Assembly: GCA_016709725.1 (NCBI GenBank)
Contig: JADJMG010000005.1
Span: 387,544 to 451,543 of the forward strand
DNA: 64,000 nucleotides
Direction of reading: 5' to 3'
Source of the DNA: Bacteroidota bacterium
GTDB lineage: Bacteria; Bacteroidota; Bacteroidia; AKYH767-A; OLB10
Shown: positions 1 to 64,000 of the stretch, in pieces
Layout: the number at the start of each line of letters is the position of its first letter
Numbering within the stretch: position 1 is the stretch's first letter
The notes under the pieces: generated by a model
The model's input: the letters and a program-made list of their open reading frames with translations, nothing else
The model's database searches: none
Told to the model about the DNA's origin: nothing
Made by a program: the position numbers and the translations under genes

Positions 1-274
1 AATTTTAAGTAATCCTTCAAGCAATTTAGCGAGAATACCATGATGAGAATTACAGAAACAAAAACAATAAAAATGTTAAATAATGTAAAGTAGTTCCTGA
101 TGCGTCCACCATTTTTGATACAAGCCCTTCGAACAAACTACTCATTTTAAAAGCTAAATATAGTCCTAACACCAAGCCAATGATCATTGCGATTTCGAAA
201 ATGAATCCACGTTGAAATCCTTTGTAAGCACCCCAGACTAGGGGAATGGCGATGATGAAATCGAGGTAATTCAT
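1..274 (-). CDS. cvpA: CvpA family membrane protein, N-terminal part (runs off window start; reading frame breaks near 50)
   Basis: The 74-aa ORF MNYLDFIIAIPLVWGAYKGFQRGF... matches the CvpA N-terminus. The ORF stops after 74 aa whereas CvpA is about 170 aa. Confidence 0.5.
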
Positions 275-448
275 TCGTTCGATTTAGTTTTTCGTTTAAA
301 TTAAATTATGCTTCGTATAAGATTTAGCTGCTGGCTGCTAGCTGCTGGTCGTGAGGCTTCGCTACTTGCTGCTAGATTTTATACTTTGCTCGTCTTACTT
401 TTCTTGATTTAATGTTGGTGCGAAAATAATTGGAAGAGCTTTTAGATC

Positions 449-1651
449 TTAGCGATTTTCGTTTACCATGGCAACGCCGGGTAGTACTTTTCCTTCGATG
501 TGTTCGAGAAGGGCACCGCCACCCGTAGATACATAAGAAACTTTGTCGGCCATGTTGAACTGATTAATCGCAGCTGCTGAATCGCCCCCCCCAATGAGTG
601 AAAACGCTCCCTTTGCTGTGGCCGCTACAATCGCTTCCGCAACCGTTTTTGTTCCGTTCTCAAATTTTTTCATTTCGAATACGCCCATCGGACCATTCCA
701 CAAAATTGTTTTGCTTTGCTGAATCACATCTGCAAAAAGTGCTGCCGACTTTGGACCAATATCCAATCCCATCCATCCTTCTTCAATATTTCGGATATCC
801 GTAACGTTAGTATTTGCATCCTTATCGAACTTATCGCCGTTAACTGTGTCGATCGGCAAATGTATTTTCACTCCTTTCGATGCAGCCGAAGAAAGAATTT
901 GAAGAGCTAAATCCAACTTATCTTCTTCGCAAAGTGAATTTCCGATGTTACCCCCTTGCGCTTTTATAAATGTATAGGCCATCCCACCGCCAATGAGAAG
1001 ATGATCTACTTTTTCCATCAGTTGTTCGATGATCAAAATTTTATCGCTCACTTTAGCGCCACCCATGATGGCCGTAAAAGGTTTTTGTGGATGCGATAAA
1101 ACTTTTTCTGCATTCAATAATTCTCCCGCCATCACATAGCCAAACATACAATTGCCTTTAAAAAATTGTGCAATTACCGCTGTGCTTGCATGTGCTCTGT
1201 GCGCTGTGCCGAATGCATCGTTCACATAAACGTCGCCGTAAGTGGATAGCTTCTTTGCAAATTCAACATCTCCTTTTTCTTCCTGCTTATAAAAGCGAAG
1301 ATTCTCGAGCAATAATACTTCGCCCGACTTAAGGTTCGCTGCTAACTCATCTGCAGCAGCACCGATACAATCATCCGCAAACTTCACTTCCGTATGAAGT
1401 AACTCACTTAAAGTTGAAACGATATGACGCAAAGAATACTTATCGACCGGACCTTCCTTAGGTCTACCTAGATGCGACATTAAAATAACGCTACCACCGT
1501 CTTTCAGTATTTTTTGAATTGTTGGAATTGCCGCCTTGATGCGTGTTGGATCCGTAACTTGTAATGCGGCATTTAGCGGCACATTAAAATCGACGCGAAT
1601 AAGTGCTTTTTTTCCGGAGAAGTTATAATTATCGACAGTTTTGATTGACAT
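449..1651 (-). CDS. pgk: phosphoglycerate kinase
   Basis: A 400-aa ORF with PGK hallmarks along its length ([23 protein letters not shown]). Confidence 0.95.
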
Positions 1652-1756
1652 ACATGAAGAATTTCATGCAAAAATAGTCAATGAGGGTTAACCAAGCCAT
1701 TGGTGTGGCTTATGAATCCATCTAAAGAAGAAAGGTGAAGTAAGAGAAAATGTATA

Positions 1757-2107
1757 CTATTTAACAGTCACCGTTTTACGAACGGTTTTGCTTTGCTCTA
1801 AACGGATATAATCTTTCGCAGAAGTAGTTAAAGAGGTAACTTCCACATTCAACACAGCTTCCCATTTAAAGGAAAAAATCGCCTCGCCACTACTCGTAGT
1901 AAATTGCTCATCAAAGATATCCGCTCGAACACCAGTCTGAGGATTCACAACGCTATCCTGGCGTAAAACTACTTTTGCACCGGCAACAGCCCGTCCCGTG
2001 GTATCAACCACCGTAATAACGGCTTCACAATCTTTGGTCTTCTTACAAGAAGAAGAAGTTACCAATCCAACGAGGGCAAGGCAGAATAAGAGTAGATATC
2101 GATTCAT
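1757..2107 (-). CDS. hypothetical lipoprotein
   Basis: 116 aa with a signal peptide and lipobox-like LVTSSSC. No recognisable family. Confidence 0.5.
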   Translation of the reverse strand: MNRYLLLFCLALVGLVTSSSCKKTKDCEAVITVVDTTGRAVAGAKVVLRQDSVVNPQTGVRADIFDEQFTTSSGEAIFSFKWEAVLNVEVTSLTTSAKDYIRLEQSKTVRKTVTVK

Positions 2108-2233
2108 TTTTCTAAATTACTTTTTGTTATACGGAGATAACCAATGATTGTTCAAATTTAGTTAAACTTGCAACAAGAACAATTATAATATTTAATGGAT
2201 TCTTACAAACAAAAGTAATTAATTATCAATACT

Positions 2234-2914
2234 ATGAAAAAAATATTCCTAATTTGCTTAGGCCTCATGCTTGCAATTGGAACGAATACATTCGCTCAAA
2301 AGAAGAAAAAATCAATGGAAAAAGCAGCAACAGACACATTAATTGAGATTATCACCGATTACGGTACCATGAAATTGAAACTTTATAAAGAGACTCCTTT
2401 GCATCGGGCGAACTTTATAAAACTGGTAAGTGAAGGCTTTTATGATAGTCTGCTCTTCCACCGTGTGATAAAAGGATTTATGATACAAGGCGGTGATCCT
2501 GATTCTAAGAATGCAGCGCCTGGAAAAATGCTAGGTTCTGGAGATGTTGGGTATAAGATACCTGCTGAATTAATTGATACACTTTATCACAAAAAAGGCG
2601 TTTTGGCGGCTGCTAGAGATGGAAATCCAGAAAAAGCAAGTTCTGGTTGTCAATTCTATATTGTACAAGGTAAACCCATGACAGAAGCTGAAATTAAACA
2701 AGCAGAACAGCGCGTAGGTTTCACGATGAGCGAAAAACAAAAGTCCGATTATATGACCCTTGGTGGTTCGCCATGGCTAGATCGCAACTACACGGTGTTT
2801 GGCGAGATTGTAGAAGGATTGGATGTGATTGATAAAATTGCAGCTGTAAAAACTCTACCGGGTGATCGTCCAGAGACGGATGTGAGGATGACGATTAAAA
2901 TAATTAAGAATTAG
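2234..2914 (+). CDS. peptidyl-prolyl cis-trans isomerase, cyclophilin type (secreted)
   Basis: Signal peptide plus cyclophilin motifs FHRVIKGFMIQGGDP and GVLAAAR. Confidence 0.9.
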   Translation: MKKIFLICLGLMLAIGTNTFAQKKKKSMEKAATDTLIEIITDYGTMKLKLYKETPLHRANFIKLVSEGFYDSLLFHRVIKGFMIQGGDPDSKNAAPGKMLGSGDVGYKIPAELIDTLYHKKGVLAAARDGNPEKASSGCQFYIVQGKPMTEAEIKQAEQRVGFTMSEKQKSDYMTLGGSPWLDRNYTVFGEIVEGLDVIDKIAAVKTLPGDRPETDVRMTIKIIKN

Positions 2915-3080
2915 GAATTATGAATTCAGAATTATTAAGTTTACCTAACTTAATAATTTCCGCTGTCAAATTTAAAAATTTGAATTTCTAATCAGATAAA
3001 AGAATTTGATTTTATATTCGAAAGTAAATTGCATTAACAAAAGAAACACTTAAAATTCTGAATTCTTAATTCTGAATTAT

Positions 3081-4120
<1,040 letters not shown>

Positions 4121-4130
4121 AGATGCTAAT

Positions 4131-4170
4131 ATTTCTCGCAAAGGCGCAGAGACGCTAAGGCTGCGCTTCA
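4131..4170. repeat. copy of the dispersed GC-rich intergenic repeat family (ttctcgcaaaggcgca(g/a)ag.cgctaaggctgcgc)
   Basis: Related copies at 4441-4495, 8215-8300, 13168-13206, 13299-13327 (inverted), 46381-46430 and 46891-46920. Confidence 0.55.
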
Positions 4171-4595
4171 CCAAATTTTCTCGAAAAAGTTACGATGGTA
4201 AAGGCTAATTTAAAAACAAACAACTAAGTTTTAAAATTCTCACCCCTTTGCGTCCCGATATCTATCGGGATCGCGCCTTTGTGAGCAACTTTATGAACTT
4301 TAATTTAGCAATACAAATTAATAAATCTAAAATGCTGAATGATTTTTTCCATTAAAAAGAAGCGCGAAAATGAGCTCAGGAAATTTTCTCACCAAGTACG
4401 GTGGTGCTTAGAAATTCGGTCTATTTTTTTACGCTAAATTTTCTCGCAACCCTCGGCAGCTCAGGTTAAAAAGGCGCAAAGGCGCAAAGTTTTCTATAGA
4501 AGACACTGAGGAATTTAACACAAATCCAAGTAAAGTTGAACACCCAAATACATTTCTGATAATTTCACGAATACGCACGATTGACAATCCAAAAA

Positions 4596-6287
4596 TTACT
4601 TCTTCGGCTTACCAATAACTTTATACTCCCCTTCTCCTTTTAAGATGGAATTGTAAAGTGTATTATTTCCCAAAACCGCTAATGCTTCTTTGATGGTTTC
4701 ATCGTGCTTGAACATGTACTTGTACTTACCCGTTTGAAAATAATAGCGAGTAATCAATTCTTTCTCAATAAAACTTTTTATCTCCGTTTTAAATAATCTT
4801 AAATCGGCAGCTTTATCGTGATTCAATTCTTTTCCTAATTTATCAATTTCATTGCTATTGCTGGCATAATACTTTTCACGAATAGCAGCTTCCTTCAACA
4901 GCTTAAATGTATTTTCAGTTTGGGTAGAATAAGAATAGGTTTCAGCATTCACATAATTCTCGAAATCTTTAAAATCGGCATCACTTAAATTAAAACTTTC
5001 TATAGGTGCAATGCTGTCATGATCATGACGGAATTTGCTTGCATAATCGAAGATGATAAAATTTCCAATTAAGCTTTTTGTGATGTTGCTAGTATCTGAT
5101 AATGCTAAGAAGCGATCAGGGTAAACCGCAGAACCATCAAACACCGTTCTTCCGTTTTTTGTTTTGAAAGCTTTCATCAATGAATCGGGTACTTCCGTTA
5201 CGGCATTGTCTTCATCGTGATTATAAATGCGTGTTTGAACACATCTACCACTAGCCGTGTAATACTTCGCTACCGTCAATTTCATTTGTGCATTGTAGGT
5301 AAGAGGTCGCGTTTGTTGCACCAACCCTTTTCCAAAACTTCGTTGTCCAATGATCACACCTCGATCTAAATCTTGAAAATTCCCTGCCGTAATTTCACTT
5401 GCTGATGCAGAATTTTTATCGATCAACACGGCAACTTTTAAATCAGGGGCAATCGGATCTACTTTAGCCATGTATGTATTGTTTGATCCTTCTGTCTTTC
5501 CTTTTTGCGTAACGAGTAACTCTCCTTTCTTTACAAATAAATTCAACATTTGCACCGACTCTTCCAGCAGTCCACCGCCATTACCTCGCAAATCGAAAAC
5601 GAGCGAGGTAAGACCTTTATTCTTTTGCAAATCGACTAAGGCATCGTGTACTTCGCTGAAACAGTTTTGCAAAAACTTATCGAGTTTAATATAGCCAACA
5701 CTGTCGTTGATCATTCCGTAGTAAGGAACATTCTTCACTTTAATTTCTCCTCGAGTAATTGATTTTTCGATGAGTGCTGATTCGCCATAACGCGACAATC
5801 CTACTTTCACAACCGTACCCGCCTGCCCTTTGATCATATCATCGATTTCAGAAGGAGACAGCCCTTTAATGGCTCTTCCATTCACTGATATCAACAGATC
5901 ACCAGCTCGCACATCGGCCAGTTGAGCAGGGTAGCCTTCGTACACATCATAAATCACTATACTATCTCCATAACGAAAAGAAGAAGCGCCAATACCACCG
6001 TACTCGGTGCTGACATGCTTCATTCTGTAATCTTCAATTTCCGATTCTGGATAAAAATTGGTGTAGGGGTCGATGGTCTTTAACATACCATCAATTCCTA
6101 CTTTCAATAATTCACCGGGCTTCACATCATCCACATAAAACTGGTCGACTTCACGATAAACCGCTGAGAAAATATCGAGTTGCTTGCTAATCATAAAATA
6201 ATCATCAACAAAGCTGATACTTAAAAACGTTGAAGGAATCAACATCAAAAGAATCAGTTTACGACGATGGTTGGAGAATATGGACAT
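4596..6287 (-). CDS. S41 family C-terminal processing peptidase
   Basis: 563 aa containing a PDZ-like region and the S41 catalytic block GLTSLVFDLRGNGGG. Confidence 0.85.
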   Translation of the reverse strand: MSIFSNHRRKLILLMLIPSTFLSISFVDDYFMISKQLDIFSAVYREVDQFYVDDVKPGELLKVGIDGMLKTIDPYTNFYPESEIEDYRMKHVSTEYGGIGASSFRYGDSIVIYDVYEGYPAQLADVRAGDLLISVNGRAIKGLSPSEIDDMIKGQAGTVVKVGLSRYGESALIEKSITRGEIKVKNVPYYGMINDSVGYIKLDKFLQNCFSEVHDALVDLQKNKGLTSLVFDLRGNGGGLLEESVQMLNLFVKKGELLVTQKGKTEGSNNTYMAKVDPIAPDLKVAVLIDKNSASASEITAGNFQDLDRGVIIGQRSFGKGLVQQTRPLTYNAQMKLTVAKYYTASGRCVQTRIYNHDEDNAVTEVPDSLMKAFKTKNGRTVFDGSAVYPDRFLALSDTSNITKSLIGNFIIFDYASKFRHDHDSIAPIESFNLSDADFKDFENYVNAETYSYSTQTENTFKLLKEAAIREKYYASNSNEIDKLGKELNHDKAADLRLFKTEIKSFIEKELITRYYFQTGKYKYMFKHDETIKEALAVLGNNTLYNSILKGEGEYKVIGKPKK

Positions 6288-6323
6288 AATTGTTTTTTAA
6301 CGTTTCAAAGATAATAGATCGTA

Positions 6324-7343
6324 ATGAACCAAAATCATTATTTTTATACCATGAATAACAACCGAAATCAAGTGGTAAGCTTGCTGGTCATCACCTTATT
6401 GTGTGTCTTTTTATTTTGGTCTTTACTTGGATTTTTAACTTCCTTCCTCTCTGCCACAATACTTTATGTCTTGGCTCGCCCATTCTTAAAATACTTAACC
6501 ATCAAGAAGAATTGGAATAAAACGCTTTCTATTGTGTTGATATTGTTCATTTCCTTCATCACGATACTCCTACCCTTTTGGTCGTTATATGGCTTGTTAG
6601 CCTCTAAAATAAATTATGCAATCATCCATAGTAATGACTTAATGATCGGATTAAAGCAGATGGATGAATTCATCTATTCCAAAACTGGATTCAGTGTATT
6701 GAGTCATGATATGATTGTTAAATTTCAGGGTTTAGCAAGTAATATTATTCCACAAATTTTAGGGGCTACTGCGGATGCATTGGCGACCATAGGAATGATG
6801 TATTTCATACTTTATTACCTATTACAAAATCAAGGTGACCTAGAAAAAACGTTAATTGATTATTTACCTTTTGAAACAAGTCACTCGCAACAATTCTCAT
6901 CTGAATTAGAGATGGCTGTTTTTAGCAATGTGCTAGGTGCACCTGTACTTGCCATCTTACAAGGACTCACGGCAGGCGTTATTTTTTGGTTTTGCGATTT
7001 AGATCAGCCTTGGTTTTGGGGAACGATCGCTGGGTTCATGTCTTTTATTCCGCTTGTAGGAACCGCATTGGTTTGGATTCCGGCAGGGATTTACCAATAT
7101 GCAAACAATCAACATTGGCAAGGCATTGCCATCTTGATTTGTGGTACGTTAATCATCACCAATATTGATAATGTTTTTCGTTTCACACTTCAGAAAAAAT
7201 TCGCGAATGTTCATCCTATCATTACAGTCCTTGGTGTAATTTTAGGAATGCAATGGTTCGGACTTCCTGGAATTGTATTTGGTCCGTTGCTGATTTCTTA
7301 TTTTGTGCTGATGCTAAAAATGTATAGGGAAGAATATAGATAA
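6324..7343 (+). CDS. AI-2E family transporter (PerM/UPF0118)
   Basis: A polytopic membrane protein with the typical AI-2E architecture and conserved central region. Confidence 0.8.
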   Translation: MNQNHYFYTMNNNRNQVVSLLVITLLCVFLFWSLLGFLTSFLSATILYVLARPFLKYLTIKKNWNKTLSIVLILFISFITILLPFWSLYGLLASKINYAIIHSNDLMIGLKQMDEFIYSKTGFSVLSHDMIVKFQGLASNIIPQILGATADALATIGMMYFILYYLLQNQGDLEKTLIDYLPFETSHSQQFSSELEMAVFSNVLGAPVLAILQGLTAGVIFWFCDLDQPWFWGTIAGFMSFIPLVGTALVWIPAGIYQYANNQHWQGIAILICGTLIITNIDNVFRFTLQKKFANVHPIITVLGVILGMQWFGLPGIVFGPLLISYFVLMLKMYREEYR

Positions 7344-7468
7344 TTGGCAAGTTGGTAAGTTGGCAAATTGGTAAATTGTTTTATATTTCGACTATATCGA
7401 ACAAAGTGAAGTACTGCTTAGAAGCACTACACTGAAATAATGTTCCGAATTGGAATTGCAAACAATTT

Positions 7469-7992
7469 TTAATTCAAACTAAAACCGTAATCTTCGCCGT
7501 AGGCTTCTAATGATTTTTTTAGTTTTTGGCGGGCTACATGAATTCTAATTTTTACTGTACCCAATGGCACCTGCAATTCATCAGCAATTTCAGAATATTT
7601 ATAACCTTCAAAAGATTTCATAAAAGGAATGCGCAAATTATCGGGCAACTCACTGATGGCTGCATCAATTTCCTTCATGGCAATGCGCTCAACTCCATTA
7701 TTCATTTCTGAATAATTCACATTTTCCAACAGGTAATTATTTTCAGTATCATCGTGCACTACTTTTCGCTTCACCTTTTTCTATATTCATTGATAAAAGG
7801 TTTTTTAAGATGGTATACAACCATCCCTTTAAATTGGTCCCAGGCGCAAACTTCTCTTTATTATAAAAAGCTTTTAGCATCGTTTCTTGAACAAGATCCT
7901 CGGCATCTTCTACGGCGCGTCAATTTTAAAGCATATCCGCGAAGAGGCTCATAGTGATCCTTAACATGATAATTAAATTCTAATTGAGTCAT
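7469..7992 (-). CDS. RNA polymerase ECF-type sigma-70 factor, interrupted by about 3 frameshifts
   Basis: Sigma region 4 ([21 protein letters not shown]) lies in the 101-aa ORF. Region 2 ([32 protein letters not shown]) is encoded upstream in other frames, and the junctions fall in T4/A5 runs. Confidence 0.7.
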
Positions 7993-8400
7993 TTTGTCTA
8001 ATTTTTTTATAAATACTTAAACAAAGGTAAGGATGTCGGGGTCTGTTTTGCAAGTTTTTTGTTTAACTTTTTCAACAATTTTGTTAAACAGGTTTTAACT
8101 CACTGACAGCTAGTACTAGAAAGAAATAAATTGATTTCCAGCAACTTGTACTTTGCTAAGAAAGTTTGGGCTTTTGAAGGTCGTCCTTATACACCTTAAA
8201 GTTTTCAAAGTAGCTTTTTACGCTAAATCTTCTCGCGCAGAGCCGCAAAGGCTGCGCTACGAGAAATTTTCTCACTAAGGCGCAAAGCCGCAAAGTTTTT
8301 TTCGTTTAGACGCAAGCCAGCAAATAAATGGGTTAGAAGCCGCTTGCTTCATGCAAGTTCACAATTCTGCATTCTTAATTCTTAATTCTGAATTAACCTT

Positions 8401-9285
8401 CTACCCTTGAGCCTTTAATAATTTATTGAAATCATCAAAATCATAAAGCAGTGTTACCTGCGGCGGATATTGAATATGGGATTGAAAAATTTGCGAACCC
8501 GCAATTAAAATGTTGGTGGATGGAAAATCGGCATGCAACTTATTCGCAATTTGCAAAGGTGTTTGATTGGAGATTGAGGATGTTAACACGGTCAGTATGT
8601 AATCGGCCTTATACAATTTCATTACTGAATGCAAATCATTTAGTGGCAAGTTAGGTCCTAAATAATTGGTATGGTGACCTGCTAAACGAATTAAATAATT
8701 TGCAAAAAGCAAGGTCACATCATGGGGTTCATGTGCAGGTAAAAACAAAACAAACTTCTTTGCTTTTTGGTGTTCAATTTTAGGCAATGCATTGAGAGCA
8801 GAAAATAATTTTAATCGAATCAAATGAGTAACAAAATGCTCATAGGCGGGATTAATAGAACCTGTTTGCCACATGATTCCAATTCGCGCCATAAGCGGGA
8901 ATATCAACTTCTTAAAGCTTTCCTCAAATCCAATTTGATCGATGCTGGCTTGAAAAATCTGAATGAAGCTTTCCTCGTCCAGTCCAAACATCGCTTTAAT
9001 CAAAGATTCCAAATGCATCGTTTCATCATTGGATTGAAGAGTCAGATCAAGCACCAAAGTATCCACTTCTTCCTTCGACATTTTTGTAATCTTGGATATT
9101 TTATATCCTTTACGATTTAACATCGCTACATTGAGAAGTAATTTTAAATCTTCGTCTGTATAGTATCGAATGTTAGTTGCCGTTCTATTGGGTAGTGGAA
9201 TTCCATAACGATGCTCCCAAATACGCAGCGTATGCGATTTGATTCCGGTTAATGCTTCCACATCTTTAATCGAGAAGTTTGTCAT
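8401..9285 (-). CDS. MerR-family transcriptional regulator with C-terminal B12-binding domain (LitR/CarH-like light-responsive regulator)
   Basis: An N-terminal MerR HTH (IKDVEALTGIKSHTLRIWEHRYGIP) and a C-terminal cobalamin-binding signature (HEPHDVT...GHHTNYLG). It lies next to photolyase. Confidence 0.75.
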   Translation of the reverse strand: MTNFSIKDVEALTGIKSHTLRIWEHRYGIPLPNRTATNIRYYTDEDLKLLLNVAMLNRKGYKISKITKMSKEEVDTLVLDLTLQSNDETMHLESLIKAMFGLDEESFIQIFQASIDQIGFEESFKKLIFPLMARIGIMWQTGSINPAYEHFVTHLIRLKLFSALNALPKIEHQKAKKFVLFLPAHEPHDVTLLFANYLIRLAGHHTNYLGPNLPLNDLHSVMKLYKADYILTVLTSSISNQTPLQIANKLHADFPSTNILIAGSQIFQSHIQYPPQVTLLYDFDDFNKLLKAQG

Positions 9286-9379
9286 TTACTGTGTTCTGCG
9301 TAGGTGGTACTATATTTATTTAACTGCTTAAGATGTGAACGATGCATTAATCTCAACTTGAGCTTATGCATTGACCGAA

Positions 9380-9460
9380 GCAGAACTGTGTACTTCGAAG
9401 GCTGCGACCGAAGAAGTAGCGTGTACTTCGAAGGCAGCGACCGAAGAAGTAGCGTCCTCA
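9380..9460. repeat. tandem direct repeat, about 35 bp x 2.3 (gtacttcgaagg(c/a)(t/a)gcgaccgaagaagtagcg), 95-175 bp upstream of the litR start
   Basis: Directly visible in the sequence. Each unit contains the inverted pair cgaag/cttcg. Confidence 0.7.
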
Positions 9461-9508
9461 TCTTTGATTAATCCATTCATTTTGAATGTGCATGATAGGT
9501 AGAACAAC

Positions 9509-9847
9509 TTAAGAAGAATAATGTTTTCTTAAAATCACTTTTATTAATTCACGTTGTAAGATGACATCGGCCATGTGGGCGGTATCGCGGCAGCCATAAC
9601 GAGCTGGAATCATATGTTCAGGAATATCAATATGGTAAAGCAAACCTGGAATTCGATCGGCATCAAACTTACACCAAAATTGGAGTTGCTCAGCTAATTG
9701 AATACAATAATTATTAAATTGAACAGGCAAACCCTCATTAAAAACTAAAGTGTAATTAAATCGATCAAAATCCTTTATGGTTTGAGCAGCCATCGCTTTT
9801 AAATACGCAAGGTCGTGCCGATATTTCTCAAGTTGCAAATCGTTCAT
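9509..9847 (-). CDS. hypothetical protein (112 aa), co-directional with and immediately upstream of litR
   Basis: An ORF with no recognised motifs. Its position suggests it belongs to the light-responsive operon. Confidence 0.4.
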   Translation of the reverse strand: MNDLQLEKYRHDLAYLKAMAAQTIKDFDRFNYTLVFNEGLPVQFNNYCIQLAEQLQFWCKFDADRIPGLLYHIDIPEHMIPARYGCRDTAHMADVILQRELIKVILRKHYSS

Positions 9848-9864
9848 ATACTATCTTTGTTAAA

Positions 9865-10878
9865 ATGAAAATGGAAAAGAACCATCTGCAAATATTAAAA
9901 TTATTTTTTAATAAGTACTCCTTTCTACTGCTATTAATGATACTTGTCAGTATGTTTTCCTTTGGCCAAGGTGGTTACAAACCACATGCATTACTTTCAC
10001 CCATGTGGCAAGTAGATGAAGAATATTTAGAACCCAGTGAAGTAAAAGATACAACCATGGAGAATGGTCATGCTGCTACAGGATTCAGCTTTCGTTTTCC
10101 GCTTTATCTTGGAAAAGATTGGCTCTCTGCTGATGGTGGAAAACCTTTCATTGCTGTATTACTACATGGTGGAGCTACAGGAAAAATTTCACAACTCGAT
10201 TTTCTCGAACCCGATCGAATACTCACTATGGGTCGTTTGGGTATAACAGCGCTCATGGCAAAAGGTTTAAGAAATTTATATTTAATTCAATTTTCTACTT
10301 CCTTACCTTCTGAATCTTTTAATTTCAAAGTAAACTATTTGCGTTTTCATGGAGCCTTCGTATGGAGAAAGCTTTATCATAATAATACTTGGTGGCATAC
10401 CCTTGGCGTAATGTATACTCCTGTCATGGGAAGAGATCTTCCCCTACCCTTACTCGGATTTGGTATTAAATTAGGGAACGATGATCAAATACAAATGACA
10501 TTTCCATTTAACGCGATGTACACTCATGTTTTCTCTAAAAAAATTAGCTTGAGTGCTAAAATTCAAAATACGGGCGGATATCATTATCTAAAACCAGATA
10601 GTATCTATCAGGACGAACCACTCCTTTATCGCTTCCAATATTATCGCGTAGGTGTGCTCGCTCGTTATTATACAACTCGACATGTTGTCCTAACGCCTGA
10701 AGTTGGAATGACTACATCCGGTAGCTTGCAGATTGATGATTACAAAGCAAAGCAAGTGGCCACACCATATCTACGGATAAGTTTACAAGTTCGATTTGGA
10801 AAACGACCACCCGTTGCTCCCATCTTAAATTTTGATCCAGGAGACAGCGGATTTGATCCTGCCTACTTGGTAGAATGA
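9865..10878 (+). CDS. hypothetical secreted/outer-membrane protein (337 aa)
   Basis: Has an N-terminal signal/TM segment. Aromatic-rich and beta-like, with no family recognised. Confidence 0.4.
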   Translation: MKMEKNHLQILKLFFNKYSFLLLLMILVSMFSFGQGGYKPHALLSPMWQVDEEYLEPSEVKDTTMENGHAATGFSFRFPLYLGKDWLSADGGKPFIAVLLHGGATGKISQLDFLEPDRILTMGRLGITALMAKGLRNLYLIQFSTSLPSESFNFKVNYLRFHGAFVWRKLYHNNTWWHTLGVMYTPVMGRDLPLPLLGFGIKLGNDDQIQMTFPFNAMYTHVFSKKISLSAKIQNTGGYHYLKPDSIYQDEPLLYRFQYYRVGVLARYYTTRHVVLTPEVGMTTSGSLQIDDYKAKQVATPYLRISLQVRFGKRPPVAPILNFDPGDSGFDPAYLVE

Positions 10879-10958
10879 TGTAAGTTAAGCTAGAAGCAAT
10901 TAGATGAATTTATTTAATCGATATCTAAACAAATCTTTTCATTCCTTGTTTTAACTTC

Positions 10959-11855
10959 ATGATAAGAGTGCTCATTGGTGGTGGATCAGGTTTAATTGGT
11001 AAGCGATTAACTTCACTTTTACGAGAGAGAGGTTATGATGTAGCTTGGCTCAGTCGCACGGCTACACGTGTAAATGGAATCACCTCCTATTTATGGGATC
11101 CGGAGCAAGGGAAGATGGATGTAAAAGCGCTAGAAAATTGTGTGGCGATAATTAATCTTGCCGGAGCACCTATAGCCAATAAAGCATGGACATCCTCGTA
11201 TCGAAAAAAAATAATAGAGAGCAGGACTCAATCTGCTCGTTGCATTTTAAAAACATTAAAAGAAAATCCCAATCAAGTTAGTGTACTTATTTCATCTTCG
11301 GCCATTGGATTTTATGGAGACCGAAAAGAAGAAATCATGACGGAAGAATCGGCAATGGGTAATGGCTTTCTCGCACAATCTACAGATGAATGGGAAAAAG
11401 CTTATCAAGACACTTCCATAAGAACCATACTTTTTAGAATCGGAGTTGTATTATCAAAAAATGGCGGAGCCCTAAAGGAGATGAGTTCTTCAATTCCGTT
11501 TGGAATTTGTCCAATATTAGGAAATGGAAAACAAATTTTGAGTTGGATACATCTAGATGATATCTGTTTACAGATGATACACGGTATCGAAAATGAAAAT
11601 ATGCACGGCATATACAACGGTGTTAGTCCTTCTCCAAGTCCGCAGCGAGCATTCATATTAGCAATTAGAAAACACTTAAATAAATGGAGTATCCCTATTC
11701 CTGTTCCATCATCTATTTTGCAACTTCTCATGGGTGAACGCAGTTCGATTGTTTTAAATAGTTCAATTGTAAGTTCTGAAAAAATAAAGAAAAGTGGATA
11801 TGAATTTAAATTCCCTACACTTGAAAGTGCGTTAAACAATATTTATGGAAAGTAA
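10959..11855 (+). CDS. TIGR01777-family NAD-dependent epimerase/dehydratase (DUF1731)
   Basis: A GGSGLIGKRL Rossmann N-terminus and an overall fit to the SulA-like/YfcH family. Confidence 0.8.
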   Translation: MIRVLIGGGSGLIGKRLTSLLRERGYDVAWLSRTATRVNGITSYLWDPEQGKMDVKALENCVAIINLAGAPIANKAWTSSYRKKIIESRTQSARCILKTLKENPNQVSVLISSSAIGFYGDRKEEIMTEESAMGNGFLAQSTDEWEKAYQDTSIRTILFRIGVVLSKNGGALKEMSSSIPFGICPILGNGKQILSWIHLDDICLQMIHGIENENMHGIYNGVSPSPSPQRAFILAIRKHLNKWSIPIPVPSSILQLLMGERSSIVLNSSIVSSEKIKKSGYEFKFPTLESALNNIYGK

Positions 11856-13152
11856 AATTGCCATTCATTGGTTTCGCCGCGATCTTCGGTTAGAAGATAA
11901 TGCTGCGTTTTATCACAGTTTGAAAAGCGGATACAATGTGCAATCTGTTTTTATTTTTGACAATGATATTTTGTACGCACTGGAGGATAAAAAAGACCGT
12001 CGACTCCAATTTATTCACGATCAAATTACCTATTTAAACCAGCAGCTTCAATTGCATGGCGGTAGTTTGGATGTGCGATATGGTACTCCGATAAAAATCT
12101 GGAAAGAATTACTAAAGGAATATAATACGGCCGCGGTATATACGAATCACGATTACGAACCGTACGCGAAAATTCGAGATAAAGAAATAGAAAATCTTTT
12201 AGTAAAAAATAATATTTCATTTCATACATTTAAAGACCAAGTGCTCTTTGAAAAAGATGAAATAATAAAGAAAGATGGGCAACCTTATACCATCTACACT
12301 CCATATAGTAAAAAATGGATGGAGAAGTTGAATGAAGAAGGTGTTCCCAATTACGACACTAAAAATCTTTTAAGTAAGCTGCATCAAAAAAAGTCTTCAG
12401 ATTTTCCCTCGTTGAAAAAGATGGGATTTGAAAAAAGCGAACCTGTTTTTCCTAGCAAGGAAATAAACAAATCGATTATTCAGCATTATCATGACACTCG
12501 TGATCTTCCAAGTGTATCAGGGACTTCCCGACTAAGCATTCACCTTCGATTTGGAACGGTAAGTATTCGAAAATTAATTAAAGAAGCACAAAAACTGAGT
12601 CCTACTTGGTTGAATGAACTCTGTTGGCGAGAATTTTATATGATGATCCTTTGGCATTTTCCACATGTTGTTCAAAGCGCCTTTAAACCTGCATACGATT
12701 TTATTGAATGGAGAAACAACGAAGATGAATTTGAGGCATGGTGTGAAGGCCGTACTGGCTATCCCATTGTTGATGCCGGTATGCGTGAACTCAATGAAAC
12801 TGGATTTATGCATAATCGAGTGCGGATGATTACGGCGAGTTTTCTAACTAAACATTTATTAATCGATTGGCGGTGGGGAGAAGCCTACTTCGCTTCCAAG
12901 TTGCTCGACTTCGACTTGAGTGCAAACAACGGCGGTTGGCAATGGGCCGCAGGTAGCGGATGTGATGCTGCTCCCTATTTTAGAATCTTTAATCCATACC
13001 TTCAAACACAACGATTTGATCCCGATTTTAAATACATTCGAAAATGGGTACCAGAGTTTGAAGACTTCGGCTATCCATCACCGATAGTTGAACATACCTT
13101 TGCAAGAGATCGTTGTTTACAAGTTTACAAGAAAGGACTCGCGAAAAAATAA
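11845..13152 (+). CDS. phr: deoxyribodipyrimidine photolyase / cryptochrome family protein
   Basis: An N-terminal photolyase domain (IHWFRRDLRLEDN) and a C-terminal FAD-binding block (GWQWAAGSG...DAAPYFRIFNP). Confidence 0.9.
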   Translation: MESKIAIHWFRRDLRLEDNAAFYHSLKSGYNVQSVFIFDNDILYALEDKKDRRLQFIHDQITYLNQQLQLHGGSLDVRYGTPIKIWKELLKEYNTAAVYTNHDYEPYAKIRDKEIENLLVKNNISFHTFKDQVLFEKDEIIKKDGQPYTIYTPYSKKWMEKLNEEGVPNYDTKNLLSKLHQKKSSDFPSLKKMGFEKSEPVFPSKEINKSIIQHYHDTRDLPSVSGTSRLSIHLRFGTVSIRKLIKEAQKLSPTWLNELCWREFYMMILWHFPHVVQSAFKPAYDFIEWRNNEDEFEAWCEGRTGYPIVDAGMRELNETGFMHNRVRMITASFLTKHLLIDWRWGEAYFASKLLDFDLSANNGGWQWAAGSGCDAAPYFRIFNPYLQTQRFDPDFKYIRKWVPEFEDFGYPSPIVEHTFARDRCLQVYKKGLAKK

Positions 13153-13159
13153 GTTTCTC

Positions 13160-13335
13160 GAAGAAAGGTTTCTCGCAAAGGCGCAAAGCCGCTAAGGCTG
13201 CGCTCGATAAATTTACATTCTAAGATGCTAAGGCTACGCTATGCTAAGCTTTCTTCCGAGAAACTTTGCAACCTTTGCGAGAAACTTTTCTGAGAGAATC
13301 CTTAGCGGCTTTGCGCCTTTGCGAGAAACTTTTGC
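13160..13335. repeat. structured intergenic element: a perfect 29-bp inverted repeat (13168-13196 / 13299-13327) of the ttctcgcaaaggcgcaaagccgctaagg family with partial internal copies
   Basis: tttctcgcaaaggcgcaaagccgctaagg ... ccttagcggctttgcgcctttgcgagaaa. It lies between the photolyase stop and the ribE start. Confidence 0.65.
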
Positions 13336-13464
13336 GAGTAAAAAAGCGACCTAATGGCAGCTAATGTTAGACTGTGCCTTTGCGAGAAAATTTCTGGGAA
13401 TTACTTTTGTTCGACCAAAGCAATAATTCTTTACTTTTATCTTCAAATTCAAAGTACACACATC

Positions 13465-14046
13465 ATGTTCACAGGAATAATTGAAGCACTTGGCAAAGTG
13501 TTAGTTGTAGTTGAAGAAGGGGGAAACAAAACATTTACTGTTGAATGCTCCTTTATTGAAGAATTAAAAGTTGACCAAAGCTTGGCGCATAATGGCGTTT
13601 GCTTAACTGTTACTGGATTTCGACCAGAAGGATATATTGTGACAGCTATTGCCGAAACGTTGCGCAAAAGCAATTTAGGAAGTATTCGCTCAGGTGATTT
13701 AATCAATCTAGAGCGATGCATGCTGATGAATGGAAGAATTGATGGACATATTGTACAAGGACATGTTGATTTAATTGGACATTGTACTGCTATCAATGAT
13801 GAGAATGGAAGTTGGCTTAAGGAATTTACGTATGATAAATCCGCAGGTCATGTTACTGTTCCGCAAGGTTCAATCACGATTAATGGAGTGAGTTTAACCG
13901 TTGCATCGTCACATCCAGGAAAATTCAGCGTCGCCATCATTCCATACACTTTTGAAAATACAAATTTTAAAACGATGAAAGTGGGTGATGTGGTTAATTT
14001 AGAATTTGATATTATTGGAAAATATGTGAAAGCTTATATGCAGTAA
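13465..14046 (+). CDS. ribE: riboflavin synthase alpha subunit
   Basis: MFTGIIEALGKV... with a duplicated lumazine-binding half (ITINGVSLTV). The ATG at 13465 is internal to the longer listed ORF. Confidence 0.9.
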   Translation: MFTGIIEALGKVLVVVEEGGNKTFTVECSFIEELKVDQSLAHNGVCLTVTGFRPEGYIVTAIAETLRKSNLGSIRSGDLINLERCMLMNGRIDGHIVQGHVDLIGHCTAINDENGSWLKEFTYDKSAGHVTVPQGSITINGVSLTVASSHPGKFSVAIIPYTFENTNFKTMKVGDVVNLEFDIIGKYVKAYMQ

Positions 14047-14052
14047 TTGTTT

Positions 14053-15243
14053 TTACACTGAATGAATATTAATTTTTGATGCATTCCATCGCAGTATAAA
14101 AAATGAGATCAAAGCAACTCCTGCAGTGATCGAAAAAACGAGCTGGGGACCTCCTATTGACCATAGCCATCCTGTCCACACTCCTGCAAAAAGCACACCT
14201 AAACTATTTACACTCGTATAAAAACCGATGGCTTGTCCACGCTCTTGCGTTGGAACGATGTTAGAAATAACAGCTTTGGCTACTGACTCCAAACACGAAA
14301 TAGAAAAAGCATACACGGCGAACAAAATAGTAAATGCTAGCAAGGAATTCATCCAGGCCATTCCAAAGTAACACAAAGCAAAAAGAAAGACACCAATTAA
14401 CATCACATTTATTTTTCCCCATTTATCGGCCCAAACACCAATGGGCATTGCTAATAAAGCATACAATAAATTATACAAGATGTAAACAGCAATCATGGCG
14501 GTATCTGAAAATCCAGCTTCTTTCAATGCCATCAACAAAAACACATCCGGACTATTTACCAGTGCAAATAACATCAATGGAAATAAAAATTTCCGGAAGC
14601 TTGCATGACTTGTTTTCCAATAATTGAAATAAGAAAAGAATCCAACATGCGTTTTTGAATTCACTTCTGCATTTACTTTTTTCTCTTTCAAACGAAAAGC
14701 CAAGATCAAACTAATTACGGCGGGAATAAATGCAATGGTGAATAAAGTGGAATAATCGCCAGGCATCCACCAAAGCCATAGTAAAGCTAAGGAAGGACCA
14801 ATGGCTGCACCGAGCGTATCGAGTCCGCGATGAAAACCAAACACCGCAGCACGAGTCTCAGGACTAGACTCCAGTGCCAATAAAGAATCTCGCGGAGCAG
14901 TTCGAATTCCTTTACCCAATCGGTCGGTTATTCTTCCTGAAAAAATTCGCATTAAATCGGGAGAGCCCATCATCATCATTTTTCCTAATGCAGAAAGTCC
15001 ATATCCCCACTTCACAAAAACAGCGCGTTGTTGAAGCTGATCCGACCTGTGACCGAAATACCCTTTAGATACGCCAGCAACTACATTCGCAATTCCTTCT
15101 AGCATGCCCAACACAAGCATTGAATATCCGGCTTCTTTTAAAAAAAGCGGGAGAACTGGATACAACAACTCACTAGAAATATCAGCAAAGAGACTGATGC
15201 ATCCCAATAGCCAAACATTTTTAGAGAATTTCGATTTAAACAT
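14053..15243 (-). CDS. MFS transporter
   Basis: 396 aa and about 12 TM helices. The MFS-like loop motif GRITDRLGKG is present. Confidence 0.8.
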   Translation of the reverse strand: MFKSKFSKNVWLLGCISLFADISSELLYPVLPLFLKEAGYSMLVLGMLEGIANVVAGVSKGYFGHRSDQLQQRAVFVKWGYGLSALGKMMMMGSPDLMRIFSGRITDRLGKGIRTAPRDSLLALESSPETRAAVFGFHRGLDTLGAAIGPSLALLWLWWMPGDYSTLFTIAFIPAVISLILAFRLKEKKVNAEVNSKTHVGFFSYFNYWKTSHASFRKFLFPLMLFALVNSPDVFLLMALKEAGFSDTAMIAVYILYNLLYALLAMPIGVWADKWGKINVMLIGVFLFALCYFGMAWMNSLLAFTILFAVYAFSISCLESVAKAVISNIVPTQERGQAIGFYTSVNSLGVLFAGVWTGWLWSIGGPQLVFSITAGVALISFFILRWNASKINIHSV

Positions 15244-15586
15244 GATTCAAGGAATCAAACTTTTCTCGCGTGAGTAACCATCGCTTTACTGGTTGTTCAA
15301 AACAAATCCATCCAGGAATTGTGGTGTATTCCTTCACAAAATCGAAACCTAATTTTTCAACGGTTCTATTGGGAGCAAAATTTTGAGCGTTTGGTTCACA
15401 GAAAATTTGCTTTAAATTGAAATACTTAAAATAAAATGGAATCGACATCCTTAACCACTCCCATCCAAATCCTTTCCCGCGAAACTCCTCATCCCAAATA
15501 TGAAGATGCACAAAAGCTTCTTCTCCAAAAATGATTGGACTAATATTAGAATGTCCGACCGCTTTTCCATCGTAAAACCAAATCAT
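15236..15586 (-). CDS. GNAT family N-acetyltransferase (possibly N-terminally truncated or frameshifted)
   Basis: A GNAT core (RGKGFGWEWL...). At 116 aa it is short for the family. Confidence 0.6.
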   Translation of the reverse strand: MIWFYDGKAVGHSNISPIIFGEEAFVHLHIWDEEFRGKGFGWEWLRMSIPFYFKYFNLKQIFCEPNAQNFAPNRTVEKLGFDFVKEYTTIPGWICFEQPVKRWLLTREKFDSLNHV

Positions 15587-15849
15587 AGCAAATGATTTTT
15601 CTCTGGAAAAGGAGTTTTTAACTGGGATTCAATCATAGCTGTGAAATCTTCGGGAGATGGTAATTTAGAAAGATCAACACCCATATGAATCAAAAATCAT
15701 CGGGAGAGTTCATCCAATAATTTACGAGTGATGGAATATCCTCCATACTAATTTCACGAACCGACAAGTTGCTTTTTGACATCATCACAAATTTAATAGA
15801 TATTTTATTTAACTATGAAGCTCCCCATTTAAACTATTGCTTATTTGCT

Positions 15850-17028
15850 TTACAAGTAGCTCAGCCACCAATAATTTTTTCGCTGCTTCAAATCACTAAA
15901 CCATTTACACAATGGATACAACGCCAAGACCATCAGGATCCAAATTAAATATACATACCTCAATGTTAACCCCTCACCTGCAATGACGAATTTAAATGGA
16001 ATTCCAAATATCAAAGAAGTCTCTTCATTTAAGTTATGTCCGTTAAGCATAAAAATGAAAATTGCGATTAAATGCAAAATGTAAAAATGCAATACATAAT
16101 AAAAGAAAGGAACTCGACCGTAGACGCTCACTATCTTACTCCACTTATTATTCAAATTCTCGAAATAGGCAAGAAACAATAATGCAGGACCGATAGTCAT
16201 ACACAAATAAAGGAGAGAAGGTGGATACTTATGTAGATTCAGAAAAGACATTACGGTAAATATTGGATCCATTTGAACAGACCATAAAAATGGATTACCA
16301 TAAAGGTTAGTCCCTCTTAACAGCACAAAAAACACAAGGGTGCTCCAACCCAGTCTACTTAACAACTTCTTTCTTTTAATAGGATCATATCCTTGTTTAT
16401 AAATTGCACCCAAACAATAACCCAACGACATGACGCCAAGCCAAGGAAGGATGGGATAAATAAACGCCATTTGATGCCCCGGGGTAAGTGTATGAAATGC
16501 AAAATTTCCATTTCGGAAAAAGTCCCAAAACAAACCCTTGTGTGTACTTGGAAAATAATCCAAAACATTATGACCGAATACCAATAAAATTCCAATCAAA
16601 AAAACCAACTTCCATGGCAATCGAATCAGCATTGACATCCCTATCATACTGATTCCGATGGCCCAAATTACTCCTAAGACGAACACTGAGAAACCACTAT
16701 CGAAAGTCCAAGCATAGGTTATAATAACTACTTCAACGAACACTAACCACAAGCCGCGCTTCCATAAAAAACGGACAACTCGCCCTTGCTCTTTCGTGCT
16801 TCTTGTAAAAAACGGAGATGCCTGCTAGAAACACAAAGACTGGAGCACAAAAATGAGTAATCCATCGCGTAAAAACAAAATGGGACCTGTCGATTTTAAA
16901 TCCAAGGGATCATGAATAAAGGCATCAAAATGCACAAAATCGCGAGTGTGATCGAGAGCCATGATGATCATTACGAATCCACGAAGAAAATCGAGGGAAT
17001 AAATTCTTTTCTTAACGAGTGGGTCCAT
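15850..17028 (-). CDS. DUF1624 / heparan-alpha-glucosaminide N-acetyltransferase-like membrane protein, frameshifted (fragments 15850-16752 and 16825-17028)
   Basis: The N-terminal fragment [17 protein letters not shown] is the DUF1624 signature. A 300-aa polytopic membrane continuation lies downstream. Confidence 0.6.
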
Positions 17029-17030
17029 TA

Positions 17031-17125
17031 TAAGAATTAAGAATTAAGAATTAGGAATTAAGAATTAGGAATTAGGAATTAGGAATAAGGAATAAGGAAT
17101 AAGGAATAAGGAATTAATAACAACC
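17031..17125. repeat. microsatellite-like tandem repeat (gaattaa/ggaatta/ggaataa units)
   Basis: Visible run: agaattaagaattaagaattaggaatt...ggaataaggaataagg. Related gaattcagaatt(a/c)(a/t)gaatt blocks occur at 2915-2945, 3055-3080, 8365-8395, 51256-51290 and 51375-51415. Confidence 0.75.
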
Positions 17126-17172
17126 AAAGTTAATTAAATAAATGAAAAATCATGCCTAGGGAGGTTAACCTT

Positions 17173-17634
17173 CTAATTTCTCCAAACCAACTTAGCTGCG
17201 GAGATTGTATCCAATTCCAATCGAACTCCCTCTTGAATTACAAAACCATTTTTTAAATAAAACTGCAATGGAGAAACGTAGGGCGAACCATCCGACTTCA
17301 AATCCTGATCATGATCCACTACCCATGCGGAAATCATTTCTTTATTCTCTGTTAATTCTTCCAGCAGAATAGACCCATAACCTTTTCCTTGCATTGAAGT
17401 AGGCATGAGCATGGCTAGCCATAACTCTCCATCGCGAATAAATCGAAAAGAAAAAGCAATCGCTGGGATCGAAGAATCGATCAGCAGAAAATATTCTACG
17501 TGTTGCAATCCATCAAAATAGGAATTTAGTTTTGATAGATCTTCGAACTTTACATTTACTGGATAGACGTCATTCCAGCATTTCAACAATTCTAGTTGTT
17601 GTTGTTGATTTAAGACTTGAGTATGTATGATCAT
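17173..17634 (-). CDS. GNAT family N-acetyltransferase
   Basis: 153 aa with the GNAT fold motifs (QGKGYGSILL). Confidence 0.7.
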   Translation of the reverse strand: MIIHTQVLNQQQQLELLKCWNDVYPVNVKFEDLSKLNSYFDGLQHVEYFLLIDSSIPAIAFSFRFIRDGELWLAMLMPTSMQGKGYGSILLEELTENKEMISAWVVDHDQDLKSDGSPYVSPLQFYLKNGFVIQEGVRLELDTISAAKLVWRN

Positions 17635-17784
17635 CTTTACTTTCCAATAAAAACTAAATTAATGTGACACATCAAAGATACTCTATCGGGAACAACCTGT
17701 GCTGTACAATGTACGAAAATAAAAAAGCCTCGTCTGATTCATGAAAATCGGATGAGGCTACCTTACTACTTCGCGGCCCCCAAA

Positions 17785-18158
17785 GGCCGGCCGCGGGGCC
17801 CCCCGCGGCGGGGGGGGGGGCCCCCCGCGGCGGGGGGGCCCCCCCCCCCCCCCCCCCGGCCCCGCCCGGGGGGCCCCCCCGCGCCGGCGCCGCCCCCGGG
17901 GCCCCCGGCGCGCCCCGGGGCCCCCCCCCCCGGCCCCCGGCGGCCCGCCCCCCCCCCGGGGGCGCGGCGCGGGGCCGCCCCCCCCCGCCGCCGGCCCCCC
18001 CCCCCCGGGGGGGCGCCCGCCCCCCCCCCCGCCCCGCGGGGGGGGGCGGGGGCCCGGGCCCCGGCGGCGGGGGGGGGGGCGGCCCGGGGGTGGGGGGGGT
18101 CGGCGGGGGGGGGCGGGGGGGCGGCGGGGGGGGCGGGGGGCCCCGGGGGGGGGCCCCT
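17785..18158. other. about 375-bp tract of essentially pure G+C (alternating G- and C-homopolymers), probable sequence artefact
   Basis: Only a couple of T and no A over about 375 bp in an AT-rich genome. The listed ORF 17752-18162 merely translates it as Pro/Gly/Ala/Arg. Confidence 0.9.
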
Positions 18159-18165
18159 ATAAACC

Positions 18166-19425
18166 TTAGAAATTAATTTGTGCTTGCAAACGTAGAAGTG
18201 ATCCTTCTTGATAATTATCTCTCAGTGCGGCATCTTCAAACTTTCTTTTTGAGATCGTATACATAGCAACAAACTCAAATTGTGGAACGGGCTGCCACTC
18301 CAATCCTATTTCTGTTTCTTCCACTTCATACGAGCGAGCATCCAATTCGTGTTTTTTTCCACCGTTGTAATATTGATAGCGTACAAATGGAATTAAGATA
18401 TGATTTCCAACTTTTGTCAGGTAAGACAAAATCACATACCCTCCATACAAATCTTTACTCTCAATAGAATCAGTAGCCTTGTTAAACTCGGGACCTTCGC
18501 CGATATTATACTCGGCTTGTATACCAAATGGCTTTGGATAAAGAATAAATGATCCAGCTACGCGTTGATCGGTATAAATTTTATCCTTGGTTGTCTTGAC
18601 ACCAGCAGAAATTTGATCTTTAGCTAACACAAATTTTCCGGTATACCCTTGCACACTTGCTTCCATAATTTGATTTCCCAATTCAATAGGATAACTTAAA
18701 CGACCGACCATGTGCAATTCATTATTTAGATCAGGCTTATTTGCTGTTTGACCATTGAAAACACCAAAAGCAAATACACCATAATCACCAGATCCTTTCA
18801 ATCCTGCTTTTACAAGATTCGCTAATAATTTTCTTTTCTTCGTTGGAGCCCAATAAAAAAACGCACCCATATCACGTTCATTCGAAAATGCAGAATTGAG
18901 CGCATCATCACGATCTAAGGGTAAACGATTCTGACTCGATTGCAAATTCGCAAATCCAAATGGAACCTTACTTTGACCCACACGAATTCTAAATTCATTT
19001 TCTTTATCAATCCCTAAATCCATGTAGGCATCACGAAGTTGAGTAAAATTTAAACTTGTTGATGAAACCGAACTCGCGAAATCTGGCTGCACATAAAAAT
19101 AAACTTGCTTCGAAATTTGTCCTGAAAAAATAATTCGAGCGCGTCGAATAAAAATACCACCATTTTCGCCCCAACTTTTATCACATTGCTCACACTTCAA
19201 GTCTTCGTTGGTTTCTAACAATCGATTGTAACGAATTTGCAAGTACCCACGAATCTTAAAAGTATCGTACCATTTTTCTTCAACTGCTGGTTTTGGTGCT
19301 GCTGGCTCAGCGGTAGCTTGCGCTAACAAAGAGTGGTTGCTTAATACAAGTATGACCATTACTAAAAACACACTTTTCATTCCAATTATCCGATTTAGAT
19401 AATAACTTGATAACCTTTTTTTCAT
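18166..19425 (-). CDS. outer-membrane porin (phosphate-selective porin O/P-like)
   Basis: A signal peptide, a beta-rich sequence and a C-terminal ...LQAQINF aromatic terminus. The start may be the internal Met at about 19380. Confidence 0.55.
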   Translation of the reverse strand: MKKRLSSYYLNRIIGMKSVFLVMVILVLSNHSLLAQATAEPAAPKPAVEEKWYDTFKIRGYLQIRYNRLLETNEDLKCEQCDKSWGENGGIFIRRARIIFSGQISKQVYFYVQPDFASSVSSTSLNFTQLRDAYMDLGIDKENEFRIRVGQSKVPFGFANLQSSQNRLPLDRDDALNSAFSNERDMGAFFYWAPTKKRKLLANLVKAGLKGSGDYGVFAFGVFNGQTANKPDLNNELHMVGRLSYPIELGNQIMEASVQGYTGKFVLAKDQISAGVKTTKDKIYTDQRVAGSFILYPKPFGIQAEYNIGEGPEFNKATDSIESKDLYGGYVILSYLTKVGNHILIPFVRYQYYNGGKKHELDARSYEVEETEIGLEWQPVPQFEFVAMYTISKRKFEDAALRDNYQEGSLLRLQAQINF

Positions 19426-19610
19426 TTTAATTTTAGATTAGTTCCTTCGGGGGCAAAAATAATTTTAATTCTGCCCTAAATGACGCCTTCAGAAGCCTCC
19501 AACGTTAACAAATTATTAAGATCACATGCAATGTTAAGGCTATATTAACTCAATGTTAAGATAACCTTTTGTTCACATCAAAAAGGAGAATTAAATCAAT
19601 AAAAAGAGGG

Positions 19611-20663
19611 TTAAACGATGGACTTATTAGCCAGTTGTCCGCAAGCGGCGTCAATATCCTTCCCTCTGCTGCGACGCAGATTGACCACATGACCATGCTT
19701 CCAAAGCTCATTCATAAAAGCATTGATTTTCGGTTCGGTCGTTTTTTGAAACTCGCCACCGTCAATGGGATTGTATTCAATTAAATTAATTTTGCTCACG
19801 ACACGTCGTGCAAAAGCGGCCAATTCACGGGCATCATCGAGGCTATCATTAAAATTATTAAAAACGATATATTCTAAAGTAACTCTAGTCCCTGTCTTCT
19901 CATAAAAATAATTCAAAGACTCCTCCAACACATCTAACTTATTACTTTCATTAATAGGCATGATACGATCGCGCTTTTGATCATTTGCAGCATGAAGTGA
20001 TAAAGCAAGATTAAACTTTACTTCGTCATCACCTAATTTCTTAATCATTTTCGCAATGCCCGCTGTGCTCACCGTAATTCGACGTGGCGCCATATTCAGT
20101 CCTTGTTGCGAAGTAATATGCTCAATACTTTTTAAAACATTAGCATAATTTAAAAGCGGTTCACCCATGCCCATGTACACTACATTACTTAATGCAATAT
20201 CATAATTTGATTGTGCTTGCTCACGAATCATGGCTACTTGATCATAGATTTCATCAAAATGCAAATTGCGCACGCGATCCATCTTCCCTGTACCACAAAA
20301 TTTACATGTTAAACTACATCCTACTTGTGAACTAACGCATGCTGTCATGCGGGTATCGGTAGGAATCAAAACCCCTTCCACTATATTTCCATCGTGCAGC
20401 TTAAAGGCATTTTTAATGGTACGATCGCGGCTCACCTGTGAAGTCTCAATGGTGATGGGATTAATGGTAAAATTCTCTTCGAGTAAAGTCCGTGTCTCCT
20501 TCGACAAATTCGTCATTTCATCAAAAGATCGGGCCGATTTATTCCAAAGCCAATCACTTACCTGCTTGGCACGAAAGGCTTTATCCCCTTTGGACACAAA
20601 AACTTCCTTGAGTTCATCAAGACTTAAATGACGTATATTTTGCTTTAATGACATGTGGTGCAA
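19611..20663 (-). CDS. rlmN: 23S rRNA (adenine2503-C2)-methyltransferase, radical SAM
   Basis: CxxxCxxC cluster SQVGCSLTCKFCGTG plus the RlmN C-terminal motifs. Confidence 0.9.
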   Translation of the reverse strand: MHHMSLKQNIRHLSLDELKEVFVSKGDKAFRAKQVSDWLWNKSARSFDEMTNLSKETRTLLEENFTINPITIETSQVSRDRTIKNAFKLHDGNIVEGVLIPTDTRMTACVSSQVGCSLTCKFCGTGKMDRVRNLHFDEIYDQVAMIREQAQSNYDIALSNVVYMGMGEPLLNYANVLKSIEHITSQQGLNMAPRRITVSTAGIAKMIKKLGDDEVKFNLALSLHAANDQKRDRIMPINESNKLDVLEESLNYFYEKTGTRVTLEYIVFNNFNDSLDDARELAAFARRVVSKINLIEYNPIDGGEFQKTTEPKINAFMNELWKHGHVVNLRRSRGKDIDAACGQLANKSIV

Positions 20664-20679
20664 AGATACGTGTTAGATG

Positions 20680-20840
20680 GGAGATTGGGATCCTCGAGGG
20701 AGATTAGGGGGGGCTGCGACGGATTAGGATGCGAAGCTTCGGAGATGGGAGATTGGAGGATGTGCGATGGCAGACATTAGTCTCGAGGCTTCTCGATTAG
20801 AGGTTAATCGCGAGGCATTGCGATTAGTTGCTAGAACTTT
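20680..20840. repeat. degenerate short repeats (gggagattgg / gattag / cgcgaggc units)
   Basis: Visible reiteration in the intergenic region downstream of rlmN. Confidence 0.4.
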
Positions 20841-20998
20841 GGATGTAAGGTGTTTATCGTTCCGGGCTTAAAGAAGTGGTGGTTTAGAAGCAAGAAATGG
20901 CTACCTATCACTACTGGTTATTTGAACCACAAAAGTTTAATAAACCACATCCCCGCCATTTCTTTTAAGCCCTTGTTATGCCTTCGTGCTACAGATGA

Positions 20999-22274
20999 CT
21001 AGAATTTCACAAGTTTGATGTTCGCAGTTCTATTTTCTTTTAAGTAGTTAAGCAAATAAAAGCCGGGGTGTAAACCATTTGTTTTAAATATTGTTTTACC
21101 ATCAATAGTTTTTTGCCGCATAATTTCTTTTCCCTTTATATCATATAATGTAGCATCTCCTTTTTCTTCAGTTCCATTTATGATAAATTCATTTGTAAAA
21201 GGATTAGGATAAATATGTAATGAAATAGCAGTGGAGATTTCATTTACGCTGGTATTAAAACAAAGTGGAGTAAACGGAAAACCTCTGCTTGTAATGGTAG
21301 AAGGAGAGGTTACTAAGCAACCCGAAGAAAAAGAAAAGCCTGTACTTCCGGTAATGGTTGCTGCGGTATCTGAAATAGTTGTCGGATTTCCCAGGTTGCA
21401 TCCGCTGTTTCCATTGGCATCTGTTTTTATTAAATAAATATCAAAATCACCTGCATTGAAGCTTGCAGAAAAACCATTAATAATATAACCACCATCAGTG
21501 GTCTGTTGAATGGAACGTGCAGCATCCCAATCACTGCCACCATATGTTTTTGACCACATAAGCGTTCCATTTGAATCGGTTTTGAGCAAATAAACATCAA
21601 TGCTGCCTGCACCAAAACTCTCCGTTTCGCCAGCAATAATAAATCCTCCGTCATTGGTCTGCTCAACATCATAGGCGCGGTCATCATTTGTACCTCCAAA
21701 TGTTTTTGACCACAAAACATTTCCAATCGAGTCTGTCCTTATTAAGTACACGTCATCACTACCCACACCAAAACTGGCAAATGTTTTACCCGCAATTATA
21801 TATCCACCATCGTTTGTCTGTTTAACAGAGCGACCTTGTTCAGAACTTATTCCTCCATATGTCCTTGTCCATAAAGAATCTCCAAAAGCATTTATCTTTA
21901 ATAAATAATAATCAGTTCCTGTTGTTGAACCTTGTGCATACCCATTTATAATATAACCTCCATCATTCGTTTGCTGAACAGAATATGCTCTGCAAGAACC
22001 AGTACCTCCATACACTCTTGTCCACAAAGTATCTCCATTCGAATCCGTTTCCAATTGCATTTGTCTTAATTAGAAAAGCATCACTATTGCCAGCTCCAAA
22101 ATTTGCTATGGAACCAGTAATAATATATCCACCGTCATTTGTCTGTTGCACACCAGTTCCGGCATCCGAACCTGTTCCACCAAAAGTTTTTTGAAAAGTG
22201 ATTTGCGCAGAGGAAATTTCAGCAAAGAGAATCATCTCTATCAACAGAACGATAATTAAGTACTTTGTTTTCAT
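20999..22274 (-). CDS. T9SS C-terminal-sorting-domain protein with about 50-aa TNDGGYII repeats, frameshifted (fragments 20999-22060 and 21963-22274)
   Basis: An N-terminal signal peptide, repeated ..YGG...D.A.S..QT.DGGYII.G motifs and a C-terminal T9SS CTD (IYPNPFTNEFIING...IKLVKF). Confidence 0.65.
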
Positions 22275-22416
22275 AGCATTTTATGTTTGTTAATTGTTAC
22301 TTAAATTGTCATACCATTTCAAAGTTAATTTCTTGCAGGTCATTTTAAGTCGCTCTGTCGACCAAGCAAGACGAATATCGCCAGGCTTTGTGACTAGGTG
22401 TAGAATTTCAATGTTT

Positions 22417-23793
22417 CTACCCAAATAGCAATTCAAAAACTTCTTCTACTTTTCCAACAGGAATCACTTTGATGGTCGCATTATCCTTCAATTTATCCGT
22501 TCCAGCATTATAACTCGAGACAAATATTTTTTTGAAGCCTAATCGAGCGGCTTCGTTGATTCTTGCTTCAATGCGATTGACGGGTCTGATTTCACCGGTT
22601 AGACCTACTTCACCGGCAAAGCAATAAGAGGGATCGATGGATAAATCTTCGGAAGAAGAAAGAATTGCACAGATGATGGCCAGATCGATAGCAGGATCTT
22701 CAACACGAATTCCACCAGCGATATTTAAAAACACATCTTTAGCACCTAATTTAAATCCGCATCGTTTTTCGAGCACTGCTAAAATCATATGCAATCGGCG
22801 TAAATCATAGCCGGTCGTTGTGCGCTGCGGTGTACCATACACTGCAGAACTCACCAAGGCTTGCGTTTCAATTAAGAATGGACGGACACCTTCCATCGTA
22901 CAGGCAACGGCGGTTCCACTTAAACTTGCATCGCGTTGTGATAAAAGCAATGCAGATGGATTGGCCACTTCAATCAATCCTGCTCCTTGCATTTCATAAA
23001 TTCCGAGCTCGGCAGTGGACCCAAATCGATTTTTAATGGCGCGTAGAATTCGATACACATGATGACGATCGCCTTCAAACTGCAAAACGGTATCCACCAT
23101 ATGTTCTAAAACTTTTGGTCCCGCTATTGAACCTTCCTTTGTGATATGTCCGATGAGTAAAACAGGAGTTGCGGTTTCCTTTGCAAAACGCAACAACTCA
23201 CCAGCACAACCTCGTATTTGCGAAACAGTTCCGGGTGCAGATTCATAAACATTAGAATATAATGTTTGAATAGAATCAACAATGACTAGATCGGGTTGTA
23301 GAATTTCTACTTGATGAAAAATTTGTTGCGTAGTTGTTTCCGTCAAGATGTAACATTCACTTTGCAGTTTACCAATTCGCTCGGCACGCATCCGTACTTG
23401 ATGTTCACTTTCCTCACCTGAAATGTATAAAATTTTCTTGCCTTTTAAATTTATCGCGAGCTGCAAGAGCAATGTCGACTTTCCGATGCCAGGTTCACCA
23501 CCCAATAAAATTAAAGACCCCGGAACAATGCCTCCACCGAGTACACGCATCAATTCTGCATCTGGAATTGCAATTCGCGGACTTGATTCTAACGCAATTT
23601 CAGAAATTAAACGCGGCTTATTGGCTTTAGATTCTTTAAGAGGAGATGTCCTCCATTGGTTCTCCTTAGCCGTAGGTTGAATGACTTCTTCAGAATAAGT
23701 ATTCCATTCGTTGCACGACGGACATTTACCAATCCACTTCACGGAATTAGCTCCACAATTTTGACAATAAAATACTGTTTTCGTTTTCGCCAT
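22417..23793 (-). CDS. radA: DNA repair protein RadA/Sms
   Basis: Zn-finger CQNCGANSVKWIGKCPSC, Walker A GGEPGIGKST and a Lon-like C-terminus. Confidence 0.95.
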   Translation of the reverse strand: MAKTKTVFYCQNCGANSVKWIGKCPSCNEWNTYSEEVIQPTAKENQWRTSPLKESKANKPRLISEIALESSPRIAIPDAELMRVLGGGIVPGSLILLGGEPGIGKSTLLLQLAINLKGKKILYISGEESEHQVRMRAERIGKLQSECYILTETTTQQIFHQVEILQPDLVIVDSIQTLYSNVYESAPGTVSQIRGCAGELLRFAKETATPVLLIGHITKEGSIAGPKVLEHMVDTVLQFEGDRHHVYRILRAIKNRFGSTAELGIYEMQGAGLIEVANPSALLLSQRDASLSGTAVACTMEGVRPFLIETQALVSSAVYGTPQRTTTGYDLRRLHMILAVLEKRCGFKLGAKDVFLNIAGGIRVEDPAIDLAIICAILSSSEDLSIDPSYCFAGEVGLTGEIRPVNRIEARINEAARLGFKKIFVSSYNAGTDKLKDNATIKVIPVGKVEEVFELLFG

Positions 23794-23844
23794 TTTACTT
23801 TCCTTCTACTAAAAAAATTTCCTTTACTATATCCAACAAAAAAT

Positions 23845-24333
23845 CTAATACACTTTTTGCAACATATGTACATCATGATATGCACCAAACTTTACTCCTA
23901 CTTCACGCAATGTTCCAATTACCGTAAAGCCTAACCGTTCGTGCAGATAAACACTTTGTTCATTTCCATGCGTAATTCTGGCGATCAACGAATGCAATCC
24001 CAACTGCGCCCCTTCCAGAACCAATACCTCCAGCAATTGCTTACCCACTCCTTGCTTGCGAAAATCTCTATCGACATACAAACTTGTTTCGGCCGTAGAA
24101 TCATAGGCTGCGCGTTCACTCCATCTACTTAAAGAAGCATATCCAATTACATTTCCATTCAATTCTGCTACTAACACGGGATGAATGGATTTATGCGCTC
24201 TAAACCAATCCACACGATCTTCTAAACTTTTCTCTTCGGTATCGAATGTTGCAACGGTAGTAAGAATTGCTTCATTATAAATTTCGGTAATACGTGTTAC
24301 ATCTTTCTCTACTGCTGGTCGAATGGTTATCAT
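23845..24333 (-). CDS. GNAT family N-acetyltransferase
   Basis: 162 aa with a GNAT core (RKQGVGKQLL). Confidence 0.75.
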   Translation of the reverse strand: MITIRPAVEKDVTRITEIYNEAILTTVATFDTEEKSLEDRVDWFRAHKSIHPVLVAELNGNVIGYASLSRWSERAAYDSTAETSLYVDRDFRKQGVGKQLLEVLVLEGAQLGLHSLIARITHGNEQSVYLHERLGFTVIGTLREVGVKFGAYHDVHMLQKVY

Positions 24334-24397
24334 CCTTCAAAATTAGCGAAATTATAATTGCATCTTAAAAATCAAAACGAATGTTCAATACTCATCC

Positions 24398-25447
24398 TCA
24401 AGGATTAAAAAAATTCTTATCCTTCAGTTCAGCACCAATTCCCGGCAAAGGAGAAAGAAGCAAAGAACCTTTATCGTAAACTGCACCAGTAAAAGGGTCA
24501 TTACTAATCAATCGAGGCCCATCCAAATCAACCCAATCGGCCCAGGGACTCAGTTGTGCTGCCGCCATGGCTCCGCAGGTACTTTCCGACATACACCCAA
24601 CCAATACTTTCAATCCAAGCTTATTTGCTTGACGAACGAGGGATTGGGCGGGCTCTATTCCACCGCATTTTAACAATTTTACATTGATTCCATGACAAAC
24701 CGAACTCAGTCTTTCTAAATCAGAAATTCCCTGTATAGATTCATCTAAAATGATTGGTAATGGTGATGCTTGATACAAACGACTATATTCACTTTCCAAC
24801 TTCACGGGAAGAGGTTGCTCCACAAACAAACAATTTCTTTCCTTCAGCCAATGCATCCACTCCAAACTTTCAGTGACACTATTCCAGGCTTGATTTGCAT
24901 CAACACAAAATGGGGATGAAGAATTATTCAAAAATGCTTCTATTCTTTCCTTGTCATTTTCTCCGCCCAATTTAATTTTGAATAACGAAAAATCAGTTGT
25001 TTCATTCAACTTCTGAACAAGTTCATCTACCGAACTAATACCTAATGTAAATGAACATTTCACTTTCTCTGTATCCTGAATACCAAAAATATTTCGAACC
25101 GTTTGTTGAGTAAGACGTGCATAAAGATCATACATCGCGATATCAACTGCTGTTTTAAGAGGTTTTGGAATGGTAGAATTCCCTGCTGCCAATTTAGCAA
25201 TGGTTGATCGAATGGCATCACTTCCCTTCATCTCAGCTGGAAAATGAAGATAAAAATTTTCCACCAAAGCAGGTACATCGTACCCCAAGTAAGGCGGAAC
25301 GGCAGCTTCCCCGTAGCCTTCAATGCCCATAAACGAAGCTTTTACATAAATGGCTTCGGTACTATTTCTTGTACCATGTGCTATTCCAAAAGGATTCTTA
25401 AACAACAATTGAAAATACCGGACACTTAAATGTAAACTTTCTCCCAT
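24398..25447 (-). CDS. enolase-superfamily dipeptide epimerase (mandelate racemase/muconate lactonizing family)
   Basis: Metal-ligand region ...VDANQAW...LFVEQPLP...ILDES typical of L-Ala-D/L-Glu epimerases. Confidence 0.75.
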   Translation of the reverse strand: MGESLHLSVRYFQLLFKNPFGIAHGTRNSTEAIYVKASFMGIEGYGEAAVPPYLGYDVPALVENFYLHFPAEMKGSDAIRSTIAKLAAGNSTIPKPLKTAVDIAMYDLYARLTQQTVRNIFGIQDTEKVKCSFTLGISSVDELVQKLNETTDFSLFKIKLGGENDKERIEAFLNNSSSPFCVDANQAWNSVTESLEWMHWLKERNCLFVEQPLPVKLESEYSRLYQASPLPIILDESIQGISDLERLSSVCHGINVKLLKCGGIEPAQSLVRQANKLGLKVLVGCMSESTCGAMAAAQLSPWADWVDLDGPRLISNDPFTGAVYDKGSLLLSPLPGIGAELKDKNFFNP

Positions 25448-25515
25448 ATCGACAAAGTTATAAAAAGGAAGTGTCGAAATTTTATCTACCTTTAAAGATT
25501 CTAAAATATATAATT

Positions 25516-26700
25516 ATGAGAATCGCTTTGATCTTATGCTGCTTACTCTTTTCATCTGCAAATGCACAAACTCCGTTGCGTTTAAAATTAACAGAGATTG
25601 CTAGAGGATACACTTCTCCAATTGGGTTATTTTCCCCAACCGATGAAACAGATCGATTGTTTGTGATGGAGCAAGGTGGGAAAATTAAAATTATACAAAA
25701 CGGCAATAAAATTGAAAATCCATTTATCAATATTTCTTCACAACTGGATGGATTGAATATCGCCTATTCAGAAAAAGGATTGTTAGGAATGGCCTTTCAT
25801 CCCAACTACAAAACGAACGGGTTATTCTATCTATATTATTCTGCGAAAACACAAATCCAAGAAATGGATCATGAAAGTCGAGTATCAGAATTCAAAGTTT
25901 CATCCAATCCCAACCTTGCAGACGTAAAAAGTGAAAGAGTAATACTCACAATTCCGCAACCCGAAAGCAATCACAACGGCGGACAAATGGTATTTGGTGC
26001 AGATGGATTTTTGTATATTGGTTTGGGAGATGGCGGCGGCGGTGGAGACCAGCATGGCGTAAGTGGAAATGGACAAAACTTAAATACACTTTTAGGTAAA
26101 ATAATTCGAATCGATGTAAATACTACCAAAGGCTATAAAATACCATCAGACAACCCTTATGCAAAAAGTGAAACCATCCGACCAGAAATATGGGCGAGTG
26201 GATTACGAAATCCGTGGCGATTTTCTTTTGATCGTGCTACACAAAAACTTTTTTGTGCCGATGTAGGTCAAAACAAATATGAAGAAGTAAACATTATTGA
26301 AAAAGCAAAAAATTATGGCTGGCGTTTAATGGAAGGCAACCATTGCTTTGATCCTCCCGAAGGATGTGATCCAACGAAATATACTGCACCAATAGCAGAA
26401 TACGATCACTCTGAAGGGATCAGTGTAATTGGTGGCTATGTTTATCGAGGAAGAGAATTCCCATCACTACACGGATATTATATTTTTGGAGATTGGAATG
26501 GCGTATTGTGGTATTTACATCAAAATGAAAAAACACAATTGTGGGATCGCGGCCCGATCTTTACAGAAAAAGAAAACAACGAAATTAACGGCAAAATAAA
26601 TAGCTTTGGGGAAGATGAAAGGGGAAACATTTATATTGTCACACAAAAACTCTTTGGCCCGAAAAGTCCAACAGGAGTAATTTACAAAATAGGATACTAA
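25516..26700 (+). CDS. PQQ-dependent soluble sugar (glucose/sorbosone) dehydrogenase
   Basis: Signal peptide. HNGGQMVFGADGFLYIGLGDGG and a beta-propeller matching the SGDH/YliI family. Confidence 0.8.
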   Translation: MRIALILCCLLFSSANAQTPLRLKLTEIARGYTSPIGLFSPTDETDRLFVMEQGGKIKIIQNGNKIENPFINISSQLDGLNIAYSEKGLLGMAFHPNYKTNGLFYLYYSAKTQIQEMDHESRVSEFKVSSNPNLADVKSERVILTIPQPESNHNGGQMVFGADGFLYIGLGDGGGGGDQHGVSGNGQNLNTLLGKIIRIDVNTTKGYKIPSDNPYAKSETIRPEIWASGLRNPWRFSFDRATQKLFCADVGQNKYEEVNIIEKAKNYGWRLMEGNHCFDPPEGCDPTKYTAPIAEYDHSEGISVIGGYVYRGREFPSLHGYYIFGDWNGVLWYLHQNEKTQLWDRGPIFTEKENNEINGKINSFGEDERGNIYIVTQKLFGPKSPTGVIYKIGY

Positions 26701-28058
26701 TGCGATTTATCGATTTTTTTAAAAAAGAATATGTCTTATGGATATTGCTAATATCCACCCAACTTTTTTTCTTTACCTATGCTCAGCTCAATCAACATAC
26801 CAAGACGGCTGATTCAGATGAATACATTTATCAAGCTAAAAATTTAATTGATTACGGTACTACGTATAGCGGTGATTATACGGCATCGAATTTAGATGTT
26901 TCACTCTATGACAGAAGGACACCCGGATACCCCATTTATTTAATACTCACCAAAATTATATTTCATTCAGATTTCCTTCCTTTGTTTTTTCAATGTATAC
27001 TTTCTATATTAAATATATTTATTGGGTATAAAATTTTAAAACAAATTAGTCCGGACACAAAGAAAACATATTTATATCTTTTCTTCTTTTTATTCTTTCC
27101 AAGCCAATTTATTTACGCTACAGTATTCATGTCAGAAATACTTTTTCAAACTTCAATTTTACTTTGCTTATACTCCTTATTACAATTTGAAAAAAGTGAG
27201 AAATTCAAGTATTTCTATCTTCTTCAGCTCCTGCTTGCCATTGCTTACCTTATTAAACCTATAGCACTTTTTCTATGGTTAGGATATAGTCTTTATAGTA
27301 TCATCGTGCATAATAAGCGAGGAATTGCAGTTCGACAACTAGTGGCTGCATTATTCCATGTACTTTTATTGGGAAGCTTTTTCCTAAAAAACTATCATCA
27401 AACCGGAATTGCGGAATACTCAGGAATTGGCAGAAAACTGATGATCAACTATAACATGCCTGCTTTACTTACTTTTTATGAAAATGAAACATATGCTAAG
27501 AATAAAATTGATTCATTACAATATAATTTAAAAAACGAATCCTACGCATCTCAATGCGCGAACATTGACTTATTTCTTCGACAAGAGGTTTCCGAACATC
27601 CTATCCACTTTCTTTTACTACAAGGATATGGTTCTATTAAATTACTTACAGAAACTGGACGATGGGATCTTGAACTTTGGCGAGTTGGATATGAAAATGT
27701 TGAAAAAGCACCCTCTTTTAAAAATATATTTTCAACGAATGGGATACCCGGAGTTTTTCATGCGTTAAATTTATGGCCCGTTCCCTATTTAATATATTAC
27801 TGCTTAGTTATACTCGTAACCATTGCCCTGTTTCTTCTGTTCATTAAAAGTTTACTTAACAAATCACTAATTCGCCGACATAAACTTTTGCTTCTTGCAA
27901 CCATCCTTTACTTCGCTGTGCTCACGGGACCCTCTGCCTCTGCAAGATTTAGACTTCCCATTTTCCCTATTCTCGTAATTCTTGCTTTGAGCAGTTTTAA
28001 TAAAAACGAAAATCCATCCTACTCCACTTTCTCACAAGAAAATGAGGGGAATTTTTAG
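26700..28058 (+). CDS. GT-C type membrane glycosyltransferase-like protein (PMT/ArnT-like)
   Basis: A polytopic membrane protein with the loop-1 motif YDRRTPGYPIYL characteristic of family 39/83 GT-C enzymes. Confidence 0.6.
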   Translation: MRFIDFFKKEYVLWILLISTQLFFFTYAQLNQHTKTADSDEYIYQAKNLIDYGTTYSGDYTASNLDVSLYDRRTPGYPIYLILTKIIFHSDFLPLFFQCILSILNIFIGYKILKQISPDTKKTYLYLFFFLFFPSQFIYATVFMSEILFQTSILLCLYSLLQFEKSEKFKYFYLLQLLLAIAYLIKPIALFLWLGYSLYSIIVHNKRGIAVRQLVAALFHVLLLGSFFLKNYHQTGIAEYSGIGRKLMINYNMPALLTFYENETYAKNKIDSLQYNLKNESYASQCANIDLFLRQEVSEHPIHFLLLQGYGSIKLLTETGRWDLELWRVGYENVEKAPSFKNIFSTNGIPGVFHALNLWPVPYLIYYCLVILVTIALFLLFIKSLLNKSLIRRHKLLLLATILYFAVLTGPSASARFRLPIFPILVILALSSFNKNENPSYSTFSQENEGNF

Positions 28059-28102
28059 GTAAGAAACAAATTAATTCAAAAAATTAAAATATCCAATTAA
28101 AT

Positions 28103-29706
28103 TTGCAGTTCATGAATATTAGGGACACTCCAATCCATAAAATAATTTTAGCCTTCACTACTGCTATTTTATTTTTAGTAGCATGGCCTGCCGGTGGATT
28201 TGCGCCCTTACTCTTTTTTGCATTAATCCCGCTACTCTTGCTTGAGAATTTGGTGTATCAATCGAAAATCAACCAATCTAAATCTCGACTTTTCCCATAC
28301 TCCTATTTAACATTTTTCTTATTCAACATTTTCAATACTTGGTGGATTTGGTATGCGAGTCCATTTGGAATGTTTGGAGCAGTGGCAGCAAATGCACTAT
28401 TAATGACAATCACCTTCCAATTTTTTCACCTAACACGTTTGAAATTTGGAAATGGAATTGGTTATACTTCCTTACCGATTTACTGGGTAGCCTTCGAGTA
28501 TTTCCACCTCGATTGGGATCTAAGCTGGACATGGCTCAACTTCGGAAACGGATTTGCTTCATGGGTAAATATGGTGCAGTGGTATGAATACACAGGAGTA
28601 CTTGGTGGAACTTTCTGGATCATTCTAATCAATATTTTTATTTATCATTTCATATTGGCTGGGAAAAAATCCAGAACAAAAATTGCATTAACACTGTTTT
28701 TTCTCATCAGTATTCCCATTGGAATATCCTATTTTATTCTCAGCAATTATCAAGAAAAGTCAGCTCCCATTGAAGTCGTTTTAGTTCAACCAAACATTGA
28801 TCCTTATCACGAAAAGTTTAGTGGAAATAGCGATCAACAACTTACTAAAATTCTGCAACTAGCCATTGGTCAACTGAGTAATAAAACTCAACTATTAGTA
28901 TTACCAGAAACTGCTTTACCCGATGGAATTTGGAATTCAGATTTAGAAATACATCCACAAATTGAACGATTAAATGAGTTTGTTAAAAATTATCCGAATC
29001 TTAAAATACTTACTGGACTTTCCTACTATCGCTATTTTGCTCCCGATGAAAAATAAGTTCAACAGCTCGTAAATTTTTAGATGGCCCCGGTTATTATGAT
29101 GCATACAATGCAGCTATACAAATTAGCAACAGCCCTAAAATGCCATTACATTTCAAATCGAAATTGGTACCTGGAGTCGAGAAAATGCCATTCCCTAGTA
29201 TCTTTGGTTATTTAGATGATTTTGCCATTGATTTAGGTGGAACAACAGGAAGCTTAGGTTATCAGGAATCACCAAGCGTTTTTAAAAGCGAAAAAATTAC
29301 GGCAGCTCCTGTGATTTGTTACGAATCAGTGTATGGCGATTATGTTGGTGATTATATTCGTAAAGGCGCTAACGTTATTTGTATCATGACCAATGATGGA
29401 TGGTGGGATGACACTCCTGGATATAGACAACATTGTCAGTATGCACGGTTAAGAGCAATAGAACACCGAAGAAGCATAGCCAGATCTGCAAATACAGGCA
29501 TTTCTTGCTTTATTAACCAGAAAGGCGAGATTTCTCAACCAACCGAATGGTGGGTTTCCGCGTGTATCAAGCAAGAAATCAATCTCAACAATGAGCTCAC
29601 CTTTTATACTCAACAAGGTGATCTATTAGGCCGTTGCTCATTTATTGGTGCTGCATTCTTCTTGGTAATCACTTTTTTAGGTCAGCTATTCAAGCGTAAA
29701 AAATAA
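28103..29706 (+). CDS. lnt: apolipoprotein N-acyltransferase, frameshifted (fragments 28103-29056 and 29140-29706)
   Basis: An N-terminal multi-TM domain followed by the CN-hydrolase domain (LVLPETALP...; ICYESVYGDY...). Confidence 0.75.
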
Positions 29707-29759
29707 ATAGCCGACTTCCCCTTTTTAGGACTAATTTTGTAGTCTTAAAATATAATACA

Positions 29760-31166
29760 ATGTCAGTGTACGATGCTATTGTGATTGGATCTGGTCCTGG
29801 TGGATATGTTGCCGCCATCCGACTTGCTCAACTCGGAAAAAAAACAGCCTTAATTGAAAAATACAGTGCTTTAGGAGGAACTTGTTTAAATGTGGGTTGC
29901 ATTCCTTCCAAAGCTTTACTTGATTCTTCTGAACATTTTCATCAAGCCAAACATCAGTTCACGGCACACGGAATTGAGATCAAGGAATTGAAATTAGATT
30001 TTAAAAAGATGGTGCAACGAAAAGCAGATGTTGTTTCACAAACCGTAGATGGCATTCGTTTTTTAATGAAGAAAAATAAAATTACTGTCTACCAAGGTCA
30101 GGGTAGTTTTAAGGACGCAAAAAATATTATTATTACAAAAGATGATGGCAGCACTGAAATAATTTCAGGCGATAAAATAATTATTGCTACAGGATCAAAA
30201 CCATCTACCTTGAAAGGAGTTGTCATTGACAAAAAAAGGATTCTTACCTCTACAGAAGCTTTGAAACTAGAAGAAGTCCCGAAACATTTATTGATTATTG
30301 GCGGAGGAGTGATCGGTCTTGAATTGGGATCTGTTTACGCACGATTAGGATCGAAAGTAAGTGTAATCGAATATGCGGAGGGAATCATTCCTTCCATGGA
30401 TCGATCGTTGGGAAAAGAATTACAAAAAATTTTACAAAAACAAGGATTCGACTTTTATTTAAATCACGGTGTAACTTCTGTGACATCAAAAAACAATCAA
30501 GTTACATTAAAAGCAACATCCAATAAAGAAGGTAAAGAAATTGAACTTAGTGGTGACTATTGTTTAGTTTCTACAGGGAGATCTCCGTACACTGCAAATC
30601 TTGGTTTAGAAAATATTGGAATTACATTGGATGAGAGAGGAAGAATTCCAGTAAATGAATATTTAGAAACAAGTACCGCGGGCATTTATGCCATTGGTGA
30701 TGTGGTGAAAGGCGCTATGCTCGCTCATAAAGCTGAAGAAGAAGGAGTTTTTGTAGCTGAGAAAATTGCGGGACAAAAACCACATATCAACTATTTATTA
30801 ATTCCAGGTGTAGTTTATACGTGGCCTGAAGTAGCATCTGTTGGATATACCGAAGAAGAATTAAAAAATAAATCGGTAAAATATAAATCAGGTAGTTTTC
30901 CATTCAAAGCCAGCGGGCGCGCACGCGCAAGCATGGATTTAGATGGATTTATTAAAGTCTTGAGTGATTCTACTACAGATGAAATATTAGGTGTGCACAT
31001 GATTGGTCCGAGAGCAGCTGATATGATAGCCGAGGCAGTTGTTGCCATGGAATTTATAGCATCTGCTGAAGATATTGCTCGAATCAGTCATGCCCATCCC
31101 ACCTATTCAGAATCTTTCAAAGAAGCATGTTTAGCCGCTACCGACAATAGAGCATTGCATGTTTAA
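29760..31166 (+). CDS. lpdA: dihydrolipoyl dehydrogenase
   Basis: GSGPGGY FAD motif, redox-active GGTCLNVGCIPSK and a C-terminal HAHPT. Confidence 0.95.
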   Translation: MSVYDAIVIGSGPGGYVAAIRLAQLGKKTALIEKYSALGGTCLNVGCIPSKALLDSSEHFHQAKHQFTAHGIEIKELKLDFKKMVQRKADVVSQTVDGIRFLMKKNKITVYQGQGSFKDAKNIIITKDDGSTEIISGDKIIIATGSKPSTLKGVVIDKKRILTSTEALKLEEVPKHLLIIGGGVIGLELGSVYARLGSKVSVIEYAEGIIPSMDRSLGKELQKILQKQGFDFYLNHGVTSVTSKNNQVTLKATSNKEGKEIELSGDYCLVSTGRSPYTANLGLENIGITLDERGRIPVNEYLETSTAGIYAIGDVVKGAMLAHKAEEEGVFVAEKIAGQKPHINYLLIPGVVYTWPEVASVGYTEEELKNKSVKYKSGSFPFKASGRARASMDLDGFIKVLSDSTTDEILGVHMIGPRAADMIAEAVVAMEFIASAEDIARISHAHPTYSESFKEACLAATDNRALHV

Positions 31167-31341
31167 TCAAACCATCGAAACAATATAAGTTAGCTTTTAC
31201 TCAAAATGCTGTCTGAGAAAACTCATCCTTCGGAATTAAGAACTACTGATTAGCAACAATTTAGGTGTATTACTACGATCTTACTTTAGTATTACCTTTT
31301 CTAGCCCTATTTTAGTGGAGTTAAATAAAAACAACAGTTAA

Positions 31342-33021
31342 ATGAAAAAAATATTAATGGTAATTACTGGTCTAATTATCACGTTTAATGCAACTTCACA
31401 AACTTGGTCTTGGTCTGCTGCTTTAGGCGGAAGGTCGAATACTGATGGATCAATAGGTATGGACCGTGATGCTACGGGCAACATTTATGTATGTGGAGAT
31501 TTTGAAGGCACTCGAAATTTTGGAGGAACTTCATTAACTGCAGTAGCATTCTCTGATTTCTATTTTTCAAAATACAATTCAACAGGAACCCATCAATGGA
31601 CTATTCAACTGAGTGGAACAGGAACTACCACTATTATTGCAAACGGTGTTGCAGTTGACCCTTCTGGAAATATTCTAGTTACTGGATATTTCAGTTATAA
31701 TGTTACTATTGGCGGAACTACTTACATTAATCCAGGTGGTAATGGAGATAGTTTTATTGCGAAATACAGTCCAACAGGAACTTTGATTTGGTCAAAAGTA
31801 TTGTCTGGAAACGGAAACGAATTTATCACAAGCATCAAAACTTTAGGTACTGACATTTATATTAGTGGTGGCTATTCACAAGCGTTAACATTTGGTACTA
31901 TTAGTTTAGCTGCTCCAGCCGGTGGTTTTGATGACGCGTTTGTAATGAAGTTAGATGCACAAGGCGATGGAGTTTGGGGAGTAAAAGGGGGAGGAAATAA
32001 TGATGATCGCGCACTATGCTTAAGTGTAAGTAATAACTCAATTTATTGGGCAGGGTTTTGTAATTCGGTAGCATCCTTTGGTGGTGTAAACTTAAATCCA
32101 TTAGGAACTTTAGCAGATATTTTCATTTGTAAACTAGATGGTAACGGCACTCAATCATGGGTAAAACGTTATGGTGGAAACTTTGGTCAACAAATAAATG
32201 GAATGAGCCAAGATCCTTGGGGAAACCCCATCTGCACAGGTAATTTTTATGGAACATGTAGTTTTGGAGCAGGGTTCTCCATTACCGAAAACTACGCCAT
32301 GTTTCCTGCAGGAAATGGAGATGGGTTTGTCACTAAATTAAACGCTGTAGATGGAACGTGTTCATGGGTTCGTCAAATTAAATGCATCAATGGTGATAAT
32401 AATGAAGTAAGCAACGGGGCCGTAACAGATCCAGGCGGAAGCACTTATGTTACCGGACATTTTAATGCCACTACCGTATTTGCTTCCAGCTCAAATCAAA
32501 CAGGGCCTTCACTCGTTTCAACAAACGGAAAAGATGCATTCATTGCTAAATATTCTCAAACAGGTACATTGTTATGGGTTCAAAAAATTGGCGGAAGTAG
32601 TAATGACCAAGGGAAAGCCGTTGTATATGATGCAAATGGTATTTGTACCGTAGCAGGTAATTTCGGAGGTACGCTAACGTTAGGCACTACGGCTCCTATT
32701 ACTGCTAGTCCAGGAGCAGCAAGTGTATTCATTGCCAAGTATGATGGTTTAAGTGCTGGAGTTGATGAGCCAGTAAACACATTGAAATTTGAAGCGCATC
32801 CAAATCCTGCCGATCATTTTATCACAGTTACCTCTGAACTTACCGAACCTATTGAACTTATCGAAATTTACACGGTTACGGGTGTTCGCGTTCTTGAAAC
32901 CAAACTTGATGTTCATACGAACAACTATCAAATTGACCTTTCTGAATTAAGCTCTGGAATGTATTTTTTACAAATTACGGCTGGAGAAAACAAAGGAGTA
33001 AAGAAAATTCAAATTAAGTAA
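31342..33021 (+). CDS. T9SS C-terminal-sorting-domain protein with SBBP-type beta-propeller repeats
   Basis: Signal peptide. Repeats (GGxxxDxGxxIxxDxxGNIYxxG) and a C-terminal T9SS CTD (HPNPA...MYFLQI). Confidence 0.7.
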   Translation: MKKILMVITGLIITFNATSQTWSWSAALGGRSNTDGSIGMDRDATGNIYVCGDFEGTRNFGGTSLTAVAFSDFYFSKYNSTGTHQWTIQLSGTGTTTIIANGVAVDPSGNILVTGYFSYNVTIGGTTYINPGGNGDSFIAKYSPTGTLIWSKVLSGNGNEFITSIKTLGTDIYISGGYSQALTFGTISLAAPAGGFDDAFVMKLDAQGDGVWGVKGGGNNDDRALCLSVSNNSIYWAGFCNSVASFGGVNLNPLGTLADIFICKLDGNGTQSWVKRYGGNFGQQINGMSQDPWGNPICTGNFYGTCSFGAGFSITENYAMFPAGNGDGFVTKLNAVDGTCSWVRQIKCINGDNNEVSNGAVTDPGGSTYVTGHFNATTVFASSSNQTGPSLVSTNGKDAFIAKYSQTGTLLWVQKIGGSSNDQGKAVVYDANGICTVAGNFGGTLTLGTTAPITASPGAASVFIAKYDGLSAGVDEPVNTLKFEAHPNPADHFITVTSELTEPIELIEIYTVTGVRVLETKLDVHTNNYQIDLSELSSGMYFLQITAGENKGVKKIQIK

Positions 33022-33033
33022 TCATTCTTTCGA

Positions 33034-33070
33034 TAAAAAAAGAGTCGCATCTTATGCGACTCTTTTTTTA
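33034..33070 (+). terminator. rho-independent terminator downstream of 31342-33021
   Basis: aaaaagagtcgcat-ctt-atgcgactcttttttta hairpin followed by a T-run. Confidence 0.7.
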
Positions 33071-33149
33071 TCCAAGCTTTTGCATATTCGACTCATTCCA
33101 ACTTTTAATGGATGTTTTTTCATTAATTCAATCAATCGATCTCGGCATA

Positions 33150-33485
33150 TTAAATACTCATCATGCATAGGACATGGATTTTTGCATTACACTTGAGCCG
33201 ACCCATTAAGCAAGAATTTACAATATGGTCGCCATCCACTGCATTCAACAATTCATAAATTGTAATATCGCTTCTATTTTTATCCAACCAAAAGCCACCA
33301 CCTGGACCTTTTGCCGAATTCAAAAATCCTTTTCGAACTAGCTCTTGCATAATTTTTCCTAAATAATGAGGAGATAGCTGAATGGAGGTGGCCAACTCTT
33401 CTAAGCTCACCTTTTGATCTTCATTACTTTCTTGAGCAATGAAAGTCATAGCCCTCAGTGCATATGCAAAGGTTCTTGAAAACAT
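33150..33485 (-). CDS. Rrf2 family transcriptional regulator (NsrR/IscR-like)
   Basis: Rrf2 HTH (ALRAMTFIA...LEELATSIQLSPHYLGKIMQELVRKGFL). It flanks the nos cluster. Confidence 0.75.
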   Translation of the reverse strand: MFSRTFAYALRAMTFIAQESNEDQKVSLEELATSIQLSPHYLGKIMQELVRKGFLNSAKGPGGGFWLDKNRSDITIYELLNAVDGDHIVNSCLMGRLKCNAKIHVLCMMSI

Positions 33486-33992
33486 AAGTCACAAATTAAT
33501 AACATCCTAAATCAATAAGAGGTGATATTCATCATAATCAAAACTAAGTTTTGTACTGTTTACAACTTCAGAAGGGTTAAATAAGTTTTTGAAAATGAAA
33601 AAAATTTGCGTTTTACTTGGAGAACAAAAACTCATAAATGGTAAATAGTAAATAGCCATGAATTCCAACATGTTCATATCAAATAATTCCAATATGATAT
33701 AAGTTAAAGTATCAAAATAGCAGCCTTCAGCTATTTGGTTTTGCAGTCAGCATTGAAAAGCAATACTTCTATTCAGAAAGTTATCTCTTAGGTAATCAAG
33801 TGTATAAGATTGAAAATCAACATTTAGAACCTCAAGTGGTGAATAGTCGATGAAGAATCAGTAGCTTTCCAAGACTTAAGTCATAAAACCAACTAACTTT
33901 GATCCTTTTCAGCGCAACTAACGATCAGTACGTTTGCGTTGTAATAAAAGACATTGTACTCTTTATTTTAATAACCCAAAAAAACAACCACT

Positions 33993-34457
33993 ATGAAATT
34001 GAAAATTTTGATGGCAAGCATTCTGAGCATATCTCTTTTTGCTTGCACCTCTAAACAAGAAGCTGAAGATGCTGCTAAGAACTCACCTTCGCCCGTTGAA
34101 GCTGCAGCTGAACAGCCGGAAGTACATGGAGTAGAGATAAAAGATCTTGCACTTACCAATCCACTCAATCAGGAATGGGTGACAAATGGTGAAAAAATTT
34201 ACGACAGCAAATGTTTGTCATGTCACAAGCTAACGGATGAAAAAGTAGTTGGTCCAGGTTGGAAAGGAATTACTCAACGAAGAAAACCGATTTGGATCAT
34301 GAACATGATTCTAAATGTAGAAATCATGTTGGATGAAGATCCAGAGGCGCAGCTTTTGCTTGAGCAATGTTTGATTCGTATGCCCAATCAAAACTTAACT
34401 CACGATGAAGCTCGACAAGTAGTTGAATTCATGCGTCACAATGACGGAGAAAAATAA
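33993..34457 (+). CDS. class I c-type cytochrome lipoprotein (probable electron donor to NosZ)
   Basis: Lipobox LFAC and a single CLSCHKL heme-binding site. Immediately upstream of nosZ. Confidence 0.7.
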   Translation: MKLKILMASILSISLFACTSKQEAEDAAKNSPSPVEAAAEQPEVHGVEIKDLALTNPLNQEWVTNGEKIYDSKCLSCHKLTDEKVVGPGWKGITQRRKPIWIMNMILNVEIMLDEDPEAQLLLEQCLIRMPNQNLTHDEARQVVEFMRHNDGEK

Positions 34458-34471
34458 ATACAAATCATCTA

Positions 34472-36484
34472 ATGACAACTATACATATGAAAATCTATCA
34501 TTTAATTACAGCCACTGCAGTTCCGCTTTTGCTGCTCGCATTAACGGGATGTGCTCCAAAAAATCCGACCCAAGCCATCACTGGCGATGCAGCTGAAAAA
34601 GTTTATGTTGCACCCGGAAAACACGATGCTTATTACAACTTTGTTTCTGGTGGATTTAGCGGACAAGTATCGGTTTATGGAATTCCATCTGGAAGGCTAT
34701 TCCGTGTCATTCCGGTTTTCTCTCAGGACCCACAAACCGGTTGGGGTTATTCAGAAGAGTCAAAACCAATGTTGAACACATCACATGGTTTTACTCCGTG
34801 GGACGACAGCCATCATATTGCATTGTCAACCACCAATGGTGAGCACGATGGAAAATGGGTTTTTATTAATGGAAATAACACACCTCGTATAGCACGCATC
34901 AGTTTAAAAACATTTCGCACCGAAGAAATCATTGAAATTCCAAATGCATCGGGAAATCACTCATCCCCTTTCCTAACTGAAAATTCAGAGTATGCTGTTG
35001 CCGGCACCCGTTTTTCATTCCCACTTGATTATGCTGGAGAAACAGTTGATGTTCCGATTAATTCTTATAAAAAGAATTTTAAAGGCACCGTATCTTTTGT
35101 GAGCATTAATAAAGAAAGTGGGAACATGGCTGTAGCCTTCCAACTGTTGTTACCTGGAATCAATTTCGATTTGTCAAGAGGTGGACGCGGTCCATCGAAA
35201 GATTGGTTCTTCTTTAGTTGCTATAACACAGAATTAGCAAATACTTTATTAGAGGTAAATGCATCTCAAAAGGACAAAGATTTTATAATGGCTGTAAACT
35301 GGAAAAAAGCAGAACAATATATTGCGGCTGGAAAAGGAAAGAAGTTAAACGTAAACTATGCACATAATGTCTATAGCGATGAAACACACACTTCCACTTC
35401 TACCATGTTAAAAGAAGTACTTGCACTCGATCCTATAGAGTTAAAAGACATCGTTTATTTTATGCCTTGTCCTAAATCTCCACATGGTTGCGACGTAGAT
35501 CCTAGTGGTAAGTATATTGTGGGATCTGGCAAGTTAGCAGCATTGATTCCTGTTTTCTCCTTTGATAAAATGATCGCCGCCATAGCAGCGAAAAATTTCG
35601 AAGGGGAGTTCGAAGGCATTCCTGTATTAAAATATGAATCTGTGCTGCACGGTGAAGTGAAGAAGCCCGGCTTAGGTCCTCTACATACAGAATTTGATGG
35701 AAAAGGATTTGCGTATACTTCGATGTTTGTTTCCTCTGAAATTGTAAAATGGAATATTGAAAATTTAACGGTCGTGGATCGAGTTCCTACATACTATTCT
35801 ATTGGACATCTAAGTATACCAGGAGGTCCAACGGCTAAACCCCATGGACAATATGTTATAGCTTACAATAAAATAACAAAAGATCGCTACTTACCTACTG
35901 GTCCTGAATTGACGCAATCGGCACAGATCTATGATATCTCTGGTGAGAAAATGAAATTACTACTAGACTTCCCAACCATTGGAGAACCACACTATGCAGA
36001 AGCAATTCCTGCAAAATTAGTTGAGCCTAACAGTACCAAATTCTTTAAGATAGAAGACAATAAACATCCTTACGTTACCAAAAGTGAAAAAGATGCGAAA
36101 GTTGTTCGTCAAGGGAATCAAGTACATGTTTATATGACATGCATTCGATCACATTTTGTTCCCGATAATATTGAAGGAATTAAAATGGGAGATGTGCTTT
36201 ACTTCCACATAACCAATCTTGAGCAGGATTGGGATGTGCCACATGGGTTTGCCATTAAAGGTGCAAACAATGCAGAATTATTAATCATGCCAGGTGAAAC
36301 AGCTACTTTAAAATGGAGCCCAGATCGCGTTGGAGTGAGTGCAATGTACTGCACCGATTTTTGCTCGGCTTTGCATCAAGAAATGCAAGGTTATATAAGA
36401 GTGTCACCGGCTGGATCATCAACTCCGTTGAAATGGGGAACTGGAGAAACACCAGAAGCAGGTCTAGCGGCTGAAGTAAAATAA
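34472..36484 (+). CDS. nosZ: nitrous-oxide reductase, clade II (Sec-dependent)
   Basis: A beta-propeller CuZ domain and a C-terminal CuA cupredoxin (CTDFCSALHQEMQG). The Sec-type lipoprotein signal is typical of clade II. Confidence 0.95.
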   Translation: MTTIHMKIYHLITATAVPLLLLALTGCAPKNPTQAITGDAAEKVYVAPGKHDAYYNFVSGGFSGQVSVYGIPSGRLFRVIPVFSQDPQTGWGYSEESKPMLNTSHGFTPWDDSHHIALSTTNGEHDGKWVFINGNNTPRIARISLKTFRTEEIIEIPNASGNHSSPFLTENSEYAVAGTRFSFPLDYAGETVDVPINSYKKNFKGTVSFVSINKESGNMAVAFQLLLPGINFDLSRGGRGPSKDWFFFSCYNTELANTLLEVNASQKDKDFIMAVNWKKAEQYIAAGKGKKLNVNYAHNVYSDETHTSTSTMLKEVLALDPIELKDIVYFMPCPKSPHGCDVDPSGKYIVGSGKLAALIPVFSFDKMIAAIAAKNFEGEFEGIPVLKYESVLHGEVKKPGLGPLHTEFDGKGFAYTSMFVSSEIVKWNIENLTVVDRVPTYYSIGHLSIPGGPTAKPHGQYVIAYNKITKDRYLPTGPELTQSAQIYDISGEKMKLLLDFPTIGEPHYAEAIPAKLVEPNSTKFFKIEDNKHPYVTKSEKDAKVVRQGNQVHVYMTCIRSHFVPDNIEGIKMGDVLYFHITNLEQDWDVPHGFAIKGANNAELLIMPGETATLKWSPDRVGVSAMYCTDFCSALHQEMQGYIRVSPAGSSTPLKWGTGETPEAGLAAEVK

Positions 36485-36495
36485 ATAATTCTCAA

Positions 36496-36528
36496 TGGGA
36501 CTCTTTGTTTAACCAAAGAGTCCCGTTA
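36496..36528 (+). terminator. stem-loop downstream of nosZ (possible attenuator/terminator)
   Basis: gggactctttg-tttaacc-aaagagtccc, a perfect 11-bp stem. Confidence 0.45.
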
Positions 36529-36532
36529 AGAA

Positions 36533-37579
36533 ATGAAATTAAAAACCATGAAACCTATATCGAGAATATTAATTGCACTTTCTTCTTTGTCCATGTTAGC
36601 CACATTTTATCTTCCACTTTGGCAGATTCAACTATGGGCACCTCAATATCCAGAGGGATTAAACATGAAAATTTGGCACAATCACTTAAGTGGAGCCTTC
36701 GATATCATCAATGGATTGAATCATTACATTGGCATGCGTTTGATTAAGGAAGAAATGTTTCCGGAATTGAAGTACATTGGTATTCTAATAGGAATATATA
36801 TTGCAATTGGTTTATTCACCGCGATAACAAATAAATTATCAATACTTAAAATTTACACCCTTACTGGGATCACTTACGGTGTTGCAGCGTTATACGATTT
36901 TTATCGCTGGGGTTATGATTACGGCCATAACTTGGATCCTCATGCAGCCATTCAAGTGCCTGGAATGAGTTATCAACCCCCTGTTATTGGATATAAAAAT
37001 CTACTCAACTTCACTGCTTATTCTGGTCCAGATAAAGGTGGATGGATTATAGTAATCGCTAGCGTAGTCGCTTTTTGTGTTTTAGTTTATACAATCTGGT
37101 CCAATAAAAAAGCAATAAAAAATAATTCCATTTCATCTAAGGCTGGAATGAGTGTTGCATCACTGCTTTCTATATTTTTATTTAGTGCTTGCAACTCAGC
37201 AGAACCTGCACCCATTCGTTTAGGAAAAGATGAATGTACAAATTGCAAAATGATCATCACGGATCCAAGATTTGGAGCCGAAATCATTACAAAAACAAAC
37301 AAGCTATTTAAATTCGATGATGTTAACTGCTTAAATAACTACATCAAAAACAACGAAAAAATACAGTCGCAAATTAACCATATCTACTTTGTTGACTATG
37401 GAATTGAATCCGGATTTGTATTAGCCAATCAAGCATTTTATCTTCAATCAGAAGAAATAAAAAGTCCTATGGGAAGTGCTGTGGCTGCCTTTAGTAACCA
37501 ACAACAACTAACTGAAACCGCCTCCAAGCTCACACAGAGCCAAGCAATTACCTGGAAGGAAGCAAGTAAAGTTTATTAA
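36533..37579 (+). CDS. nosL: 4-TM membrane domain (NosB-like position) fused in-frame to a NosL copper-chaperone lipoprotein domain
   Basis: About 200 aa of N-terminal TM helices, then an internal lipoprotein signal (MSVASLLSIFLFSAC) and the NosL motif IRLGKDECTNCKMII...FDDVNC. Confidence 0.65.
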   Translation: MKLKTMKPISRILIALSSLSMLATFYLPLWQIQLWAPQYPEGLNMKIWHNHLSGAFDIINGLNHYIGMRLIKEEMFPELKYIGILIGIYIAIGLFTAITNKLSILKIYTLTGITYGVAALYDFYRWGYDYGHNLDPHAAIQVPGMSYQPPVIGYKNLLNFTAYSGPDKGGWIIVIASVVAFCVLVYTIWSNKKAIKNNSISSKAGMSVASLLSIFLFSACNSAEPAPIRLGKDECTNCKMIITDPRFGAEIITKTNKLFKFDDVNCLNNYIKNNEKIQSQINHIYFVDYGIESGFVLANQAFYLQSEEIKSPMGSAVAAFSNQQQLTETASKLTQSQAITWKEASKVY

Positions 37580-37583
37580 GTCG

Positions 37584-38861
37584 ATGAGGTACCCATACAG
37601 CATACTTGTTATTATTCTGTTTGTATCTTTCAAACTGAACGCTGCTGTACTTACTTGCGGAAATAAAACAAATTATCCATCCATTCAAAATGCCATAAAT
37701 GCCGCTGTCCCTTATGACACCATTGAAGTTCAACCTGGACATTACAAACAGGGAAATCTACTCATCACCAAACCGATTTCAATGTTTGCAAAAGGCTTAG
37801 TTATTCTTGACGGTGATTTTAAATGCGAAATTATTACTATTAAAAGTAATCATGTTTTAATTCGCGGATTCTCTATAAAAAATAGCTCTAATTTAAGTAG
37901 TATCGATATTGCCGGAATCAAAGTACTAGCTTGCAAAGATGTTACCATTGAAAACAACAATGTAGAAAAATGTTCTTTTGGAATTTACTTATCAAACACC
38001 AATCATTGCAAAGTGAAAAACAATTTAATTTCTGGAAATGTATTAGCAGAAACTAATATTGGAAATGGTATACACTGTTGGAAAGCCGATAGCAATTCCA
38101 TTGAAAACAATGAAGTGACGAATCATCGTGACGGAATCTACTTTGAATTTGTAACGAACAGTAAAATCAACAAAAATATTTCTCATCAAAACTTACGTTA
38201 TGGATTGCACTTTATGTTTTCACATACCAATATTTATACAAACAACAAATTTTCAAACAATGGAGCTGGTGTGGCTGTGATGTACTCTCACCATGTTACC
38301 ATGAAGAATAATCTATTCGATTATAATTGGGGTGCTAGTGCCTATGGTTTATTATTAAAGGAAATAAACGACAGTGAAATCTCTGGGAACATCTTTACTT
38401 ACAACTCCGCAGCAATATACATGGAAGGAAGTAATCGTGTAAATATGACCAGCAATGTATTCAGCAATAATGGCTGGGCATTACGAATTCAATCCAGTTG
38501 TGTTGATAATGTAATCGAACGGAATAATTTTATAGGAAACACTTTTGATGTCTCGACCAATGGGGAAACACAACTCAGCAATTTCAATTCAAACTATTGG
38601 GATAAATACGAAGGCTACGATTTGAATCGAGATGGGCAAGGAGACGTTCCCTATCGTCCAGTGAGCCTCTTCTCGGTAATTGTCGAACAACTTCCCCCTT
38701 CTCTTTTATTATTAAGAAGCTTTATGGTTTACTTACTGGATAAATCTGAGAAAATAATTCCTTCTCTGACCCCTGAATATCTAATTGATCATAAACCAGT
38801 CATTAAAATGATTGCATTAGAAAACTTACCACTTGCCAATAGCAATACAAACAAAAAGTAA
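37584..38861 (+). CDS. nosD: nitrous oxide reductase maturation protein NosD (periplasmic right-handed beta-helix)
   Basis: Signal peptide and multiple parallel beta-helix repeats (NN.I..N...GI.L). Confidence 0.9.
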   Translation: MRYPYSILVIILFVSFKLNAAVLTCGNKTNYPSIQNAINAAVPYDTIEVQPGHYKQGNLLITKPISMFAKGLVILDGDFKCEIITIKSNHVLIRGFSIKNSSNLSSIDIAGIKVLACKDVTIENNNVEKCSFGIYLSNTNHCKVKNNLISGNVLAETNIGNGIHCWKADSNSIENNEVTNHRDGIYFEFVTNSKINKNISHQNLRYGLHFMFSHTNIYTNNKFSNNGAGVAVMYSHHVTMKNNLFDYNWGASAYGLLLKEINDSEISGNIFTYNSAAIYMEGSNRVNMTSNVFSNNGWALRIQSSCVDNVIERNNFIGNTFDVSTNGETQLSNFNSNYWDKYEGYDLNRDGQGDVPYRPVSLFSVIVEQLPPSLLLLRSFMVYLLDKSEKIIPSLTPEYLIDHKPVIKMIALENLPLANSNTNKK

Positions 38862-38887
38862 ACTAACCACTATTAACTAATATCAAA

Positions 38888-39463
38888 ATGAAAAAAAACA
38901 TTGCTTCAATTTTCGTCATGGGACTCGCTATGGGATCCTTGATGATCATCAACAGTTGCGGTTCAAAGACTGAAGAAAACACTTCGGCACCCAGCACAGA
39001 AGAATCCACAGAGTTAGGTGGCCAATCCGCTGTAAAGGATGATGACTCACAACAAGACATTGTTAAAGTTGCTTCTGGAAGTAAAGATCATACTACCTTA
39101 GTTGCAGCGATAAAAGCAGCAGAATATGTAGATGTCCTAAGTAATGCAGGTCCTTTCACCGTATTTGCACCTACGAATGATGCCTTTAACAAACTGCCAG
39201 AAGGAACCGTTGAAACATTAGTAAAACCTGAAAACAAAGATAAACTTCGTGATATTTTAGAATATCATGTAGCGGTAGCCGTTTATAAAACAGACATGTT
39301 TAAAGACGGACAAATCATAAACATGGCCAATCTAGGAAACGTAAAAATCTCCATTAAGAATGGAGAAATATTTATCAATGAAACAGCAAAAATCATTGGC
39401 ACGGTTCCTTCTTCAAATGGAATTATACATGTTATTGACAATGTACTTCTTGAAAAAAAATAG
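38888..39463 (+). CDS. fasciclin (FAS1) domain lipoprotein
   Basis: Lipobox IINSCG. FAS1 motifs TVFAPTNDAF and ILEYHV. Confidence 0.7.
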   Translation: MKKNIASIFVMGLAMGSLMIINSCGSKTEENTSAPSTEESTELGGQSAVKDDDSQQDIVKVASGSKDHTTLVAAIKAAEYVDVLSNAGPFTVFAPTNDAFNKLPEGTVETLVKPENKDKLRDILEYHVAVAVYKTDMFKDGQIINMANLGNVKISIKNGEIFINETAKIIGTVPSSNGIIHVIDNVLLEKK

Positions 39464-39465
39464 TT

Positions 39466-40185
39466 GTGATCGAATTTAACAACATTAGTAAATCGTTTGG
39501 CAAACTAAAAATTCTAGACCAACTAAATCTAGCGTTTTTTAAAGGGCAATCGATTGCGCTTATAGGTCCCAATGGCTCTGGAAAAACAACTTTAATTAAA
39601 TGCTTGTTAGGTTTGGTTGTTCCTACATCTGGCGAAATTAAAATTGATGGAGTAAATGCAATAGGATCTTGGATGCATCGCAGTAATATAGGATACATGC
39701 CTCAAATTGGAAGGTATCCTGATAACATTACTGTGATGCAGCTTTTTGAAATGATTAAAGAAATTCGAAAAGGCACATTCGTTAAGCTGGATGAAGAATT
39801 ACTTCATTCATTTGAAATTTTCAAATTTGAAAACAAAACCATGAGCTCCTTGAGCGGTGGAATGCGACAAAAAGTGAGTGCGTGTTTAGCATTTATGTTT
39901 GATCCAGAAATATTAATTCTGGACGAACCCACAGCAGGACTGGATCCCATCTCCTCAGAAATACTGAAAGAGAAACTAAAAAAGGAATTAACGAAAGGGA
40001 AACTTATTCTCATTACTTCACATATTTTAAATGATCTTGAAGACCTAACTAATGAAATTATTTACCTCAATGAAGGTAAAATAGTTTTTTTCAAGAAAGT
40101 AGAAGAACTAAAATCTGAAACTGGGTCCATAAATTTATCAAAAGCAATTGCTCGAATAATGGAGTTGCAAAACAACCTTTCTTAA
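39466..40185 (+). CDS. nosF: ABC transporter ATP-binding protein NosF
   Basis: Walker A GPNGSGKTT, signature LSGGMRQK and Walker B ILILDEPT. Lies in the nos cluster. Confidence 0.85.
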   Translation: MIEFNNISKSFGKLKILDQLNLAFFKGQSIALIGPNGSGKTTLIKCLLGLVVPTSGEIKIDGVNAIGSWMHRSNIGYMPQIGRYPDNITVMQLFEMIKEIRKGTFVKLDEELLHSFEIFKFENKTMSSLSGGMRQKVSACLAFMFDPEILILDEPTAGLDPISSEILKEKLKKELTKGKLILITSHILNDLEDLTNEIIYLNEGKIVFFKKVEELKSETGSINLSKAIARIMELQNNLS

Positions 40186-40192
40186 AAGATCA

Positions 40193-41107
40193 ATGATGAA
40201 AATGCGTAAATTTGATAATAAGTTGGGGAATCGACATAGGAATCAGATAGAAGGTTCAGGAACTTTCGCATCCGCAATTTTATTAAAACATGATGATCCG
40301 TCTACCATTAAAATGAGAACTTCAACCAAGAAATATTTACTTCTTCGTTTACTAAAATATGTTTTGCTCGATATTTTAAAGAATAGAATGGTTCTTTTTT
40401 ATACCCTCTTTCTATTAGCTACTTCCTTTGGATTATTTAGCATGAGCGGAGATCCCACTAAAGGAATTGCAAGCCTACTCAATATAGTTCTCCTCGTTAG
40501 TCCGTTATTAAGTTTAATTTTTTCTACGATCTACTTTTACAATTCTTATGAGTTCATCGAGCTATTATCAGCTCAACCCATCCAAAGAAAAACTATTCTA
40601 TACAGTCAATACTGGGGGCTTTGCATTTCACTAATTGTAGCGCTGGTTATTGGACTTGGAATTCCACTCTTACTTTTTGCTCCAGGGAAGGCTGCCCTTT
40701 CACTCCTTATCGTATCTTGCGGACTCACGATGGCATTTGTTTCCTTGGCCTTACTCGCGGCGCTACTCACAAGAGATAAAGCAAGAGGTATTGGATTATC
40801 GCTACTACTTTGGTTTTATTTTACGTTCATCTACGATGCTTTGATGTTGATGATCATGTTTGCCTACATTGATTATCCGATGGAAACACTAACCCTTACA
40901 ATGATCTCTTTAAACCCAATTGATCTTGCAAGAGTAATAGTATTATTGCAACTGGATGTATCCGCATTGATGGGATACACTGGAGCAATGCTTCAAGATC
41001 TTTTTAGCAGTGGTAAAGGAGTACTTTTAGCAAGCGGAGTGATGTTAATTTGGATATTAGCTCCTCTTAGATTAGCCATTAAACTTTTTAATAAAAGAGA
41101 TTTATAA
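40193..41107 (+). CDS. nosY: ABC-2 type permease NosY
   Basis: A 6-TM ABC-2 permease after nosF. The true start is probably the Met at about 40313. Confidence 0.8.
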   Translation: MMKMRKFDNKLGNRHRNQIEGSGTFASAILLKHDDPSTIKMRTSTKKYLLLRLLKYVLLDILKNRMVLFYTLFLLATSFGLFSMSGDPTKGIASLLNIVLLVSPLLSLIFSTIYFYNSYEFIELLSAQPIQRKTILYSQYWGLCISLIVALVIGLGIPLLLFAPGKAALSLLIVSCGLTMAFVSLALLAALLTRDKARGIGLSLLLWFYFTFIYDALMLMIMFAYIDYPMETLTLTMISLNPIDLARVIVLLQLDVSALMGYTGAMLQDLFSSGKGVLLASGVMLIWILAPLRLAIKLFNKRDL

Positions 41108-41109
41108 AA

Positions 41110-41150
41110 AATCCCTGAAGATGATAAGCATCTTCAGGGATTCTATTTTA
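41110..41150. terminator. bidirectional rho-independent terminator between nosY (+) and dsbD (-)
   Basis: aatccctgaagatg-ataagc-atcttcagggatt, a 13-bp stem flanked by A/T runs. Confidence 0.65.
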
Positions 41151-41193
41151 TCTATCAAAAACAATTTTTATTGAATTGATATTTCAAGATTTA

Positions 41194-43254
41194 CTATCGC
41201 CCTTTAAATCTACACTTCCCTTCCTCTAAATACTTTTTGTAAGTATCTGCATCGGGTGTATAGCCAACGGGCTTAGCCAATAATTTTCCTTGATGGTCGA
41301 GGAGTACATAATAAGGTTGAGAATTCGTTTGATAAATTCTACTCTGCATTTCACTCCATTTATTTCCGGTAGACTTCACTTTTTTACCGGTTGAAGTACT
41401 CACAAACTGTTTCGATTCCGGAAGTGGTGTTTTGTCATCTACGTAAAGTGAAATTAATACATAGTCTTCTGAAATTATTTTTAATACTGCGGGTTGTGAC
41501 CACACATTATCTTCCATCTTACGGCAATTCACACAACTCCAACCTGTGAAATCAATCATCACGGGCTTCCCTACTTGTTGTGCATAAGCCATTCCTTCCT
41601 CGTAATCGTGAAAGCAATTTAAATTATGCGGACATGTTTCAGAATGACTTGCACCAGCACTTCCACCAGAGTTGGTGTTGGTCCACTCCTTGTAAAAATC
41701 GGGAGGCGGAAATCCACTGATCGCTCTTAAGGGTGCACCCCATAATCCTGGAATAAGATAGACAGTGAATGACAATGTAATGATGGCAACAATTAATCGA
41801 CCTGTACCTAAATGATGCATGTCGCTATCGTGCGAAAATTTTAGTTTTCCTAAAAGATACAATCCCATCAACCCAAAAATGACAATCCATATCGCAATGA
41901 ACACTTCTCGTTTTAATAATCCCCAATGGTAGGCTAAATCAACATTCGATAAAAATTTCATTGCTAATGCTAACTCTAAAAAGCCCAATACTACTTTCAC
42001 CGAATTCAACCATCCTCCTGATTTAGGAAGTGTATTTAGCCAACCTGGAAAGGCAGCAAACAATCCGAAGGGTAATGCTAGTGCCAATGCAAAACCTGTC
42101 ATTCCCATGATGGGTCCGAGGTAAGATGATCCGCGAGCAGCTTCCACTAACAAAGTGCCGATGATAGGTCCGGTACAGGAGAAGGAGACCAGACTTAATG
42201 TAAATGCCATAAAGAAAATTCCAACCAATCCGCCTTTGTCCGACGCTTGATCCGCTTTATTTACCCATGACGATGGTAATGTGATTTCGAAAGCTCCAAA
42301 AAACGACAATGCAAAAATGAAAAAGATGACAAAGAATAACATATTAAAAAATACATTACTTGCCATTGCATTCAGCGCATCAGATCCTAATGTTACCGTG
42401 ACTAAAAATCCAAGGATCACATAAATTAAAATAATTGAAGTTGAATAAATAATTGCGTTCGCAATTCCTTTCTGACGTGTTGGACTTCGTTTTGTAAAAA
42501 AACTTACCGTTAGTGGAATCATTGGAAACACACAAGGCGTTAACAAGGCTAATAATCCACCCAGCATTCCAGCGAGGAAAATTCCCCAGTAGGACTTGTC
42601 TTCTTCTACTATAATTCCATCTCCACAACCTGCTTCCAAGTGTGAAGCATCGCCACTTGGTTCAGGGATTCGACCATTCGTACCATTTTGTTCGACAGGA
42701 ATGGTTGTTGTTACTTCTTGAGCTGTAGTATCAACAGAAGAATTCTCAACCACAGCTACATCAGGAACAACTTCTTCTACTTTATTTCCTTTAATGGCTA
42801 TTGAAAAAGAAGTATCCGAATAAACACATCCTTTATCGTCACAAATTTGATATTCAATAGAGCCTTCAACTTTGAAACTATTTTTAGTGCTTAGTTTTAT
42901 TTTCTGTGTGAAAATTGGACTCCCATCAAAAGACCATACATCAACTTCAAAAATATCATCAAACGCAACATGGGGTTTACCTTCGGTGGTTTTACCCACC
43001 AAAGTATAATTCTTACTTTTTTCGAAATTAATTAACGTGGGTGTGGGTCCACCAGGAGGCGTATTTTGCGAATAGATGTGATACCCTTTAGCAATAGTTG
43101 CTTTAAAAGTGATTACCGCTTCTTCACCTTTTTGATCGATCGAAAAATTCCACTTAACATTATTCTGAAGTTGTGCATCAACCGTTAAAAAAGAAACAAG
43201 AAATAAGAGGAAGGTAAGGGGTGAATATAATTTAATTCTTTTCATACTGTTCAA
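41194..43254 (-). CDS. dsbD: thiol:disulfide interchange protein DsbD (CcdA-like membrane core plus C-terminal thioredoxin)
   Basis: 686 aa with a central TM core containing LTPCVFPMIPL and FSCTGP, and a C-terminal thioredoxin-like WCVNC. Confidence 0.85.
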   Translation of the reverse strand: MNSMKRIKLYSPLTFLLFLVSFLTVDAQLQNNVKWNFSIDQKGEEAVITFKATIAKGYHIYSQNTPPGGPTPTLINFEKSKNYTLVGKTTEGKPHVAFDDIFEVDVWSFDGSPIFTQKIKLSTKNSFKVEGSIEYQICDDKGCVYSDTSFSIAIKGNKVEEVVPDVAVVENSSVDTTAQEVTTTIPVEQNGTNGRIPEPSGDASHLEAGCGDGIIVEEDKSYWGIFLAGMLGGLLALLTPCVFPMIPLTVSFFTKRSPTRQKGIANAIIYSTSIILIYVILGFLVTVTLGSDALNAMASNVFFNMLFFVIFFIFALSFFGAFEITLPSSWVNKADQASDKGGLVGIFFMAFTLSLVSFSCTGPIIGTLLVEAARGSSYLGPIMGMTGFALALALPFGLFAAFPGWLNTLPKSGGWLNSVKVVLGFLELALAMKFLSNVDLAYHWGLLKREVFIAIWIVIFGLMGLYLLGKLKFSHDSDMHHLGTGRLIVAIITLSFTVYLIPGLWGAPLRAISGFPPPDFYKEWTNTNSGGSAGASHSETCPHNLNCFHDYEEGMAYAQQVGKPVMIDFTGWSCVNCRKMEDNVWSQPAVLKIISEDYVLISLYVDDKTPLPESKQFVSTSTGKKVKSTGNKWSEMQSRIYQTNSQPYYVLLDHQGKLLAKPVGYTPDADTYKKYLEEGKCRFKGR

Positions 43255-43326
43255 TAAATCGATAGGACTCTCAAAGATAAGGAAAGGAGTTAAACGGAAA
43301 AGATCGTTTTTATTGCCCTAAAAGGT

Positions 43327-43944
43327 TCATTTTGAAGTATCTTTAATATAGAAATAAGATACTTTCCCCTCCACATCATCAAATGTAACGGGGTCTTTCT
43401 CCCAAAAGGTGTAGAAATAACTAATGAGTGCAAAGTCGCCAGAACAGCCACCGGTATGCATAAAAAGTGCACCCATCCAAATAAAATATTGAGAAGCGGG
43501 GGCTAAAAAAATGACAAGAATTAACAAGGAATTGATAACCACAAATGGTGCTAATGCTATATAAACGAAAGGAACCTTATACGTAACAAATTTATCGGCC
43601 ATCGCATAAAAAACTAACTTTTTCCATTCCGCTTTATAGCTCACCTTTTGTGCCCCGGCTCTTCGATACATAAATCCATGGATTAACTCATGAATGGGAA
43701 CTAATAAAAAAAAGAAAGCAATACCCAACGAGAACTCTGAAAGATGATCAAGAAAAGCGCCCGATTTAATTAAACTATACACTGAAATGACAAGTAATAA
43801 AATTGAAAAAATTCCATAGAAGATCATCACTGGATTTCGCTTAAAAAAATAAGGCATAATGAAGTTACCTATTTCGCTATGAGTGAGGGTAGATTGAAGG
43901 GTATAGCCTTCGGACTCCAAATTTTTAACTAATAAATCCGTCAT
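43327..43944 (-). CDS. DUF3267-like membrane protein with HExxH (putative zincin peptidase)
   Basis: Polytopic, with IHELIHGF. Confidence 0.5.
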   Translation of the reverse strand: MTDLLVKNLESEGYTLQSTLTHSEIGNFIMPYFFKRNPVMIFYGIFSILLLVISVYSLIKSGAFLDHLSEFSLGIAFFFLLVPIHELIHGFMYRRAGAQKVSYKAEWKKLVFYAMADKFVTYKVPFVYIALAPFVVINSLLILVIFLAPASQYFIWMGALFMHTGGCSGDFALISYFYTFWEKDPVTFDDVEGKVSYFYIKDTSK

Positions 43945-43969
43945 ATTTTAAAACATAGAAGGATCAAAA

Positions 43970-45583
43970 TTACATTTTTATAATTTTTCTTTTGCTGATT
44001 CCAAAGTGAGTTTGAACTTCTAAAATGTAAGTTGCTACTGGCAAATTTTCTATTGAAATTTCAAATGATTTATCATTAATATCGCCTACTCTAATGGTGT
44101 TTCCATTCAAATCATATAATTGAAAGTTAATCATTGTTTCACTTGATACAATGTTTAAAATTGAACTTAAAGGATTTGGATAACAAAACAAATTTATTGG
44201 AGCATCTAATTCAGTGTTTCCAGTGACACCAGAAACGACAGTAATATTTATAATTACAGAATTTGAATTAAGTCTGTATAGATAAGAAGAATCACAAAAA
44301 GTATCTACACATCCGCTAGCATCAGTTACAGTTTGACAAATGGTATATAATCCAGTAGTGGCATAAGTATGTGTAGGCGTTGGACCTACTGAAGTATTTC
44401 CATCACCCCAATCCCATGAATAACTTAATGGCGCAATTCCTGTAGCCAAATTTCCTACAAAATAATTGTGAGGGATAGTGTCAGCGAAAATAATGTAATT
44501 TGCTGCACAACTAATGTTAATTGTATCGGGGATATATTCTCGCAATGTTGTTGTGGAAAAAGGGGCAATATATCCGGCAACAGCAAAGCAACGATTATTA
44601 ATCGACCAATTTACTCCCGCATAATAATTAGGACCTATAGGTAAAATGGGCGCTCTAAAACGCCAAGAGTTAGTTGACGGATTATATTCATACATATTAT
44701 TAAGGTTTCCGATTGGCCAATTAAGATAAAAAAGATATCCACCACCAATAAAACCTTTCCCAAAAGCAGTAAATGCAACCGCATATGCGCTACCTGAATC
44801 CGGGTAGTTTGCTAGTTGGGTCCACGAATCTAATAAGGAATTATACTTCCAAAAATCTTTATAATTTTCATTATCAAGATGATTAACACCTAACCCGACA
44901 AATGCGTCATTTCCGATCACAAAAGCAGCGAGACCACTTCGAACACTAGAGGGAAAAGCGCTTTTCAAGGACCACGAATCATTTAAAGGATCATATTGCC
45001 AAAGAGAATTTGTATGATCAAAGTTTGAGTCCACTCCACAAACTACATATCCAAAATTACCTACTGAAAAACCTGTAGCTTCATAAAACTTCCCGCCACC
45101 AAAATCCACCTTCTGTACCCATGTATTTAGAGAAGGGTCGTATTCAAAAAAATCATTTTTTGCGTCATAAATACTATCTCTACCACAACCATAATAACCC
45201 TTATTGTTTATTGAAAAACAAAATGCTGAAAATATAGGATAAGGAAGATTCGCCTTTTGCGTCCAAACATTCGCAACGGTATTGTACTCCCAAAAAGCTT
45301 GGTGAGTACCTAATGAATCAGGATCATATCCACCACCGACGTACCCGTTTGTGCCAATAGAAAATCCTATTGCATTTGATCGTGGTGAAGATGGAAGTGA
45401 GTCAAGTATAATCCAATTATTCTGCGCTTTAATTGGAGAAATCTGAAAACAAAATAAAAGAAACAAAATAGCCCGCCATTTTTTTGAATAAAACATATTT
45501 TCAAAGAGAACAACTAGATTTTTCATAAATTGAATTTTTAAATTTAAACTATCAATACAGTATTGAAGTATATTCGATGACAT
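43970..45583 (-). CDS. Kelch/galactose-oxidase-type beta-propeller protein with PKD domain and T9SS C-terminal sorting domain
   Basis: Kelch-like repeats, a PKD block (WDWGDGNTS...HTY) and a T9SS CTD terminus. The start may be the internal Met at about 45526. Confidence 0.7.
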   Translation of the reverse strand: MSSNILQYCIDSLNLKIQFMKNLVVLFENMFYSKKWRAILFLLFCFQISPIKAQNNWIILDSLPSSPRSNAIGFSIGTNGYVGGGYDPDSLGTHQAFWEYNTVANVWTQKANLPYPIFSAFCFSINNKGYYGCGRDSIYDAKNDFFEYDPSLNTWVQKVDFGGGKFYEATGFSVGNFGYVVCGVDSNFDHTNSLWQYDPLNDSWSLKSAFPSSVRSGLAAFVIGNDAFVGLGVNHLDNENYKDFWKYNSLLDSWTQLANYPDSGSAYAVAFTAFGKGFIGGGYLFYLNWPIGNLNNMYEYNPSTNSWRFRAPILPIGPNYYAGVNWSINNRCFAVAGYIAPFSTTTLREYIPDTINISCAANYIIFADTIPHNYFVGNLATGIAPLSYSWDWGDGNTSVGPTPTHTYATTGLYTICQTVTDASGCVDTFCDSSYLYRLNSNSVIINITVVSGVTGNTELDAPINLFCYPNPLSSILNIVSSETMINFQLYDLNGNTIRVGDINDKSFEISIENLPVATYILEVQTHFGISKRKIIKM

Positions 45584-45725
45584 TAAATATCACAATAATA
45601 GTTGCACTAAAGGTATATAAAAAGTAGACAATTTCACTAATTCAATCAGTTTTTAAATAGAAAATTTTTGCAATGCAAAATTAGGTAGTTTTATACTTAA
45701 TTTAGTATTAAACTTCCTGTAATCA

Positions 45726-46259
45726 ATGTCAAACGAAGACCTCCGCTACCCTATCGGCAAATACCTACCTCCAGCAGACTTTACAAAAGAAGTTATGGAA
45801 AACTGGCTTGCCATCATTGCTGCATTGCCCACCCAATTGGAATTGGCTGTAAAAAATCTCAATGATGATCAATTGGACACTCCCTATCGTGATGGTGGTT
45901 GGACTGTTCGACAAGTGGTTCATCACGTTGCCGATAGTCATATGAACGCTTATATTCGTTTTAAACTCGCCTTAACAGAAGAGAATCCAACTATTAAACC
46001 TTATCTTGAAGAACGTTGGGCAGAACTCGCCGATTCAAAATACGGAACCCTTGAAGATACGTTGGTGTTGTTAAAAGTACTACATAGTAAATGGAGTCAT
46101 GTACTGCAAAATATGTCGGATGATGAATGGGATCGTACTTTTTCGCATCCTCAATATAATCGCACAACGAGCTTGAAATTCAATCTCGGACTCTACGCTT
46201 GGCATAGTCAACATCATACGGCGCATATTACGCATTTGCGGAGTCGGAAGGGATGGTAG
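45726..46259 (+). CDS. DinB/YfiT-family metal-dependent hydrolase
   Basis: His triad (VHHVADSHMNAY...WHSQHH). Confidence 0.8.
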   Translation: MSNEDLRYPIGKYLPPADFTKEVMENWLAIIAALPTQLELAVKNLNDDQLDTPYRDGGWTVRQVVHHVADSHMNAYIRFKLALTEENPTIKPYLEERWAELADSKYGTLEDTLVLLKVLHSKWSHVLQNMSDDEWDRTFSHPQYNRTTSLKFNLGLYAWHSQHHTAHITHLRSRKGW

Positions 46260-46470
46260 TTGCGTTGATAGTGTTTGTTGAAGGATATTGTTTTTTGCTT
46301 CGGATGGTTTAAGCTTCTGGCTGCTAGCTTCTGGCTGCTAGCTGCTTGTACAATCTGTTTAGTGCTCTGGTTATTTGTGAAAAACTTGGTATTCTCTTTG
46401 CGCCTTTGCGCCTTCGCGAGAAAATTTTCCTCCGTCTAAAATTAATGCACGAATGAAAACAGATGATAGT

Positions 46471-46822
46471 CAAATTAATGTTCAAGCCTCTCCTCTCGAG
46501 GCGCGACATCTCCATCCTCTCCAGAGGCGAGGATAAAAGAGAAGAGGGAGTAAAAAAAATGAAATAATATTTGGATTAAATCCCATAAATCTAGGAGAGA
46601 ATTTAGCAACGGGAAAACTTTATGACCTTTAAAAGGATGAATTAGTATTCAAAAATTATTCTTTCGATTTGATATTTAGTAATGCCAAATAAAGTTCATA
46701 AAATTCTTCGCAAAGATTTCTTTGATTAATTTCAAATTATATTTACTAATTAATATATCCATTCCCCCCCCTCGCCTCTGGAGAGGGGTCGCGAAGCCTC
46801 GCGAAGGGGGAGAGGCTTGAAC
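46471..46822. mobile_element. MITE-like non-coding element, about 350 bp, with about 50-bp imperfect terminal inverted repeats
   Basis: Left end ttcaagcctctcctctcgaggcgcgacatctccatcctctccagaggcgagg. Right end cctcgcctctggagaggggtcgcgaagcctcgcgaagggggagaggcttgaa. AT-rich interior with no ORF. Confidence 0.45.
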
Positions 46823-46973
46823 TATAGGCTTTCTAAAATCAAATTAAATTCGAATATATCTTTTCTCTTTGCCAATTTCTCTCAGCTAAAGTTGCTCGCA
46901 AAGGCGCAGAGTCGCAAAGGAACACGAGTGTTGTACTAAAATTTAGCGAAGTAAAAACTATTTTAGTCACGTC

Positions 46974-48029
46974 CTACACATAACGTAATCGATGAATCAA
47001 ATAAATTAAAGTAGCGAATAAGAAAAAAGCAAACACTTGATGCAATACACCCAATACAATAGGAACATTGAATAGCAATGTAAAAATTCCAAGTATCACT
47101 TGACTAAAAACCCCAATCAACAAAATAGTAGTAGCCGATTTTTGTGATGAATGCAAGTTGGGTAGTTTGAAAATTTTGAACGCGAACACAAGAGTAAACA
47201 AAGTAACTAGGTAAGCTAATCCACGATGAATAAACTGCATACTTGCCAAATTGTTTATTAGAGAAGAAATTCCATCCTTTTGAAATGAATATCCAATTGC
47301 TTCGGGCAACCAATCATCGTACATTTTAGGCCATGTATTGTAAATGAGTCCGGCCTTTGAACCCGCAACAAAGGCGCCGTAGATAATTTGTAAAGTGAGT
47401 AATCCCAATAAAATTTTAGCTGCCTTTCTGAACTTCGTTACTTCGCTACCGTTACTGGTTTCTCGATCGAAGAGTTGACTGAGCGCCACCCAAAAAATAT
47501 AACCGAACGTAATGAATGCGAAGGTTAGATGTATCGCCAATCGAATATGACTCACCCGAACATTTTGTGTAAGTCCGCTCGACACCATATACCATCCTAA
47601 AAAACCTTGAATGCCCCCAAGAACGAACATGAATAATAATTTAAGCAACAACTCCACTGAAATCGCCTTCTTTATTAAAAAGTAAATCAATCCAAGCAAG
47701 AACACGACTCCAATGAGTCGACCAAATAAGCGATGAATAAACTCCCAGAAATAAATAAACTTAAAATCCGCTAATTCGAAATGGGAATTTTGCTGTTGAT
47801 ATTGTGGAATCTGTTTATACTTTTCAAAAGCTTCCAACCATTGTGCTTCGTTTAACGGTGGAATACTTCCGCTTATCACCTTCCATTCAGTAATCGACAA
47901 TCCCGAACCGGTGAGGCGGGTGATCCCGCCTACTACCACCATGCCGAATACTAAAAAACATCCGGTGAAAAGCCACAGCAACACTTGACTTTTATACTTT
48001 TCTGAATGAATGCTATTTAATACTTCCAC
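46974..48029 (-). CDS. ctaA: heme A synthase (COX15/CtaA family)
   Basis: 8-TM protein with conserved His-containing helices. Confidence 0.85.
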   Translation of the reverse strand: MEVLNSIHSEKYKSQVLLWLFTGCFLVFGMVVVGGITRLTGSGLSITEWKVISGSIPPLNEAQWLEAFEKYKQIPQYQQQNSHFELADFKFIYFWEFIHRLFGRLIGVVFLLGLIYFLIKKAISVELLLKLLFMFVLGGIQGFLGWYMVSSGLTQNVRVSHIRLAIHLTFAFITFGYIFWVALSQLFDRETSNGSEVTKFRKAAKILLGLLTLQIIYGAFVAGSKAGLIYNTWPKMYDDWLPEAIGYSFQKDGISSLINNLASMQFIHRGLAYLVTLFTLVFAFKIFKLPNLHSSQKSATTILLIGVFSQVILGIFTLLFNVPIVLGVLHQVFAFFLFATLIYLIHRLRYV

Positions 48030-48040
48030 AACGTATCAAT

Positions 48041-49318
48041 TTAGGATGCAACAATTTCTTTCATGACCAATTGCGCGGTGGTTCGACTTCGTTGTTCCAA
48101 TAAGATTTCACGCCCTTGCGATAAATTTTCGATGGTAGATGGATAATAATAACGAATGGTGTATAACTGCAACCCTTCATTATATCGAACCCAATAATCC
48201 TTCTTTAACAATTCAATCAACTTAAAAGTTTTGTATTTATCATCATCAAAACAAACTGAGAAGGAGATAGCAGAATTTTGCATCAAATTCATCTTCACTC
48301 CACAGGCTGCAAACGTTGCAAAAATGGAACTTAAGTTATCCTCGGCTATGAATGCGAAATCCTTTGCGGCTAACGAAACTAACACTTGATCACTCTTAAA
48401 AATAAATGAAGGTACTTGCGGCTTTGTTGTTAAATCTTTTCCTACCACGGTTCCTTTCCCTTGTGGTTGCAAAAACGACTTTACGTAGAGCGGAATATTT
48501 TTATTCTCGAGCGGCTTAATGGTTTTCGGATGAATTACCGAAGCGCCATAGTATGCCAATTCAATGGCATCATGATAACTCAATTGCTCCAACTTTTGCG
48601 CATCGTTAAAATATTTTGGATCGGCGTTAAGCACTCCAGGCACATCTTTCCAAATGGTTACCGATTCTCCATCCAACAAATGCGCGAGAATTGCTGCGGT
48701 ATAGTCAGATCCTTCACGACCTAATGTGGTGGTGAAATTTTCGCTGGTCGCACCAATAAATCCTTGTGTTACTACAATGGGATTACGATCATTGATTAAC
48801 GATGGAATAATTTGTTTCACTCGCTTTTCACTTTCCACCCAATCTACTTTTCCTTCACGGTAGGTATTATCGGTATGAATACAATCACGAACATCTAACC
48901 ACTTACTGGCTATTCCTTGTTCATCCAAATAAGATTGTACAATCGTTGTTGAAATTAACTCCCCGACAGAAACAATCTGATCATACACAAAATCAAAAGA
49001 GCGTGGTTCCTCTTCTAATACCCAATCAATCTCTACAAAAAAATTATTTACTTTACCATAAACTGGTGCATTAGAATCAGGAAATAAATTTTCAAGAATC
49101 GTATCGTGATAGGCTCTTACTTCTTGCAAGAACGAAGTGGCTTCGCCCGTCTTATTGCAATAAGCCTTTACTACTTTCTCCAATCCATTTGTAGTTTTTC
49201 CCATGGCAGATATAACGACCACCAAGGGTTCGCCAGGAAAAAGTCGAATAATGGCAGCTACATTTTTTACTGACTCAGCATCCTTTACCGATGCTCCTCC
49301 AAATTTAAATATTTTCAT
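48041..49318 (-). CDS. lysC: aspartate kinase
   Basis: MKIFKFGGASV... amino-acid kinase N-terminus with C-terminal ACT domains. Confidence 0.9.
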   Translation of the reverse strand: MKIFKFGGASVKDAESVKNVAAIIRLFPGEPLVVVISAMGKTTNGLEKVVKAYCNKTGEATSFLQEVRAYHDTILENLFPDSNAPVYGKVNNFFVEIDWVLEEEPRSFDFVYDQIVSVGELISTTIVQSYLDEQGIASKWLDVRDCIHTDNTYREGKVDWVESEKRVKQIIPSLINDRNPIVVTQGFIGATSENFTTTLGREGSDYTAAILAHLLDGESVTIWKDVPGVLNADPKYFNDAQKLEQLSYHDAIELAYYGASVIHPKTIKPLENKNIPLYVKSFLQPQGKGTVVGKDLTTKPQVPSFIFKSDQVLVSLAAKDFAFIAEDNLSSIFATFAACGVKMNLMQNSAISFSVCFDDDKYKTFKLIELLKKDYWVRYNEGLQLYTIRYYYPSTIENLSQGREILLEQRSRTTAQLVMKEIVAS

Positions 49319-49340
49319 TTCTTAATAGCTGATTCAATCA

Positions 49341-49808
49341 TTAAAAATTATTAATCTGTTGTTGGGTCAATTTGCAATTAATCCATTCTCCATCCATATT
49401 CGCATTGTACTTTTTATAAAACTGGATAGCGGGTTCATTCCAATCCAACACTTGCCAATGCAATTGCTTTGCATTTAACCTTTGTGCATCTTTCATTACC
49501 GCATCAAAAAGTTTACTGCCAATTTTCTTTCCACGCATACTTTCCGTCACTACAATATCATCTAAATAAACACCTCGACCTTTCCAGGTAGAATATTTCA
49601 AGTGATAAATAGCGGTTCCAACAATTTTATCATCCACTTCGGCGACAAGGCAAAAAAAGATAGGTTGATCTCCAAATCCATCCACCAACATATCCTCCAC
49701 GGTATTCGTTACTTCGTTAGGAGCTTTCTCATACACCGCCAATTCATAAATAAATCCATGCACGGATGGCATGTCGTCTTTCGTACCTTTGCGAATCGAA
49801 ATATTCAT
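49341..49808 (-). CDS. GNAT family N-acetyltransferase
   Basis: 155 aa. GNAT core RGKKIGSKLF. Confidence 0.75.
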   Translation of the reverse strand: MNISIRKGTKDDMPSVHGFIYELAVYEKAPNEVTNTVEDMLVDGFGDQPIFFCLVAEVDDKIVGTAIYHLKYSTWKGRGVYLDDIVVTESMRGKKIGSKLFDAVMKDAQRLNAKQLHWQVLDWNEPAIQFYKKYNANMDGEWINCKLTQQQINNF

Positions 49809-49854
49809 GGCTGCAAAAGTATATCATTCTAGCCCTTAATCGAACATAAAATGA

Positions 49855-50641
49855 AACTACATTATAGAATTATTGGTGAAGGAAATCCAGTTCTCCTTCT
49901 ACATGGATTATTTGGCATGAGTGATAATTTACAAAGCTTTGGTCGTCAACTTGCTGAAAAAATCACAAGGTGATTATTGTAGACCTTAGAAACCATGGAC
50001 AATCGCCGCACGATTCAGCACATTCTTACCAACTCATGGCAGATGACATCGTGGAATTGCTTCAAGAATTAAACTTGAGTAAAGTAGACATTATTGGGCA
50101 TAGCATGGGCGGAAAAGTAGTATTGAAACTTTTAAACGCGCACGCTGATAAAATAAATAAAGCGGTAGTCATCGATATTGCGCCTTGGTTTTATCCTATA
50201 CATCATCGTGAAATTCTAGATGCATTACTGGCGATCGACTTAACTGTAATCCGAACGCGTAAAGATGCAGAAAGAGCATTAGCGGAAAACATCAAAGACC
50301 AAGGAACCCTCTTCTTCTTACTTAAAAATTTATATTGGGCAGAACCGGATCAATTAGCATGGCGATTTAATTTACAAGTGCTCAATCAACACATTGAATT
50401 GATAGGTGAAGAAACATGGCCTTCAAAAATTATTTCTACTCCCATCCTTTTTGTCAGAGGAGAAAAATCAAATTACATTGATCCGTATCGCATGAATGAA
50501 ATTTTAAAATGGTTTCCGAATGCTGAATTGGCCGAAATTAAAAATTCGGGACATTGGGTACATGCGGAGCAGCCTGCGGCATTGCTGGAGGTGGTGGATG
50601 GGTATATTTCCCAACGTGGGGTTCCACAACGTGGGGTTTAA
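49855..50641 (+). CDS. alpha/beta hydrolase, frameshifted at an A6 run near 49960
   Basis: N-terminal MKLHYRIIGEGNPVLLLHGLFG continues in another frame into VIIVDLRNHGQSPH...GHSMGG. Confidence 0.7.
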
Positions 50642-50658
50642 ACCCCACGTTGTGGGGG
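50611..50658. terminator. perfect 16-bp-arm palindrome between convergent genes (bidirectional terminator)
   Basis: ccacaacgtggggttt|aaaccccacgttgtgg. Confidence 0.6.
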
Positions 50659-50661
50659 AGA

Positions 50662-51243
50662 TTATTTCCATTCCAACGATTTCAATAAATGAATAACATC
50701 TTCTCGCAAATAATTTTGAACGGGCGCCAATGAATCGGCGTTGGGGAGGACGTTGAAATAGATCGCTCCTCTTAAAAAATGATTGACGCTATCAGTCACA
50801 AAAAATTGCGTTGCGGATGCGGCATCTCCACCGAGAGTATAGATCACGCCACTCACTCCTGGTTTAAACTGAATTACTTGTTCATCAATAGAACTTGCTC
50901 GTGCTGTGTGTTTATAAACCAAGGTGTGAGTATCGTCTAAATATTTATCTACATCACCATGCAAGGGTTTGTAGGTTAAATACAGTTGCGCATTTAAGGT
51001 AGGCATGATCAAATAATACCAGCAAGGTTCTGAAAGGGAATTCGTATCCTTAATGGGAATAGCATAATCCGGAATTTCAAATTTATACGGACATCCTTCT
51101 GGATTAAACATTTCATAGGTTCGCTCAGGCAAATCAATTCTAAAAAATCCGCGAGGCTTTGGATGCGTTTCTTCTTCGCCGCAGGAAGAAATTAACACAT
51201 TACTATGAATACGATTAGGATTTTTATTTTCATGGAGATGCAA
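50662..51243 (-). CDS. gldD: putative gliding motility lipoprotein GldD-like protein
   Basis: A 193-aa putative lipoprotein (SSCG lipobox). The mutY-ssb-gldD arrangement is conserved in Flavobacteriia. Assignment is by context and weak sequence memory. Confidence 0.45.
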   Translation of the reverse strand: MHLHENKNPNRIHSNVLISSCGEEETHPKPRGFFRIDLPERTYEMFNPEGCPYKFEIPDYAIPIKDTNSLSEPCWYYLIMPTLNAQLYLTYKPLHGDVDKYLDDTHTLVYKHTARASSIDEQVIQFKPGVSGVIYTLGGDAASATQFFVTDSVNHFLRGAIYFNVLPNADSLAPVQNYLREDVIHLLKSLEWK

Positions 51244-51254
51244 AGATGGGTGAT

Positions 51255-51415
51255 TTTAATTCAGAATTCAGAATTAAGAATTAAGAATTGTGTTCCGATA
51301 GCTATCGGGATGTGAATTGTGAATCGAGTCGCGAGGCTTCGCGATAAGTATTCTGATCGCGAAGCCTCGCGACTGAATTCTGAATTCTGCATTCTGAATT
51401 CTGAATTCTTAAAAC
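51255..51415. repeat. large composite palindromic intergenic element
   Basis: Outer gaattcagaatt/aattctgaattc arms around the inner cgcgaggcttcgcga...tcgcgaagcctcgcg arms, with ccgatagctatcgg in the centre-left. A similar cccgatatctatcggg occurs at 4247-4265. Confidence 0.55.
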
Positions 51416-51821
51416 GGAAGATCTCCGCCTAAATCCGTGTGTGGGGGGGTTGGATCGGTGGTTCCTAGGTCATTCGGACCGTTTTGTGCGTCGCGTTTAC
51501 TTAACATGGTCATATTTTCTGCTATGATTTCAGTCGCATAACGCTTGATACCATCTTTCTCCCAACTACGCGTTCGCAATTTACCTTCAATAAAACCATA
51601 TGCCCTTTTCGCAGGTGTAACTTCTCGGCTGCCTCTGCTAATCCGCGCCATAAAACGATATTATGCCATTCCGTTTGATCCTGACGATTCCCGTCTTTAT
51701 TCTTAAAGTACTCCGTGGTGGCTAATGGAAACTTTGCTACCATAATTCCGCCTTCCATGTGACGAAACTCGGGATCCTTACCTAAATTACCAATCAGAAA
51801 TACTTTGTTTACGCCAGACAT
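51409..51821 (-). CDS. ssb: single-stranded DNA-binding protein, frameshifted (fragments 51522-51821 and 51409-51651)
   Basis: An OB-fold N-terminus ([14 protein letters not shown]...WHNIVLWRG) and a C-terminal acidic tail ending DLPF in the second frame. Confidence 0.85.
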
Positions 51822-51916
51822 AAGAGATAGATTTTAGTTTAACGGGATAAGACTATTCGAGTAATGCTTAGGTCAAAGTTAGCCGTTATTCGATAATAGA
51901 AAAATTCTATTATCGA

Positions 51917-52100
51917 ATTGATGCACCCATGATGCAAAATCGCCCAAAAGGGGATTACGCATGGCAGACACCATTCGATGCAGAAATCGCCCAAAAAGGC
52001 GATTACGCATCAGGGAAGCACGCGATTCGATGCAGAAATCGCCCAAAGGTGATTACGCATCAGGGCAGACCGTTATTCGATGCAGAAATCGTAATAATCG
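51917..52100. repeat. tandem repeat, about 50-52 bp x about 3.5 (attcgatgcagaaatcgcccaaaaaggcgattacgcatcaggg...)
   Basis: Contiguous units without spacers, each holding an imperfect hairpin (aatcgcc/ggcgatt, gatgc/gcatc). Located upstream of ssb and downstream of mutY. Confidence 0.7.
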
Positions 52101-52117
52101 TTTAGCTAATCCTTCTT

Positions 52118-53158
52118 TCAAAGACCTTCTTGCTCAAAATAATTCACAATCAGTTGCGGAAAACCAAAGGTAGAAAGGTCGCTTAATTTCACTCTTAAAA
52201 ACCCATCTTTAGGAGGCAAACATTTTACAATATTTACTTTCCAAAAGCAGGCGTGTAACTCCTGATGCGATAAAATATGCTTTCTTTTGATGGGCTGTTT
52301 GCTCAATATAGGTTGATGGATTTTCGCCATTTCGGGAAGGGCCGGTGGAAAATCTGAGAGTTCAAAAAGCTCAACCATCGGAAGCTCAAACAAGCCTTGC
52401 CAGATATCTTTTTCATTTCTTCGCTTGATGTAGGTGGAGATTCCATCCGTAACCAGAAAATAATGAAAATACCTTTTTTTAGAGGGCAGCTTTTTCCCTT
52501 TCACTGGGTAATCCGACACCTTATTATATAGATAGGCATGGCAAGCCATAGCGAAAGGGCATTCATCACAATTGGGGGAGATGGGCTTACAAACCAAGGA
52601 TCCAATTTCCATCATGGCTTGATTATGTTCAGCGGCATGTTGCGCATCCATCAACTCCAGAGCAAGATCACTAAAGGCTTTTTTTCCTTGAGATGAATCG
52701 ATGGGGATATCCATTCCAAAGAAGCGAGATAAAAAACGGTAGACATTTCCATCCACCACAGGGTGTGGTAAATCGAAGGCAAAACTGGCTATGGCCGAAG
52801 CGGTATAATCACCAATTCCTTTAATCGATCGAAGCTTTTCGAAGTCGGGCGGAAACTCCCCATTAAAATCCCTTAGCACTTGTTTAGCAGCAGCATGAAG
52901 ATTTCGGGCTCTTGAATAATACCCCAATCCTTGCCAAAGCCTCAAAATTTGGTCTTCGGAGGCGGCTGCTAACTGCTTGATGGATGGGAAATTTTCAAGA
53001 AATTTATTGTAGTACGGAAGTCCTTGATTTACACGCGTTTGCTGAAGAATGATTTCCGAAAGCCATATTTTATAGGCTTCTTTTGTAGCTCTCCACGGCA
53101 ATTTTCGACCGTTTTTTCGGTACCATTGCCTCAAATTCTTAGAAAATTCCTGATCCAT
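52118..53158 (-). CDS. mutY: A/G-specific adenine DNA glycosylase
   Basis: HhH-GPD (LSEIILQQTRV), an FeS cluster loop CxxxxxxCxxC and a C-terminal NUDIX-like domain. Confidence 0.9.
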   Translation of the reverse strand: MDQEFSKNLRQWYRKNGRKLPWRATKEAYKIWLSEIILQQTRVNQGLPYYNKFLENFPSIKQLAAASEDQILRLWQGLGYYSRARNLHAAAKQVLRDFNGEFPPDFEKLRSIKGIGDYTASAIASFAFDLPHPVVDGNVYRFLSRFFGMDIPIDSSQGKKAFSDLALELMDAQHAAEHNQAMMEIGSLVCKPISPNCDECPFAMACHAYLYNKVSDYPVKGKKLPSKKRYFHYFLVTDGISTYIKRRNEKDIWQGLFELPMVELFELSDFPPALPEMAKIHQPILSKQPIKRKHILSHQELHACFWKVNIVKCLPPKDGFLRVKLSDLSTFGFPQLIVNYFEQEGL

Positions 53159-53258
53159 ATTAAATAATTAGGGCAAAAATAGGAAGTAATATTTTGTATT
53201 TCAGCAAGAAAGCATATCTTTGCAGCCCCTTAAAAGGAATTTATAATCAATAGTAAAG

Positions 53259-53564
53259 ATGACAAAAGCAGAATTAGTAAACGAGATCTCCACAAAGACT
53301 GGGATCGAAAAGGTAGCAGTTCAGCAAACCGTTGAATCCATGATGAAAGTGGTTCGCAACTCGCTGATCAATAACGAAAACGTTTATTTACGTGGATTCG
53401 GTAGTTTTATCGTGAAGAAGCGTGCAAAGAAAACGGGACGTATTATCACCAAAAACGCTACGATCATTATTCCGGAACATTATATCCCAGCTTTCAAGCC
53501 AGCGAAAACTTTCACTGAGCGTGTGAAATCTGCACATAAGAGTAAAGCCACAACCGCTGAATAA
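53259..53564 (+). CDS. hup: HU family DNA-binding protein
   Basis: MTKAELVNEIS...RGFGSF...PAF, the typical HU/IHF fold sequence. Confidence 0.9.
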   Translation: MTKAELVNEISTKTGIEKVAVQQTVESMMKVVRNSLINNENVYLRGFGSFIVKKRAKKTGRIITKNATIIIPEHYIPAFKPAKTFTERVKSAHKSKATTAE

Positions 53565-53570
53565 TCCTGA

Positions 53571-54406
53571 ATGAAAAGTGCACAACTGAGGATCATCCTC
53601 ATTGCCGGCACAATTCTACTTTCGGCAGCTCTTTATTTTGCGCCCTCTCAGTTAAACAAGAAAGGAGCAGAACCCAAGGCCGCAGCTGAAAATACAGAGG
53701 ACGAATTCAACCCGGAAGCCTTATTGCGATCGGCAAAAGCTTCTCTCGACACCAACGCTCTTCAACAGCTTGAGATCATTGAGAAAGCCTCCGCCCAAGC
53801 AAACAATCAAGATACTGCCTTACTAGACAGCATCGGCAAAATCTGGGATAAAAACGGAATACCGGCTGCTTCCGCCATTTGGTTTGAGCGAAAAGCACAA
53901 ATAGTAAAGAGTGAAACATCATACCTTGATGCAGCTTATCGCTATTTTGATTCTTTTCGAAATGGCCAATGACAGTATGATTCAGTCGTTATTAGTTGGT
54001 AAAGCCATCACCAACTATCAAAAGGTTTTAGAATTAAATCCGAACAACCTGAATGCAAAAACAGACCTTGGTGCCTGTTATGCCGATGGAACTTCGGAGC
54101 CTATGAAAGGGATTATGTTATTGCGTGATGTAGTAGCAGCCGATCCCAATCATGAAATGGCCCAATACAATTTGGGAATGCTATCGGTGAAATCAGGGCA
54201 ACTTGATAAAGCGATCGAACGATTCCAAAAAGTACCAGAAATAAATCCTCAAGAAGCGAAATGAACTTTACCTCGGTCAAGTTCATCTTCAAAAAGGAGA
54301 TACGGCAGCGGCCATACAGTCGTACGAAACGTTCATCAAGAATGCGAAGTATGATGTATCCGATGTCATTAAAATGGTTCAAGCACTCAAGAAGAAAACT
54401 TCTTGA
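53571..54406 (+). CDS. tetratricopeptide-repeat protein, interrupted by about 2 frameshifts (pieces 53571-53972, 53911-54264, 54262-54406)
   Basis: N-terminal TM anchor, then TPR-like segments continuing across three frames (..YNLGMLSVKSGQLDKAIERFQK.. / ELYLGQVHLQKGDTAAAIQSYE..). Confidence 0.6.
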
Positions 54407-54443
54407 AAAAGAAAATAGTTAAAAACATTTAAAAATTTAAGTT

Positions 54444-54536
54444 ATGCCATCAGGTAAAAAGCGCAAACGTCATAAAATGGCGACCCACAAACGTAAGAAG
54501 CGTCTAAGAAAAAATCGTCATAAGAAGAAGAAATAA
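54444..54536 (+). CDS. small highly basic 30-aa protein (MPSGKKRKRHKMATHKRKKRLRKNRHKKKK), possible ribosome-associated or nucleic-acid-binding micro-protein
   Basis: A clean ATG..TAA ORF in the rng upstream region. The composition (over 60% K/R/H) resembles small ribosomal proteins. It falls below the ORF-track length cut-off. Confidence 0.4.
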   Translation: MPSGKKRKRHKMATHKRKKRLRKNRHKKKK

Positions 54537-54620
54537 GCCATTTTAGGTTAAGAGTAGCCATTCTGCATAAAATTATACGGAATGGCTGCTCATATTTGCT
54601 ATTTTTTATACAGGTAGTCC

Positions 54621-56186
54621 GTGGACTATATTGATTTAAGGAATTTTGTAATCCTCCCATGCAAAATTATTAGGCTTCAAGATTTGAACAGCGAACTCAT
54701 TATTGATTCGTCGACTTCCGAGGTGCAAATTGCCCTTGTTGAAGACAAGCAGCTCGTAGAGTTAAATACAGAAAAAAAAGAAAAAGGATTTTCTGTTGGT
54801 GACGTCTACTTGGGCCGCGTGAAGAAACTTATGCCTTCACTCAACGCCGCTTTTGTAGATATCGGTTATGAAAAAGATGCTTTTCTCCATTACCTCGATT
54901 TAGGTACCCAGGTACAATCCCTCATCAAGTACATGAAGAATACACAAGCCGGCACACAAACCGATGGCTTGTTGAATAACTTCGAACTGGAAGCAGACAT
55001 CCACAAAGCCGGCAAAATCGGACAAGTGGTAAACACCAACCTAAACATCATGGTGCAGGTGGCCAAGGAACCCATCAGCAGCAAAGGTCCGCGCATCACC
55101 GCCGAACTTTCCTTTGCTGGGCGATTTGTAGTTTTGGTTCCCTTTTCAGATGTTGTTTCCGTATCTCAAAAAATTAAGAGCAGTGCCGAGCGACTTCGCC
55201 TAAAACGTTTAGCGACGAGTATCAAGCCCCGAAACTTCGGAATCATTGTTCGCACTGTTGCTGAAGGAAAAAAAGTTGCCGACCTCGACAGAGATGTGCA
55301 AGATTTAACTTCGAAGTGGACGGCTTTGCACGAACAATTAAAATCGGCCACACCACCTGCAAAACTCTTGGGTGAAATTGATCGCGCTTCCACCATCTTA
55401 AGAGATTTATTGAATGCAAACTTCAATGCCATTCATGTCAATGATGTTCGGGTTGCAGAAGAAATAAAAACGTATTTGAGAGGGATTTCTCCCGATCAAG
55501 TCGACATTGTAAAGTTGTACAAAGGCAAGTTACCCATTTTCGAAAACTTTGGTATCGACAAACAAATAAAATCTCTTTTTGGAAAAACAGTGAACATGGC
55601 TGGGGGTTCCTACCTCATCATTGAGCATACCGAAGCCATGCATGTGATTGATGTGAATAGTGGCGGCCGAAACAAAGGGGCATCCGACTCACAAGAAAAC
55701 AATGCGCTGCAAACAAACTTAATGGCGGCAAAAGAGATTGCCCGTCAATTTAGCATGCGCGATATGGGTGGAATCATCGTCATTGATTTCATCGACATGA
55801 AAAACACGGTGAATCGCAAAGCCTCCAACAAAATTTGGTCTTGTTCAAATCACACGGGAGCGTGTACGACCGGTTACCGATATCATTACCGTAGAGAAAT
55901 GTCCGGCCTGTGATGGAACGGGAGAAATTAAAGCCTCCTCCTTTTAATCGACGACATTGAAAATAATTTACGTTACCTCTGCGAAGAGCAAAACGAAAAA
56001 GGGTTAACCTTACAAACGCATCCTTTCGTAGCTGCCTTTTTAAATAAAGATTTTTGGAAATTCAAATCTTTCCAATGGAAATGGCGCAAGAAATATAAAA
56101 GCTGGGTAAAGATTGAACCCATCTCCTCCTTCCATTTAATGGAATTCCATTTTATGAATAAGCAAGGGGAAGTGATAAAGCTTTAA
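54621..56186 (+). CDS. rng: ribonuclease G (RNase E/G family), with 2 apparent frameshifts in the 3' quarter
   Basis: An S1 domain and the catalytic core (HVIDVNSG, DMGGIIVIDFIDM). The C-terminus ...VQITRERVRPVTDIITVEKCPACDGTGEIKASS / LIDDIENNLRYLCEE...FWKFKSFQWKWRKKYKSWVKIEPISSFHLMEFHFMNKQGEVIKL continues in other frames to the TAA at 56184-56186. Confidence 0.8.
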
Positions 56187-56380
56187 GTGCTTTTTTTCTT
56201 GGAAGCTTCCGCTTTCTACAATACCTATTTCTTGATCTTTAACTGCTATTCTTCGATGGATGGGGAGTTAGTACGTACTTGTACTTAGTGGGAACTTTTT
56301 GGTGGGGGTAGATGGGTGTTTGGTTGGTTTAAAAAGTATATTTGAGGAAAGCTAAGCATGAGTAAAGCCTCTGTCTAGGG
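56020..56380 (+). repeat. left copy of an about 330-360 bp direct repeat (covers the last about 45 codons of rng plus about 190 bp downstream); candidate att site
   Basis: About 85-90% identical to 59735-60100 (for example gattgaacccatctcctcc, ggtttaaaaagtatatttg). Confidence 0.7.
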
Positions 56381-56462
56381 ATGAGGCTTTACTTAATAAT
56401 CGCGAGGTAATAATATGTTACCTGCAATTTTTAGCGACAGTCCTAACTTGATACTTTAAGCA

Positions 56463-59400
56463 ATGAATAAAAACCGAATAGCAAATTTCTTAGGATTTCT
56501 GACAACTGCGACTATCACAGGAGTTGGACTTTCCATGACATCCAATCAGTTTGTTGGTGGAGCAATCATTGGGCTTGGTATTGAATTGGGTTCAGGTTTC
56601 ATTGAGTCAGTTTGCTCAAAACTCAAAAAGAATTGGACTAAAGAAAATTATGGACTTTTAAATCATGACATTCAAAAGTCATTACAACGAAGTATTGTGG
56701 CGGCTCTGAATGATATGCAGACAGAATGCCTTACAATGCCATTTGCACCTGACGAAAGAGAACCCATCAAAAACTTTTATGACAGTTTGATTAAGGAATC
56801 AAAAGAAGATTTCTTCCACAAGTATTTAGAAGATAAGAATGACAACATACTAAAAGATCTTATAAACAAAAACTCTTCAACCTTTGAGAAAGACATTACT
56901 GATGGAATCTACAACGAAGAATTACTTTCAACTTTCAGTTTGTCTTTTAAGCATTACTTCAAAGAAACTTTAGTAAAGAAATTACGGTTTTGGTTTACAG
57001 AAGATTTGAAGGGTGAAGGCGATGAAAATAAAAGAGCAAGAGTAGCGTATGAAAAAATTCTGTTGGAGAGCATTGAAAACACATTACAAGAGCAGTGCAA
57101 TAAAATAACATCTCTTCAAACCCAAGTGGGTTTGATTTTTGAAAATTCAATTAGAGCAATCAATGAAGGAAAACAATTCAAGAAACACTTCAAAAACTCT
57201 TTCCACAATTTCCTTCTTTTTCTTTAGTAACAATTCCGCAAGAGGAAAGTAACAACGCAGATAAATTCTATGACGGTTTCCCCCCGCAACTTGAAGATTT
57301 AAAAGCAAATTTTGATTTTCCAAGAAATCTTTATTTAAAAGATAGTGGAGTTAAGTCAAGAATAAACGAACTAACATCATCTGATGCACACTTTGTAAAA
57401 TTCATTCTGATAAAAGGAGTTGGGGGTAGTGGAAAATCTACATTGCTCAAAAGAATTTCGTTTGACCAAACAATAATTGGCAAGAATGTTTTTACCTAAA
57501 CAAAGATTGGTTTGAGGACAAACAAATCAACAAACTTCAAACTCAAATAAAACGACTTGCCGAATCTTATCCCGATTGTGTAATAGTACTTGATGACATT
57601 GCTGATTGTATTTTAAGAGAAGAAATAAATTTTCCCGAACTCATTAATTCACTAAGTTCAAAAAGGATTTTGTTTGTTCTTGCTGACCAACCTGACAGAT
57701 GGAACAGAGTAACTCCCAAGGTGAGGGAGCTAAATACAGCAGGACAACTTCTCTCATTCGACTTACACCAACTTGACGAAATTGAATGCGAAGATTTAGC
57801 GGATAAAATGATTGAACTTGAATCTGAGGAAAAACTTTCAATCAGACACCTTGAATTGACAAAGGAAGAACGAGTAAAACTTTGTAAGGAAAATTCTAAA
57901 AGACACTTTGTAGTCGCAATGCTGCAAATCCGATATGGTAAAAGGTTCAGCGATATTATAATTGAAGAATTTGAAAAAATACCATCAGAGAAAGGTAAAG
58001 AAGCATATCTGATGGTTTGCTTTTGCAATCATTTAGGACTTTCAATTCCTGAATCCATTGTTATCAGTGCTTTGCACTTAACATCTTCTCTTAGCATAAA
58101 TGAATTTCATTCCTACACGGAAGGAATCGTTATTTTCAGTAAGTATGGTTTATCTTCAAGACACCCAATAATAGCCCGTGAAATTATCCGCAACTTTGTC
58201 AAAACAAAATTGAATTTCATTTCAACCTAAAACAAATATTCTCCTCATTAGGTGAAAACAAAATAGAAGTTTCAGATTTCTTAGACAGCTTCTTATCAAA
58301 GGAAAATATTCACAAAACCTTAGCAAAGATATTAGAAAAGGACATTGTTTTAATTGAGGATATTATTCAGATAATAGAAAGCAAGAAACATCTTTTAGAA
58401 AAAGATTTGCTTATCAAGTTGATGAGTTTTTATGGAATGACTGAACGATTGATTGGAAATGACGAGAAGGCGTTAGAAATTTTCAAACAGATTATTAGTG
58501 AGATCGACAAGGGGTATTCTTTTTGCGTATCGGCAAATCGGCTGGATAGAACACGACAATCAGAACTATGATGAAGCTGCAAATTATGCGATTCAATCCT
58601 ATCAGTATTCAAATGAAAATCCCGAACACATTATTCAGATTGCAAAGCTTTTGGCTCTTAATACAGTTAAGAATTTTAGAGAAGCAAAAAAATATTATGT
58701 AGCAGCACTTGAAAAAAGTAACAAGGACAAGTATTACCAAGAAGAACTTGAAAAATATACTGATGCAGAAAATGCACTGAACTACTTTTCGCAGTTATAC
58801 GATGATGACTTCATTCCAGACGATATTATCAAAGCGCTAAGACCAGGACTTAACTTTTTCAGAATCTATTTTCACACTAATTCAAAAGAGTTTAAAAATA
58901 AACTCATCAATGTTCTTCATGGAATGGAAGGCGATACCAAGGGAAGCATTGAAGACCTTGACGCAGTTGTTGAAGGTTTCAACATCAAGAAAGACAAGTT
59001 AGTAAGTAGTAAATACTACGGCAATCTTGCACGAATTATGTATTTGGAGTGGTATAAAAATGAAAAAAATAATTGACCCTACTAAGATACTTGAGGTTTT
59101 CCAAACCAGTTTAACTTTAAATTCAAATGACCCATTTACTCATTGTTGGTTAGGAACATTCTATAAAGAAGTTTTGAAAGATTTTGTAACAGCAGAAGCC
59201 GAATACAAAAAAGCAATTGCCCTTTCAAAGAATTCTAAATACGAACATGACAAAGACCACCCACTCTTTTCAAATAATCTTGCTCTCTTGATTATGGATG
59301 AAGTGGTTGCTGACAAACTTCCAAAAGAAAAATTATTTGAGGCAAAATCTCTTTTAGATTTTTCTGTAAAAGTTAATACCGAAAAACAATCAAGTTTTTA

Positions 59401-59464
59401 TTGGGCAGAACATAATCTCTCAAAGTGTTTGGACTTAATTGACAGATATAAATTGACTTCGTAA
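56463..59464 (+). CDS. NLR-like STAND/NACHT-type NTPase (N-terminal glycine-zipper/helical domain, P-loop NTPase, helical region, C-terminal TPR repeats), split over 6 frame segments
   Basis: Segments 56463-57227, 57167-57499 (Walker A FILIKGVGGSGKSTLLKRI), 57457-58230 (Walker B CVIVLDDIADC), 58182-58568, 58498-59076 and 59027-59464 (TPR-like). The junctions overlap at A/T homopolymers. Confidence 0.6.
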
Positions 59465-59734
59465 CCTTGAATAAAATGACGAACACAACTCCGAACTTTC
59501 ATCTTTGTGGCGAGAGTAAAACTGCAGGTAACATGGGGTTTTCGATAGTGGGTGTTTCGTGCTCCGCAGACACATTTGTACAAGGTGGAATCCTGCCTGC
59601 CGGCATGCAGGTTCAGTTCCCCGCATGAGGATTAGAGTTAAGACTCATCATCATCGAACCTATTACAGAACCAATTGTTTTACTGTTACAGACTTACAAA
59701 ATGGACAGAGCAAATCGAAAAAAGCCCAACTCTC

Positions 59735-60100
59735 CAAACCAAGCCCTTCGTTGCTTCCATTTTGAAAACTGATTTTGGAAATTCAAATCTTTTCAATTGA
59801 AATGGTTCAAGAAATATAAAAGCTGCGTGAAGATTGAACCCATCTCCTCCTACCATTTAATGGAATTTCATTTTTTGAATAAGCAGGGGGAAGAGATAAA
59901 GCTTTAAGCGCTTTTTTTTCTTGGAAGTTTACGACTTCTACAATACCTATTTCTTATTTCTTAATTGCTATTTGTCGCCTGTGGCTATTTAGTACGTATT
60001 TGTACTTAGTGAAAACTTTTTGGTGGGGCTAAATGGGTGTTGGGTTGGTTTAAAAAGTATATTTGGGAAAGGGAAATGTGAGTTAAGCCTACAGACTAGG
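59735..60100 (+). repeat. right (diverged) copy of the direct repeat; still encodes an RNase G C-terminus-like peptide FWKFKSFQLKWFKKYKSCVKIEPISSYHLMEFHFLNKQGEEIKL
   Basis: Alignable to 56020-56380 at both nucleotide and protein level. Confidence 0.7.
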
Positions 60101-60181
60101 TAAGGGCAGGATAAACGAAATAGAAGTTCGGCATTAATACTTTAGATAATATTATAAAAAACCACAACCTGAAAGAAACGA

Positions 60182-62288
60182 ATGCATATTTCAAAGTTTA
60201 CAGCATTTAATTTTAGAAGTCTTAGACAAGTTGTTTCTTTACGATTTGAAGGTGGGAGAAATGTCATTGTTGGTAAAAACAATTCGGGTAAGTCGAATAT
60301 TATTAAAGGGATTGAAATTCTAATTGGCGAAAAATTTCCAACCTATATCAATTTCACAGACAACGATTTTTATACTTACGAGGCAGTTGATGAAGACACA
60401 GGAGAATTTCGAGAAGTTGTTTCAGACAATCTTTATTTAGAGGTTGAATTAGCAGGAAGAGATTTTGATGAAACTTTACTAAATACAATTAAAAAACAAA
60501 CCGCATTTTCAAGAGTAGAAAATTCCGCTTCTCTTTATCATAAACTAGAAAATGGAGAATTCAAAGCAAATTATGACTTCTTTCAAAGTCTTGACGACAT
60601 TGAGAGTAGGCCTGAAGTAATCGTTTGCGGCGAAAATCTAGGTGGAAGACAAAAGAAAACGGAATGGAAAAAACCTGAAAACCTCATTGCTTTTTTTAAA
60701 ATCAGCAAGGACAATCAAACTCTTTTTTTTGTAAATCCCGAACGGATGATGAAAAGTCAGGTTTCGGTTTGATTTGCGTTGATTCAAATGGATTAATTTG
60801 GGTATCACATTTCTTATCAAAAAAATTAAGAGATTCTTTAATTACAACAACTGTAATAAGTGCACTTCGTAGTCAAAAAGAAGATTTGAGATTGGTTCAT
60901 TATACATGGTTTGGAAAACTAATAAAAGGCTTATGGGAGGACAATAAAGCAAGCACTCATCCAACCGAACAAAAATCTTATGAGGAACTTATCAAATCAA
61001 AATCAATAGATATAAAGCGTTTCGTTGATGAGGTTTTTCGTAAGGATACTACTGAAATAAGAAAACTTTTAGAAGGTGCAATAGCTCATAAAGAAATTTC
61101 ATTCCGTTTTATGAATGATACAACAAATGAGTTATACAAAAATATTCAACTTTTTGTTAATGATGGAATAGATAGGCCCCTTTACGAAAAAGGAACAGGG
61201 ATTCAAAGTGCAATAATAATTTCTTTGTTTTCTCTGTATTGTAACGAGTATCATAATAATAGTTCTCTTTTAATTGCAGAAGAACCAGAGTTGTTCTTAC
61301 ATCCACAAGCAAGAAGAGTTATATCGGCCGAATTGGATAAGTTTTTAAATGGTTCTCAAGAACAACAACGCCAACTTATTATTAGTACACACTCTGTGGA
61401 GTATCTGAAAAATGTTGACCCCTTTAATATAATTCGTGTATATAAGGATAGTATCAATAATTGTTCGATAGTTAAACAACTTGACCAAGCAACATCTCAA
61501 CAAATCACAACAGAACTTAAGAGATTTCTTTGGTCGAACAATACGGAACTCTTTTTGCTGACAAGGTTGTCTTAGTTGAAGGAGGTGAAGTTTATTTAAT
61601 TCCATCAATAGTTGACAAATTAAAAGGTTTTAAACAATTATTAGACTATCAAAACATTACGGTTTCAAGAGTAAATGGTAAAGGAAGCTTTTTGACATAT
61701 GTTAAAATGTTACAATGCTTTGATATTGAATTTATTATACTAGGAGATTTAGATTGTTTTAAGGACGAAGTACCTAAACTAATTAAGCATTTAAAAATTA
61801 ATGCAATAATAGAAAATGCAGGGAAAATTAAAACTGCGATTTCTTCATTGCCAATTAGTTATGAAGCTATTGATGAACGAGTAAAGGGAGTTGATAGAAA
61901 CTATGATTCACAAACTCTACAAAGCCTTTTTGAAAAATTTGCAAGTGGAGAAATCGAAAAAGACAATGAAGATCTTCTTGCAATTATTCAATTTATGCAA
62001 TTACGTTACACTAAAGGAGATAAAGAAGAAGTGATTATTGAATCGGTTGGAGAAGAAGAATTTAACACTGTACTTTCAACTCTCAGAGACAATAACATTT
62101 TCATTTGGTCAAAGGGTGATCTTGAATGTTACTATTCAGACAAATCAAAAGCATTAAACGGAAGTAAAGACATCAAAGCACTTGAATTATCATATCTATT
62201 ACAGGTTGAAACAGAAAATATAGAAGATTTAATTCTACATCTTGACGAAGTAAAACAACTTATCGAAACGATATTGAAAAAAGAATAA
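60182..62288 (+). CDS. OLD-family ATP-dependent endonuclease (ABC-type ATPase + TOPRIM), split into 3 frames (60182-60772, 60769-61575, 61530-62288)
   Basis: N-terminal FNFRSL...VIVGKNNSGKSNIIKGIE (Walker A). Middle LLIAEEPELFLHPQARR (Walker B/D-loop) and ISTHS (H-loop). C-terminal KVVLVEGGEVYL and ILGDLD (TOPRIM E and DxD). Confidence 0.65.
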
Positions 62289-62455
62289 CATCAGCTAACA
62301 GCCGTTTAGCAAAAAAGGGGGGTTAGTGCTTGAATGTGTGCTACTAGACATTTAGTGCTTCGAAATCCGCTTCTTCGCCAAGCACCAAACCGTTATTTGT
62401 TATTATAGCAACCGCTGAACATATCTAACTTAGAAACAAAATTAAATTAAAATGT

Positions 62456-64000
62456 ATGTCTGTAGATACAAAAGAAATTGAGAAATTATTAGTAAAATCA
62501 TACAATGAAGGTTTCTCAAATTTAAATTTTAGCTATTTTGATTTAAGAGAAATTCCATTCTTTATTTTAGAACGCCCTTTATTATTAAATCAAAAGCGTA
62601 AAGATGGTTCAGATTCTGAAGAATATGAAAATTTGAATTTGGAGAAAGTACGAGAATTAAATTTATCTAATAACTATCTTACTCAAATAGACACAAAAAT
62701 ATCATGTTTTAAAGGACTTCAAACCTTAGATATTTCAAATAATAAACTAGAACAGCTTCCACGACAAATATGTGAACTTGGAAACTTAAAAGAAGTAATT
62801 GTCAATAACAATCCTCTAATTAATTTACCTCAAAAGTTTGCATCATTTCAAAAGCTTGAAATTCTTGATCTATCCAATACAGCGATTTATGAAATACCAA
62901 ACTATATTCAATATCTGTATAATTTAAAAGAACTAAATTTAGCTAATTGTAAATTAAGTGTACTACCTAAAAGAATTATACTACCTTCCAAATCTTAAGA
63001 TTCTTAACATTACAGGTAATCCACTCATTGACCCTCCTATTGAAATAGCCTCAAAGGGTATAGATTACGTAAAATATTATTATGACGAAATTGACTCTTC
63101 AATAGAAAAAGATTTCTTGTATGAAGTAAAACTTCTACTAATCGGTGAAGAAAGAGCAGGAAAATCAACCATTGCCGAATCACTATCAAATCCAAATTAT
63201 GAGTTTGATTTATACAAAAACAGCACACAAGGTATAGACATCAAAAAATGGACAATAAATCAAGATAAATTAAATATTGAAAAGGATTTTCAAGTCAATA
63301 TTTGGGACTTTGGTGGTCAGGAAATTTATCATGCAACCCATCAGTTTTTTTTTCACAAAACGTTCGTTGTATTTTCTAGTAACAGAGGCTCGAAAAGATT
63401 TAAGGCACGATGACTTATTTTATTGGTTGAATCTAATTGAGATTTTAGGAAACAATAGTCCCGTAACGATTTTAATAAATAAAAGCGACCAACCATATAC
63501 GTTCTTTGCAACAGATGCCTACCGAGAAAAATTTCCTAATATTTTAGGAACAAAAAACATTAGTTGCTTGCCCGAATACAAAAATACAATTGAAGAATTA
63601 AGAGAAGTAGTCTATTCAATATTGTCTAATAAAGATTTAATGCCTGATATTGGAGTTGAACTACCTAAGGTTTGGATAGATATTCGGAACGAATTAAATA
63701 GTATTAAAGATGCTGGAGTTTTTTATATTAAAACTAGTAGATACTTTTCAATTTGTAAAAAATTTGGAATGAATGAAGAAAGATCTCTTTTTTTAAGTGA
63801 CTACTTTCATGACCTTGGAGTATTTCTCCATTTCCAAAATGATTTAGTTTTAAAAGATACTGTTTTTTAAATTTTGAGTGGGTTACGAATGCGGTTTACT
63901 GCATACTCGATAATCCTAGAATAGTTTCTAATCATGGCTTCTTTAATGATACTGATTTAGAGATTATTTGGAAGAAAAACTATTATTTTGATAAAAGGTT
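62456..64000 (+). CDS. ROCO-type protein (LRR - Roc small GTPase - COR), fragmented by several frameshifts and running off the window
   Basis: LRRs (LxxLxLSNNxLxxLP, 62456-62998). Roc G1 KLLLIGEERAGKST, G3 IWDFGGQE (62958-63413) and G4 NKSD (63277-63870). COR-like sequence continues in another frame to 64000. Confidence 0.6.

What the first reader, a model, noticed from the sequence alone, without database searches (positions are those of the whole stretch)
56020..60100. Direct repeats duplicating the 3' end of RNase G bracket the NLR-like gene: signature of site-specific insertion at rng
Bases 56020-56380 and 59735-60100 are about 85-90% identical. Both copies encode an RNase G C-terminal peptide, FWKFKSFQWKWRKKYKSWVKIEPISSFHLMEFHFMNKQGEVIKL versus FWKFKSFQLKWFKKYKSCVKIEPISSYHLMEFHFLNKQGEEIKL, followed by about 190 bp of similar non-coding sequence. 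Duplication of a gene 3' end that preserves the coding potential is the classic footprint of integrase-mediated insertion. The incoming element carries a surrogate 3' end (attP) and displaces the native one. The 85-90% rather than 100% identity suggests the two copies come from different lineages, for example successive insertions into the same hotspot. Each repeat copy lies immediately upstream of a defense-type gene (the NLR-like gene at 56463, the OLD nuclease at 60182), so the repeat may also supply promoters.
Basis: partly seen in the sequence, partly recalled or inferred. Interest (0 to 1): 0.75.

Follow-up and report, generated by a model that had tools for sequence, protein, structure and literature searches.

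The report
Repeated rng gene-ends flank defence cassettes
Two copies of the tail of a housekeeping RNase gene, each with a likely promoter, bracket an anti-phage gene, and their patchwork sequence shows the gene was spliced in by a single crossover that left the RNase tail replaced rather than lost; related bacteria show the same repeat again inside stacks of integron-like defence cassettes.

Summary
The repeat is real: 55982-56355 and 59704-60076, about 83% identical overall and 92% in the best block, with only two copies in the window. Each copy is the last ~200 nt of rng plus ~160 nt of spacer ending in a Bacteroidetes -7 box (TAtaTTTG). Copy B is a chimera: its left 123 nt are decayed, and its right 79 coding nt match related genomes exactly. 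Copy A shows the reverse pattern. Both switch at the same place (56105-56108 and 59826-59829). That fits one reciprocal crossover that inserted a 3,721-bp unit (repeat plus NLR-like gene) and gave rng a substitute tail. "Integrase-mediated" does not: I found no recombinase in the unit or in about 48 kb of related island sequence.

A related contig has two more copies of the repeat deep inside a defence island. The cargo genes are integron-type cassettes with fixed GTTA...TAAC inverted ends, attC-like hairpins between them, and the same NLR and OLD cassettes in other arrays. A sister species has neither the spacer nor attC-like elements in the 10 kb after rng. The frameshifts in the window are homopolymer sequencing errors. 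I class this as a new variant of known kinds. The recombination enzyme is unresolved.

The parts
54684..56186 (+). rng (RNase G/E family). As assembled it is disrupted by a 59-nt deletion at 55821 and a 1-nt gap at 55934/55935. The tail from about 56108 onward is the surrogate end.
   Evidence: 98% amino-acid identity to RNase G of L001/L002. Deletion and gap shown.
55982..56416 (+). Repeat copy A (R_A). It comprises the last 205 nt of rng, the spacer 56187-56344, and the leader 56345-56416, which contains the hairpin GTAAAGCCTC...GAGGCTTTAC.
   Evidence: Hairpin z = -4.5.
56105..56108 (.). Switch point in copy A. To the left there are 0/123 mismatches to related genomes. To the right there are 5/79 copy-A-specific changes.
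   Evidence: Fisher p = 0.008.
56337..56344 (+). TATATTTG, a match to the Bacteroidetes -7 promoter consensus TAnnTTTG. It is conserved in all six spacer-bearing copies and lies 126 nt before the NLR ATG.
56417..59532 (+). NLR-like cassette. The ORF is 56463-59464 (1000 aa; nSTAND5 P-loop NTPase plus TPR; intact in short-read assemblies). Ends are GTTACCTGCAATTTT ... AAAACTGCAGGTAAC.
   Evidence: Pfam result. P0001 is 99% identical and intact. The same boundaries occur in L112/113 and L120/121.
59533..59703 (+). Spacer X between the NLR cassette and copy B. It resembles the attC-like family by eye and contains the palindrome CCTGCCTGCCGGCATGCAGG. It is not significant with the covariance model.
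   Evidence: Alignment. Model score only E = 9.5. No significant homology to rng.
59704..60140 (+). Repeat copy B (R_B). It comprises a pseudo-rng tail (59704-59907), the spacer 59908-60065 and the leader 60066-60140.
   Evidence: Also present in L109 3418-3811.
59826..59829 (.). Switch point in copy B. To the left there are 29/123 mismatches to related genomes (decayed arm). To the right there are 0/79.
   Evidence: Fisher p = 1.5e-7.
60058..60065 (+). TATATTTG -7 box of copy B, 124 nt before the OLD ATG.
60141..62300 (+). OLD-family nuclease cassette. The ORF is 60182-62288 (701 aa; AAA_15 plus OLD-like TOPRIM; intact in L109). Its left end is degenerate (TTTAGATAATATTAT) and its right end is ...CATCAGCTAACA.
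   Evidence: Pfam result. Module boundaries against L122/L123/L119. In L122 the ends are GTTATCTGAT...ATCAGATAAC.
62291..62400 (+). attC-like element after the OLD gene (TAAC ... hairpin ... CGTTAT).
   Evidence: Covariance models built without it: R1 E = 0.012, R2 E = 3.6e-4, and 1.2e-5 with filters off.
62456..64000 (+). Start of the LRR-Roc-COR cassette. It is 890 aa in L109 and runs off the window.

Best explanation
The two repeats are copies of a unit, R, of about 435 bp. R consists of the last ~200 bp of rng, a ~160-bp spacer ending in a Bacteroidetes -7 promoter box, and a ~75-bp leader.

A 3,721-bp circular DNA carrying one R copy and the NLR-like cassette recombined once with the resident rng end. 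The crossover lay inside a block that is nearly invariant in all seven copies compared (the 21 nt just left of the switch are fully invariant). rng therefore kept its own sequence up to 56105 and received the incoming tail, spacer and promoter (copy A, right part), followed by the NLR cassette. The earlier tail, now fused to the decayed left arm of the incoming R, was pushed downstream in front of the OLD cassette (copy B).

Repetition of this process in the genus has stacked co-oriented defence cassettes behind rng. Each cassette sits behind its own promoter-bearing R or behind an attC-like spacer.

Shown: the repeat, the chimeric make-up of copy B, the coincident switch in copy A, further chimeric copies in a related island, the fixed cassette boundaries, and the absence of a recombinase in the unit.

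Inferred: the circular intermediate, the enzyme, and promoter activity. The most likely enzyme is host homologous recombination confined to the only long identical stretch. A site-specific recombinase encoded elsewhere is possible.
For: Copy B differs from L001/L002/L003 at 29 of 123 positions left of 59826 and at 0 of 79 to the right (p = 1.5e-7). Copy A shows 0/123 and then 5/79 (p = 0.008). Where A and B differ, A is the native-like copy at 25 of 26 informative left sites and B at 5 of 5 right coding sites (p = 3.5e-5). The two switches lie within 3 nt of each other.

The left arm carries changes at residues that are invariant in all the RNase G sequences compared, including W to L, W to C and R to F, so it was not part of a working gene.

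Two further pseudo-copies in L116 (11500-11866 and 13023-13383) have the same decayed-left, native-like-right build. Each precedes a gene.

The 21 nt GCGCAAGAAATATAAAAGCTG next to the switch are invariant in all seven copies, although the pseudo-arms are otherwise about 21% diverged.

L002 and L003 share the spacer but carry different cargo. L001 lacks the spacer and shows no attC-like element.

Independent assemblies confirm the NLR - copy B - OLD order.
Against: No allele of the same species without the insert was found, and no circular form has been seen. Copy-A-specific substitutions also occur elsewhere in rng, so the evidence that the right part of copy A is foreign is only moderate. The switch points of the two L116 copies are bracketed only to 36-57 nt. 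The -7 box has no canonical -33 partner at 19-21 nt (direct reading), and no expression data exist. rng as assembled is broken by a 59-nt deletion, which weakens the argument that selection kept rng intact, unless that deletion is an assembly error.
Confidence: 0.55

Rival explanations
1. Integrase-mediated site-specific insertion. A tyrosine or serine recombinase recognises a core inside the rng tail, and the repeats are attL and attR. The NLR unit is then a non-autonomous element mobilised in trans.
For: The switch points of A and B coincide within 3 nt. All three pseudo-copies are compatible with one crossover point. The 21-nt block next to that point is invariant even in decayed arms. With about 13 changes expected, the chance of none is about 4e-7.
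Against: No recombinase domain or box-II motif was found in the 3.7-kb unit, the 64-kb window, L109 (13 kb), L116 (14.6 kb), or the 10 kb after rng in L002 and L003. Homology spans about 375-435 nt at 83% identity, not a short identical core. A and B differ at 56105 and again at 56108, leaving only 2 identical nt between the two differences that bracket the switch.
Confidence: 0.2
2. Block import. Copy A is wholly native. Copy B, already a chimera formed in another genome, arrived together with OLD and the cassettes behind it. It was joined behind the NLR cassette by integron-type or other recombination, with no crossover in the resident rng.
For: Chimeric pseudo-copies of the same build sit deep inside arrays (L116). 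Copy B starts about 25 nt after the end of the attC-like spacer X. Lineage-specific changes of the window's rng also occur outside the tail.
Against: Copy A has no private change for 123 nt and then five in 79 nt, starting 3 nt from the switch in copy B. My rough estimate of the joint probability is about 0.01, based. X is not a significant attC match.
Confidence: 0.15
3. Tandem duplication in place, followed by divergence.
For: The arrangement is head-to-tail, and the leader and spacer architecture is the same in both copies.
Against: Neutral decay of a pseudogene cannot give 29/123 changes in one half and 0/79 in the other. The sequences between and after the copies are unrelated genes.
Confidence: 0.03
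4. Assembly artefact of a long-read metagenome bin.
For: The window carries many homopolymer indels and a suspicious 59-nt deletion.
Against: Three independent short-read assemblies reproduce part of copy A, then NLR, X, copy B and OLD at 99.7% identity.
Confidence: 0.01

Closest known systems
Prophages and islands that insert into the 3' end of a protein gene and carry a substitute end (phage 21 and e14 in icd of E. coli; ICESt1/3 in fda; SGI1 in trmE; SCCmec in rlmH).
   Same: The target gene tail is duplicated as direct repeats. The incoming copy keeps the reading frame. The displaced tail remains at the far end. The substitute end is imperfectly identical, as at icd.
   Different: Those elements encode their own integrase next to the att site and have a short defined core. 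Here the unit carries no recombinase. The homology also runs about 230 nt past the stop codon and includes a promoter.
Tandem accretion of elements at one site, as in tycheposons next to tRNA genes in Prochlorococcus (bioRxiv 10.1101/2020.12.28.424599). CIME/ICE accretion in Streptococcus thermophilus is a further example from my own knowledge.
   Same: Newly arriving elements push older ones further into the island. Partial copies of the target gene are scattered through the island. The cargo is adaptive or defensive.
   Different: The target here is a protein gene, not a tRNA. No tyrosine recombinase or replication module is seen. The units are as small as 1.5-3.7 kb, with one gene each.
Integron cassette arrays and CALINs (clusters of attC sites lacking an integrase), including sedentary chromosomal integrons that store defence cassettes (PMC9024848; bioRxiv 10.1101/2024.07.02.601686, abstract seen).
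   Same: The array is co-oriented and mostly one gene per cassette. Each cassette starts with GTTA... and its ORF is followed by the complementary ...TAAC. Hairpin elements of about 110-136 nt lie between cassettes. The same cassette occurs in different arrays. The cargo is defence genes.
   Different: No intI or classical attI was found. The core is GTTAnnn/nnnTAAC with 13-15-nt inverted ends rather than strict GTTRRRY/RYYYAAC. The array is anchored on the rng tail. Promoter-bearing pseudo-rng units are interspersed, which integrons do not have. RefSeq surveys report integrons as rare in Bacteroidetes.
Partial duplication of the 3'-conserved segment in complex class 1 integrons, attributed to homologous recombination of ISCR1-derived circles. 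From my own knowledge.
   Same: A circle that shares one homologous segment with the target inserts by a single crossover. This leaves the segment duplicated on both sides of the cargo.
   Different: No rolling-circle transposase is present here. The shared segment is the tail of a housekeeping gene that has to stay functional.

Membership tests
Integrase-borne island or prophage at a gene 3' end | Direct repeats that duplicate the target gene end at both junctions | tested here: met
Integrase-borne island or prophage at a gene 3' end | Element-encoded tyrosine or serine recombinase beside an att site | tested here: not met
   Only one ORF lies between the repeats (nSTAND5-TPR). No recombinase Pfam hit or box-II motif was found in the window, L109, L116, L002 or L003.
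Integrase-borne island or prophage at a gene 3' end | Short identical core where strand exchange occurs | tested here: inconclusive
   Identity runs of 18 and 22 nt flank the switch, but A and B differ at 56105 and 56108. A 21-nt block is invariant in seven copies.
Integrase-borne island or prophage at a gene 3' end | Existence of an empty site | tested here: inconclusive
   The sister species L001 has rng followed directly by unrelated genes, with no spacer and no attC-like hit. No same-species empty allele was found.
Integron / CALIN | attC-type hairpin sites (R''-L''...L'-R') between ORFs | tested here: met
   The L120/121 array has seven copies in L120 alone, with conserved pairing. Models built from them hit L122, L116, L002, L109 and window 62291-62400, with E from 3e-17 to 4e-4. 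The spacer after the NLR gene is not a significant hit.
Integron / CALIN | The cassette starts with the core site and its ORF is followed by the complementary inverse core | tested here: met
   Seen for NLR, OLD (in L122), the 269-aa, 323-aa and 364aa-DUF4325-205aa cassettes, and the SIMPL and 157-aa cassettes. The core is GTTAnnn/nnnTAAC rather than strict GTTRRRY/RYYYAAC.
Integron / CALIN | intI integrase with attI and the Pc promoter at the head of the array | tested here: not met
   Upstream of the array lie rng, a TPR gene, HU and mutY, which are syntenic core genes. No recombinase motif was found in the 64 kb. At most the array is a CALIN, and intI could lie elsewhere in the genome.
Integron / CALIN | The same cassette found in different arrays or contexts | tested here: met
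   The NLR cassette is 90% identical in L112/113 and 82% in L120/121, with identical ends. The OLD cassette is found in L122/123 and L119.
Campbell-type insertion by homologous recombination | Reciprocal hybrid copies of one shared segment flanking the insert | tested here: met
Campbell-type insertion by homologous recombination | Dependence on RecA and on a stretch of perfect identity | not testable with these tools
   The only indirect hint is that the switch lies in the longest block shared by all copies.
STAND / NLR-like NTPase (cargo) | P-loop STAND NTPase domain with a repeat sensor | tested here: met
   PF25199 nSTAND_NTPase5 scores 48.4 bits against a cut-off of 34, with weak TPR hits.
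OLD-family nuclease (cargo) | ABC-type ATPase plus TOPRIM domain | tested here: met
   AAA_15 E = 4e-35 and OLD-like_TOPRIM E = 3e-14.

The most novel reading that the evidence does not exclude
R is a portable landing pad plus promoter. It is a pseudo-copy of a housekeeping gene tail that travels with integron-type cassettes. It lets them enter and leave the chromosome at the rng end through a conserved block, using host recombination or a recombinase encoded elsewhere. On this reading, a lineage of Bacteroidota runs an integron-like cassette system in which a gene end stands in for attI/intI, and each arrival brings its own promoter and repairs the gene it lands in.
Probability: 0.2. Interest if true: 0.85.

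Novelty: new variant of a known kind. Interest (0 to 1): 0.62.

Why it matters
If this is right, it shows how a defence island can grow at the end of an essential-type gene without any island-borne integrase. Every incoming unit carries a spare gene tail, so the host gene survives. It also carries a promoter, so the cargo is expressed. The displaced tails remain as a dated stack of past arrivals.

It also places integron-type cassettes, including a 3.1-kb NLR-like gene and a 2.2-kb OLD nuclease, in uncultured Bacteroidota. RefSeq surveys report integrons as rare in that phylum.

There is a practical use as well. The repeat and the GTTA...TAAC ends are simple markers for finding new defence cassettes in metagenomes. 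They also explain why short-read assemblies break at this locus.

Tried and rejected
- Exact look-ups of the window's HU and MutY proteins to find the source contig or an empty allele found nothing on record.
- Scans of viral contigs for two repeat motifs gave no match.
- The single metagenome scan with an 18-mer from the conserved block gave 28 contigs. All were chance matches except one distant rng (L102).
- I searched OLD homologues for a pre-insertion allele. The closest full-length hit was 88% identical, and the 100%-identical fragment (L115) covers only the downstream side.
- I considered that spacer X (59533-59703) is further decayed rng, which a weak protein-level match suggested. I rejected this because nucleotide alignment scores lie within the shuffle range.
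- I considered that R is an integron cassette cut out at the GTTACCT site inside rng (55968). This is not supported, because 24-40 nt that are unrelated or heavily decayed separate the preceding attC-like end from the start of rng homology in all three pseudo-copies.
- I considered that the GTTA...TAAC ends are transposon terminal repeats. There are no target-site duplications and no conserved flanks in three contexts, and the attC-like arrays explain the ends better.
- I tested whether L002 and L003 show the same jump in divergence at the switch point. The result was not clear, because comparable peaks occur elsewhere in rng.
- tRNA, Rfam and sigma-70 promoter/terminator scans gave nothing relevant.
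- Contig L124, reached through a homologue of the 254-aa protein, has no repeat copy.

Full report
**Observation**

The window holds a direct repeat with 3,721/3,722-nt spacing. Pairwise and multiple alignments place the clear homology at 55982-56355 (copy A) and 59704-60076 (copy B). A weaker leader with a similar layout runs to 56416 and 60140.

Identity is 82.7% over the unit. By segment:
- 77% in the left 123 nt
- 92% in the last 79 coding nt
- 84% in the about 158-nt spacer after the stop codon
- 62% in the leader

A 23-mer from the repeat occurs exactly twice in 64 kb, with none expected.

Three independent short-read assemblies (L109 from GCA_020051655.1, and Logan contigs L110 and L111) are 99.7% identical to window 56236/56292 onward. 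They reproduce the distal part of copy A, the NLR-like gene, copy B and the OLD gene. All three contigs end inside copy A, as expected at a repeat.

**Quality of the window**

The NLR-like, OLD and LRR-Roc-COR genes look shattered in the window. Against L109 the window shows 6 mismatches and 14 indels in 7.7 kb. Every indel lies in a homopolymer run. In L109 the three genes are intact at 1000, 701 and 890 aa.

The frameshifts are therefore sequencing errors. This includes the 1-nt gap in copy B at 59772. The closest related contigs (L002-L004) carry long-read assembler 'tig' names.

rng itself has a 59-nt deletion at 55821 relative to all relatives. It also has a 1-nt gap at 55934/55935 that is shared with L003. 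I could not check these against another assembly.

**What surrounds the repeat in relatives**

A scan of one genome per species found three close relatives, L001-L003 (97-98% RNase G amino-acid identity, 88-91% nucleotide identity). It also found more distant ones, L004-L006, at about 74% nucleotide identity.
- Synteny upstream of rng is conserved.
- Synteny ends at the rng stop codon in L001.
- In L002 and L003 it ends about 170 nt later, after the shared spacer.
- Each relative has only one copy of the rng tail within 10 kb.

What follows the spacer differs in every genome:
- Window: nSTAND5-TPR NTPase, then OLD nuclease, then LRR-Roc-COR.
- L002: SIR2-like, DNA methylase, GmrSD, AAA_15/21.
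- L003: AAA_15/21, PRTase-CE, NADAR, Mrr-like.
- L001: an AlkB-like oxygenase and no spacer.

L004-L006 share a different, conserved set of downstream genes. The rng end is therefore a reused hotspot in one genus. L001 looks like an unoccupied site.

**The repeat copies are chimeras**

I compared A and B with L001-L004 column by column.
- From 55982 to 56105, copy A agrees with the relatives at 25 of 26 informative differences and copy B is the odd one out.
- From 56108 to 56173, copy B agrees at 5 of 5 and copy A is the odd one out.
- Fisher p = 3.5e-5 for this switch.

Counted against L001-L003:
- Copy B has 29 mismatches in the left 123 nt and none in the right 79 (p = 1.5e-7).
- Copy A has none and then five (p = 0.008).

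The left arm of copy B carries replacements at residues invariant in all the RNase G sequences compared, including W to L, W to C and R to F. It has therefore not been part of a working gene for a long time. Its right part equals the tail of L001 and L003 (97.5%).

A uniformly decaying duplicate cannot look like this. A single reciprocal crossover between an incoming R copy and the resident tail explains both copies, and it explains why the two switches coincide within 3 nt. The inserted segment is 3,721 bp.

One caveat applies. Substitutions private to the window's rng also occur further upstream. The claim that the right part of copy A is foreign is therefore only moderately supported.

**The unit recurs**

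I followed a 254-aa protein from the continuation of the island (L109). This led to L116, another contig of the same metagenome assembly, from a related organism (92% nucleotide identity over the shared gene).

L116 contains two further copies of R, at 11500-11866 and 13023-13383. They lie more than 11 kb into a defence island (DUF2779, WYL, Multi_ubiq/ThiF/BubE, AAA_15). Each is followed by a small gene.

Both copies have the same build, a decayed left arm and a native-like right part. Their last left-arm mismatches fall at alignment columns 236 and 235, against 258 for copy B. All three pseudo-copies start rng homology within a few nt of the same position, near GAGCAAAACGA (window 55986).

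Other measurements on the pseudo-copies:
- The pseudo-arms are about 79% identical to native sequence and 72-74% identical to one another.
- The 21 nt next to the switch (GCGCAAGAAATATAAAAGCTG) are invariant in all seven copies.
- The right part of the second L116 copy carries L002-type variants. Its closest native match is L002 at 92.6%, whereas copy B's right part is 97.5% identical to L003 and L001. This suggests the units have moved between species of the genus.

**The cargo genes are integron-type cassettes**

Homologues of the NLR-like gene occur in two other contexts: 90% identical in L112/113/114 and 82% in L120/121. In both, homology to the window begins and ends at exactly the same bases, 56417 and 59532. 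The ends are the inverted repeats GTTACCTGCAATTTT and AAAACTGCAGGTAAC.

The OLD gene behaves the same way (window about 60141/60149 to 62300). In L122 it is bounded by GTTATCTGAT...ATCAGATAAC.

Other genes in L109, L116 and L120 each have their own pair of GTTA...TAAC ends.

In L120/121 the cassettes are separated by a hairpin element of about 136 nt. It begins TAAC-AAACGC and ends CC-GTTA, its pairing is conserved, and there are seven copies in L120 alone. This is the layout of attC sites.

Covariance models built from these elements find significant matches between genes in:
- L122 (E = 3e-9)
- L116 (2e-7; 3e-17 once included in the second model)
- L002, right after its first cargo gene
- L109, after the LRR-Roc-COR and 323-aa genes
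- the window, after OLD (62291-62400; E = 3.6e-4, and 1.2e-5 with filters off)

The spacer after the NLR gene (59533-59703) resembles the family by eye but is not a significant hit. L001 has no hit. No integron integrase was seen, so the array is at most a cluster of attC sites without an integrase.

**Promoter**

Sequence conservation in all six spacer-bearing copies ends at GTATATTTG. TAnnTTTG is the Bacteroidetes -7 consensus (from my own knowledge).

In this window the motif is enriched in non-coding DNA: 32 of 75 occurrences lie in 16% of the sequence. It lies 23-126 nt upstream of 14 of 53 genes. It sits 126 and 124 nt before the NLR and OLD start codons.

I did not see a canonical -33 element at the usual spacing. 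There are no expression data.

**Mechanism**

The insert carries only the NLR-like gene. I found no recombinase domain or tyrosine-recombinase motif in the window, or in about 48 kb of island sequence from four genomes.

The simplest reading is a circular molecule, R plus cassette, that recombined once with the resident tail. A crossover to the left of the conserved block would give rng the decayed arm. Recombination is also unlikely there, at 79% identity. Homologous recombination combined with selection would therefore by itself place crossovers where they are seen.

A site-specific recombinase encoded elsewhere remains possible. The invariant 21-nt block inside otherwise decayed arms favours it.

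A third reading is that copy B arrived already formed together with OLD. The data disfavour this but do not exclude it.

**Comparison with known systems**

The finding works like islands and prophages that insert into a gene tail and bring a substitute end (from my own knowledge). It also works like the stacking of elements at one site described for tycheposons.

The cargo and the spacers between cassettes match integron cassette arrays, which are known to store defence genes (abstract seen). RefSeq surveys report integrons as rare in Bacteroidetes.

What I have not seen described is the combination found here:
- an array anchored on the tail of a housekeeping gene;
- promoter-bearing pseudo-copies of that tail interspersed among the cassettes;
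- no recombinase on the unit.

**Verdict**

It is not supported on the integrase. I class the finding as a new variant of known kinds, with the recombination enzyme unresolved.

Noticed in passing
window 55821 and 55934/55935: rng lacks 59 nt that are present in all relatives, and also 1 nt (the latter gap is shared with L003). Together they remove 60 nt. The 113 nt between them are out of frame and contain a stop at 55911-55913, and the tail returns to frame. This is either a real pseudogene or an assembly fault.
   Followed up: partly
window 50600-64000: There are many apparent frameshifts (ssb 51409-51821, TPR gene 53571-54264, and the NLR, OLD and LRR-Roc-COR genes). For 56292-64000, all 14 indels against L109 lie in homopolymer runs, and the genes are intact in short-read assemblies.
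   Followed up: yes
window 20850-20983 (- strand): A strong match (E = 9e-9) to the attC-like model lies far from the island, just after the stop of the gene at 20999-22060. It reads CATAACA-AGGGCTTAAAAGAA...TTCTTTAAGCCC-GGAACGATAAAC. I found no partner core site upstream of the gene.
   Followed up: partly
window 62352-62409; L109 6061-6118 and 8930-8987: A second direct repeat (58 nt, 83% identical) flanks the LRR-Roc-COR gene. It is the conserved core of the attC-like elements after the OLD and LRR-Roc-COR genes.
   Followed up: yes
window 59593-59612: A GC-rich perfect-type palindrome, CCTGCCTGCCGGCATGCAGG, lies inside the spacer after the NLR cassette. It is absent from the other attC-like elements.
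   Followed up: no
window 56359-56392: A hairpin (GTAAAGCCTC...GAGGCTTTAC) lies between the -7 box and the cassette start. The other R copies appear, by eye, to have a hairpin of different sequence at the same place. I did not test covariation.
   Followed up: partly
window 56401-56423: Just before the NLR cassette, the sequence AGGTAAT-AATAT-GTTACCT forms a small palindrome. Its left arm resembles the cassette's own 3' end (AGGTAAC).
   Followed up: no
L120 1-518 and 5048-5306: A 259-nt unit made of an attC-like element plus a short insert is tandemly duplicated at 100% identity. It recurs at 81% identity just before the NLR cassette.
   Followed up: no
L109 10109-12175: A three-gene cassette (364 aa, DUF4325, 205 aa) is bounded by GTTACCTAC...GTAGGTAAC. 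The first 7 nt of its core, GTTACCT, are the same as in the NLR cassette and as in a site inside rng (window 55968-55974).
   Followed up: partly
L116 5256-7104: A ubiquitin-like conjugation set (Multi_ubiq, ThiF/E1-like, BubE) and a WYL regulator are among the cassettes of the related island.
   Followed up: no

What the first reader, a model, noticed from the sequence alone, without database searches (positions are those of the whole stretch)
56020..64000. Candidate composite defense island (NLR-like STAND + OLD nuclease + ROCO GTPase) at the rng hotspot, a possibly undescribed combination
Three large NTPase-based proteins are packed into about 8 kb of low-coding-density DNA, bounded and subdivided by repeats derived from the rng 3' end. 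All three are typical of immune or signalling systems. The region differs sharply from the flanking housekeeping genes. It fits the defense-island paradigm, and the specific juxtaposition of OLD and ROCO, and of a glycine-zipper domain with NACHT and TPR, is not a described system to my knowledge.
Basis: inference. Interest (0 to 1): 0.8.

Follow-up and report, generated by a model that had tools for sequence, protein, structure and literature searches.

The report
Mosaic defence island after rng
Downstream of the RNase G gene of an uncultured Bacteroidota bacterium lies a real, low-GC island of three intact, independently mobile immune-type genes (a STAND ATPase, an OLD nuclease and a ROCO GTPase ending in a calcium-uniporter-like channel); they look broken only because of sequencing errors and are not one combined system.

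Summary
The three genes exist and the domain calls are mostly right: nSTAND5 ATPase + TPR (not NACHT), OLD nuclease, LRR-Roc-COR GTPase. The "low coding density" is an artefact. An independent contig (L084) is 99.74 % identical over 7.7 kb and differs by 14 one-base indels, all in homopolymers. Three other assemblies agree with L084. There the genes are intact (1000, 701 and 890 aa) and coding density is 88 %. The rng-tail repeat is real: two ~395-nt copies, 84 % identical, bracketing only the STAND gene. GC is 32 % versus 38 %. The site after rng is variable: two of three close relatives carry other defence genes there. The trio is not a conserved system. In 6 OLD, 2 ROCO and 2 STAND homolog contexts, none keeps either partner, and each gene moves with under 70 nt of flank. 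OLD fits Class 1 stand-alone nucleases, now experimentally validated. LRR-Roc-COR proteins with variable effectors were already predicted immune sensors. The least expected feature lies beyond the window end: the ROCO protein carries an MCU-type pore domain with the WDxME filter, which I did not find described. Overall this is an ordinary mosaic defence island with one interesting component.

The parts
54621..56186 (+). rng (RNase G), the conserved gene that marks the left edge of the variable site. In the window it carries a 59-nt internal deletion after 55820 and a 1-nt C-run loss near 55934.
   Evidence: 87-99 % protein identity to rng in L001-L004. The alignment shows the 59-nt gap, and the CCC->CC loss is shared with L004.
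55985..56379 (+). Repeat copy R1: the native last ~200 nt of rng plus ~195 nt of downstream non-coding DNA. Synteny with relatives L003 and L004 ends at 56351-56366.
56463..59464 (+). Gene A, an NLR-like STAND protein (true length 1000 aa). It has an N-terminal ~210-aa helical module with a Gly-rich hydrophobic start, an nSTAND5 P-loop NTPase (Walker A GVGGSGKS at residue 319, Walker B VIVLDD at 374) and a C-terminal TPR-like array. In the window it is broken by five homopolymer indels (57170, 57497, 58210, 58524, 59069).
   Evidence: Intact 98 %-identical P0121; indels; Pfam; motifs; model and Foldseek TPR hits; recurrence of the N-module.
59465..59706 (+). Spacer between the gene A stop codon and R2. 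Its first ~67 nt travel with the STAND gene in other contexts; the rest is unique and has no RNA family match.
59707..60100 (+). Repeat copy R2, a diverged second copy (about 84 %) of the rng tail plus downstream DNA. The rng-derived 67 codons remain open through to the stop codon.
60182..62288 (+). Gene B, a Class 1-type OLD family nuclease (true length 701 aa). It has an ABC-type ATPase (GKNNSGKS at 31, EEPELFLHP at 366) and a Toprim domain (VLVEG at 463, GDLD at 521). In the window it is broken by indels at 60697, 60730 and 61556.
62353..62389 (+). Short intergenic element after OLD. It recurs after ROCO in L084 (8934-8962). Its role is unknown.
62456..64000 (+). Gene C, the 5' 58 % of a ROCO gene covering LRR, Roc (GEERAGKS at 230, DFGGQ at 284, NKSD at 341) and COR-A. 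It is broken by indels at 62969, 63345 and 63863 and cut off by the window end. The full protein (890 aa, L084 6166-8838) continues with COR-B and a C-terminal MCU-type two-TM pore domain (WDRME at 814).

Best explanation
The region is the start of a horizontally acquired mosaic defence island. It sits at a variable site immediately downstream of rng in an uncultured Bacteroidota genome whose assembly is rich in homopolymer errors. The island holds at least three independent single-gene immune modules. Each is an NTPase switch with its own sensor and effector. (1) The STAND protein: its C-terminal TPR array senses an invader-derived ligand, its nSTAND5 NTPase drives oligomerisation, and its N-terminal ~210-aa helical module with a Gly-rich hydrophobic start is the output, probably acting on the membrane. 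(2) The Class 1-type OLD nuclease: an ABC ATPase regulates a Toprim nuclease that cuts nucleic acid. (3) The LRR-Roc-COR protein: its LRRs sense, its Roc-COR GTPase switches the oligomeric state, and its C-terminal MCU-type pore then conducts cations across the inner membrane, stopping the infected cell. Shown here: the genes are intact, their catalytic motifs are present, their domain architectures are as stated, they are genetically independent, the site is variable, and the rng-tail repeat exists. Inferred: the ligand sensing, the effector actions and the anti-phage role of modules 1 and 3.
For: Genes intact. L084, L085, L086 and L081 agree against the window at all 14 homopolymer indels. 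Full-length homologs exist at 86 % for OLD and 98 % for STAND. All motifs are present. Architectures. Pfam finds nSTAND_NTPase5+TPR; AAA_15+OLD-TOPRIM; and LRR+Roc+COR-A+COR-B+MCU, all above their cutoffs. PADLOC's best model for gene B is Old at 155.9 bits. For the MCU tail, the top 13 hits against solved structures are all MCU channels, and the filter motif aligns. W-D/N-x-M-E..T-Y is conserved in six homologs. Independence. None of the 10 homolog contexts keeps a partner. DNA homology to homologs ends within ~70 nt of each CDS. Hotspot. Relatives L005-L020 share a conserved flank after rng, while L002, L003 and L004 each have unique cargo of at least 9.5 kb. In L003 and L004 that cargo is defence-type. 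GC is 0.322 versus 0.381. Literature. Class 1 OLD genes defend alone (PMC12392090, PMC13261556, PMC12445682). LRR-AP-GTPase-COR proteins with at least 24 alternative C-terminal effectors are predicted counter-invader systems (PMC8195603). The STAND N-module sits at the N-terminus of many different STAND+TPR proteins, which is the effector position.
Against: There are no functional data for any gene. PADLOC (2023 models) does not recognise the STAND or ROCO proteins or the five genes that follow. One ROCO-MCU homolog sits among ordinary metabolic genes, so a non-immune signalling role is possible. The STAND N-terminal module is modelled with low confidence (pLDDT below 50 for residues 1-45 and 207-249), and its hydrophobic segment is marginal. 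The island's right boundary and any recombinase were not seen. L002 carries metabolic genes at the same site, so the site is not exclusively a defence hotspot. The rng-STAND junction itself is spanned only by the window's own assembly, because the short-read contigs break inside R1.
Confidence: 0.75

Rival explanations
1. The three genes (or OLD + ROCO) form one composite, previously undescribed defence system whose parts act together.
For: The genes are co-oriented and tightly packed. The same order is kept in L084 and L081 from other samples. A shared 46-nt element follows both OLD and ROCO.
Against: Those copies are 99.7-99.8 % identical, so they represent one lineage and are not independent conservation. 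Six OLD contexts at 74-85 % identity, two ROCO-MCU contexts and two STAND contexts all lack the partners. None of the 80 rng loci holds a homolog of any of the three. The intergenic gaps are 717 and 167 nt. Each protein already has its own sensor, switch and effector.
Confidence: 0.06
2. The island is a decaying remnant: the frameshifts are real, and the genes are pseudogenes in this strain.
For: There are 11 frame breaks in ~7 kb of coding DNA, about three times the density seen in the neighbouring housekeeping genes. That excess is not explained by homopolymer content (10.1 versus 8.4 runs of at least 5 per kb). rng also has a 59-nt deletion that is not a homopolymer error.
Against: All 14 differences from four independent assemblies are +/-1 in homopolymers, against only 6 substitutions in 7.7 kb, with no in-frame stop codons. 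The same window has frameshifts in housekeeping genes and a 385-nt block of G/C noise. An identical CCC->CC loss occurs in another 'tig' assembly. Real decay would add substitutions and stop codons.
Confidence: 0.04
3. The island arrived by site-specific integration at the 3' end of rng. R1 and R2 would be att-type repeats marking tandem accretion of two elements: the STAND cassette, then an OLD-ROCO element.
For: The direct repeats are made of the target gene's 3' end plus downstream DNA and bracket a cargo segment. GC is low. The same junction is used by different cargo in relatives. The rng-derived part of R2 keeps an open frame with no indels across 32 substitutions, hinting that it evolved inside a working rng elsewhere and was imported. 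One OLD homolog does ride an integrase-bearing element.
Against: No integrase or other recombinase lies in the 13 kb seen. The repeats are ~395 nt at 84 % identity, unlike short identical att cores. Relatives with other cargo have a single rng tail. The STAND gene elsewhere carries no such repeat and shares only ~42 and ~67 nt of flank. Homologous recombination in flanking core genes, the usual route for defence-hotspot turnover, explains the data equally well.
Confidence: 0.2
4. The ROCO-MCU protein is a housekeeping signalling or ion-homeostasis protein (a regulated cation channel) and is not an immune gene.
For: The Imperialibacter homolog sits alone among lactate and sugar metabolism genes. 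PADLOC gives no match. Bacterial Roco proteins studied so far have no assigned immune function (PMC6337361, PMC11052575).
Against: In the window's lineage it lies inside a low-GC island beside OLD and STAND genes, and its 69 % homolog lies beside a TIR-domain gene. The wider family swaps its terminal domain among TIR, CHAT and EAD-type effectors, the pattern described for conflict systems (PMC8195603). Its distribution is patchy.
Confidence: 0.25

Closest known systems
Class 1 OLD family nucleases (P2 Old, Thermus scotoductus OLD, Vibrio cholerae OLD, E. coli YbjD)
   Same: [quoted passage not shown] It has no helicase, retron or split AriA/AriB partner. PADLOC's best model is 'Old'. It occurs as a lone gene in several homolog contexts.
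   Different: It is ~700 aa, against a 578-position Old model, with an extra ~50 residues after the match. Here it lies inside a defence island, whereas the review describes Class 1 genes as typically not near other defence genes (PMC10568477). It is only distantly related in sequence to the characterised members.
Bacterial LRR-AP-GTPase(Roc)-COR conflict proteins (Kaur et al. 2021) and Chlorobium tepidum Roco
   Same: It has N-terminal LRRs, a Roc GTPase with G1, G3 and G4 motifs, COR-A and COR-B, and a variable C-terminal domain in the effector position.
   Different: The C-terminal domain is an MCU-type two-TM channel. The effectors named in that paper's text are TIR, DRHyd, caspase, trypsin, FGS, GT4 and EADs. 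I found no paper linking Roc-COR and MCU. C. tepidum Roco has no effector domain.
Mitochondrial calcium uniporter pore subunit (MCU, PF04678)
   Same: The Pfam match is above threshold. The layout is coiled coil, TM1, W-D-x-M-E, TM2, coiled coil. It aligns directly to solved fungal, nematode and metazoan MCU chains, with the filter motif in register.
   Different: It is bacterial, fused to a ROCO GTPase, and lacks the MCU N-terminal domain and any MICU1 or EMRE partner. The filter reads WDRMEQ here against the canonical WDIMEP (the canonical form is from my own knowledge). Ion selectivity is unknown.
Bacterial NLR-like antiviral STAND proteins (Avs, bNACHT) with N-terminal membrane-targeting Bell/HeLo-like domains
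   Same: The architecture is tripartite: N-terminal module, STAND NTPase, C-terminal TPR. The N-module is helical with a hydrophobic Gly-rich start and is shared among many different STAND+TPR proteins.
   Different: The NTPase clade is nSTAND5, not NACHT or NB-ARC. There is no PADLOC Avs match. The N-module is ~210 aa, not ~100, and lacks the acidic residue at position 2-3 and the 'MEPIS'-type start described for Bell domains. The family is very small, with 11 hits among 5.8 billion proteins.
Defence islands and integration hotspots flanked by core genes
   Same: The cargo is low-GC and differs between close relatives at the same core-gene junction. Much of it is defence genes, and each is a self-contained module.
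   Different: A ~395-nt diverged duplicate of the core gene's tail lies inside the island. No recombinase has been seen so far, and one relative carries non-defence cargo.

Membership tests
OLD family nuclease, Class 1 | N-terminal ABC-type ATPase with Walker A and an EEPE..LHP-type Walker B | tested here: met
   AAA_15 at 119 bits over residues 1-404; GKNNSGKS at 31 and EEPELFLHP at 366.
OLD family nuclease, Class 1 | C-terminal Toprim domain with a conserved Glu and a DxD motif | tested here: met
   OLD-like_TOPRIM at 53.9 bits; VLVEG at 463 and GDLD at 521.
OLD family nuclease, Class 1 | Stand-alone gene: no adjacent UvrD/PcrA/Rep helicase (Class 2), no RT or ncRNA (Class 3), not split into AriA/AriB (Class 4). 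Definitions from PMC10568477. | tested here: met
   No helicase or RT gene next to OLD in L084, L082, L083, L091 or L095. No retron RNA by Rfam. ATPase and Toprim are in one ORF.
OLD family nuclease, Class 1 | Nuclease activity and anti-phage activity | not testable with these tools
   Needs biochemistry and phage assays.
STAND NTPase / NLR-like receptor | Central STAND-clade P-loop NTPase | tested here: met
   PF25199 nSTAND_NTPase5 at 45.9 bits (cutoff 34); Walker A and B present.
STAND NTPase / NLR-like receptor | C-terminal superstructure-forming repeats (TPR) | tested here: met
   The Pfam TPR matches are sub-threshold. The model shows a helical-repeat array over residues 560-1000 at pLDDT 75-94, and the top Foldseek hits are TPR superhelices.
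   No NACHT hit. The best hits are nSTAND_NTPase5, and a weak NB-ARC match on a fragment.
Avs / known antiviral STAND systems | Match to a curated defence-system model | tested here: not met
   PADLOC v2.0.0 gives 0 families for the intact 1000-aa protein. The newer Avs11-21 and the 589-clade scheme (10.64898/2026.01.04.697583) could not be searched.
Glycine-zipper membrane domain | Repeated GxxxG in a membrane-spanning helix, or a match to the Pfam Gly-zipper families | tested here: inconclusive
   Two GxxxG motifs (at G33 and G39); one 19-mer window at KD 1.42; no Pfam Gly-zipper hit; pLDDT below 50.
Bell / HeLo-like cell-death domain | A ~100-aa helical bundle with an N-terminal hydrophobic helix and an acidic residue at position 2-3 ('MEPIS'-type start) | tested here: not met
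   The domain is ~210 aa and starts MNKNRIANF, with no acidic residue at positions 2-3. No Bell HMM was available, so remote homology was not tested.
ROCO protein | Roc GTPase followed directly by a COR domain | tested here: met
   Roc 86.3 bits, COR-A 123.1 bits and COR-B 117.1 bits, in that order; G1, G3 and G4 motifs intact.
MCU (PF04678) channel | Family match above the curated threshold | tested here: met
   51.8 bits against a cutoff of 30.8, covering residues 718-874 and profile positions 26-177 of 177. phmmer hits to 13 solved MCU chains.
MCU (PF04678) channel | Two TM helices joined by the acidic W-D-x-x-E filter motif | tested here: met
   TM1 at 790-815 (KD 2.05), WDRME at 814, then a second hydrophobic helix. 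W, M, E and T are invariant, and D is present in 5 of 6 homologs.
MCU (PF04678) channel | Oligomeric pore that conducts cations or Ca2+ | not testable with these tools
   Needs electrophysiology or flux assays.
Defence island / hotspot | Different cargo at the same core-gene junction in related genomes, enriched in defence genes | tested here: met
   Synteny ends at 56351-56366. L002, L003 and L004 each have unique cargo. L003 and L004 carry defence-type domains and L002 does not.
Integrative element | A recombinase gene plus att repeats at both ends | tested here: inconclusive
   Repeats R1 and R2 are present, but no recombinase lies in the 13 kb seen.

The most novel reading that the evidence does not exclude
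The LRR-Roc-COR-MCU protein is a single-chain immune sensor. A ROCO GTPase switch would gate or assemble an MCU-type cation pore in the bacterial inner membrane to abort infection. That would give bacterial MCU homologs their first functional context, add an ion-channel output to the ROCO/LRRK2 family, and suggest that the mitochondrial uniporter pore derives from a bacterial conflict-system effector. A second, smaller novelty is the unannotated ~210-aa N-terminal module (near-invariant LNHD motif) shared by 86 clusters of STAND+TPR proteins, which may be a new cell-death effector domain.
Probability: 0.3. Interest if true: 0.75.

Novelty: new member of a known kind. Interest (0 to 1): 0.35.

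Why it matters
For genome scanning, the main lesson is cautionary. A striking 'low-coding-density, pseudogene-like' island was produced by homopolymer errors in a long-read-style assembly, and the apparent three-gene 'system' is a chance neighbourhood of independent modules. Biologically, the locus documents the rng 3' junction as a variable cargo site in one Bacteroidota genus. It also adds intact examples of a Class 1-type OLD nuclease and a rare nSTAND5-TPR receptor. Finally, it surfaces a small Bacteroidota subfamily in which a ROCO GTPase is fused to an MCU-type pore carrying the uniporter's filter motif. If that fusion is a GTPase-controlled channel, it would interest researchers working on bacterial immunity, on LRRK2/ROCO mechanism and on the origin of the mitochondrial calcium uniporter.

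Tried and rejected
(1) tRNA/tmRNA and Rfam scans of the window, the repeat region and the L084 tail found nothing credible. There is therefore no tRNA-type attachment site and no retron RNA.

(2) A search for a third rng-tail repeat found none in the window, in L084 up to 13175, or in the relatives.

(3) Two metagenome scans returned 0 hits. One used a pattern from the last L084 gene and the other a conserved rng stretch. An exact look-up of the neighbouring 346-aa window protein returned no record. Neither the island's right boundary nor the 59-nt rng deletion could be checked independently.

(4) Viral-contig scans with OLD, STAND and the ROCO C-terminus found no relatives, so there is no evidence of phage carriage.

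(5) The STAND structure model had only moderate confidence (pLDDT 67.9, pTM 0.45). Foldseek returned generic TPR hits plus a loose SAMD9 match at TM ~0.3, which was not used for classification. A sequence search of P0121 against solved structures gave 0 hits.

(6) Homopolymer density was tested as the explanation for the island's higher error rate and was insufficient: 10.1 versus 8.4 runs per kb.

(7) A codon-position analysis of R2 gave differences of 9, 8 and 15 by position, and 10 synonymous against 15 non-synonymous codons. That only weakly suggests an imported origin and is not decisive.

(8) Promoter and terminator scans were at chance level.

(9) Bell/HeLo membership for the N-module was considered and rejected on the published sequence hallmarks.

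(10) P0137's context was not on record.

Full report
OBSERVATION. Between 56 and 64 kb, every large reading frame on the + strand is split into consecutive pieces in different frames. The pieces carry clear domains:
- 56463-59464: a P-loop NTPase of the nSTAND type plus TPR.
- 60182-62288: AAA_15 ATPase plus OLD-type Toprim.
- 62456 onward: LRR plus Roc GTPase.

A long direct repeat brackets the first gene. Aligning it with the rng genes of relatives shows that both copies consist of the last ~200 nt of rng plus ~195 nt of downstream DNA. R1 lies at 55985-56379 and R2 at 59707-60100, and they are about 84 % identical. GC is 0.322 in the island and 0.381 upstream, lower than any upstream 7.6-kb window.

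THE FRAMESHIFTS ARE ASSEMBLY ERRORS. Homolog searches with stitched proteins found intact full-length relatives. For OLD these are 699-701 aa at up to 86 % identity, plus a 465-aa protein at 99 % that spans two window fragments. For STAND there is a 1000-aa protein at 98 %. The contigs that encode them include the same DNA as the window.

- L084 (NCBI JAHZTJ010011589.1) matches window 56292-64000 at 99.74 %, with 6 mismatches and 14 single-base indels.
- All 14 indels lie in homopolymer runs, at window positions 56458, 57170, 57497, 58210, 58524, 59069, 59777, 59919, 60697, 60730, 61556, 62969, 63345 and 63863.
- L085 and L086 (two Logan runs) and L081 (an ENA metagenome) agree with L084 against the window at every indel they cover.
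- In L084 the genes are 1000, 701 and 890 aa.
- All catalytic motifs are present, and 88 % of the region is coding.

The window shows other signs of a poor assembly:
- Frame changes in housekeeping genes near 49960, 51590, 53958 and 54250.
- A CCC->CC loss in rng shared with L004, another 'tig' MAG.
- A 385-nt block of G/C noise at 17775-18160.

The error density in the island is about three times that of the adjacent 10 kb, and homopolymer content does not explain the difference. Poorer polishing of a strain-variable segment is a plausible cause, but that is inference only.

WHAT THE GENES ARE.

Gene A. Pfam places the NTPase in nSTAND_NTPase5, above threshold, and not in NACHT. The structure model and Foldseek show a C-terminal TPR-like array. 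The N-terminal ~210 residues are helical with a Gly-rich, marginally hydrophobic start. A full-library search shows that this module sits at the N-terminus of 86 protein clusters. There it is fused to several different STAND-type NTPases plus TPRs. That is the position effector domains occupy in NLR-like proteins. It does not show the published hallmarks of Bell/HeLo domains. The gene A family itself is tiny, with 11 hits.

Gene B. This is an ATPase-Toprim OLD nuclease. PADLOC's best model is Old. No helicase, retron or split partner accompanies it in any context, so it fits Class 1 as the review defines it. Class 1 OLD genes have recently been shown to defend on their own (PMC12392090, PMC13261556, PMC12445682).

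Gene C. This is LRR-Roc-COR-A-COR-B. Beyond the window end it carries a C-terminal domain that matches the mitochondrial calcium uniporter family at 51.8 bits against a cutoff of 30.8.
- The sequence reads TM1, then TWDRMEQFTY, then TM2.
- The W-D/N-x-M-E..T-Y motif is conserved in the five other MCU-tailed homologs, and one of them reads WDIME.
- A plain sequence search against solved structures returns MCU channels as its top 13 hits, with the filter motif aligned.

Bacterial LRR-Roc-COR proteins are numerous and swap terminal domains among TIR, CHAT, EADs and kinase. Kaur et al. predicted this class to be counter-invader sensors with at least 24 alternative effectors. MCU is not among the effectors named in the text, and I found no paper linking Roc-COR with MCU. 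One MCU phylogeny includes bacterial sequences without discussing them.

IS IT ONE SYSTEM? No. The trio is found together only in near-identical copies of this lineage. Elsewhere each gene keeps different company:

| Gene | Homolog identity | Neighbours |
|---|---|---|
| OLD | 85 % | cNMP-binding and flavodoxin genes |
| OLD | 81 % | ResIII, methylase and HNH genes |
| OLD | 77 % | inside an integrase-bearing element |
| OLD | 76 % | housekeeping genes |
| ROCO-MCU | 69 % | a TIR-domain gene |
| ROCO-MCU | 53 % | lactate and sugar metabolism genes |
| STAND | 90 % | AbiEi/AbiEii and helicase/MZB genes |
| STAND | 82 % | genes of unknown function |

None of the 80 rng loci contains any of the three genes. 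DNA homology to these homologs stops within ~33-70 nt of each coding sequence. Each protein already combines a sensor, an NTPase switch and an effector.

THE rng SITE. In relatives L005-L020, rng is followed by a conserved gene set. In L012 and L015 a single T9SS-secreted protein gene is inserted first. In the three closest relatives the 9.5 kb after rng is unique to each.
- L003 carries SIR2-like, DNA methylase, GmrSD and AAA_15 fragments.
- L004 carries an AAA_21/AAA_15 ATPase, PRTase-CE and NADAR.
- L002 carries ordinary metabolic genes.

Synteny between the window and L003/L004 ends at 56351-56366, the end of R1. The junction is therefore a genuine variable site, often but not always loaded with defence genes.

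How cargo enters is unresolved. R1 and R2 resemble att-type duplications of a target gene's 3' end. However, they are long and diverged, no recombinase lies in the 13 kb available, the relatives have a single rng tail, and the STAND cassette elsewhere lacks the repeat. R2 keeps an open rng-like frame with no indels, a weak hint that it was imported with foreign DNA and not duplicated locally. The right end of the island could not be reached.

MECHANISM. The architectures, intact motifs, independence and variable locus are shown here. The rest is inferred by analogy with characterised STAND, OLD and ROCO proteins and MCU channels.
- The STAND protein would sense a ligand through its TPRs, oligomerise through its NTPase and activate its N-terminal module.
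- The OLD nuclease would cut nucleic acid under ATPase control.
- The ROCO protein would convert LRR sensing, through its GTPase-dependent oligomeric switch, into opening or assembly of the MCU-type pore.

VERDICT. The feature is real, but it is an ordinary mosaic defence island seen through a poor assembly. The proposed composite system is not supported. The most interesting residue is the ROCO-MCU fusion, followed by the unannotated STAND N-terminal module. Both are worth experimental follow-up, but they are single-gene curiosities and not a new multi-gene system.

Noticed in passing
window 17775-18160: About 385 nt of almost pure G/C homopolymer noise lies between two - strand genes in a 38 % GC genome. 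All six frames are open there. It is a sequencing or assembly artefact.
   Followed up: partly
window 55820/55821 (rng): The window's rng lacks 59 nt that L001-L004 all have. Together with the 1-nt C-run loss near 55934, this puts 38 codons out of frame. It is not a homopolymer error. Whether it is a real deletion or a mis-assembly could not be verified.
   Followed up: partly
window ~49960, ~51590, ~53958, ~54250: Frame changes occur in housekeeping genes upstream of rng when compared with the intact orthologs in L001 and L002. The homopolymer-type errors are therefore not confined to the island.
   Followed up: partly
window 62353-62389; L084 6065-6093 and 8934-8962: A ~46-nt element (TAGTGCTTCGAAAxCCxCTTCTTCGCCAAGCxCCAAA, with a GTGCTT/AAGCAC inverted repeat) follows both the OLD and ROCO genes. 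It occurs nowhere else in the window or in the 94 fetched loci. Its function is unknown.
   Followed up: partly
L084 9021-13014: Beyond ROCO the island continues with five more + strand genes: a multi-TM protein of 323 aa, an overlapping pair of 364 aa plus a 114-aa DUF4325/STAS-like protein, a TM protein of 205 aa, and a lipoprotein-like 270 aa. None matches PADLOC or NCBIfam. They could be further uncharacterised defence modules.
   Followed up: partly
L084 13100-13175: The locus ends in a GC-rich stretch unlike the AT-rich island. It has no Rfam match and no match in any fetched locus. It may be the start of the native flank or of another element.
   Followed up: partly
STAND protein residues 1-~215 (window 56463-57167): This unannotated N-terminal module has a near-invariant LNHD motif (N67, H68, D69). 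It is found at the N-terminus of 86 protein clusters with varied STAND NTPases and TPRs. No Pfam family covers it.
   Followed up: partly
L087 4579-14290 and L088 4379-14045: The 90 %-identical STAND gene there is followed by AbiEi/AbiEii, two unknown genes, a 1357-aa Helicase_C protein and an MZB (DUF1998-like) protein. This may be a DISARM-like cluster in another defence island.
   Followed up: no
L002 (CALQEU020000001.1): The record is titled 'MAG: Bifidobacterium breve', yet it carries an rng locus 98 % identical in protein to this Bacteroidota window and is syntenic with it. The bin appears to be taxonomically mislabelled.
   Followed up: no
window 51931-52091, 17034-17116, 9373-9455: Three tandem repeats: 50 nt x 3.3 copies, GAATTAG x 12 copies, and 33 nt x 2.5 copies. 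All are intergenic or near gene ends.
   Followed up: no
L081 1-118: The first 118 nt of this scaffold do not match the window, although the rest is 99.84 % identical. The OLD gene is therefore truncated at that contig's start. This may be a chimeric contig end or a strain variant.
   Followed up: no
model m67efb9f8a1b7 against PDB: The only long NTPase+TPR structural match of the STAND protein is human SAMD9, an antiviral STAND-like NTPase, at TM ~0.3. This loose resemblance was not used for classification.
   Followed up: no

What the first reader, a model, noticed from the sequence alone, without database searches (positions are those of the whole stretch)
56463..59464. NLR-like STAND NTPase with an unusual N-terminal glycine-zipper/helical domain and C-terminal TPR sensor
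Six adjacent frame segments can be read through as one protein of about 1000 aa. It has a 250-aa N-domain with a glycine-zipper TM-like helix (GGAIIGLGIELGSGF) followed by a K/E-rich all-alpha region. Next come a NACHT-like P-loop (GVGGSGKST), a Walker B (VIVLDDIAD), a helical/winged-helix-like region and C-terminal TPR repeats. This architecture (effector - STAND NTPase - repeat sensor) is that of bacterial antiviral STAND (Avs/bNACHT) and eukaryotic NLR proteins. The membrane-type N-domain is reminiscent of the membrane-targeting cell-death domains HeLo and RPW8 and the MLKL 4HB, and I could not assign it to a known family. Every segment junction that I localised (57167-57227, 57487-57491, 59070-59076) sits at or beside an A/T homopolymer, so the gene is probably intact in vivo.
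Basis: partly seen in the sequence, partly recalled or inferred. Interest (0 to 1): 0.85.

Follow-up and report, generated by a model that had tools for sequence, protein, structure and literature searches.

The report
Bacterial NLR-like defence gene, new membrane domain
The six fragments are one intact 1000-residue bacterial immune-receptor-like gene, broken here only by sequencing errors, and its front end is an undescribed membrane-type domain sitting where close relatives carry a DNA-cutting enzyme.

Summary
Window 56463-59464 (+) reads as six frame segments that join into a 1000-aa protein. Three independent public assemblies carry the same gene uninterrupted. The window differs from them by five 1-nt homopolymer length errors, and the same error type hits neighbouring genes, intergenic DNA and RNase G. 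This is a sequencing artefact, not a pseudogene.

The central NTPase belongs to Pfam PF25199 'Novel STAND NTPase 5' (48.4 bits, cut-off 34). It is not NACHT or NB-ARC. The C-terminal 420 residues are only weakly TPR-like.

Residues 1-249 form a real, uncurated domain family with 111 representative proteins. It is always N-terminal and has a Gly-rich hydrophobic helical hairpin followed by a conserved helical bundle (motifs LNHDIQ, FxEELK, AWRAFQ). No Pfam, NCBIfam or PDB relative was found.

The domain is fused to at least three distinct Pfam STAND families (nSTAND5, nSTAND1, NB-ARC; AAA_16, NPHP3_N and ATPase_2 models also hit members). A paralogue that is 84% identical from residue 250 onward carries a Cap5-type HNH nuclease in the same position. 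A plasmid relative carries SIR2 there.

Contexts are defence islands or mobile elements.

Most likely this is a single-gene Avs-like abortive-infection protein whose output is membrane damage. That last step is inferred, not shown. It is a new variant of a known kind, of moderate interest.

The parts
56463..59464 (+). Whole gene: 1000-aa nSTAND5-type STAND protein. In this window it is interrupted by five 1-nt sequencing errors. Its first fragment is deposited as the 254-aa 'hypothetical protein IPJ26_07180'.
56463..57208 (+). N-terminal domain, residues 1-249: an uncurated family made of a hydrophobic hairpin plus an all-alpha bundle ending in a long helix (187-246).
   Evidence: Profile search found 111 proteins, with the domain always N-terminal. 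AF2 with 61 sequences gave pLDDT 75.9, about 90 in the core from residue 70 to about 120 and again from about 150 to 240, and 61-73 for residues 121-150. No Pfam or NCBIfam model matches. The swap boundary lies at residue 250.
56478..56612 (+). Gly/Ala/Ser-rich hydrophobic helical hairpin (residues 6-25 and 30-50) with GxxxG spacings G33-G37 and G39-G43. Predicted topology is an N-in/C-in membrane hairpin.
   Evidence: Kyte-Doolittle maximum is 1.42 here and averages 1.73 across the family. Family-wide K/R counts are 1.5 before, 0.03 in the 4-residue loop and 2.7 after. Glycine makes up 18%.
56661..56669 (+). N67-H68-D69 of the LNHDIQ motif (90-98% conserved in the family); role unknown.
56988..57071 (+). 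Conserved FxFxEELK ... AWRAFQRLLLEG block of the N-domain. Here it reads FWFTEDLK ... ARVAYEKILLES.
57263..57720 (+). STAND NTPase core, residues 268-420, Pfam PF25199 nSTAND_NTPase5. Walker A GVGGSGKST is at 57416-57442, Walker B VIVLDDIAD at 57580-57606, and the invariant QPDRWN at 57682-57705.
57721..58197 (+). Post-NTPase region, residues 421-580, highly conserved (KRHFVVAMLQIRYG). It sits where STAND proteins have their helical/winged-helix arm. It was not assigned here.
   Evidence: Conservation; no profile match
58198..59461 (+). C-terminal sensor candidate, residues 581-1000: TPR-like repeats, alpha-helical by inference only (no structure prediction was made for it), with all TPR hits below cut-off.
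   Evidence: TPR_12 25.9 bits, TPR_17, TPR_14. It is 89% identical to the HNH paralogue.
57167..57167 (+). Sequencing error 1: GG here, GGG in three other assemblies (frame 0 to 2).
57494..57494 (+). Sequencing error 2: CC here, CCC elsewhere (frame 2 to 1).
58205..58205 (+). Sequencing error 3: A4 here, A5 elsewhere (frame 1 to 0).
58520..58520 (+). Sequencing error 4: T5 here, T4 elsewhere (frame 0 to 1). A compensated pair at 58541-58542 (GGCT vs GCTT) changes the near-invariant Ala694 to Gly.
59063..59063 (+). Sequencing error 5: A7 here, A6 elsewhere (frame 1 to 2).
55990..56365 (+). Direct repeat copy A: the last ~190 nt of RNase G plus ~180 nt downstream, immediately upstream of the STAND gene.
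   Evidence: 83% identity over 397 nt to copy B
59712..60085 (+). Direct repeat copy B: a displaced pseudo-3' end of RNase G plus the region upstream of the OLD gene. Together with copy A it brackets the STAND cassette.
   Evidence: A Chryseobacterium MAG shares only 56462-59473 with the window.

Best explanation
This is one intact gene for a single-protein, Avs-like antiviral STAND (NLR-like) receptor of the nSTAND5 clade. It was acquired as a one-gene cassette downstream of RNase G, in a defence island of an uncultured Bacteroidota bacterium. The breaks in this window are homopolymer sequencing errors.

**Proposed mechanism**
1. The C-terminal TPR-like repeat region binds an invader-derived ligand, most likely a phage protein.
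2. Binding releases the NTPase to bind ATP and oligomerise.
3. Oligomerisation brings the N-terminal domains together.
4. Their Gly-rich hydrophobic hairpins and helical bundles assemble into a membrane-perturbing structure (a pore or channel).
5. The infected cell is depolarised and killed or arrested before phage release.

**Shown here**
- The ORF is intact.
- The NTPase belongs to the nSTAND5 family and has Walker A and B motifs.
- The N-domain is a conserved, mobile domain family with a hairpin of membrane-like hydrophobicity that obeys the positive-inside rule.
- The N-terminal position is a swappable effector slot, holding HNH, SIR2 or an Mrr-like domain in relatives.
- The gene moves alone and sits among defence genes.

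**Inferred only**
- Ligand sensing by the repeats.
- Oligomerisation.
- That the N-domain output is membrane damage.
For: **Intact gene**
-.

**STAND membership**
- PF25199 scores 48.4 bits against a cut-off of 34. The same family hits all ten homologues.

**Effector slot**
- P0001 residues 250-1000 align to P0005 residues 113-863 at 84% identity with no gaps, while the N-termini are unrelated.
- P0005 residues 1-105 match CBASS HNH effector models at E = 5e-27 to 1e-30.
- P0007 also has an HNH-type N-terminus, and P0010 a weak Mrr_cat-like one (E = 0.062, below the cut-off).
- Psychrobacter plasmid protein WP_068039562.1 is SIR2_2 + nSTAND5 (84.8 bits) + TPR, next to a type I R-M system.

**N-domain family**
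- 111 representative proteins, with the domain always N-terminal.
- Fused to nSTAND5, nSTAND1+ankyrin, NB-ARC, AAA_16 and NPHP3_N.

**Hairpin**
- AF2 gives an all-alpha model whose confident core is separate from a low-confidence hairpin.

**No other output domain and no conserved partner gene**
- The window and a Chryseobacterium MAG share only the gene itself.
- Neighbours differ in every context:
  - OLD nuclease and a ROCO-MCU protein here.
  - AbiEi/AbiEii and a large helicase.
  - Relaxase, TraG and a recombinase, i.e. a mobile element.
  - Two GmrSD genes and a ResIII helicase next to another N-domain-nSTAND5 protein.
Against: - There is no experimental evidence for any member.
- No PADLOC defence model matches the protein.
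- The window protein's own hairpin is only borderline hydrophobic (Kyte-Doolittle 1.42, below the usual 1.6), and its second helix carries E41 and E48.
- The strongly conserved polar motifs (NHD, EELK, AWRAFQ) lie in the soluble bundle. They would fit a binding or catalytic surface as well as a pore former.
- The same N-domain also occurs without any NTPase. Examples are ~500-aa Bacteroidota proteins with a third TM helix and a CarboxypepD_reg-like domain, and proteins where it is joined directly to TPR arrays. It may therefore be a general membrane-anchoring or signalling module.
- No structural relative among known pore formers was found.
- The sensor is no more variable than the NTPase among close relatives.
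Confidence: 0.58

Rival explanations
1. The N-domain is a membrane anchor or homotypic adaptor (like the effector-associated domains of Kaur et al. 2021), not the killing module. On this view the STAND protein sits at the membrane and recruits or activates a separate effector that carries the same domain or binds its conserved polar surface.
For: - 18 of 110 family members are shorter than 300 aa and could be stand-alone N-domain proteins.
- The domain also occurs with non-NTPase partners.
- The conserved NHD, EELK and AWRAFQ motifs are in the soluble part.
- Adaptor logic is documented for other STAND systems (PMC8195603).
Against: - No conserved neighbour exists across four contexts, and only the gene itself is shared between genomes.
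- None of the 25 Pfam families shown (of 55 that matched) among 72 members is an enzymatic effector.
- Many short members lie on contigs of only 2-5 kb and may be fragments.
- In close paralogues the slot holds true effectors, not adaptors.
Confidence: 0.2
2. It is a non-immune, membrane-associated STAND signalling protein with a housekeeping or regulatory role.
For: - No PADLOC hit.
- Defence and non-defence STAND clades are interspersed (bioRxiv 10.64898/2026.01.04.697583, section 4).
- The sensor is not hypervariable.
Against: - The family is extremely sparse: 3 loci among 185,579 species genomes.
- It behaves as a mobile single-gene cassette with flanking repeats.
- It sits in defence-island or mobile-element contexts.
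- The N-terminal slot swaps with Cap5-like HNH and SIR2.
Confidence: 0.08
3. The frameshifts are real, and the gene, together with its neighbours, is a decaying pseudogene in this strain.
For: The deposited sequence carries the breaks, and its first fragment is annotated as a 254-aa hypothetical protein.
Against: - All 14 indels in 7.7 kb are 1-nt homopolymer length changes, including at GG and CC runs and in intergenic DNA, against about 2 clean substitutions.
- The housekeeping RNase G gene and a TPR gene upstream are hit in the same way.
- Three other assemblies are intact and agree with each other.
- The first 53 kb has the same homopolymer density and only one candidate break (an ORF overlap near 22 kb, not examined), so the pattern looks like local failure of polishing.
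Confidence: 0.04

Closest known systems
Avs (antiviral STAND) proteins, especially SIR2-STAND (Avs5-type) and nuclease-STAND forms (Gao et al. 2022, from my own knowledge; general scheme restated in PMC10907252 and bioRxiv 10.64898/2026.01.04.697583)
   Same: - Single polypeptide with an N-terminal swappable effector, a central STAND NTPase and a C-terminal TPR-like sensor.
- Defence-island and mobile-element locations.
- Relatives carry HNH, SIR2 or Mrr-like effectors.
   Different: - No PADLOC Avs model matches.
- The NTPase falls in Pfam nSTAND5.
- The effector here is an undescribed membrane-type domain.
- Nothing has been tested experimentally.
Pfam PF25199 nSTAND_NTPase5 ('Novel STAND NTPase 5')
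   Same: The NTPase core passes the curated cut-off (48.4 against 34). All ten homologues and the plasmid SIR2 protein match it too.
   Different: The family covers only residues 268-420 and says nothing about the N-domain or the sensor. I found no paper that describes nSTAND5.
Membrane-targeting cell-death domains of eukaryotic NLR pathways (HeLo/HELL, RPW8/CC, MLKL 4HB) and the bacterial Bell domain (bioRxiv 10.1101/2020.01.06.895854)
   Same: An all-alpha N-terminal module with a hydrophobic N-terminal segment, attached to or partnered with an NLR-type NTPase. The predicted output is membrane damage after oligomerisation.
   Different: - It is about 250 aa, against roughly 100-140 aa.
- It has a two-helix Gly-rich hairpin rather than one hydrophobic helix.
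- It has its own conserved motifs.
- No fold or profile similarity was detected.
- Bell could not be compared directly.
Colicin- and Bcl-2-type pore-forming domains (comparison from my own knowledge)
   Same: About 200 aa of amphipathic helices plus one hydrophobic helical hairpin that could insert into the membrane.

Membership tests
STAND NTPase, Pfam nSTAND_NTPase5 (PF25199) | Profile match above the curated gathering score | tested here: met
   48.4 bits against 34, residues 268-420, E = 1.1e-12
STAND NTPase, Pfam nSTAND_NTPase5 (PF25199) | Walker A GxxGxGK[ST] and Walker B hhhhDD | tested here: met
   GVGGSGKST (residues 319-327) and VIVLDDIAD (374-382). G319, G322, S323, G324, K325, T327 and D378 are invariant in 10 homologues.
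STAND NTPase, Pfam nSTAND_NTPase5 (PF25199) | Helical/winged-helix arm after the NTPase core, then super-structure-forming repeats | tested here: inconclusive
   Residues 421-580 are conserved but match no profile. All TPR hits are below cut-off (TPR_12 25.9 against 30.1).
NACHT (PF05729) / bNACHT | Profile match to the NACHT NTPase | tested here: not met
   13.2 bits against a cut-off of 26.7, covering the P-loop only. No PADLOC bNACHT hit.
NB-ARC (PF00931) | Profile match | tested here: not met
   14.4 bits against a cut-off of 23.5
Avs1-5 (AVAST) as modelled in PADLOC-DB 2.0 | Match to an Avs protein model | tested here: not met
   Only mad8, mad3 and VakA P-loop hits, at E >= 0.0028
Avs1-5 (AVAST) as modelled in PADLOC-DB 2.0 | Recognition of a phage protein and phage protection | not testable with these tools
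   Needs expression and phage challenge
HeLo / RPW8 / MLKL 4HB membrane-targeting domains | Profile or fold similarity | tested here: not met
Glycine-zipper membrane helices | Repeated GxxxG spacing in a hydrophobic helix | tested here: met
   G33-x3-G37 and G39-x3-G43. G22, G37 and G39 are conserved at 61-87% in the family, and glycine is 18% of the hairpin. No Pfam Gly-zipper family matches.
Bell domain (bacterial HeLo-like) | Homology to the ~100-aa Bell five-helix bundle | not testable with these tools
   No Bell sequence or profile was at hand. Size and motifs differ from the published description.
New N-domain family defined here | N-terminal hairpin plus LNHDIQ, FxEELK and AWRAFQ motifs | tested here: met
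   The query has LNHDIQ, FWFTEDLK and ARVAYEK. W193, F196 and Q197 are substituted (R, Y and E in the query). The profile retrieves 111 proteins.

The most novel reading that the evidence does not exclude
The N-terminal 250 residues define a previously undescribed family of oligomerisation-gated membrane-permeabilising effector modules. Several unrelated clades of prokaryotic NLR-like (STAND) receptors use it, and so do some non-NTPase membrane proteins. On this reading it is a bacterial, independently evolved counterpart of the HeLo, MLKL and CC-resistosome 'death by membrane insertion' principle. The natural HNH/membrane-domain swap on one sensor chassis would offer a ready-made experimental pair.
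Probability: 0.4. Interest if true: 0.7.

Novelty: new variant of a known kind. Interest (0 to 1): 0.52.

Why it matters
Bacterial STAND/NLR-like receptors are a well-established kind of antiviral system, so the architecture itself is expected.

Three things are new:
1. The N-terminal module is a sizeable domain family (111 clusters at 50% identity) with no curated model, no solved relative and no mention in the papers I could search. It is attached to at least three distinct Pfam STAND families.
2. The paralogue pair P0001/P0005 shares an 84%-identical NTPase-sensor body but carries either this domain or a Cap5-type HNH nuclease. That is a natural controlled comparison for testing whether one trigger can be wired to membrane or DNA destruction.
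3. There is a practical lesson. The gene is split into fragments in the deposited genome, the first of which is annotated as a 254-aa hypothetical protein. Defence islands in long-read metagenome bins can be hidden by residual homopolymer errors in this way.

If the membrane-effector reading is right, it gives a tractable bacterial model for NLR-driven membrane killing.

Tried and rejected
**Searches that found nothing**
- PADLOC and NCBIfam on the merged protein gave nothing beyond P-loop noise.
- Sequence searches of PDB, with the N-domain profile and with the full-length profile, gave no hit better than E = 0.012.
- Rfam on the whole window gave 0 hits.
- The sigma-70 promoter and terminator scan around the gene was no better than shuffled sequence.
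- tblastn against phage genomes and a scan of IMG/VR viral contigs found no relatives.
- Literature searches for 'nSTAND5' and for bacterial ROCO-MCU fusions returned nothing relevant.

**Attempts that failed technically**
- AF2 with only 5 close sequences was useless (pLDDT 46). It was repeated with 61 sequences.
- The afdb50 fold library was not available.

**Ideas rejected**
- Phase variation or programmed frameshifting is rejected. There are five simultaneous breaks, and the same error type occurs in intergenic DNA and in RNase G.
- Hypervariability of the sensor is not seen.
Full report
**1. What is in the sequence**

Between 56463 and 59464 on the + strand, the three forward frames hold six long open segments that overlap end to end, in frames 0, 2, 1, 0, 1, 2. 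Joining them inside the overlaps gives a protein of exactly 1000 residues.
- the Gly-rich helix GGAIIGLGIELGSGF, within residues 30-50
- GVGGSGKST, residues 319-327
- VIVLDDIAD, residues 374-382

**2. The breaks are sequencing errors**

A search of 5.8 billion protein clusters returned P0001, an uninterrupted 1000-aa protein identical to my merged translation except for two residues. It is encoded on three other assemblies: GCA_020051655.1 and two Logan assemblies of separate sequencing runs.

Aligning those DNAs to the window gives 99.7% identity. Every one of the five frame changes is a 1-nt homopolymer length difference, at 57167, 57494, 58205, 58520 and 59063. All three other assemblies agree with each other against the window.

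Over the 7.7 kb shared with the longest contig there are 14 such indels and only 6 substitutions. Several indels are intergenic, and others break the two downstream genes. Four of the substitutions are two close pairs; the pair at 58541-58542 reads as two cancelling run-length errors. One of these changes Ala694, which is near-invariant in the family, to Gly.

Upstream, the housekeeping RNase G gene and a TPR gene are broken in the same way. The first 53 kb of the window has the same homopolymer density and only one candidate break, an ORF overlap near 22 kb that I did not examine.

Exact protein look-ups identify the window as part of a 466,581-nt contig of a 'Bacteroidetes bacterium' MAG (proteins MBK7682205-MBK7682248). 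There the first fragment of this gene is annotated as the 254-aa hypothetical protein IPJ26_07180. My reading is that a long-read assembly was incompletely polished over a strain-variable island. That is an inference. I did not verify the sequencing platform.

**3. What the protein is**

The central region matches Pfam PF25199, 'Novel STAND NTPase 5', at 48.4 bits against a cut-off of 34. NACHT, NB-ARC and the generic AAA models stay below their cut-offs. So this is a STAND NTPase, but not a NACHT. All ten detectable homologues match the same family.

The last ~420 residues give only sub-threshold TPR matches. No PADLOC or NCBIfam model fits the protein, and no solved structure is a detectable sequence relative.

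The family is very rare:
- ten clusters in the word-indexed search
- three loci among 185,579 species genomes, from Chryseobacterium, Mucilaginibacter and a Planctomycetota fragment
- none in phage genomes or viral contigs

**4. The N-terminal slot is an effector slot**

P0005 aligns to P0001 from residue 250 to the end at 84% identity without a single gap. The N-termini (249 and 112 residues) are unrelated.

The P0005 N-terminus matches the HNH endonuclease effector models of CBASS (Cap5-type, SAVED-HNH) at E = 5e-27 to 1e-30. Other relatives fill the same position differently:
- P0007 has an HNH-type N-terminus, P0010 a weak Mrr_cat-like one (E = 0.062, below the cut-off), and P0009 something else again.
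- A more distant relative on a Psychrobacter plasmid is SIR2_2 + nSTAND5 (84.8 bits) + TPR, next to a type I restriction system.

Per-domain identities show that the sensor is conserved along with the NTPase while the N-terminus is swapped.

**5. The N-domain is a real, undescribed family**

A profile of the five close N-domains, searched against 1.84 billion representative proteins, found 111 proteins at E<=0.001, of which 58 were at E<=1e-10. The match is at the N-terminus of almost every hit, and the proteins are 97-2333 aa long.

A 61-sequence alignment shows these features:
- a hydrophobic Gly/Ala/Ser-rich helical hairpin
- a basic KLKExW stretch
- the near-invariant LNHDIQ motif
- FxFxEELK
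- NKAWRAFQRLLLEGI

No Pfam or NCBIfam model hits any of the 61 members beyond single chance matches. No PDB sequence matches.

*Hairpin properties.*
- The first helix averages Kyte-Doolittle 1.81 over 17 residues.
- The second helix is more polar (0.73) and has a conserved Asn and Ser.
- The connecting loop is 4 residues long and carries essentially no Lys or Arg (0.03 per sequence).
- The flanks carry 1.5 and 2.7 Lys/Arg per sequence. This is the positive-inside pattern expected for an N-in/C-in membrane hairpin.
- The window protein itself is at the low end (maximum 1.42, against a family mean of 1.73).

*Fusion partners.*
- Several STAND families carry the domain: nSTAND5, nSTAND1 with ankyrin repeats (Kordia), NB-ARC, AAA_16 and NPHP3_N.
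- The domain is not confined to NTPases. Only 21 of 72 members of 450 aa or more have a strict Walker A motif.
- Some members go straight into TPR arrays.
- A group of ~500-aa Bacteroidota proteins adds a third TM helix and a CarboxypepD_reg-like beta-sandwich.

**6. Context**

The gene is bracketed by ~370-nt direct repeats at 55990-56365 and 59712-60085, about 83% identical. They consist of the 3' end of RNase G plus downstream sequence. A Chryseobacterium MAG that is 87% identical at the DNA level shares only 56462-59473, that is, the gene alone. It therefore behaves as a one-gene cassette.

Neighbours differ in each context:
- Here, the neighbours are an OLD-family ATPase-TOPRIM nuclease and an LRR-Roc-COR protein with a C-terminal MCU-like pore domain.
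- In the 91% orthologue, they are AbiEi/AbiEii and a large helicase.
- For P0009, they are a relaxase, TraG and a serine recombinase.
- Another N-domain-nSTAND5 protein sits next to two GmrSD genes and a ResIII helicase.

**7. Mechanism and rivals**

The best-supported reading is a single-protein Avs-like abortive-infection receptor. The TPR-like sensor would bind an invader protein, the NTPase would oligomerise, and the clustered N-domains would damage the membrane. I am confident (about 0.85) in 'intact single-gene STAND defence protein with a swappable effector slot'. I am much less so (about 0.5) in 'the N-domain kills by membrane permeabilisation'.

The main rival is that the N-domain is a membrane anchor or adaptor. 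The conserved polar motifs in its soluble part and its occurrence without NTPases leave room for this. Against it, the protein has no other output domain and no conserved partner gene.

A non-immune role and true pseudogenisation are both unlikely, for the reasons given above.

**8. Novelty**

The kind of system is known (antiviral STAND/NLR-like; PMC8195603, PMC10907252, bioRxiv 10.64898/2026.01.04.697583). The NTPase family is already in Pfam. The N-terminal module and its natural swap with an HNH nuclease appear to be undescribed. I rate this a new variant of a known kind, with moderate interest.

Noticed in passing
window 62456-64000 (cut by the window end); full gene in L001 6166-8838: An 890-aa LRR-Roc-COR-A-COR-B (ROCO) GTPase carries a C-terminal mitochondrial-calcium-uniporter (MCU, PF04678) domain above the Pfam cut-off (51.8 against 30.8). 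A 'TWDRMEQ' stretch lies between two TM helices, where MCU has its WDIMEP filter (motif recalled from my own knowledge). It is a second NTPase switch fused to a membrane-channel module, two genes downstream of the STAND gene (the OLD nuclease gene lies between). In the window it is broken by the same homopolymer errors.
   Followed up: partly
window 60182-62288: An OLD-family ATPase-TOPRIM nuclease, 701 aa and intact in L001 (PADLOC Old 4.4e-46, GajA 1.6e-42). Here it is split into three frame pieces by 1-nt homopolymer errors at 60691, 60723 and 61551. No GajB-like partner lies next to it.
   Followed up: partly
window 55990-56365 and 59712-60085: Direct repeats of ~370 nt, about 83% identical, bracket the STAND gene. 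Copy A is the true 3' end of RNase G plus downstream DNA. Copy B is a displaced pseudo-3' end. This is the signature of cassette insertion at a hotspot downstream of RNase G.
   Followed up: partly
window 53571-54264 and 55790-55945: A TPR-protein gene and the 3' part of the housekeeping RNase G gene also carry frameshifts. The error-rich stretch therefore starts at about 53.9 kb, before the defence island.
   Followed up: partly
window 17776-18157: A ~380-nt block of almost pure G and C (runs up to C19 and G11), C-rich in the first half and G-rich in the second, sits in a 37% GC genome. It probably reflects an assembly or polishing artefact. ORF 17752-18162 across it is spurious.
   Followed up: no
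window 17034-17116: Tandem heptamer GAATTAG, about 12 copies, in an intergenic region.
   Followed up: no
proteins P0188-P0203, P0081-P0119 (not in the window): The same N-domain occurs in ~500-aa Bacteroidota proteins. There it is followed by a coiled coil, a third TM helix and a C-terminal CarboxypepD_reg-like beta-sandwich (PF13715/PF13620), with no NTPase. It also occurs fused directly to TPR arrays.
   Followed up: partly
L001 10141-11566: A gene pair downstream in the island: a 364-aa protein with no family match, overlapping a 114-aa STAS-like DUF4325 protein. Neither matches a PADLOC model.
   Followed up: no

What the first reader, a model, noticed from the sequence alone, without database searches (positions are those of the whole stretch)
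60182..62288. OLD-family ATPase/TOPRIM nuclease (Gabija GajA / PARIS-like) fragmented into three frames
It has the ABC-ATPase motifs (Walker A GKNNSGKSN; Walker B/D-loop LLIAEEPELFLHP; H-loop ISTHS) and a C-terminal TOPRIM (VVLVEGGE; ILGDLD), so this is an OLD-family nuclease. These act as anti-phage effectors, either alone (class 1 OLD) or as GajA of Gabija and AriA/AriB of PARIS. No UvrD-like GajB follows. An LRR-Roc-COR protein follows instead, so this may be a stand-alone class-1 OLD or a new pairing. The ORF1/ORF2 overlap (60700-60772) contains T7 and T8 runs, the likeliest site of a homopolymer slip. The ORF2/ORF3 overlap (61521-61575) has only a short T5 run.
Basis: partly seen in the sequence, partly recalled or inferred. 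Interest (0 to 1): 0.6.

Follow-up and report, generated by a model that had tools for sequence, protein, structure and literature searches.

The report
Stand-alone OLD nuclease, frameshifts likely sequencing errors
This is an ordinary single-gene anti-phage OLD nuclease of a Bacteroidota bacterium, and its apparent break-up into three reading frames most probably comes from miscounted runs of T in the assembly, because near-identical DNA from two other samples reads straight through.

Summary
Window 60182-62288 (+) encodes an OLD-family protein: an ABC ATPase (Pfam AAA_15) followed by an OLD-like TOPRIM domain, with all catalytic motifs present.

The gene carries three single-base frameshifts, not two. 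They lie in T runs at 60691-60697 (T7), 60723-60730 (T8) and 61552-61556 (T5). Repairing them gives a 701-aa protein, collinear with about 100 full-length Bacteroidota homologues of roughly 700 aa (up to 87-88% identity).

Two short-read metagenome contigs are 99.7-99.8% identical to the window and carry T6, T7 and T6 at these sites, so their frames are intact. Over 4.6 kb they differ from the window by 7 homopolymer indels (2 of them intergenic) and only 3 substitutions.

Both neighbouring genes are also frameshifted, and so are core genes elsewhere in the window, including the syntenic ssb. I therefore read the fragmentation as homopolymer miscalls in the assembly (about 0.8). Real slippage pseudogenes are the main rival (about 0.15).

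No UvrD helicase, reverse transcriptase or other conserved partner sits next to the 16 homologue loci examined. The LRR-Roc-COR neighbour recurs only in the near-identical contig L001. This is a stand-alone class 1 OLD in a small defence island. Low interest.

The parts
60182..62288 (+). OLD-family nuclease gene (ABC ATPase + TOPRIM). It encodes 701 aa once three single-base homopolymer errors are repaired.
   Evidence: Pfam on the repaired protein gives AAA_15 over residues 1-404 as one stretch (E 4.8e-34) and OLD-like_TOPRIM over 457-524 (E 2.7e-14). About 100 full-length homologues of roughly 700 aa were found. The AF2 model has mean pLDDT 81.9, and its best Foldseek match is 6p74, Ts OLD.
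60691..60697 (+). Frameshift 1. The window has T7 where the near-identical contig L018 has T6 (one extra T). The frame moves from that of MHIS...LIAF to that of LKSARTIKLFF.
   Evidence: L018 versus window alignment. P0121 matches the repaired N-terminus at 100% over 237 aa. Homologues P0001 and P0002 read LIAFL(Q/K)(S/A)A(K/R)TIKLFFCKSR.
60723..60730 (+). Frameshift 2. The window has T8 where L018 has T7 (one extra T). The frame moves to that of CKSRTDDEKSG...
61552..61556 (+). Frameshift 3. The window has T5 where the near-identical contig L001 has T6 (one T missing).
   Evidence: L001 versus window alignment. P0054 (465 aa) is 100% identical to the repaired protein across this junction.
60272..60295 (+). 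Walker A / P-loop GKNNSGKS (repaired residues 31-38).
   Evidence: G31, K32, N33, N34, G36, K37 and S38 are invariant in the 37-sequence alignment A1. Coordinates.
61189..61305 (+). ABC signature KGTGIQS (336-342), Walker B LLIAEEPE (362-369) and the following LHP (372-374).
   Evidence: These residues are invariant columns in A1 and align to the Ts OLD motifs. Coordinates.
61384..61395 (+). H-loop STHS (401-404).
   Evidence: T402, H403 and S404 are invariant. They align to Ts OLD 'YSTHS'.
61569..61589 (+). TOPRIM glutamate motif VLVEGGE. E466 aligns with Ts OLD E377 (metal A) and E469 with Ts OLD D381 (metal B).
   Evidence: HMMER alignments to 6p74. Residue roles come from PMC7049728. V465, E466, G467 and E469 are invariant.
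61743..61754 (+). TOPRIM DxD motif GDLD. D522 and D524 align with Ts OLD D431 and D433 (metal A).
   Evidence: G521, D522 and D524 are invariant.
62115..62126 (+). GDLE (645-648), the probable second metal-B pair. It would correspond to Ts OLD S478/E480 and P2 Old D541/E543.
   Evidence: G645 and E648 are invariant, and D646 is the consensus residue but below 90% conservation. The equivalence is inferred from the motif pattern in PMC7049728. No HMM alignment reached this region.
56463..59464 (+). Upstream neighbour: an nSTAND-type P-loop NTPase with C-terminal TPR repeats, split into six frame pieces. It is not a conserved partner of the OLD gene.
   Evidence: Six overlapping frame pieces. Five one-base homopolymer edits give a 1000-aa ORF that matches Pfam nSTAND_NTPase5 (E 1.1e-12, 48.4 bits against a cut-off of 34) plus TPR. 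The last junction (A7 at 59063-59069) is A6 and in frame in L018. The gene is absent from 16 OLD-homologue loci.
62456..64000 (+). Downstream neighbour: an LRR-Roc-COR (ROCO-type GTPase) gene that runs off the window and has at least 3 frameshifts. It is not a conserved partner.
   Evidence: Pfam gives LRR_8/LRR_4, Roc and COR-A on successive pieces. The first junction, A4 at 62969-62972, is A3 and in frame in L001. Further shifts lie at the T9 run at 63345-63353 and near 63860. The gene is found next to the OLD gene only in L001.

Best explanation
The locus is one gene for a stand-alone (class 1) OLD-family nuclease of a Bacteroidota chromosome. It sits in a low-GC defence island between an nSTAND-TPR NTPase gene and an LRR-Roc-COR gene.

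The intact product is 701 aa. An N-terminal ABC ATPase carries Walker A K37, the signature KGTGIQS, Walker B EEPE and the H-loop H403. By analogy with Ts OLD, P2 Old and Vc OLD, this domain dimerises and controls a C-terminal TOPRIM two-metal nuclease (E466, E469, D522, D524 and probably D646/E648). That nuclease nicks or degrades DNA and blocks phage replication.

Shown here: the domain identity, the motif conservation, the OLD fold, the lack of a conserved partner, and that three one-base homopolymer changes are the only lesions. Inferred: the biochemical activity and the anti-phage role.

The split into three frames is most probably not biological. It reflects homopolymer-length miscalls in the assembly the window comes from, concentrated in this island. 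The real gene is most likely intact.
For: Identity:
- Pfam AAA_15 plus OLD-like_TOPRIM on the pieces and on the repaired protein.
- PADLOC ranks Old first at 155.9 bits.
- The best PDB sequence match is 6p74, Ts OLD class 1, with profile E 3e-24 and the metal-A residues aligned.
- Foldseek on the AF2 model (pLDDT 81.9) ranks 6p74 first, then GajA, then the Retron-Eco8 OLD.
- All ATPase and TOPRIM motif residues are invariant in 37 homologues.

Stand-alone status:
- Neighbours differ in all 16 homologue loci: integrases, PLD nuclease, type I/III restriction-modification genes, NACHT, LigD, gluconolactonase.
- None of these loci encodes the window's neighbours.

Artefact:
- L018 and L001 come from two different samples and match window 58702-60988 and 60828-63301 at 99.74% and 99.84%.
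- They differ from the window by 7 one-base homopolymer indels and 3 substitutions. Two of the indels are intergenic (59773, 59912).
- All 5 coding indels break the frame in the window only.
- P0121 and P0054 equal the repaired protein at 100%.
- The repaired gene has no nonsense codon or other lesion.
- The same one-base homopolymer lesions split core genes: the syntenic ssb (repair restores ...GGDLPF), a GNAT gene (twice) and a TPR gene.
- Other fragmented copies of this family sit in assemblies whose ORFs are broken throughout (L004, L007).
Against: - Frameshift density is very uneven: about 11 in 56.4-64 kb against about 4 in the other 56 kb. Homopolymer density is similar in the two parts, and genes such as nosZ and nosD match their full profiles. 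A uniform error process does not predict this. It requires locally poor consensus, for example low coverage of a strain-variable island, which I cannot check.
- The window's NosZ and MutY proteins are not on record at 100% identity in the collection. L001 and L018 may therefore come from a different strain carrying the same island, and real differences are not excluded.
- Both contigs end inside the OLD gene with unrelated sequence.
- The read data and the sequencing platform of the window are unknown.
Confidence: 0.8

Rival explanations
1. The frameshifts are real. In this strain the whole three-gene defence island (nSTAND-TPR, OLD, LRR-Roc-COR) has been inactivated by replication slippage at short A/T runs, under relaxed selection or in a mismatch-repair-deficient lineage. 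Intact alleles persist in related populations.
For: Lesions are about 30 times denser in the accessory island than in the core part of the window. The intact versions come from other samples, whose core genes are not shown to be identical. Defence genes are dispensable and often decay (general knowledge).
Against: - There are 7 indels against 3 substitutions in 4.6 kb. My rough expectation for natural divergence, from general knowledge and not computed here, is about one indel per ten substitutions. Under that assumption, at least 7 indels among 10 differences has a probability of about 5e-6.
- Two of the indels lie in intergenic homopolymers.
- There are no nonsense mutations, larger deletions or other decay.
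- The syntenic ssb, normally essential, carries the same kind of lesion with its C-terminal tip intact in the other frame.
Confidence: 0.15
2. The T runs are contingency tracts or programmed frameshift sites. The gene would be switched on and off by phase variation, or decoded through ribosomal or transcriptional slippage.
For: The lesions lie in T6-T8 runs. Phase-variable restriction and defence genes are known (general knowledge).
Against: Three independent shifts would all have to be corrected at once. One tract is only T5/T6, and neighbouring lesions are in runs as short as A3/A4. All roughly 100 full-length homologues are single uninterrupted ORFs. The same lesions occur in intergenic DNA and in unrelated genes.
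Confidence: 0.02
3. The OLD gene is one component of a multi-gene system: Gabija-like, PARIS-like, or a new pairing with the LRR-Roc-COR or nSTAND gene.
For: The three genes lie head to tail on the same strand. Some GajA and AriA models score well: PADLOC GajA PDLC00070 at 143.9 bits and AriA at 121.6 bits. In L014 and L015 a 1778-aa NACHT protein lies upstream of the homologue.
Against: No UvrD/GajB-like gene, no separate AriB and no reverse transcriptase lies in the window or in any of 16 homologue loci. Neither window neighbour recurs next to a homologue. ATPase and TOPRIM are fused in every intact homologue.
Confidence: 0.03

Closest known systems
Class 1 OLD family nucleases: Thermus scotoductus OLD (PDB 6P74), phage P2 Old, Vibrio cholerae Vc OLD, E. 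coli YbjD
   Same: [quoted passage not shown] The metal-A residues align residue for residue with Ts OLD E377/D431/D433, and E469 aligns with the metal-B ligand D381. It gives the best sequence, profile and fold match among solved structures, and PADLOC ranks its Old model first. It has no conserved neighbour, which is the defining context of class 1 (PMC10568477).
   Different: It is only about 16% identical to Ts OLD. At 701 aa it is longer than the 528-residue 6p74 chain. In the model, the extra length lies in a beta-rich region between Walker A and the signature motif, and in a mostly helical stretch of about 120 residues between GDLD (524) and GDLE (645). It lies in a defence island or mobile element context, whereas the review describes class 1 genes as not proximal to other defence genes. 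No activity has been tested.
Gabija GajA (class 2 OLD), e.g. Bacillus cereus VD045 GajA (PDB 8SM3, 8U7I)
   Same: It has the same two-domain fold (Foldseek E 1.7e-18 to 3.7e-17). Several PADLOC GajA models score nearly as well as Old. A helical region lies within the C-terminal half.
   Different: No GajB (UvrD/PcrA-like helicase) gene lies downstream in the window or in any homologue locus.
PARIS AriA/AriB (class 4)
   Same: The ATPase part matches the PADLOC AriA model (121.6 bits). In the window as read, the ATPase and TOPRIM parts fall in separate ORFs.
   Different: The separation is produced by a one-base T-run difference that is absent from L001. In every intact homologue the two domains are fused.
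Retron-associated OLD (class 3, Retron-Eco8)
   Same: Fold-level similarity to the Retron-Eco8 effector (9x94, E about 7e-15).
   Different: There is no reverse transcriptase gene next to it and no Rfam match in 50-64 kb.

Membership tests
OLD family nuclease | N-terminal ABC-type ATPase with Walker A, signature, Walker B, D-loop region and H-loop | tested here: met
   Pfam AAA_15 covers residues 1-404 of the repaired protein (E 4.8e-34). GKNNSGKS, KGTGIQS, LLIAEEPE, LHP and STHS are present and invariant in 37 homologues.
OLD family nuclease | C-terminal TOPRIM domain with the conserved glutamate and DxD (metal A site) | tested here: met
   Pfam OLD-like_TOPRIM matches the full profile. E466, D522 and D524 align with Ts OLD E377, D431 and D433.
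OLD family nuclease | Metal B ligands (Ts OLD D381, S478, E480; P2 Old E402, D541, E543) | tested here: inconclusive
   E469 aligns with D381. GDLE 645-648 (G645 and E648 invariant) fits the (D/S)xE pattern, but no alignment to a solved structure reached it. The geometry was not measured on the model.
OLD family nuclease | Overall fold like solved full-length OLD proteins | tested here: met
   AF2 model with pLDDT 81.9 and pTM 0.79. The top Foldseek hits are 6p74, GajA and the Retron-Eco8 OLD.
OLD family nuclease | ATP hydrolysis and metal-dependent DNA cleavage | not testable with these tools
   Needs purified protein.
Class 1 OLD (stand-alone) | Single gene with no conserved helicase, reverse transcriptase or other partner | tested here: met
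   Window neighbours are an nSTAND-TPR gene and an LRR-Roc-COR gene. The 16 homologue loci have unrelated neighbours, and none carries the window's neighbours.
Class 1 OLD (stand-alone) | Shorter protein lacking the class 2 helical insert in the TOPRIM region | tested here: inconclusive
   The protein is 701 aa, with a mostly helical segment of about 120 residues between GDLD and GDLE. Whether this corresponds to the class 2 insert was not resolved.
Class 2 OLD / Gabija GajA | [quoted passage not shown] | tested here: not met
   The downstream gene is LRR-Roc-COR. No helicase neighbour appears in any homologue locus.
Class 4 OLD / PARIS (AriA + AriB) | ATPase and TOPRIM nuclease encoded as two separate genes | tested here: not met
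   The two domains are fused in about 100 intact homologues. The split here is a one-base T-run difference absent from L001.
Class 3 OLD / retron effector | Adjacent reverse transcriptase and ncRNA | tested here: not met
   No reverse transcriptase domain in the neighbours. No Rfam family in 50-64 kb.
Programmed frameshift or phase-variable gene | The frame change is conserved in relatives, or confined to a dedicated long tract | tested here: not met
   Relatives are single ORFs. There are three sites per gene in runs of 5-8 bases, and the same lesions occur in intergenic DNA and unrelated genes.

The most novel reading that the evidence does not exclude
The homopolymer frameshifts are real. 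This strain would have switched off an entire three-gene immune island (nSTAND-TPR, class 1 OLD, LRR-Roc-COR) by slippage at short A/T runs, while intact alleles differing by under 0.1% in substitutions circulate in related populations. That would be a snapshot of very fast, potentially reversible loss of defence. Separately, this roughly 700-aa Bacteroidota clade, with its extra helical segment of about 120 residues between the two TOPRIM metal motifs, could be a distinct subclass of class 1 OLD.
Probability: 0.12. Interest if true: 0.35.

Novelty: new member of a known kind. Interest (0 to 1): 0.12.

Why it matters
Biologically it matters little. It adds one more uncharacterised class 1 OLD nuclease, from a widespread Bacteroidota clade whose members public sources already label as OLD-family endonucleases.

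Its practical value is as a caution. A gene that looks fragmented, together with its broken neighbours, would be called a pseudogenised defence island or mistaken for a split PARIS-like system. Near-identical contigs show the breaks are one-base homopolymer differences, most likely introduced by the assembly. Defence-system censuses on such assemblies would under-count or misclassify this locus.

Tried and rejected
- My first repair inserted one T at the T8 run. It gave ...FKISKDNQTLFFCKSR, which disagrees with homologues (...FLKAARTIKLFFCKSR). I replaced it with the two-deletion repair, which P0121 and L018 later confirmed.
- Looking up the frameshifted ORF1 product as an exact protein, to see whether the lesion recurs in another assembly, found nothing on record.
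- Identifying the source genome failed. Exact look-ups of NosZ and MutY found nothing. One search used wrong minus-strand coordinates and is void. The genome-contig scan found only relatives at 72% identity or less, and the metagenome-contig scan only relatives at 76% or less.
- There are no tRNA or tmRNA genes in the window. Rfam gives no family at gathering score in 50-64 kb. In the 59.4-60.2 kb spacer the only hit is a chance-level RsaOG match (E 0.23).
- PADLOC gives no convincing hit for the nSTAND-TPR or LRR-Roc-COR genes.
- A literature search for the sample label YUYA23 found nothing.
- I considered programmed frameshifting, phase variation, and PARIS-like or Gabija-like readings, and rejected them for the reasons given under the rival explanations.
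- I did not use the third protein search or the representative search. The three OLD sites were already covered by independent contigs.
Full report
**1. What is in the sequence**

Three overlapping + strand ORFs occupy 60182-60772, 60769-61575 and 61530-62288. Pfam places ORF1 on AAA_15 positions 1-92 (E 1.4e-12), ORF2 on AAA_15 positions 192-370 (E 4.3e-22), and ORF3 on the complete OLD-like_TOPRIM profile (E 8e-15). PADLOC gives Old, GajA and AriA models for all three pieces.

**2. Anatomy of the breaks**

Comparison with the closest homologues shows three lesions. P0001 and P0002 (87% and 85% identity) read ...LIAFL(Q/K)(S/A)A(K/R)TIKLFFCKSR(I/T)DDEKSGFGL.... In the window these residues are spread over three frames:
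- LIAF is in the ORF1 frame.
- LKSARTIKLFF is in the third frame.
- CKSRTDDEKSG is in the ORF2 frame.

The frame therefore changes once in the T7 run (60691-60697) and again in the T8 run (60723-60730). The third change is in the T5 run (61552-61556). Removing one T from each of the first two runs and adding one T to the third gives a 701-aa ORF with no other defect. On this repaired protein AAA_15 matches as a single stretch over residues 1-404 (E 4.8e-34), and the TOPRIM domain covers 457-524.

**3. Are the breaks real?**

The protein search returned two fragments that are 100% identical to the repaired protein, and I fetched the contigs that encode them.
- P0054 (465 aa) spans the third junction.
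- P0121 (269 aa) spans the first two junctions.
- L001 (ENA ERZ28653985, sample label SAMN37110671) matches window 60828-63301 at 99.84%. It has T6 where the window has T5, and A3 where the window has A4 at 62969. The latter is the first break of the downstream gene.
- L018 (ENA ERZ28654048, sample label SAMN37110684) matches window 58702-60988 at 99.74%. It has T6 and T7 where the window has T7 and T8, and A6 where the window has A7 at 59063, the last break of the upstream gene. It also differs at two intergenic runs: T5 against T4 at 59773, and T7 against T8 at 59912.

Over about 4.6 kb the window therefore differs from independent data by 7 one-base homopolymer indels and only 3 substitutions. 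The indels go in both directions. Every coding indel destroys a frame in the window and none does in the contigs. Natural divergence at 0.07% substitutions should bring less than one indel; that expectation is my general knowledge of indel-to-substitution ratios, not a computation here.

The lesion type is not confined to the island.
- The ssb gene lies beside mutY and gldD. It is cut at 51584-51602, and adding one T restores a 137-aa SSB ending in the canonical ...GGDLPF.
- A GNAT acetyltransferase gene has two such lesions (15578-15600 and 15681-15704).
- A TPR gene has one (T4 at 53954).

A frameshift in the syntenic, normally essential ssb argues for error rather than biology.

Other fragmented members of this OLD clade in public data also lie in assemblies with broken ORFs throughout: P0104 on L007, and P0130 on L004, a MAG contig.

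The main counter-argument is the uneven density of lesions. The upstream gene is in six frame pieces, the OLD gene in four, and the downstream gene in at least four. That makes about 11 lesions in 7.6 kb, against about 4 in the remaining 56 kb. Homopolymer density is similar in the two parts: 75 against 479 runs of 5 or more bases. Genes such as nosZ, nosD and yfcH match their full profiles. An assembly explanation therefore needs locally poor consensus, for example low coverage of a low-GC, strain-variable island; GC falls from about 0.41 to 0.29-0.35 here. I cannot test that.

In addition, the window's NosZ and MutY are not on record at 100% identity. L001 and L018 may therefore be from another strain that shares the island.

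I put 0.8 on artefact and 0.15 on real slippage pseudogenes. I put about 0.02 on phase variation or programmed frameshifting, which would need three simultaneous corrections and is not seen in any homologue.

**4. What the gene is**

The repaired protein has about 100 full-length relatives of roughly 700 aa in Bacteroidota, including Arcicella, Spirosoma, Mucilaginibacter, Pedobacter and Chitinophagaceae. Several are already labelled 'ATP-dependent endonuclease of the OLD family'.

In a 37-sequence alignment the following residues are invariant:
- Walker A residues G31-S38
- signature residues K336-S342
- Walker B residues E366-E369
- H373
- T402-S404
- V465-E466-G467 and E469
- G521-D522 and D524
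- G645 and E648

The best solved relative by sequence is Thermus scotoductus OLD (6p74, class 1): E 1.6e-18 with the single sequence and 3e-24 with the profile. Query E466, E469, D522 and D524 align with Ts E377, D381, D431 and D433. Those are the metal-A triad and one metal-B ligand defined in PMC7049728.

The AlphaFold2 model (mean pLDDT 81.9, pTM 0.79) finds 6p74 first, then GajA (8u7i, 8sm3), then the Retron-Eco8 OLD (9x94). On the full protein PADLOC ranks Old (155.9 bits) above the best GajA model (143.9) and AriA (121.6).

**5. Context and class**

OLD classes are defined by gene neighbourhood (PMC10568477):
- class 1: alone
- class 2: with a UvrD-like GajB helicase
- class 3: in retrons
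- class 4: PARIS, with the ATPase (AriA) and the TOPRIM nuclease (AriB) as separate proteins (abstracts listed)

In the window the upstream gene becomes, after five homopolymer repairs, a 1000-aa nSTAND_NTPase5 plus TPR protein. The downstream gene is an LRR-Roc-COR protein.

I examined 16 loci carrying homologues, at 60-86% identity by tblastn. Their neighbours are integrases, a PLD nuclease, type I and type III restriction-modification genes, a D12 methylase, a 1778-aa NACHT protein, LigD and housekeeping genes. None encodes the window's neighbours. There is no helicase, reverse transcriptase or separate AriB.

The gene therefore meets the class 1 definition, and the 'new pairing' is not supported. 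Unlike the review's generalisation, this clade often sits in defence islands or integrative elements.

**6. How it most likely works**

This section is inferred from the family. The ABC ATPase head dimerises and gates the TOPRIM two-metal nuclease, which nicks or degrades DNA. In P2 Old and Vc OLD both active sites are needed in vivo, and Vc OLD blocks phage genome replication as a nickase (PMC7049728; PMC12392090). Nothing here tests activity.

The protein is about 170 residues longer than the 528-residue 6p74 chain. In the model the extra length lies in a beta-rich region between Walker A and the signature motif, and in a mostly helical segment of about 120 residues between GDLD and GDLE. 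Whether the helical segment corresponds to the class 2 insert is unresolved.

**7. Verdict**

This is a real and ordinary class 1 OLD gene, a new member of a known kind. The fragmentation that made it look interesting is most likely an assembly artefact. Interest is low.

Noticed in passing
window 56463-59464 (+): A gene split into six frame pieces. Five one-base homopolymer repairs turn it into a 1000-aa protein with a glycine-rich, hydrophobic N-terminal segment, a P-loop NTPase matching Pfam nSTAND_NTPase5 (Walker A GVGGSGKS) and C-terminal TPR repeats. It looks like an Avs/STAND-type immune sensor with an unknown N-terminal effector. It has no PADLOC hit.
   Followed up: partly
window 62456-64000 (+), runs off the window: A prokaryotic ROCO protein (LRR, Roc GTPase and COR-A domains) with at least three homopolymer frameshifts: A4 at 62969, T9 at 63345, and a site near 63860. 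The first of these is intact in L001. The gene's role is unknown and it has no PADLOC model.
   Followed up: partly
window 51525-51833 (-), lesion at 51584-51602: The ssb gene beside mutY and gldD is frameshifted at a T4 run. Adding one T restores a 137-aa SSB ending in GGDLPF. A broken essential gene is a strong hint that the assembly has homopolymer errors.
   Followed up: yes
window 15239-15850 (-), lesions at 15578-15600 and 15681-15704; window 53571-54261 (+), lesion at 53954: A GNAT acetyltransferase gene (two lesions; 183 aa when repaired) and a TPR protein gene (one lesion) are also split by one-base homopolymer differences. Both lie outside the island.
   Followed up: partly
L001 1-118 and L018 2285-2317: Both near-identical short-read contigs end inside the OLD gene, at window 60828 and 60988 respectively, so their matches overlap by about 160 bp. 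Each ends in sequence unrelated to the window or to any fetched locus. In L018 this creates a stop codon (P0121 ends ...KSYEER). The cause is undecided: chimeric contig ends, or a real rearrangement or insertion in those populations.
   Followed up: partly
window 59465-60181: A 717-bp spacer between the nSTAND gene and the OLD gene has no convincing ORF, tRNA or Rfam match. It is nonetheless conserved in L018 apart from two homopolymer lengths. Its first ~250 bases look more GC-rich by eye than the surrounding island (not measured).
   Followed up: partly
window 33993-41107 (+): An intact nitrous-oxide reductase cluster: a Sec-dependent NosZ matching the full TIGR04246 profile, NosD, and a c-type cytochrome upstream. 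The host is a Bacteroidota bacterium (GldD is at 50665-51255) with the genes for N2O reduction.
   Followed up: no
L014 4257-9590 and L015 3687-9023; L012 and L017: In two soil metagenome loci the OLD homologue lies just downstream of a 1778-aa NACHT-domain protein. In two others it lies between a tyrosine integrase and a PLD-family nuclease. Members of this clade travel in defence islands and integrative elements.
   Followed up: partly
L004 10001-12099 and L007 10001-12107: Two other public copies of this OLD clade (72-86% identity) are also fragmented. They sit in assemblies where most ORFs are short, and their lesions are not restricted to long homopolymers. This gene family is repeatedly mis-called as split in noisy assemblies.
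   Followed up: partly
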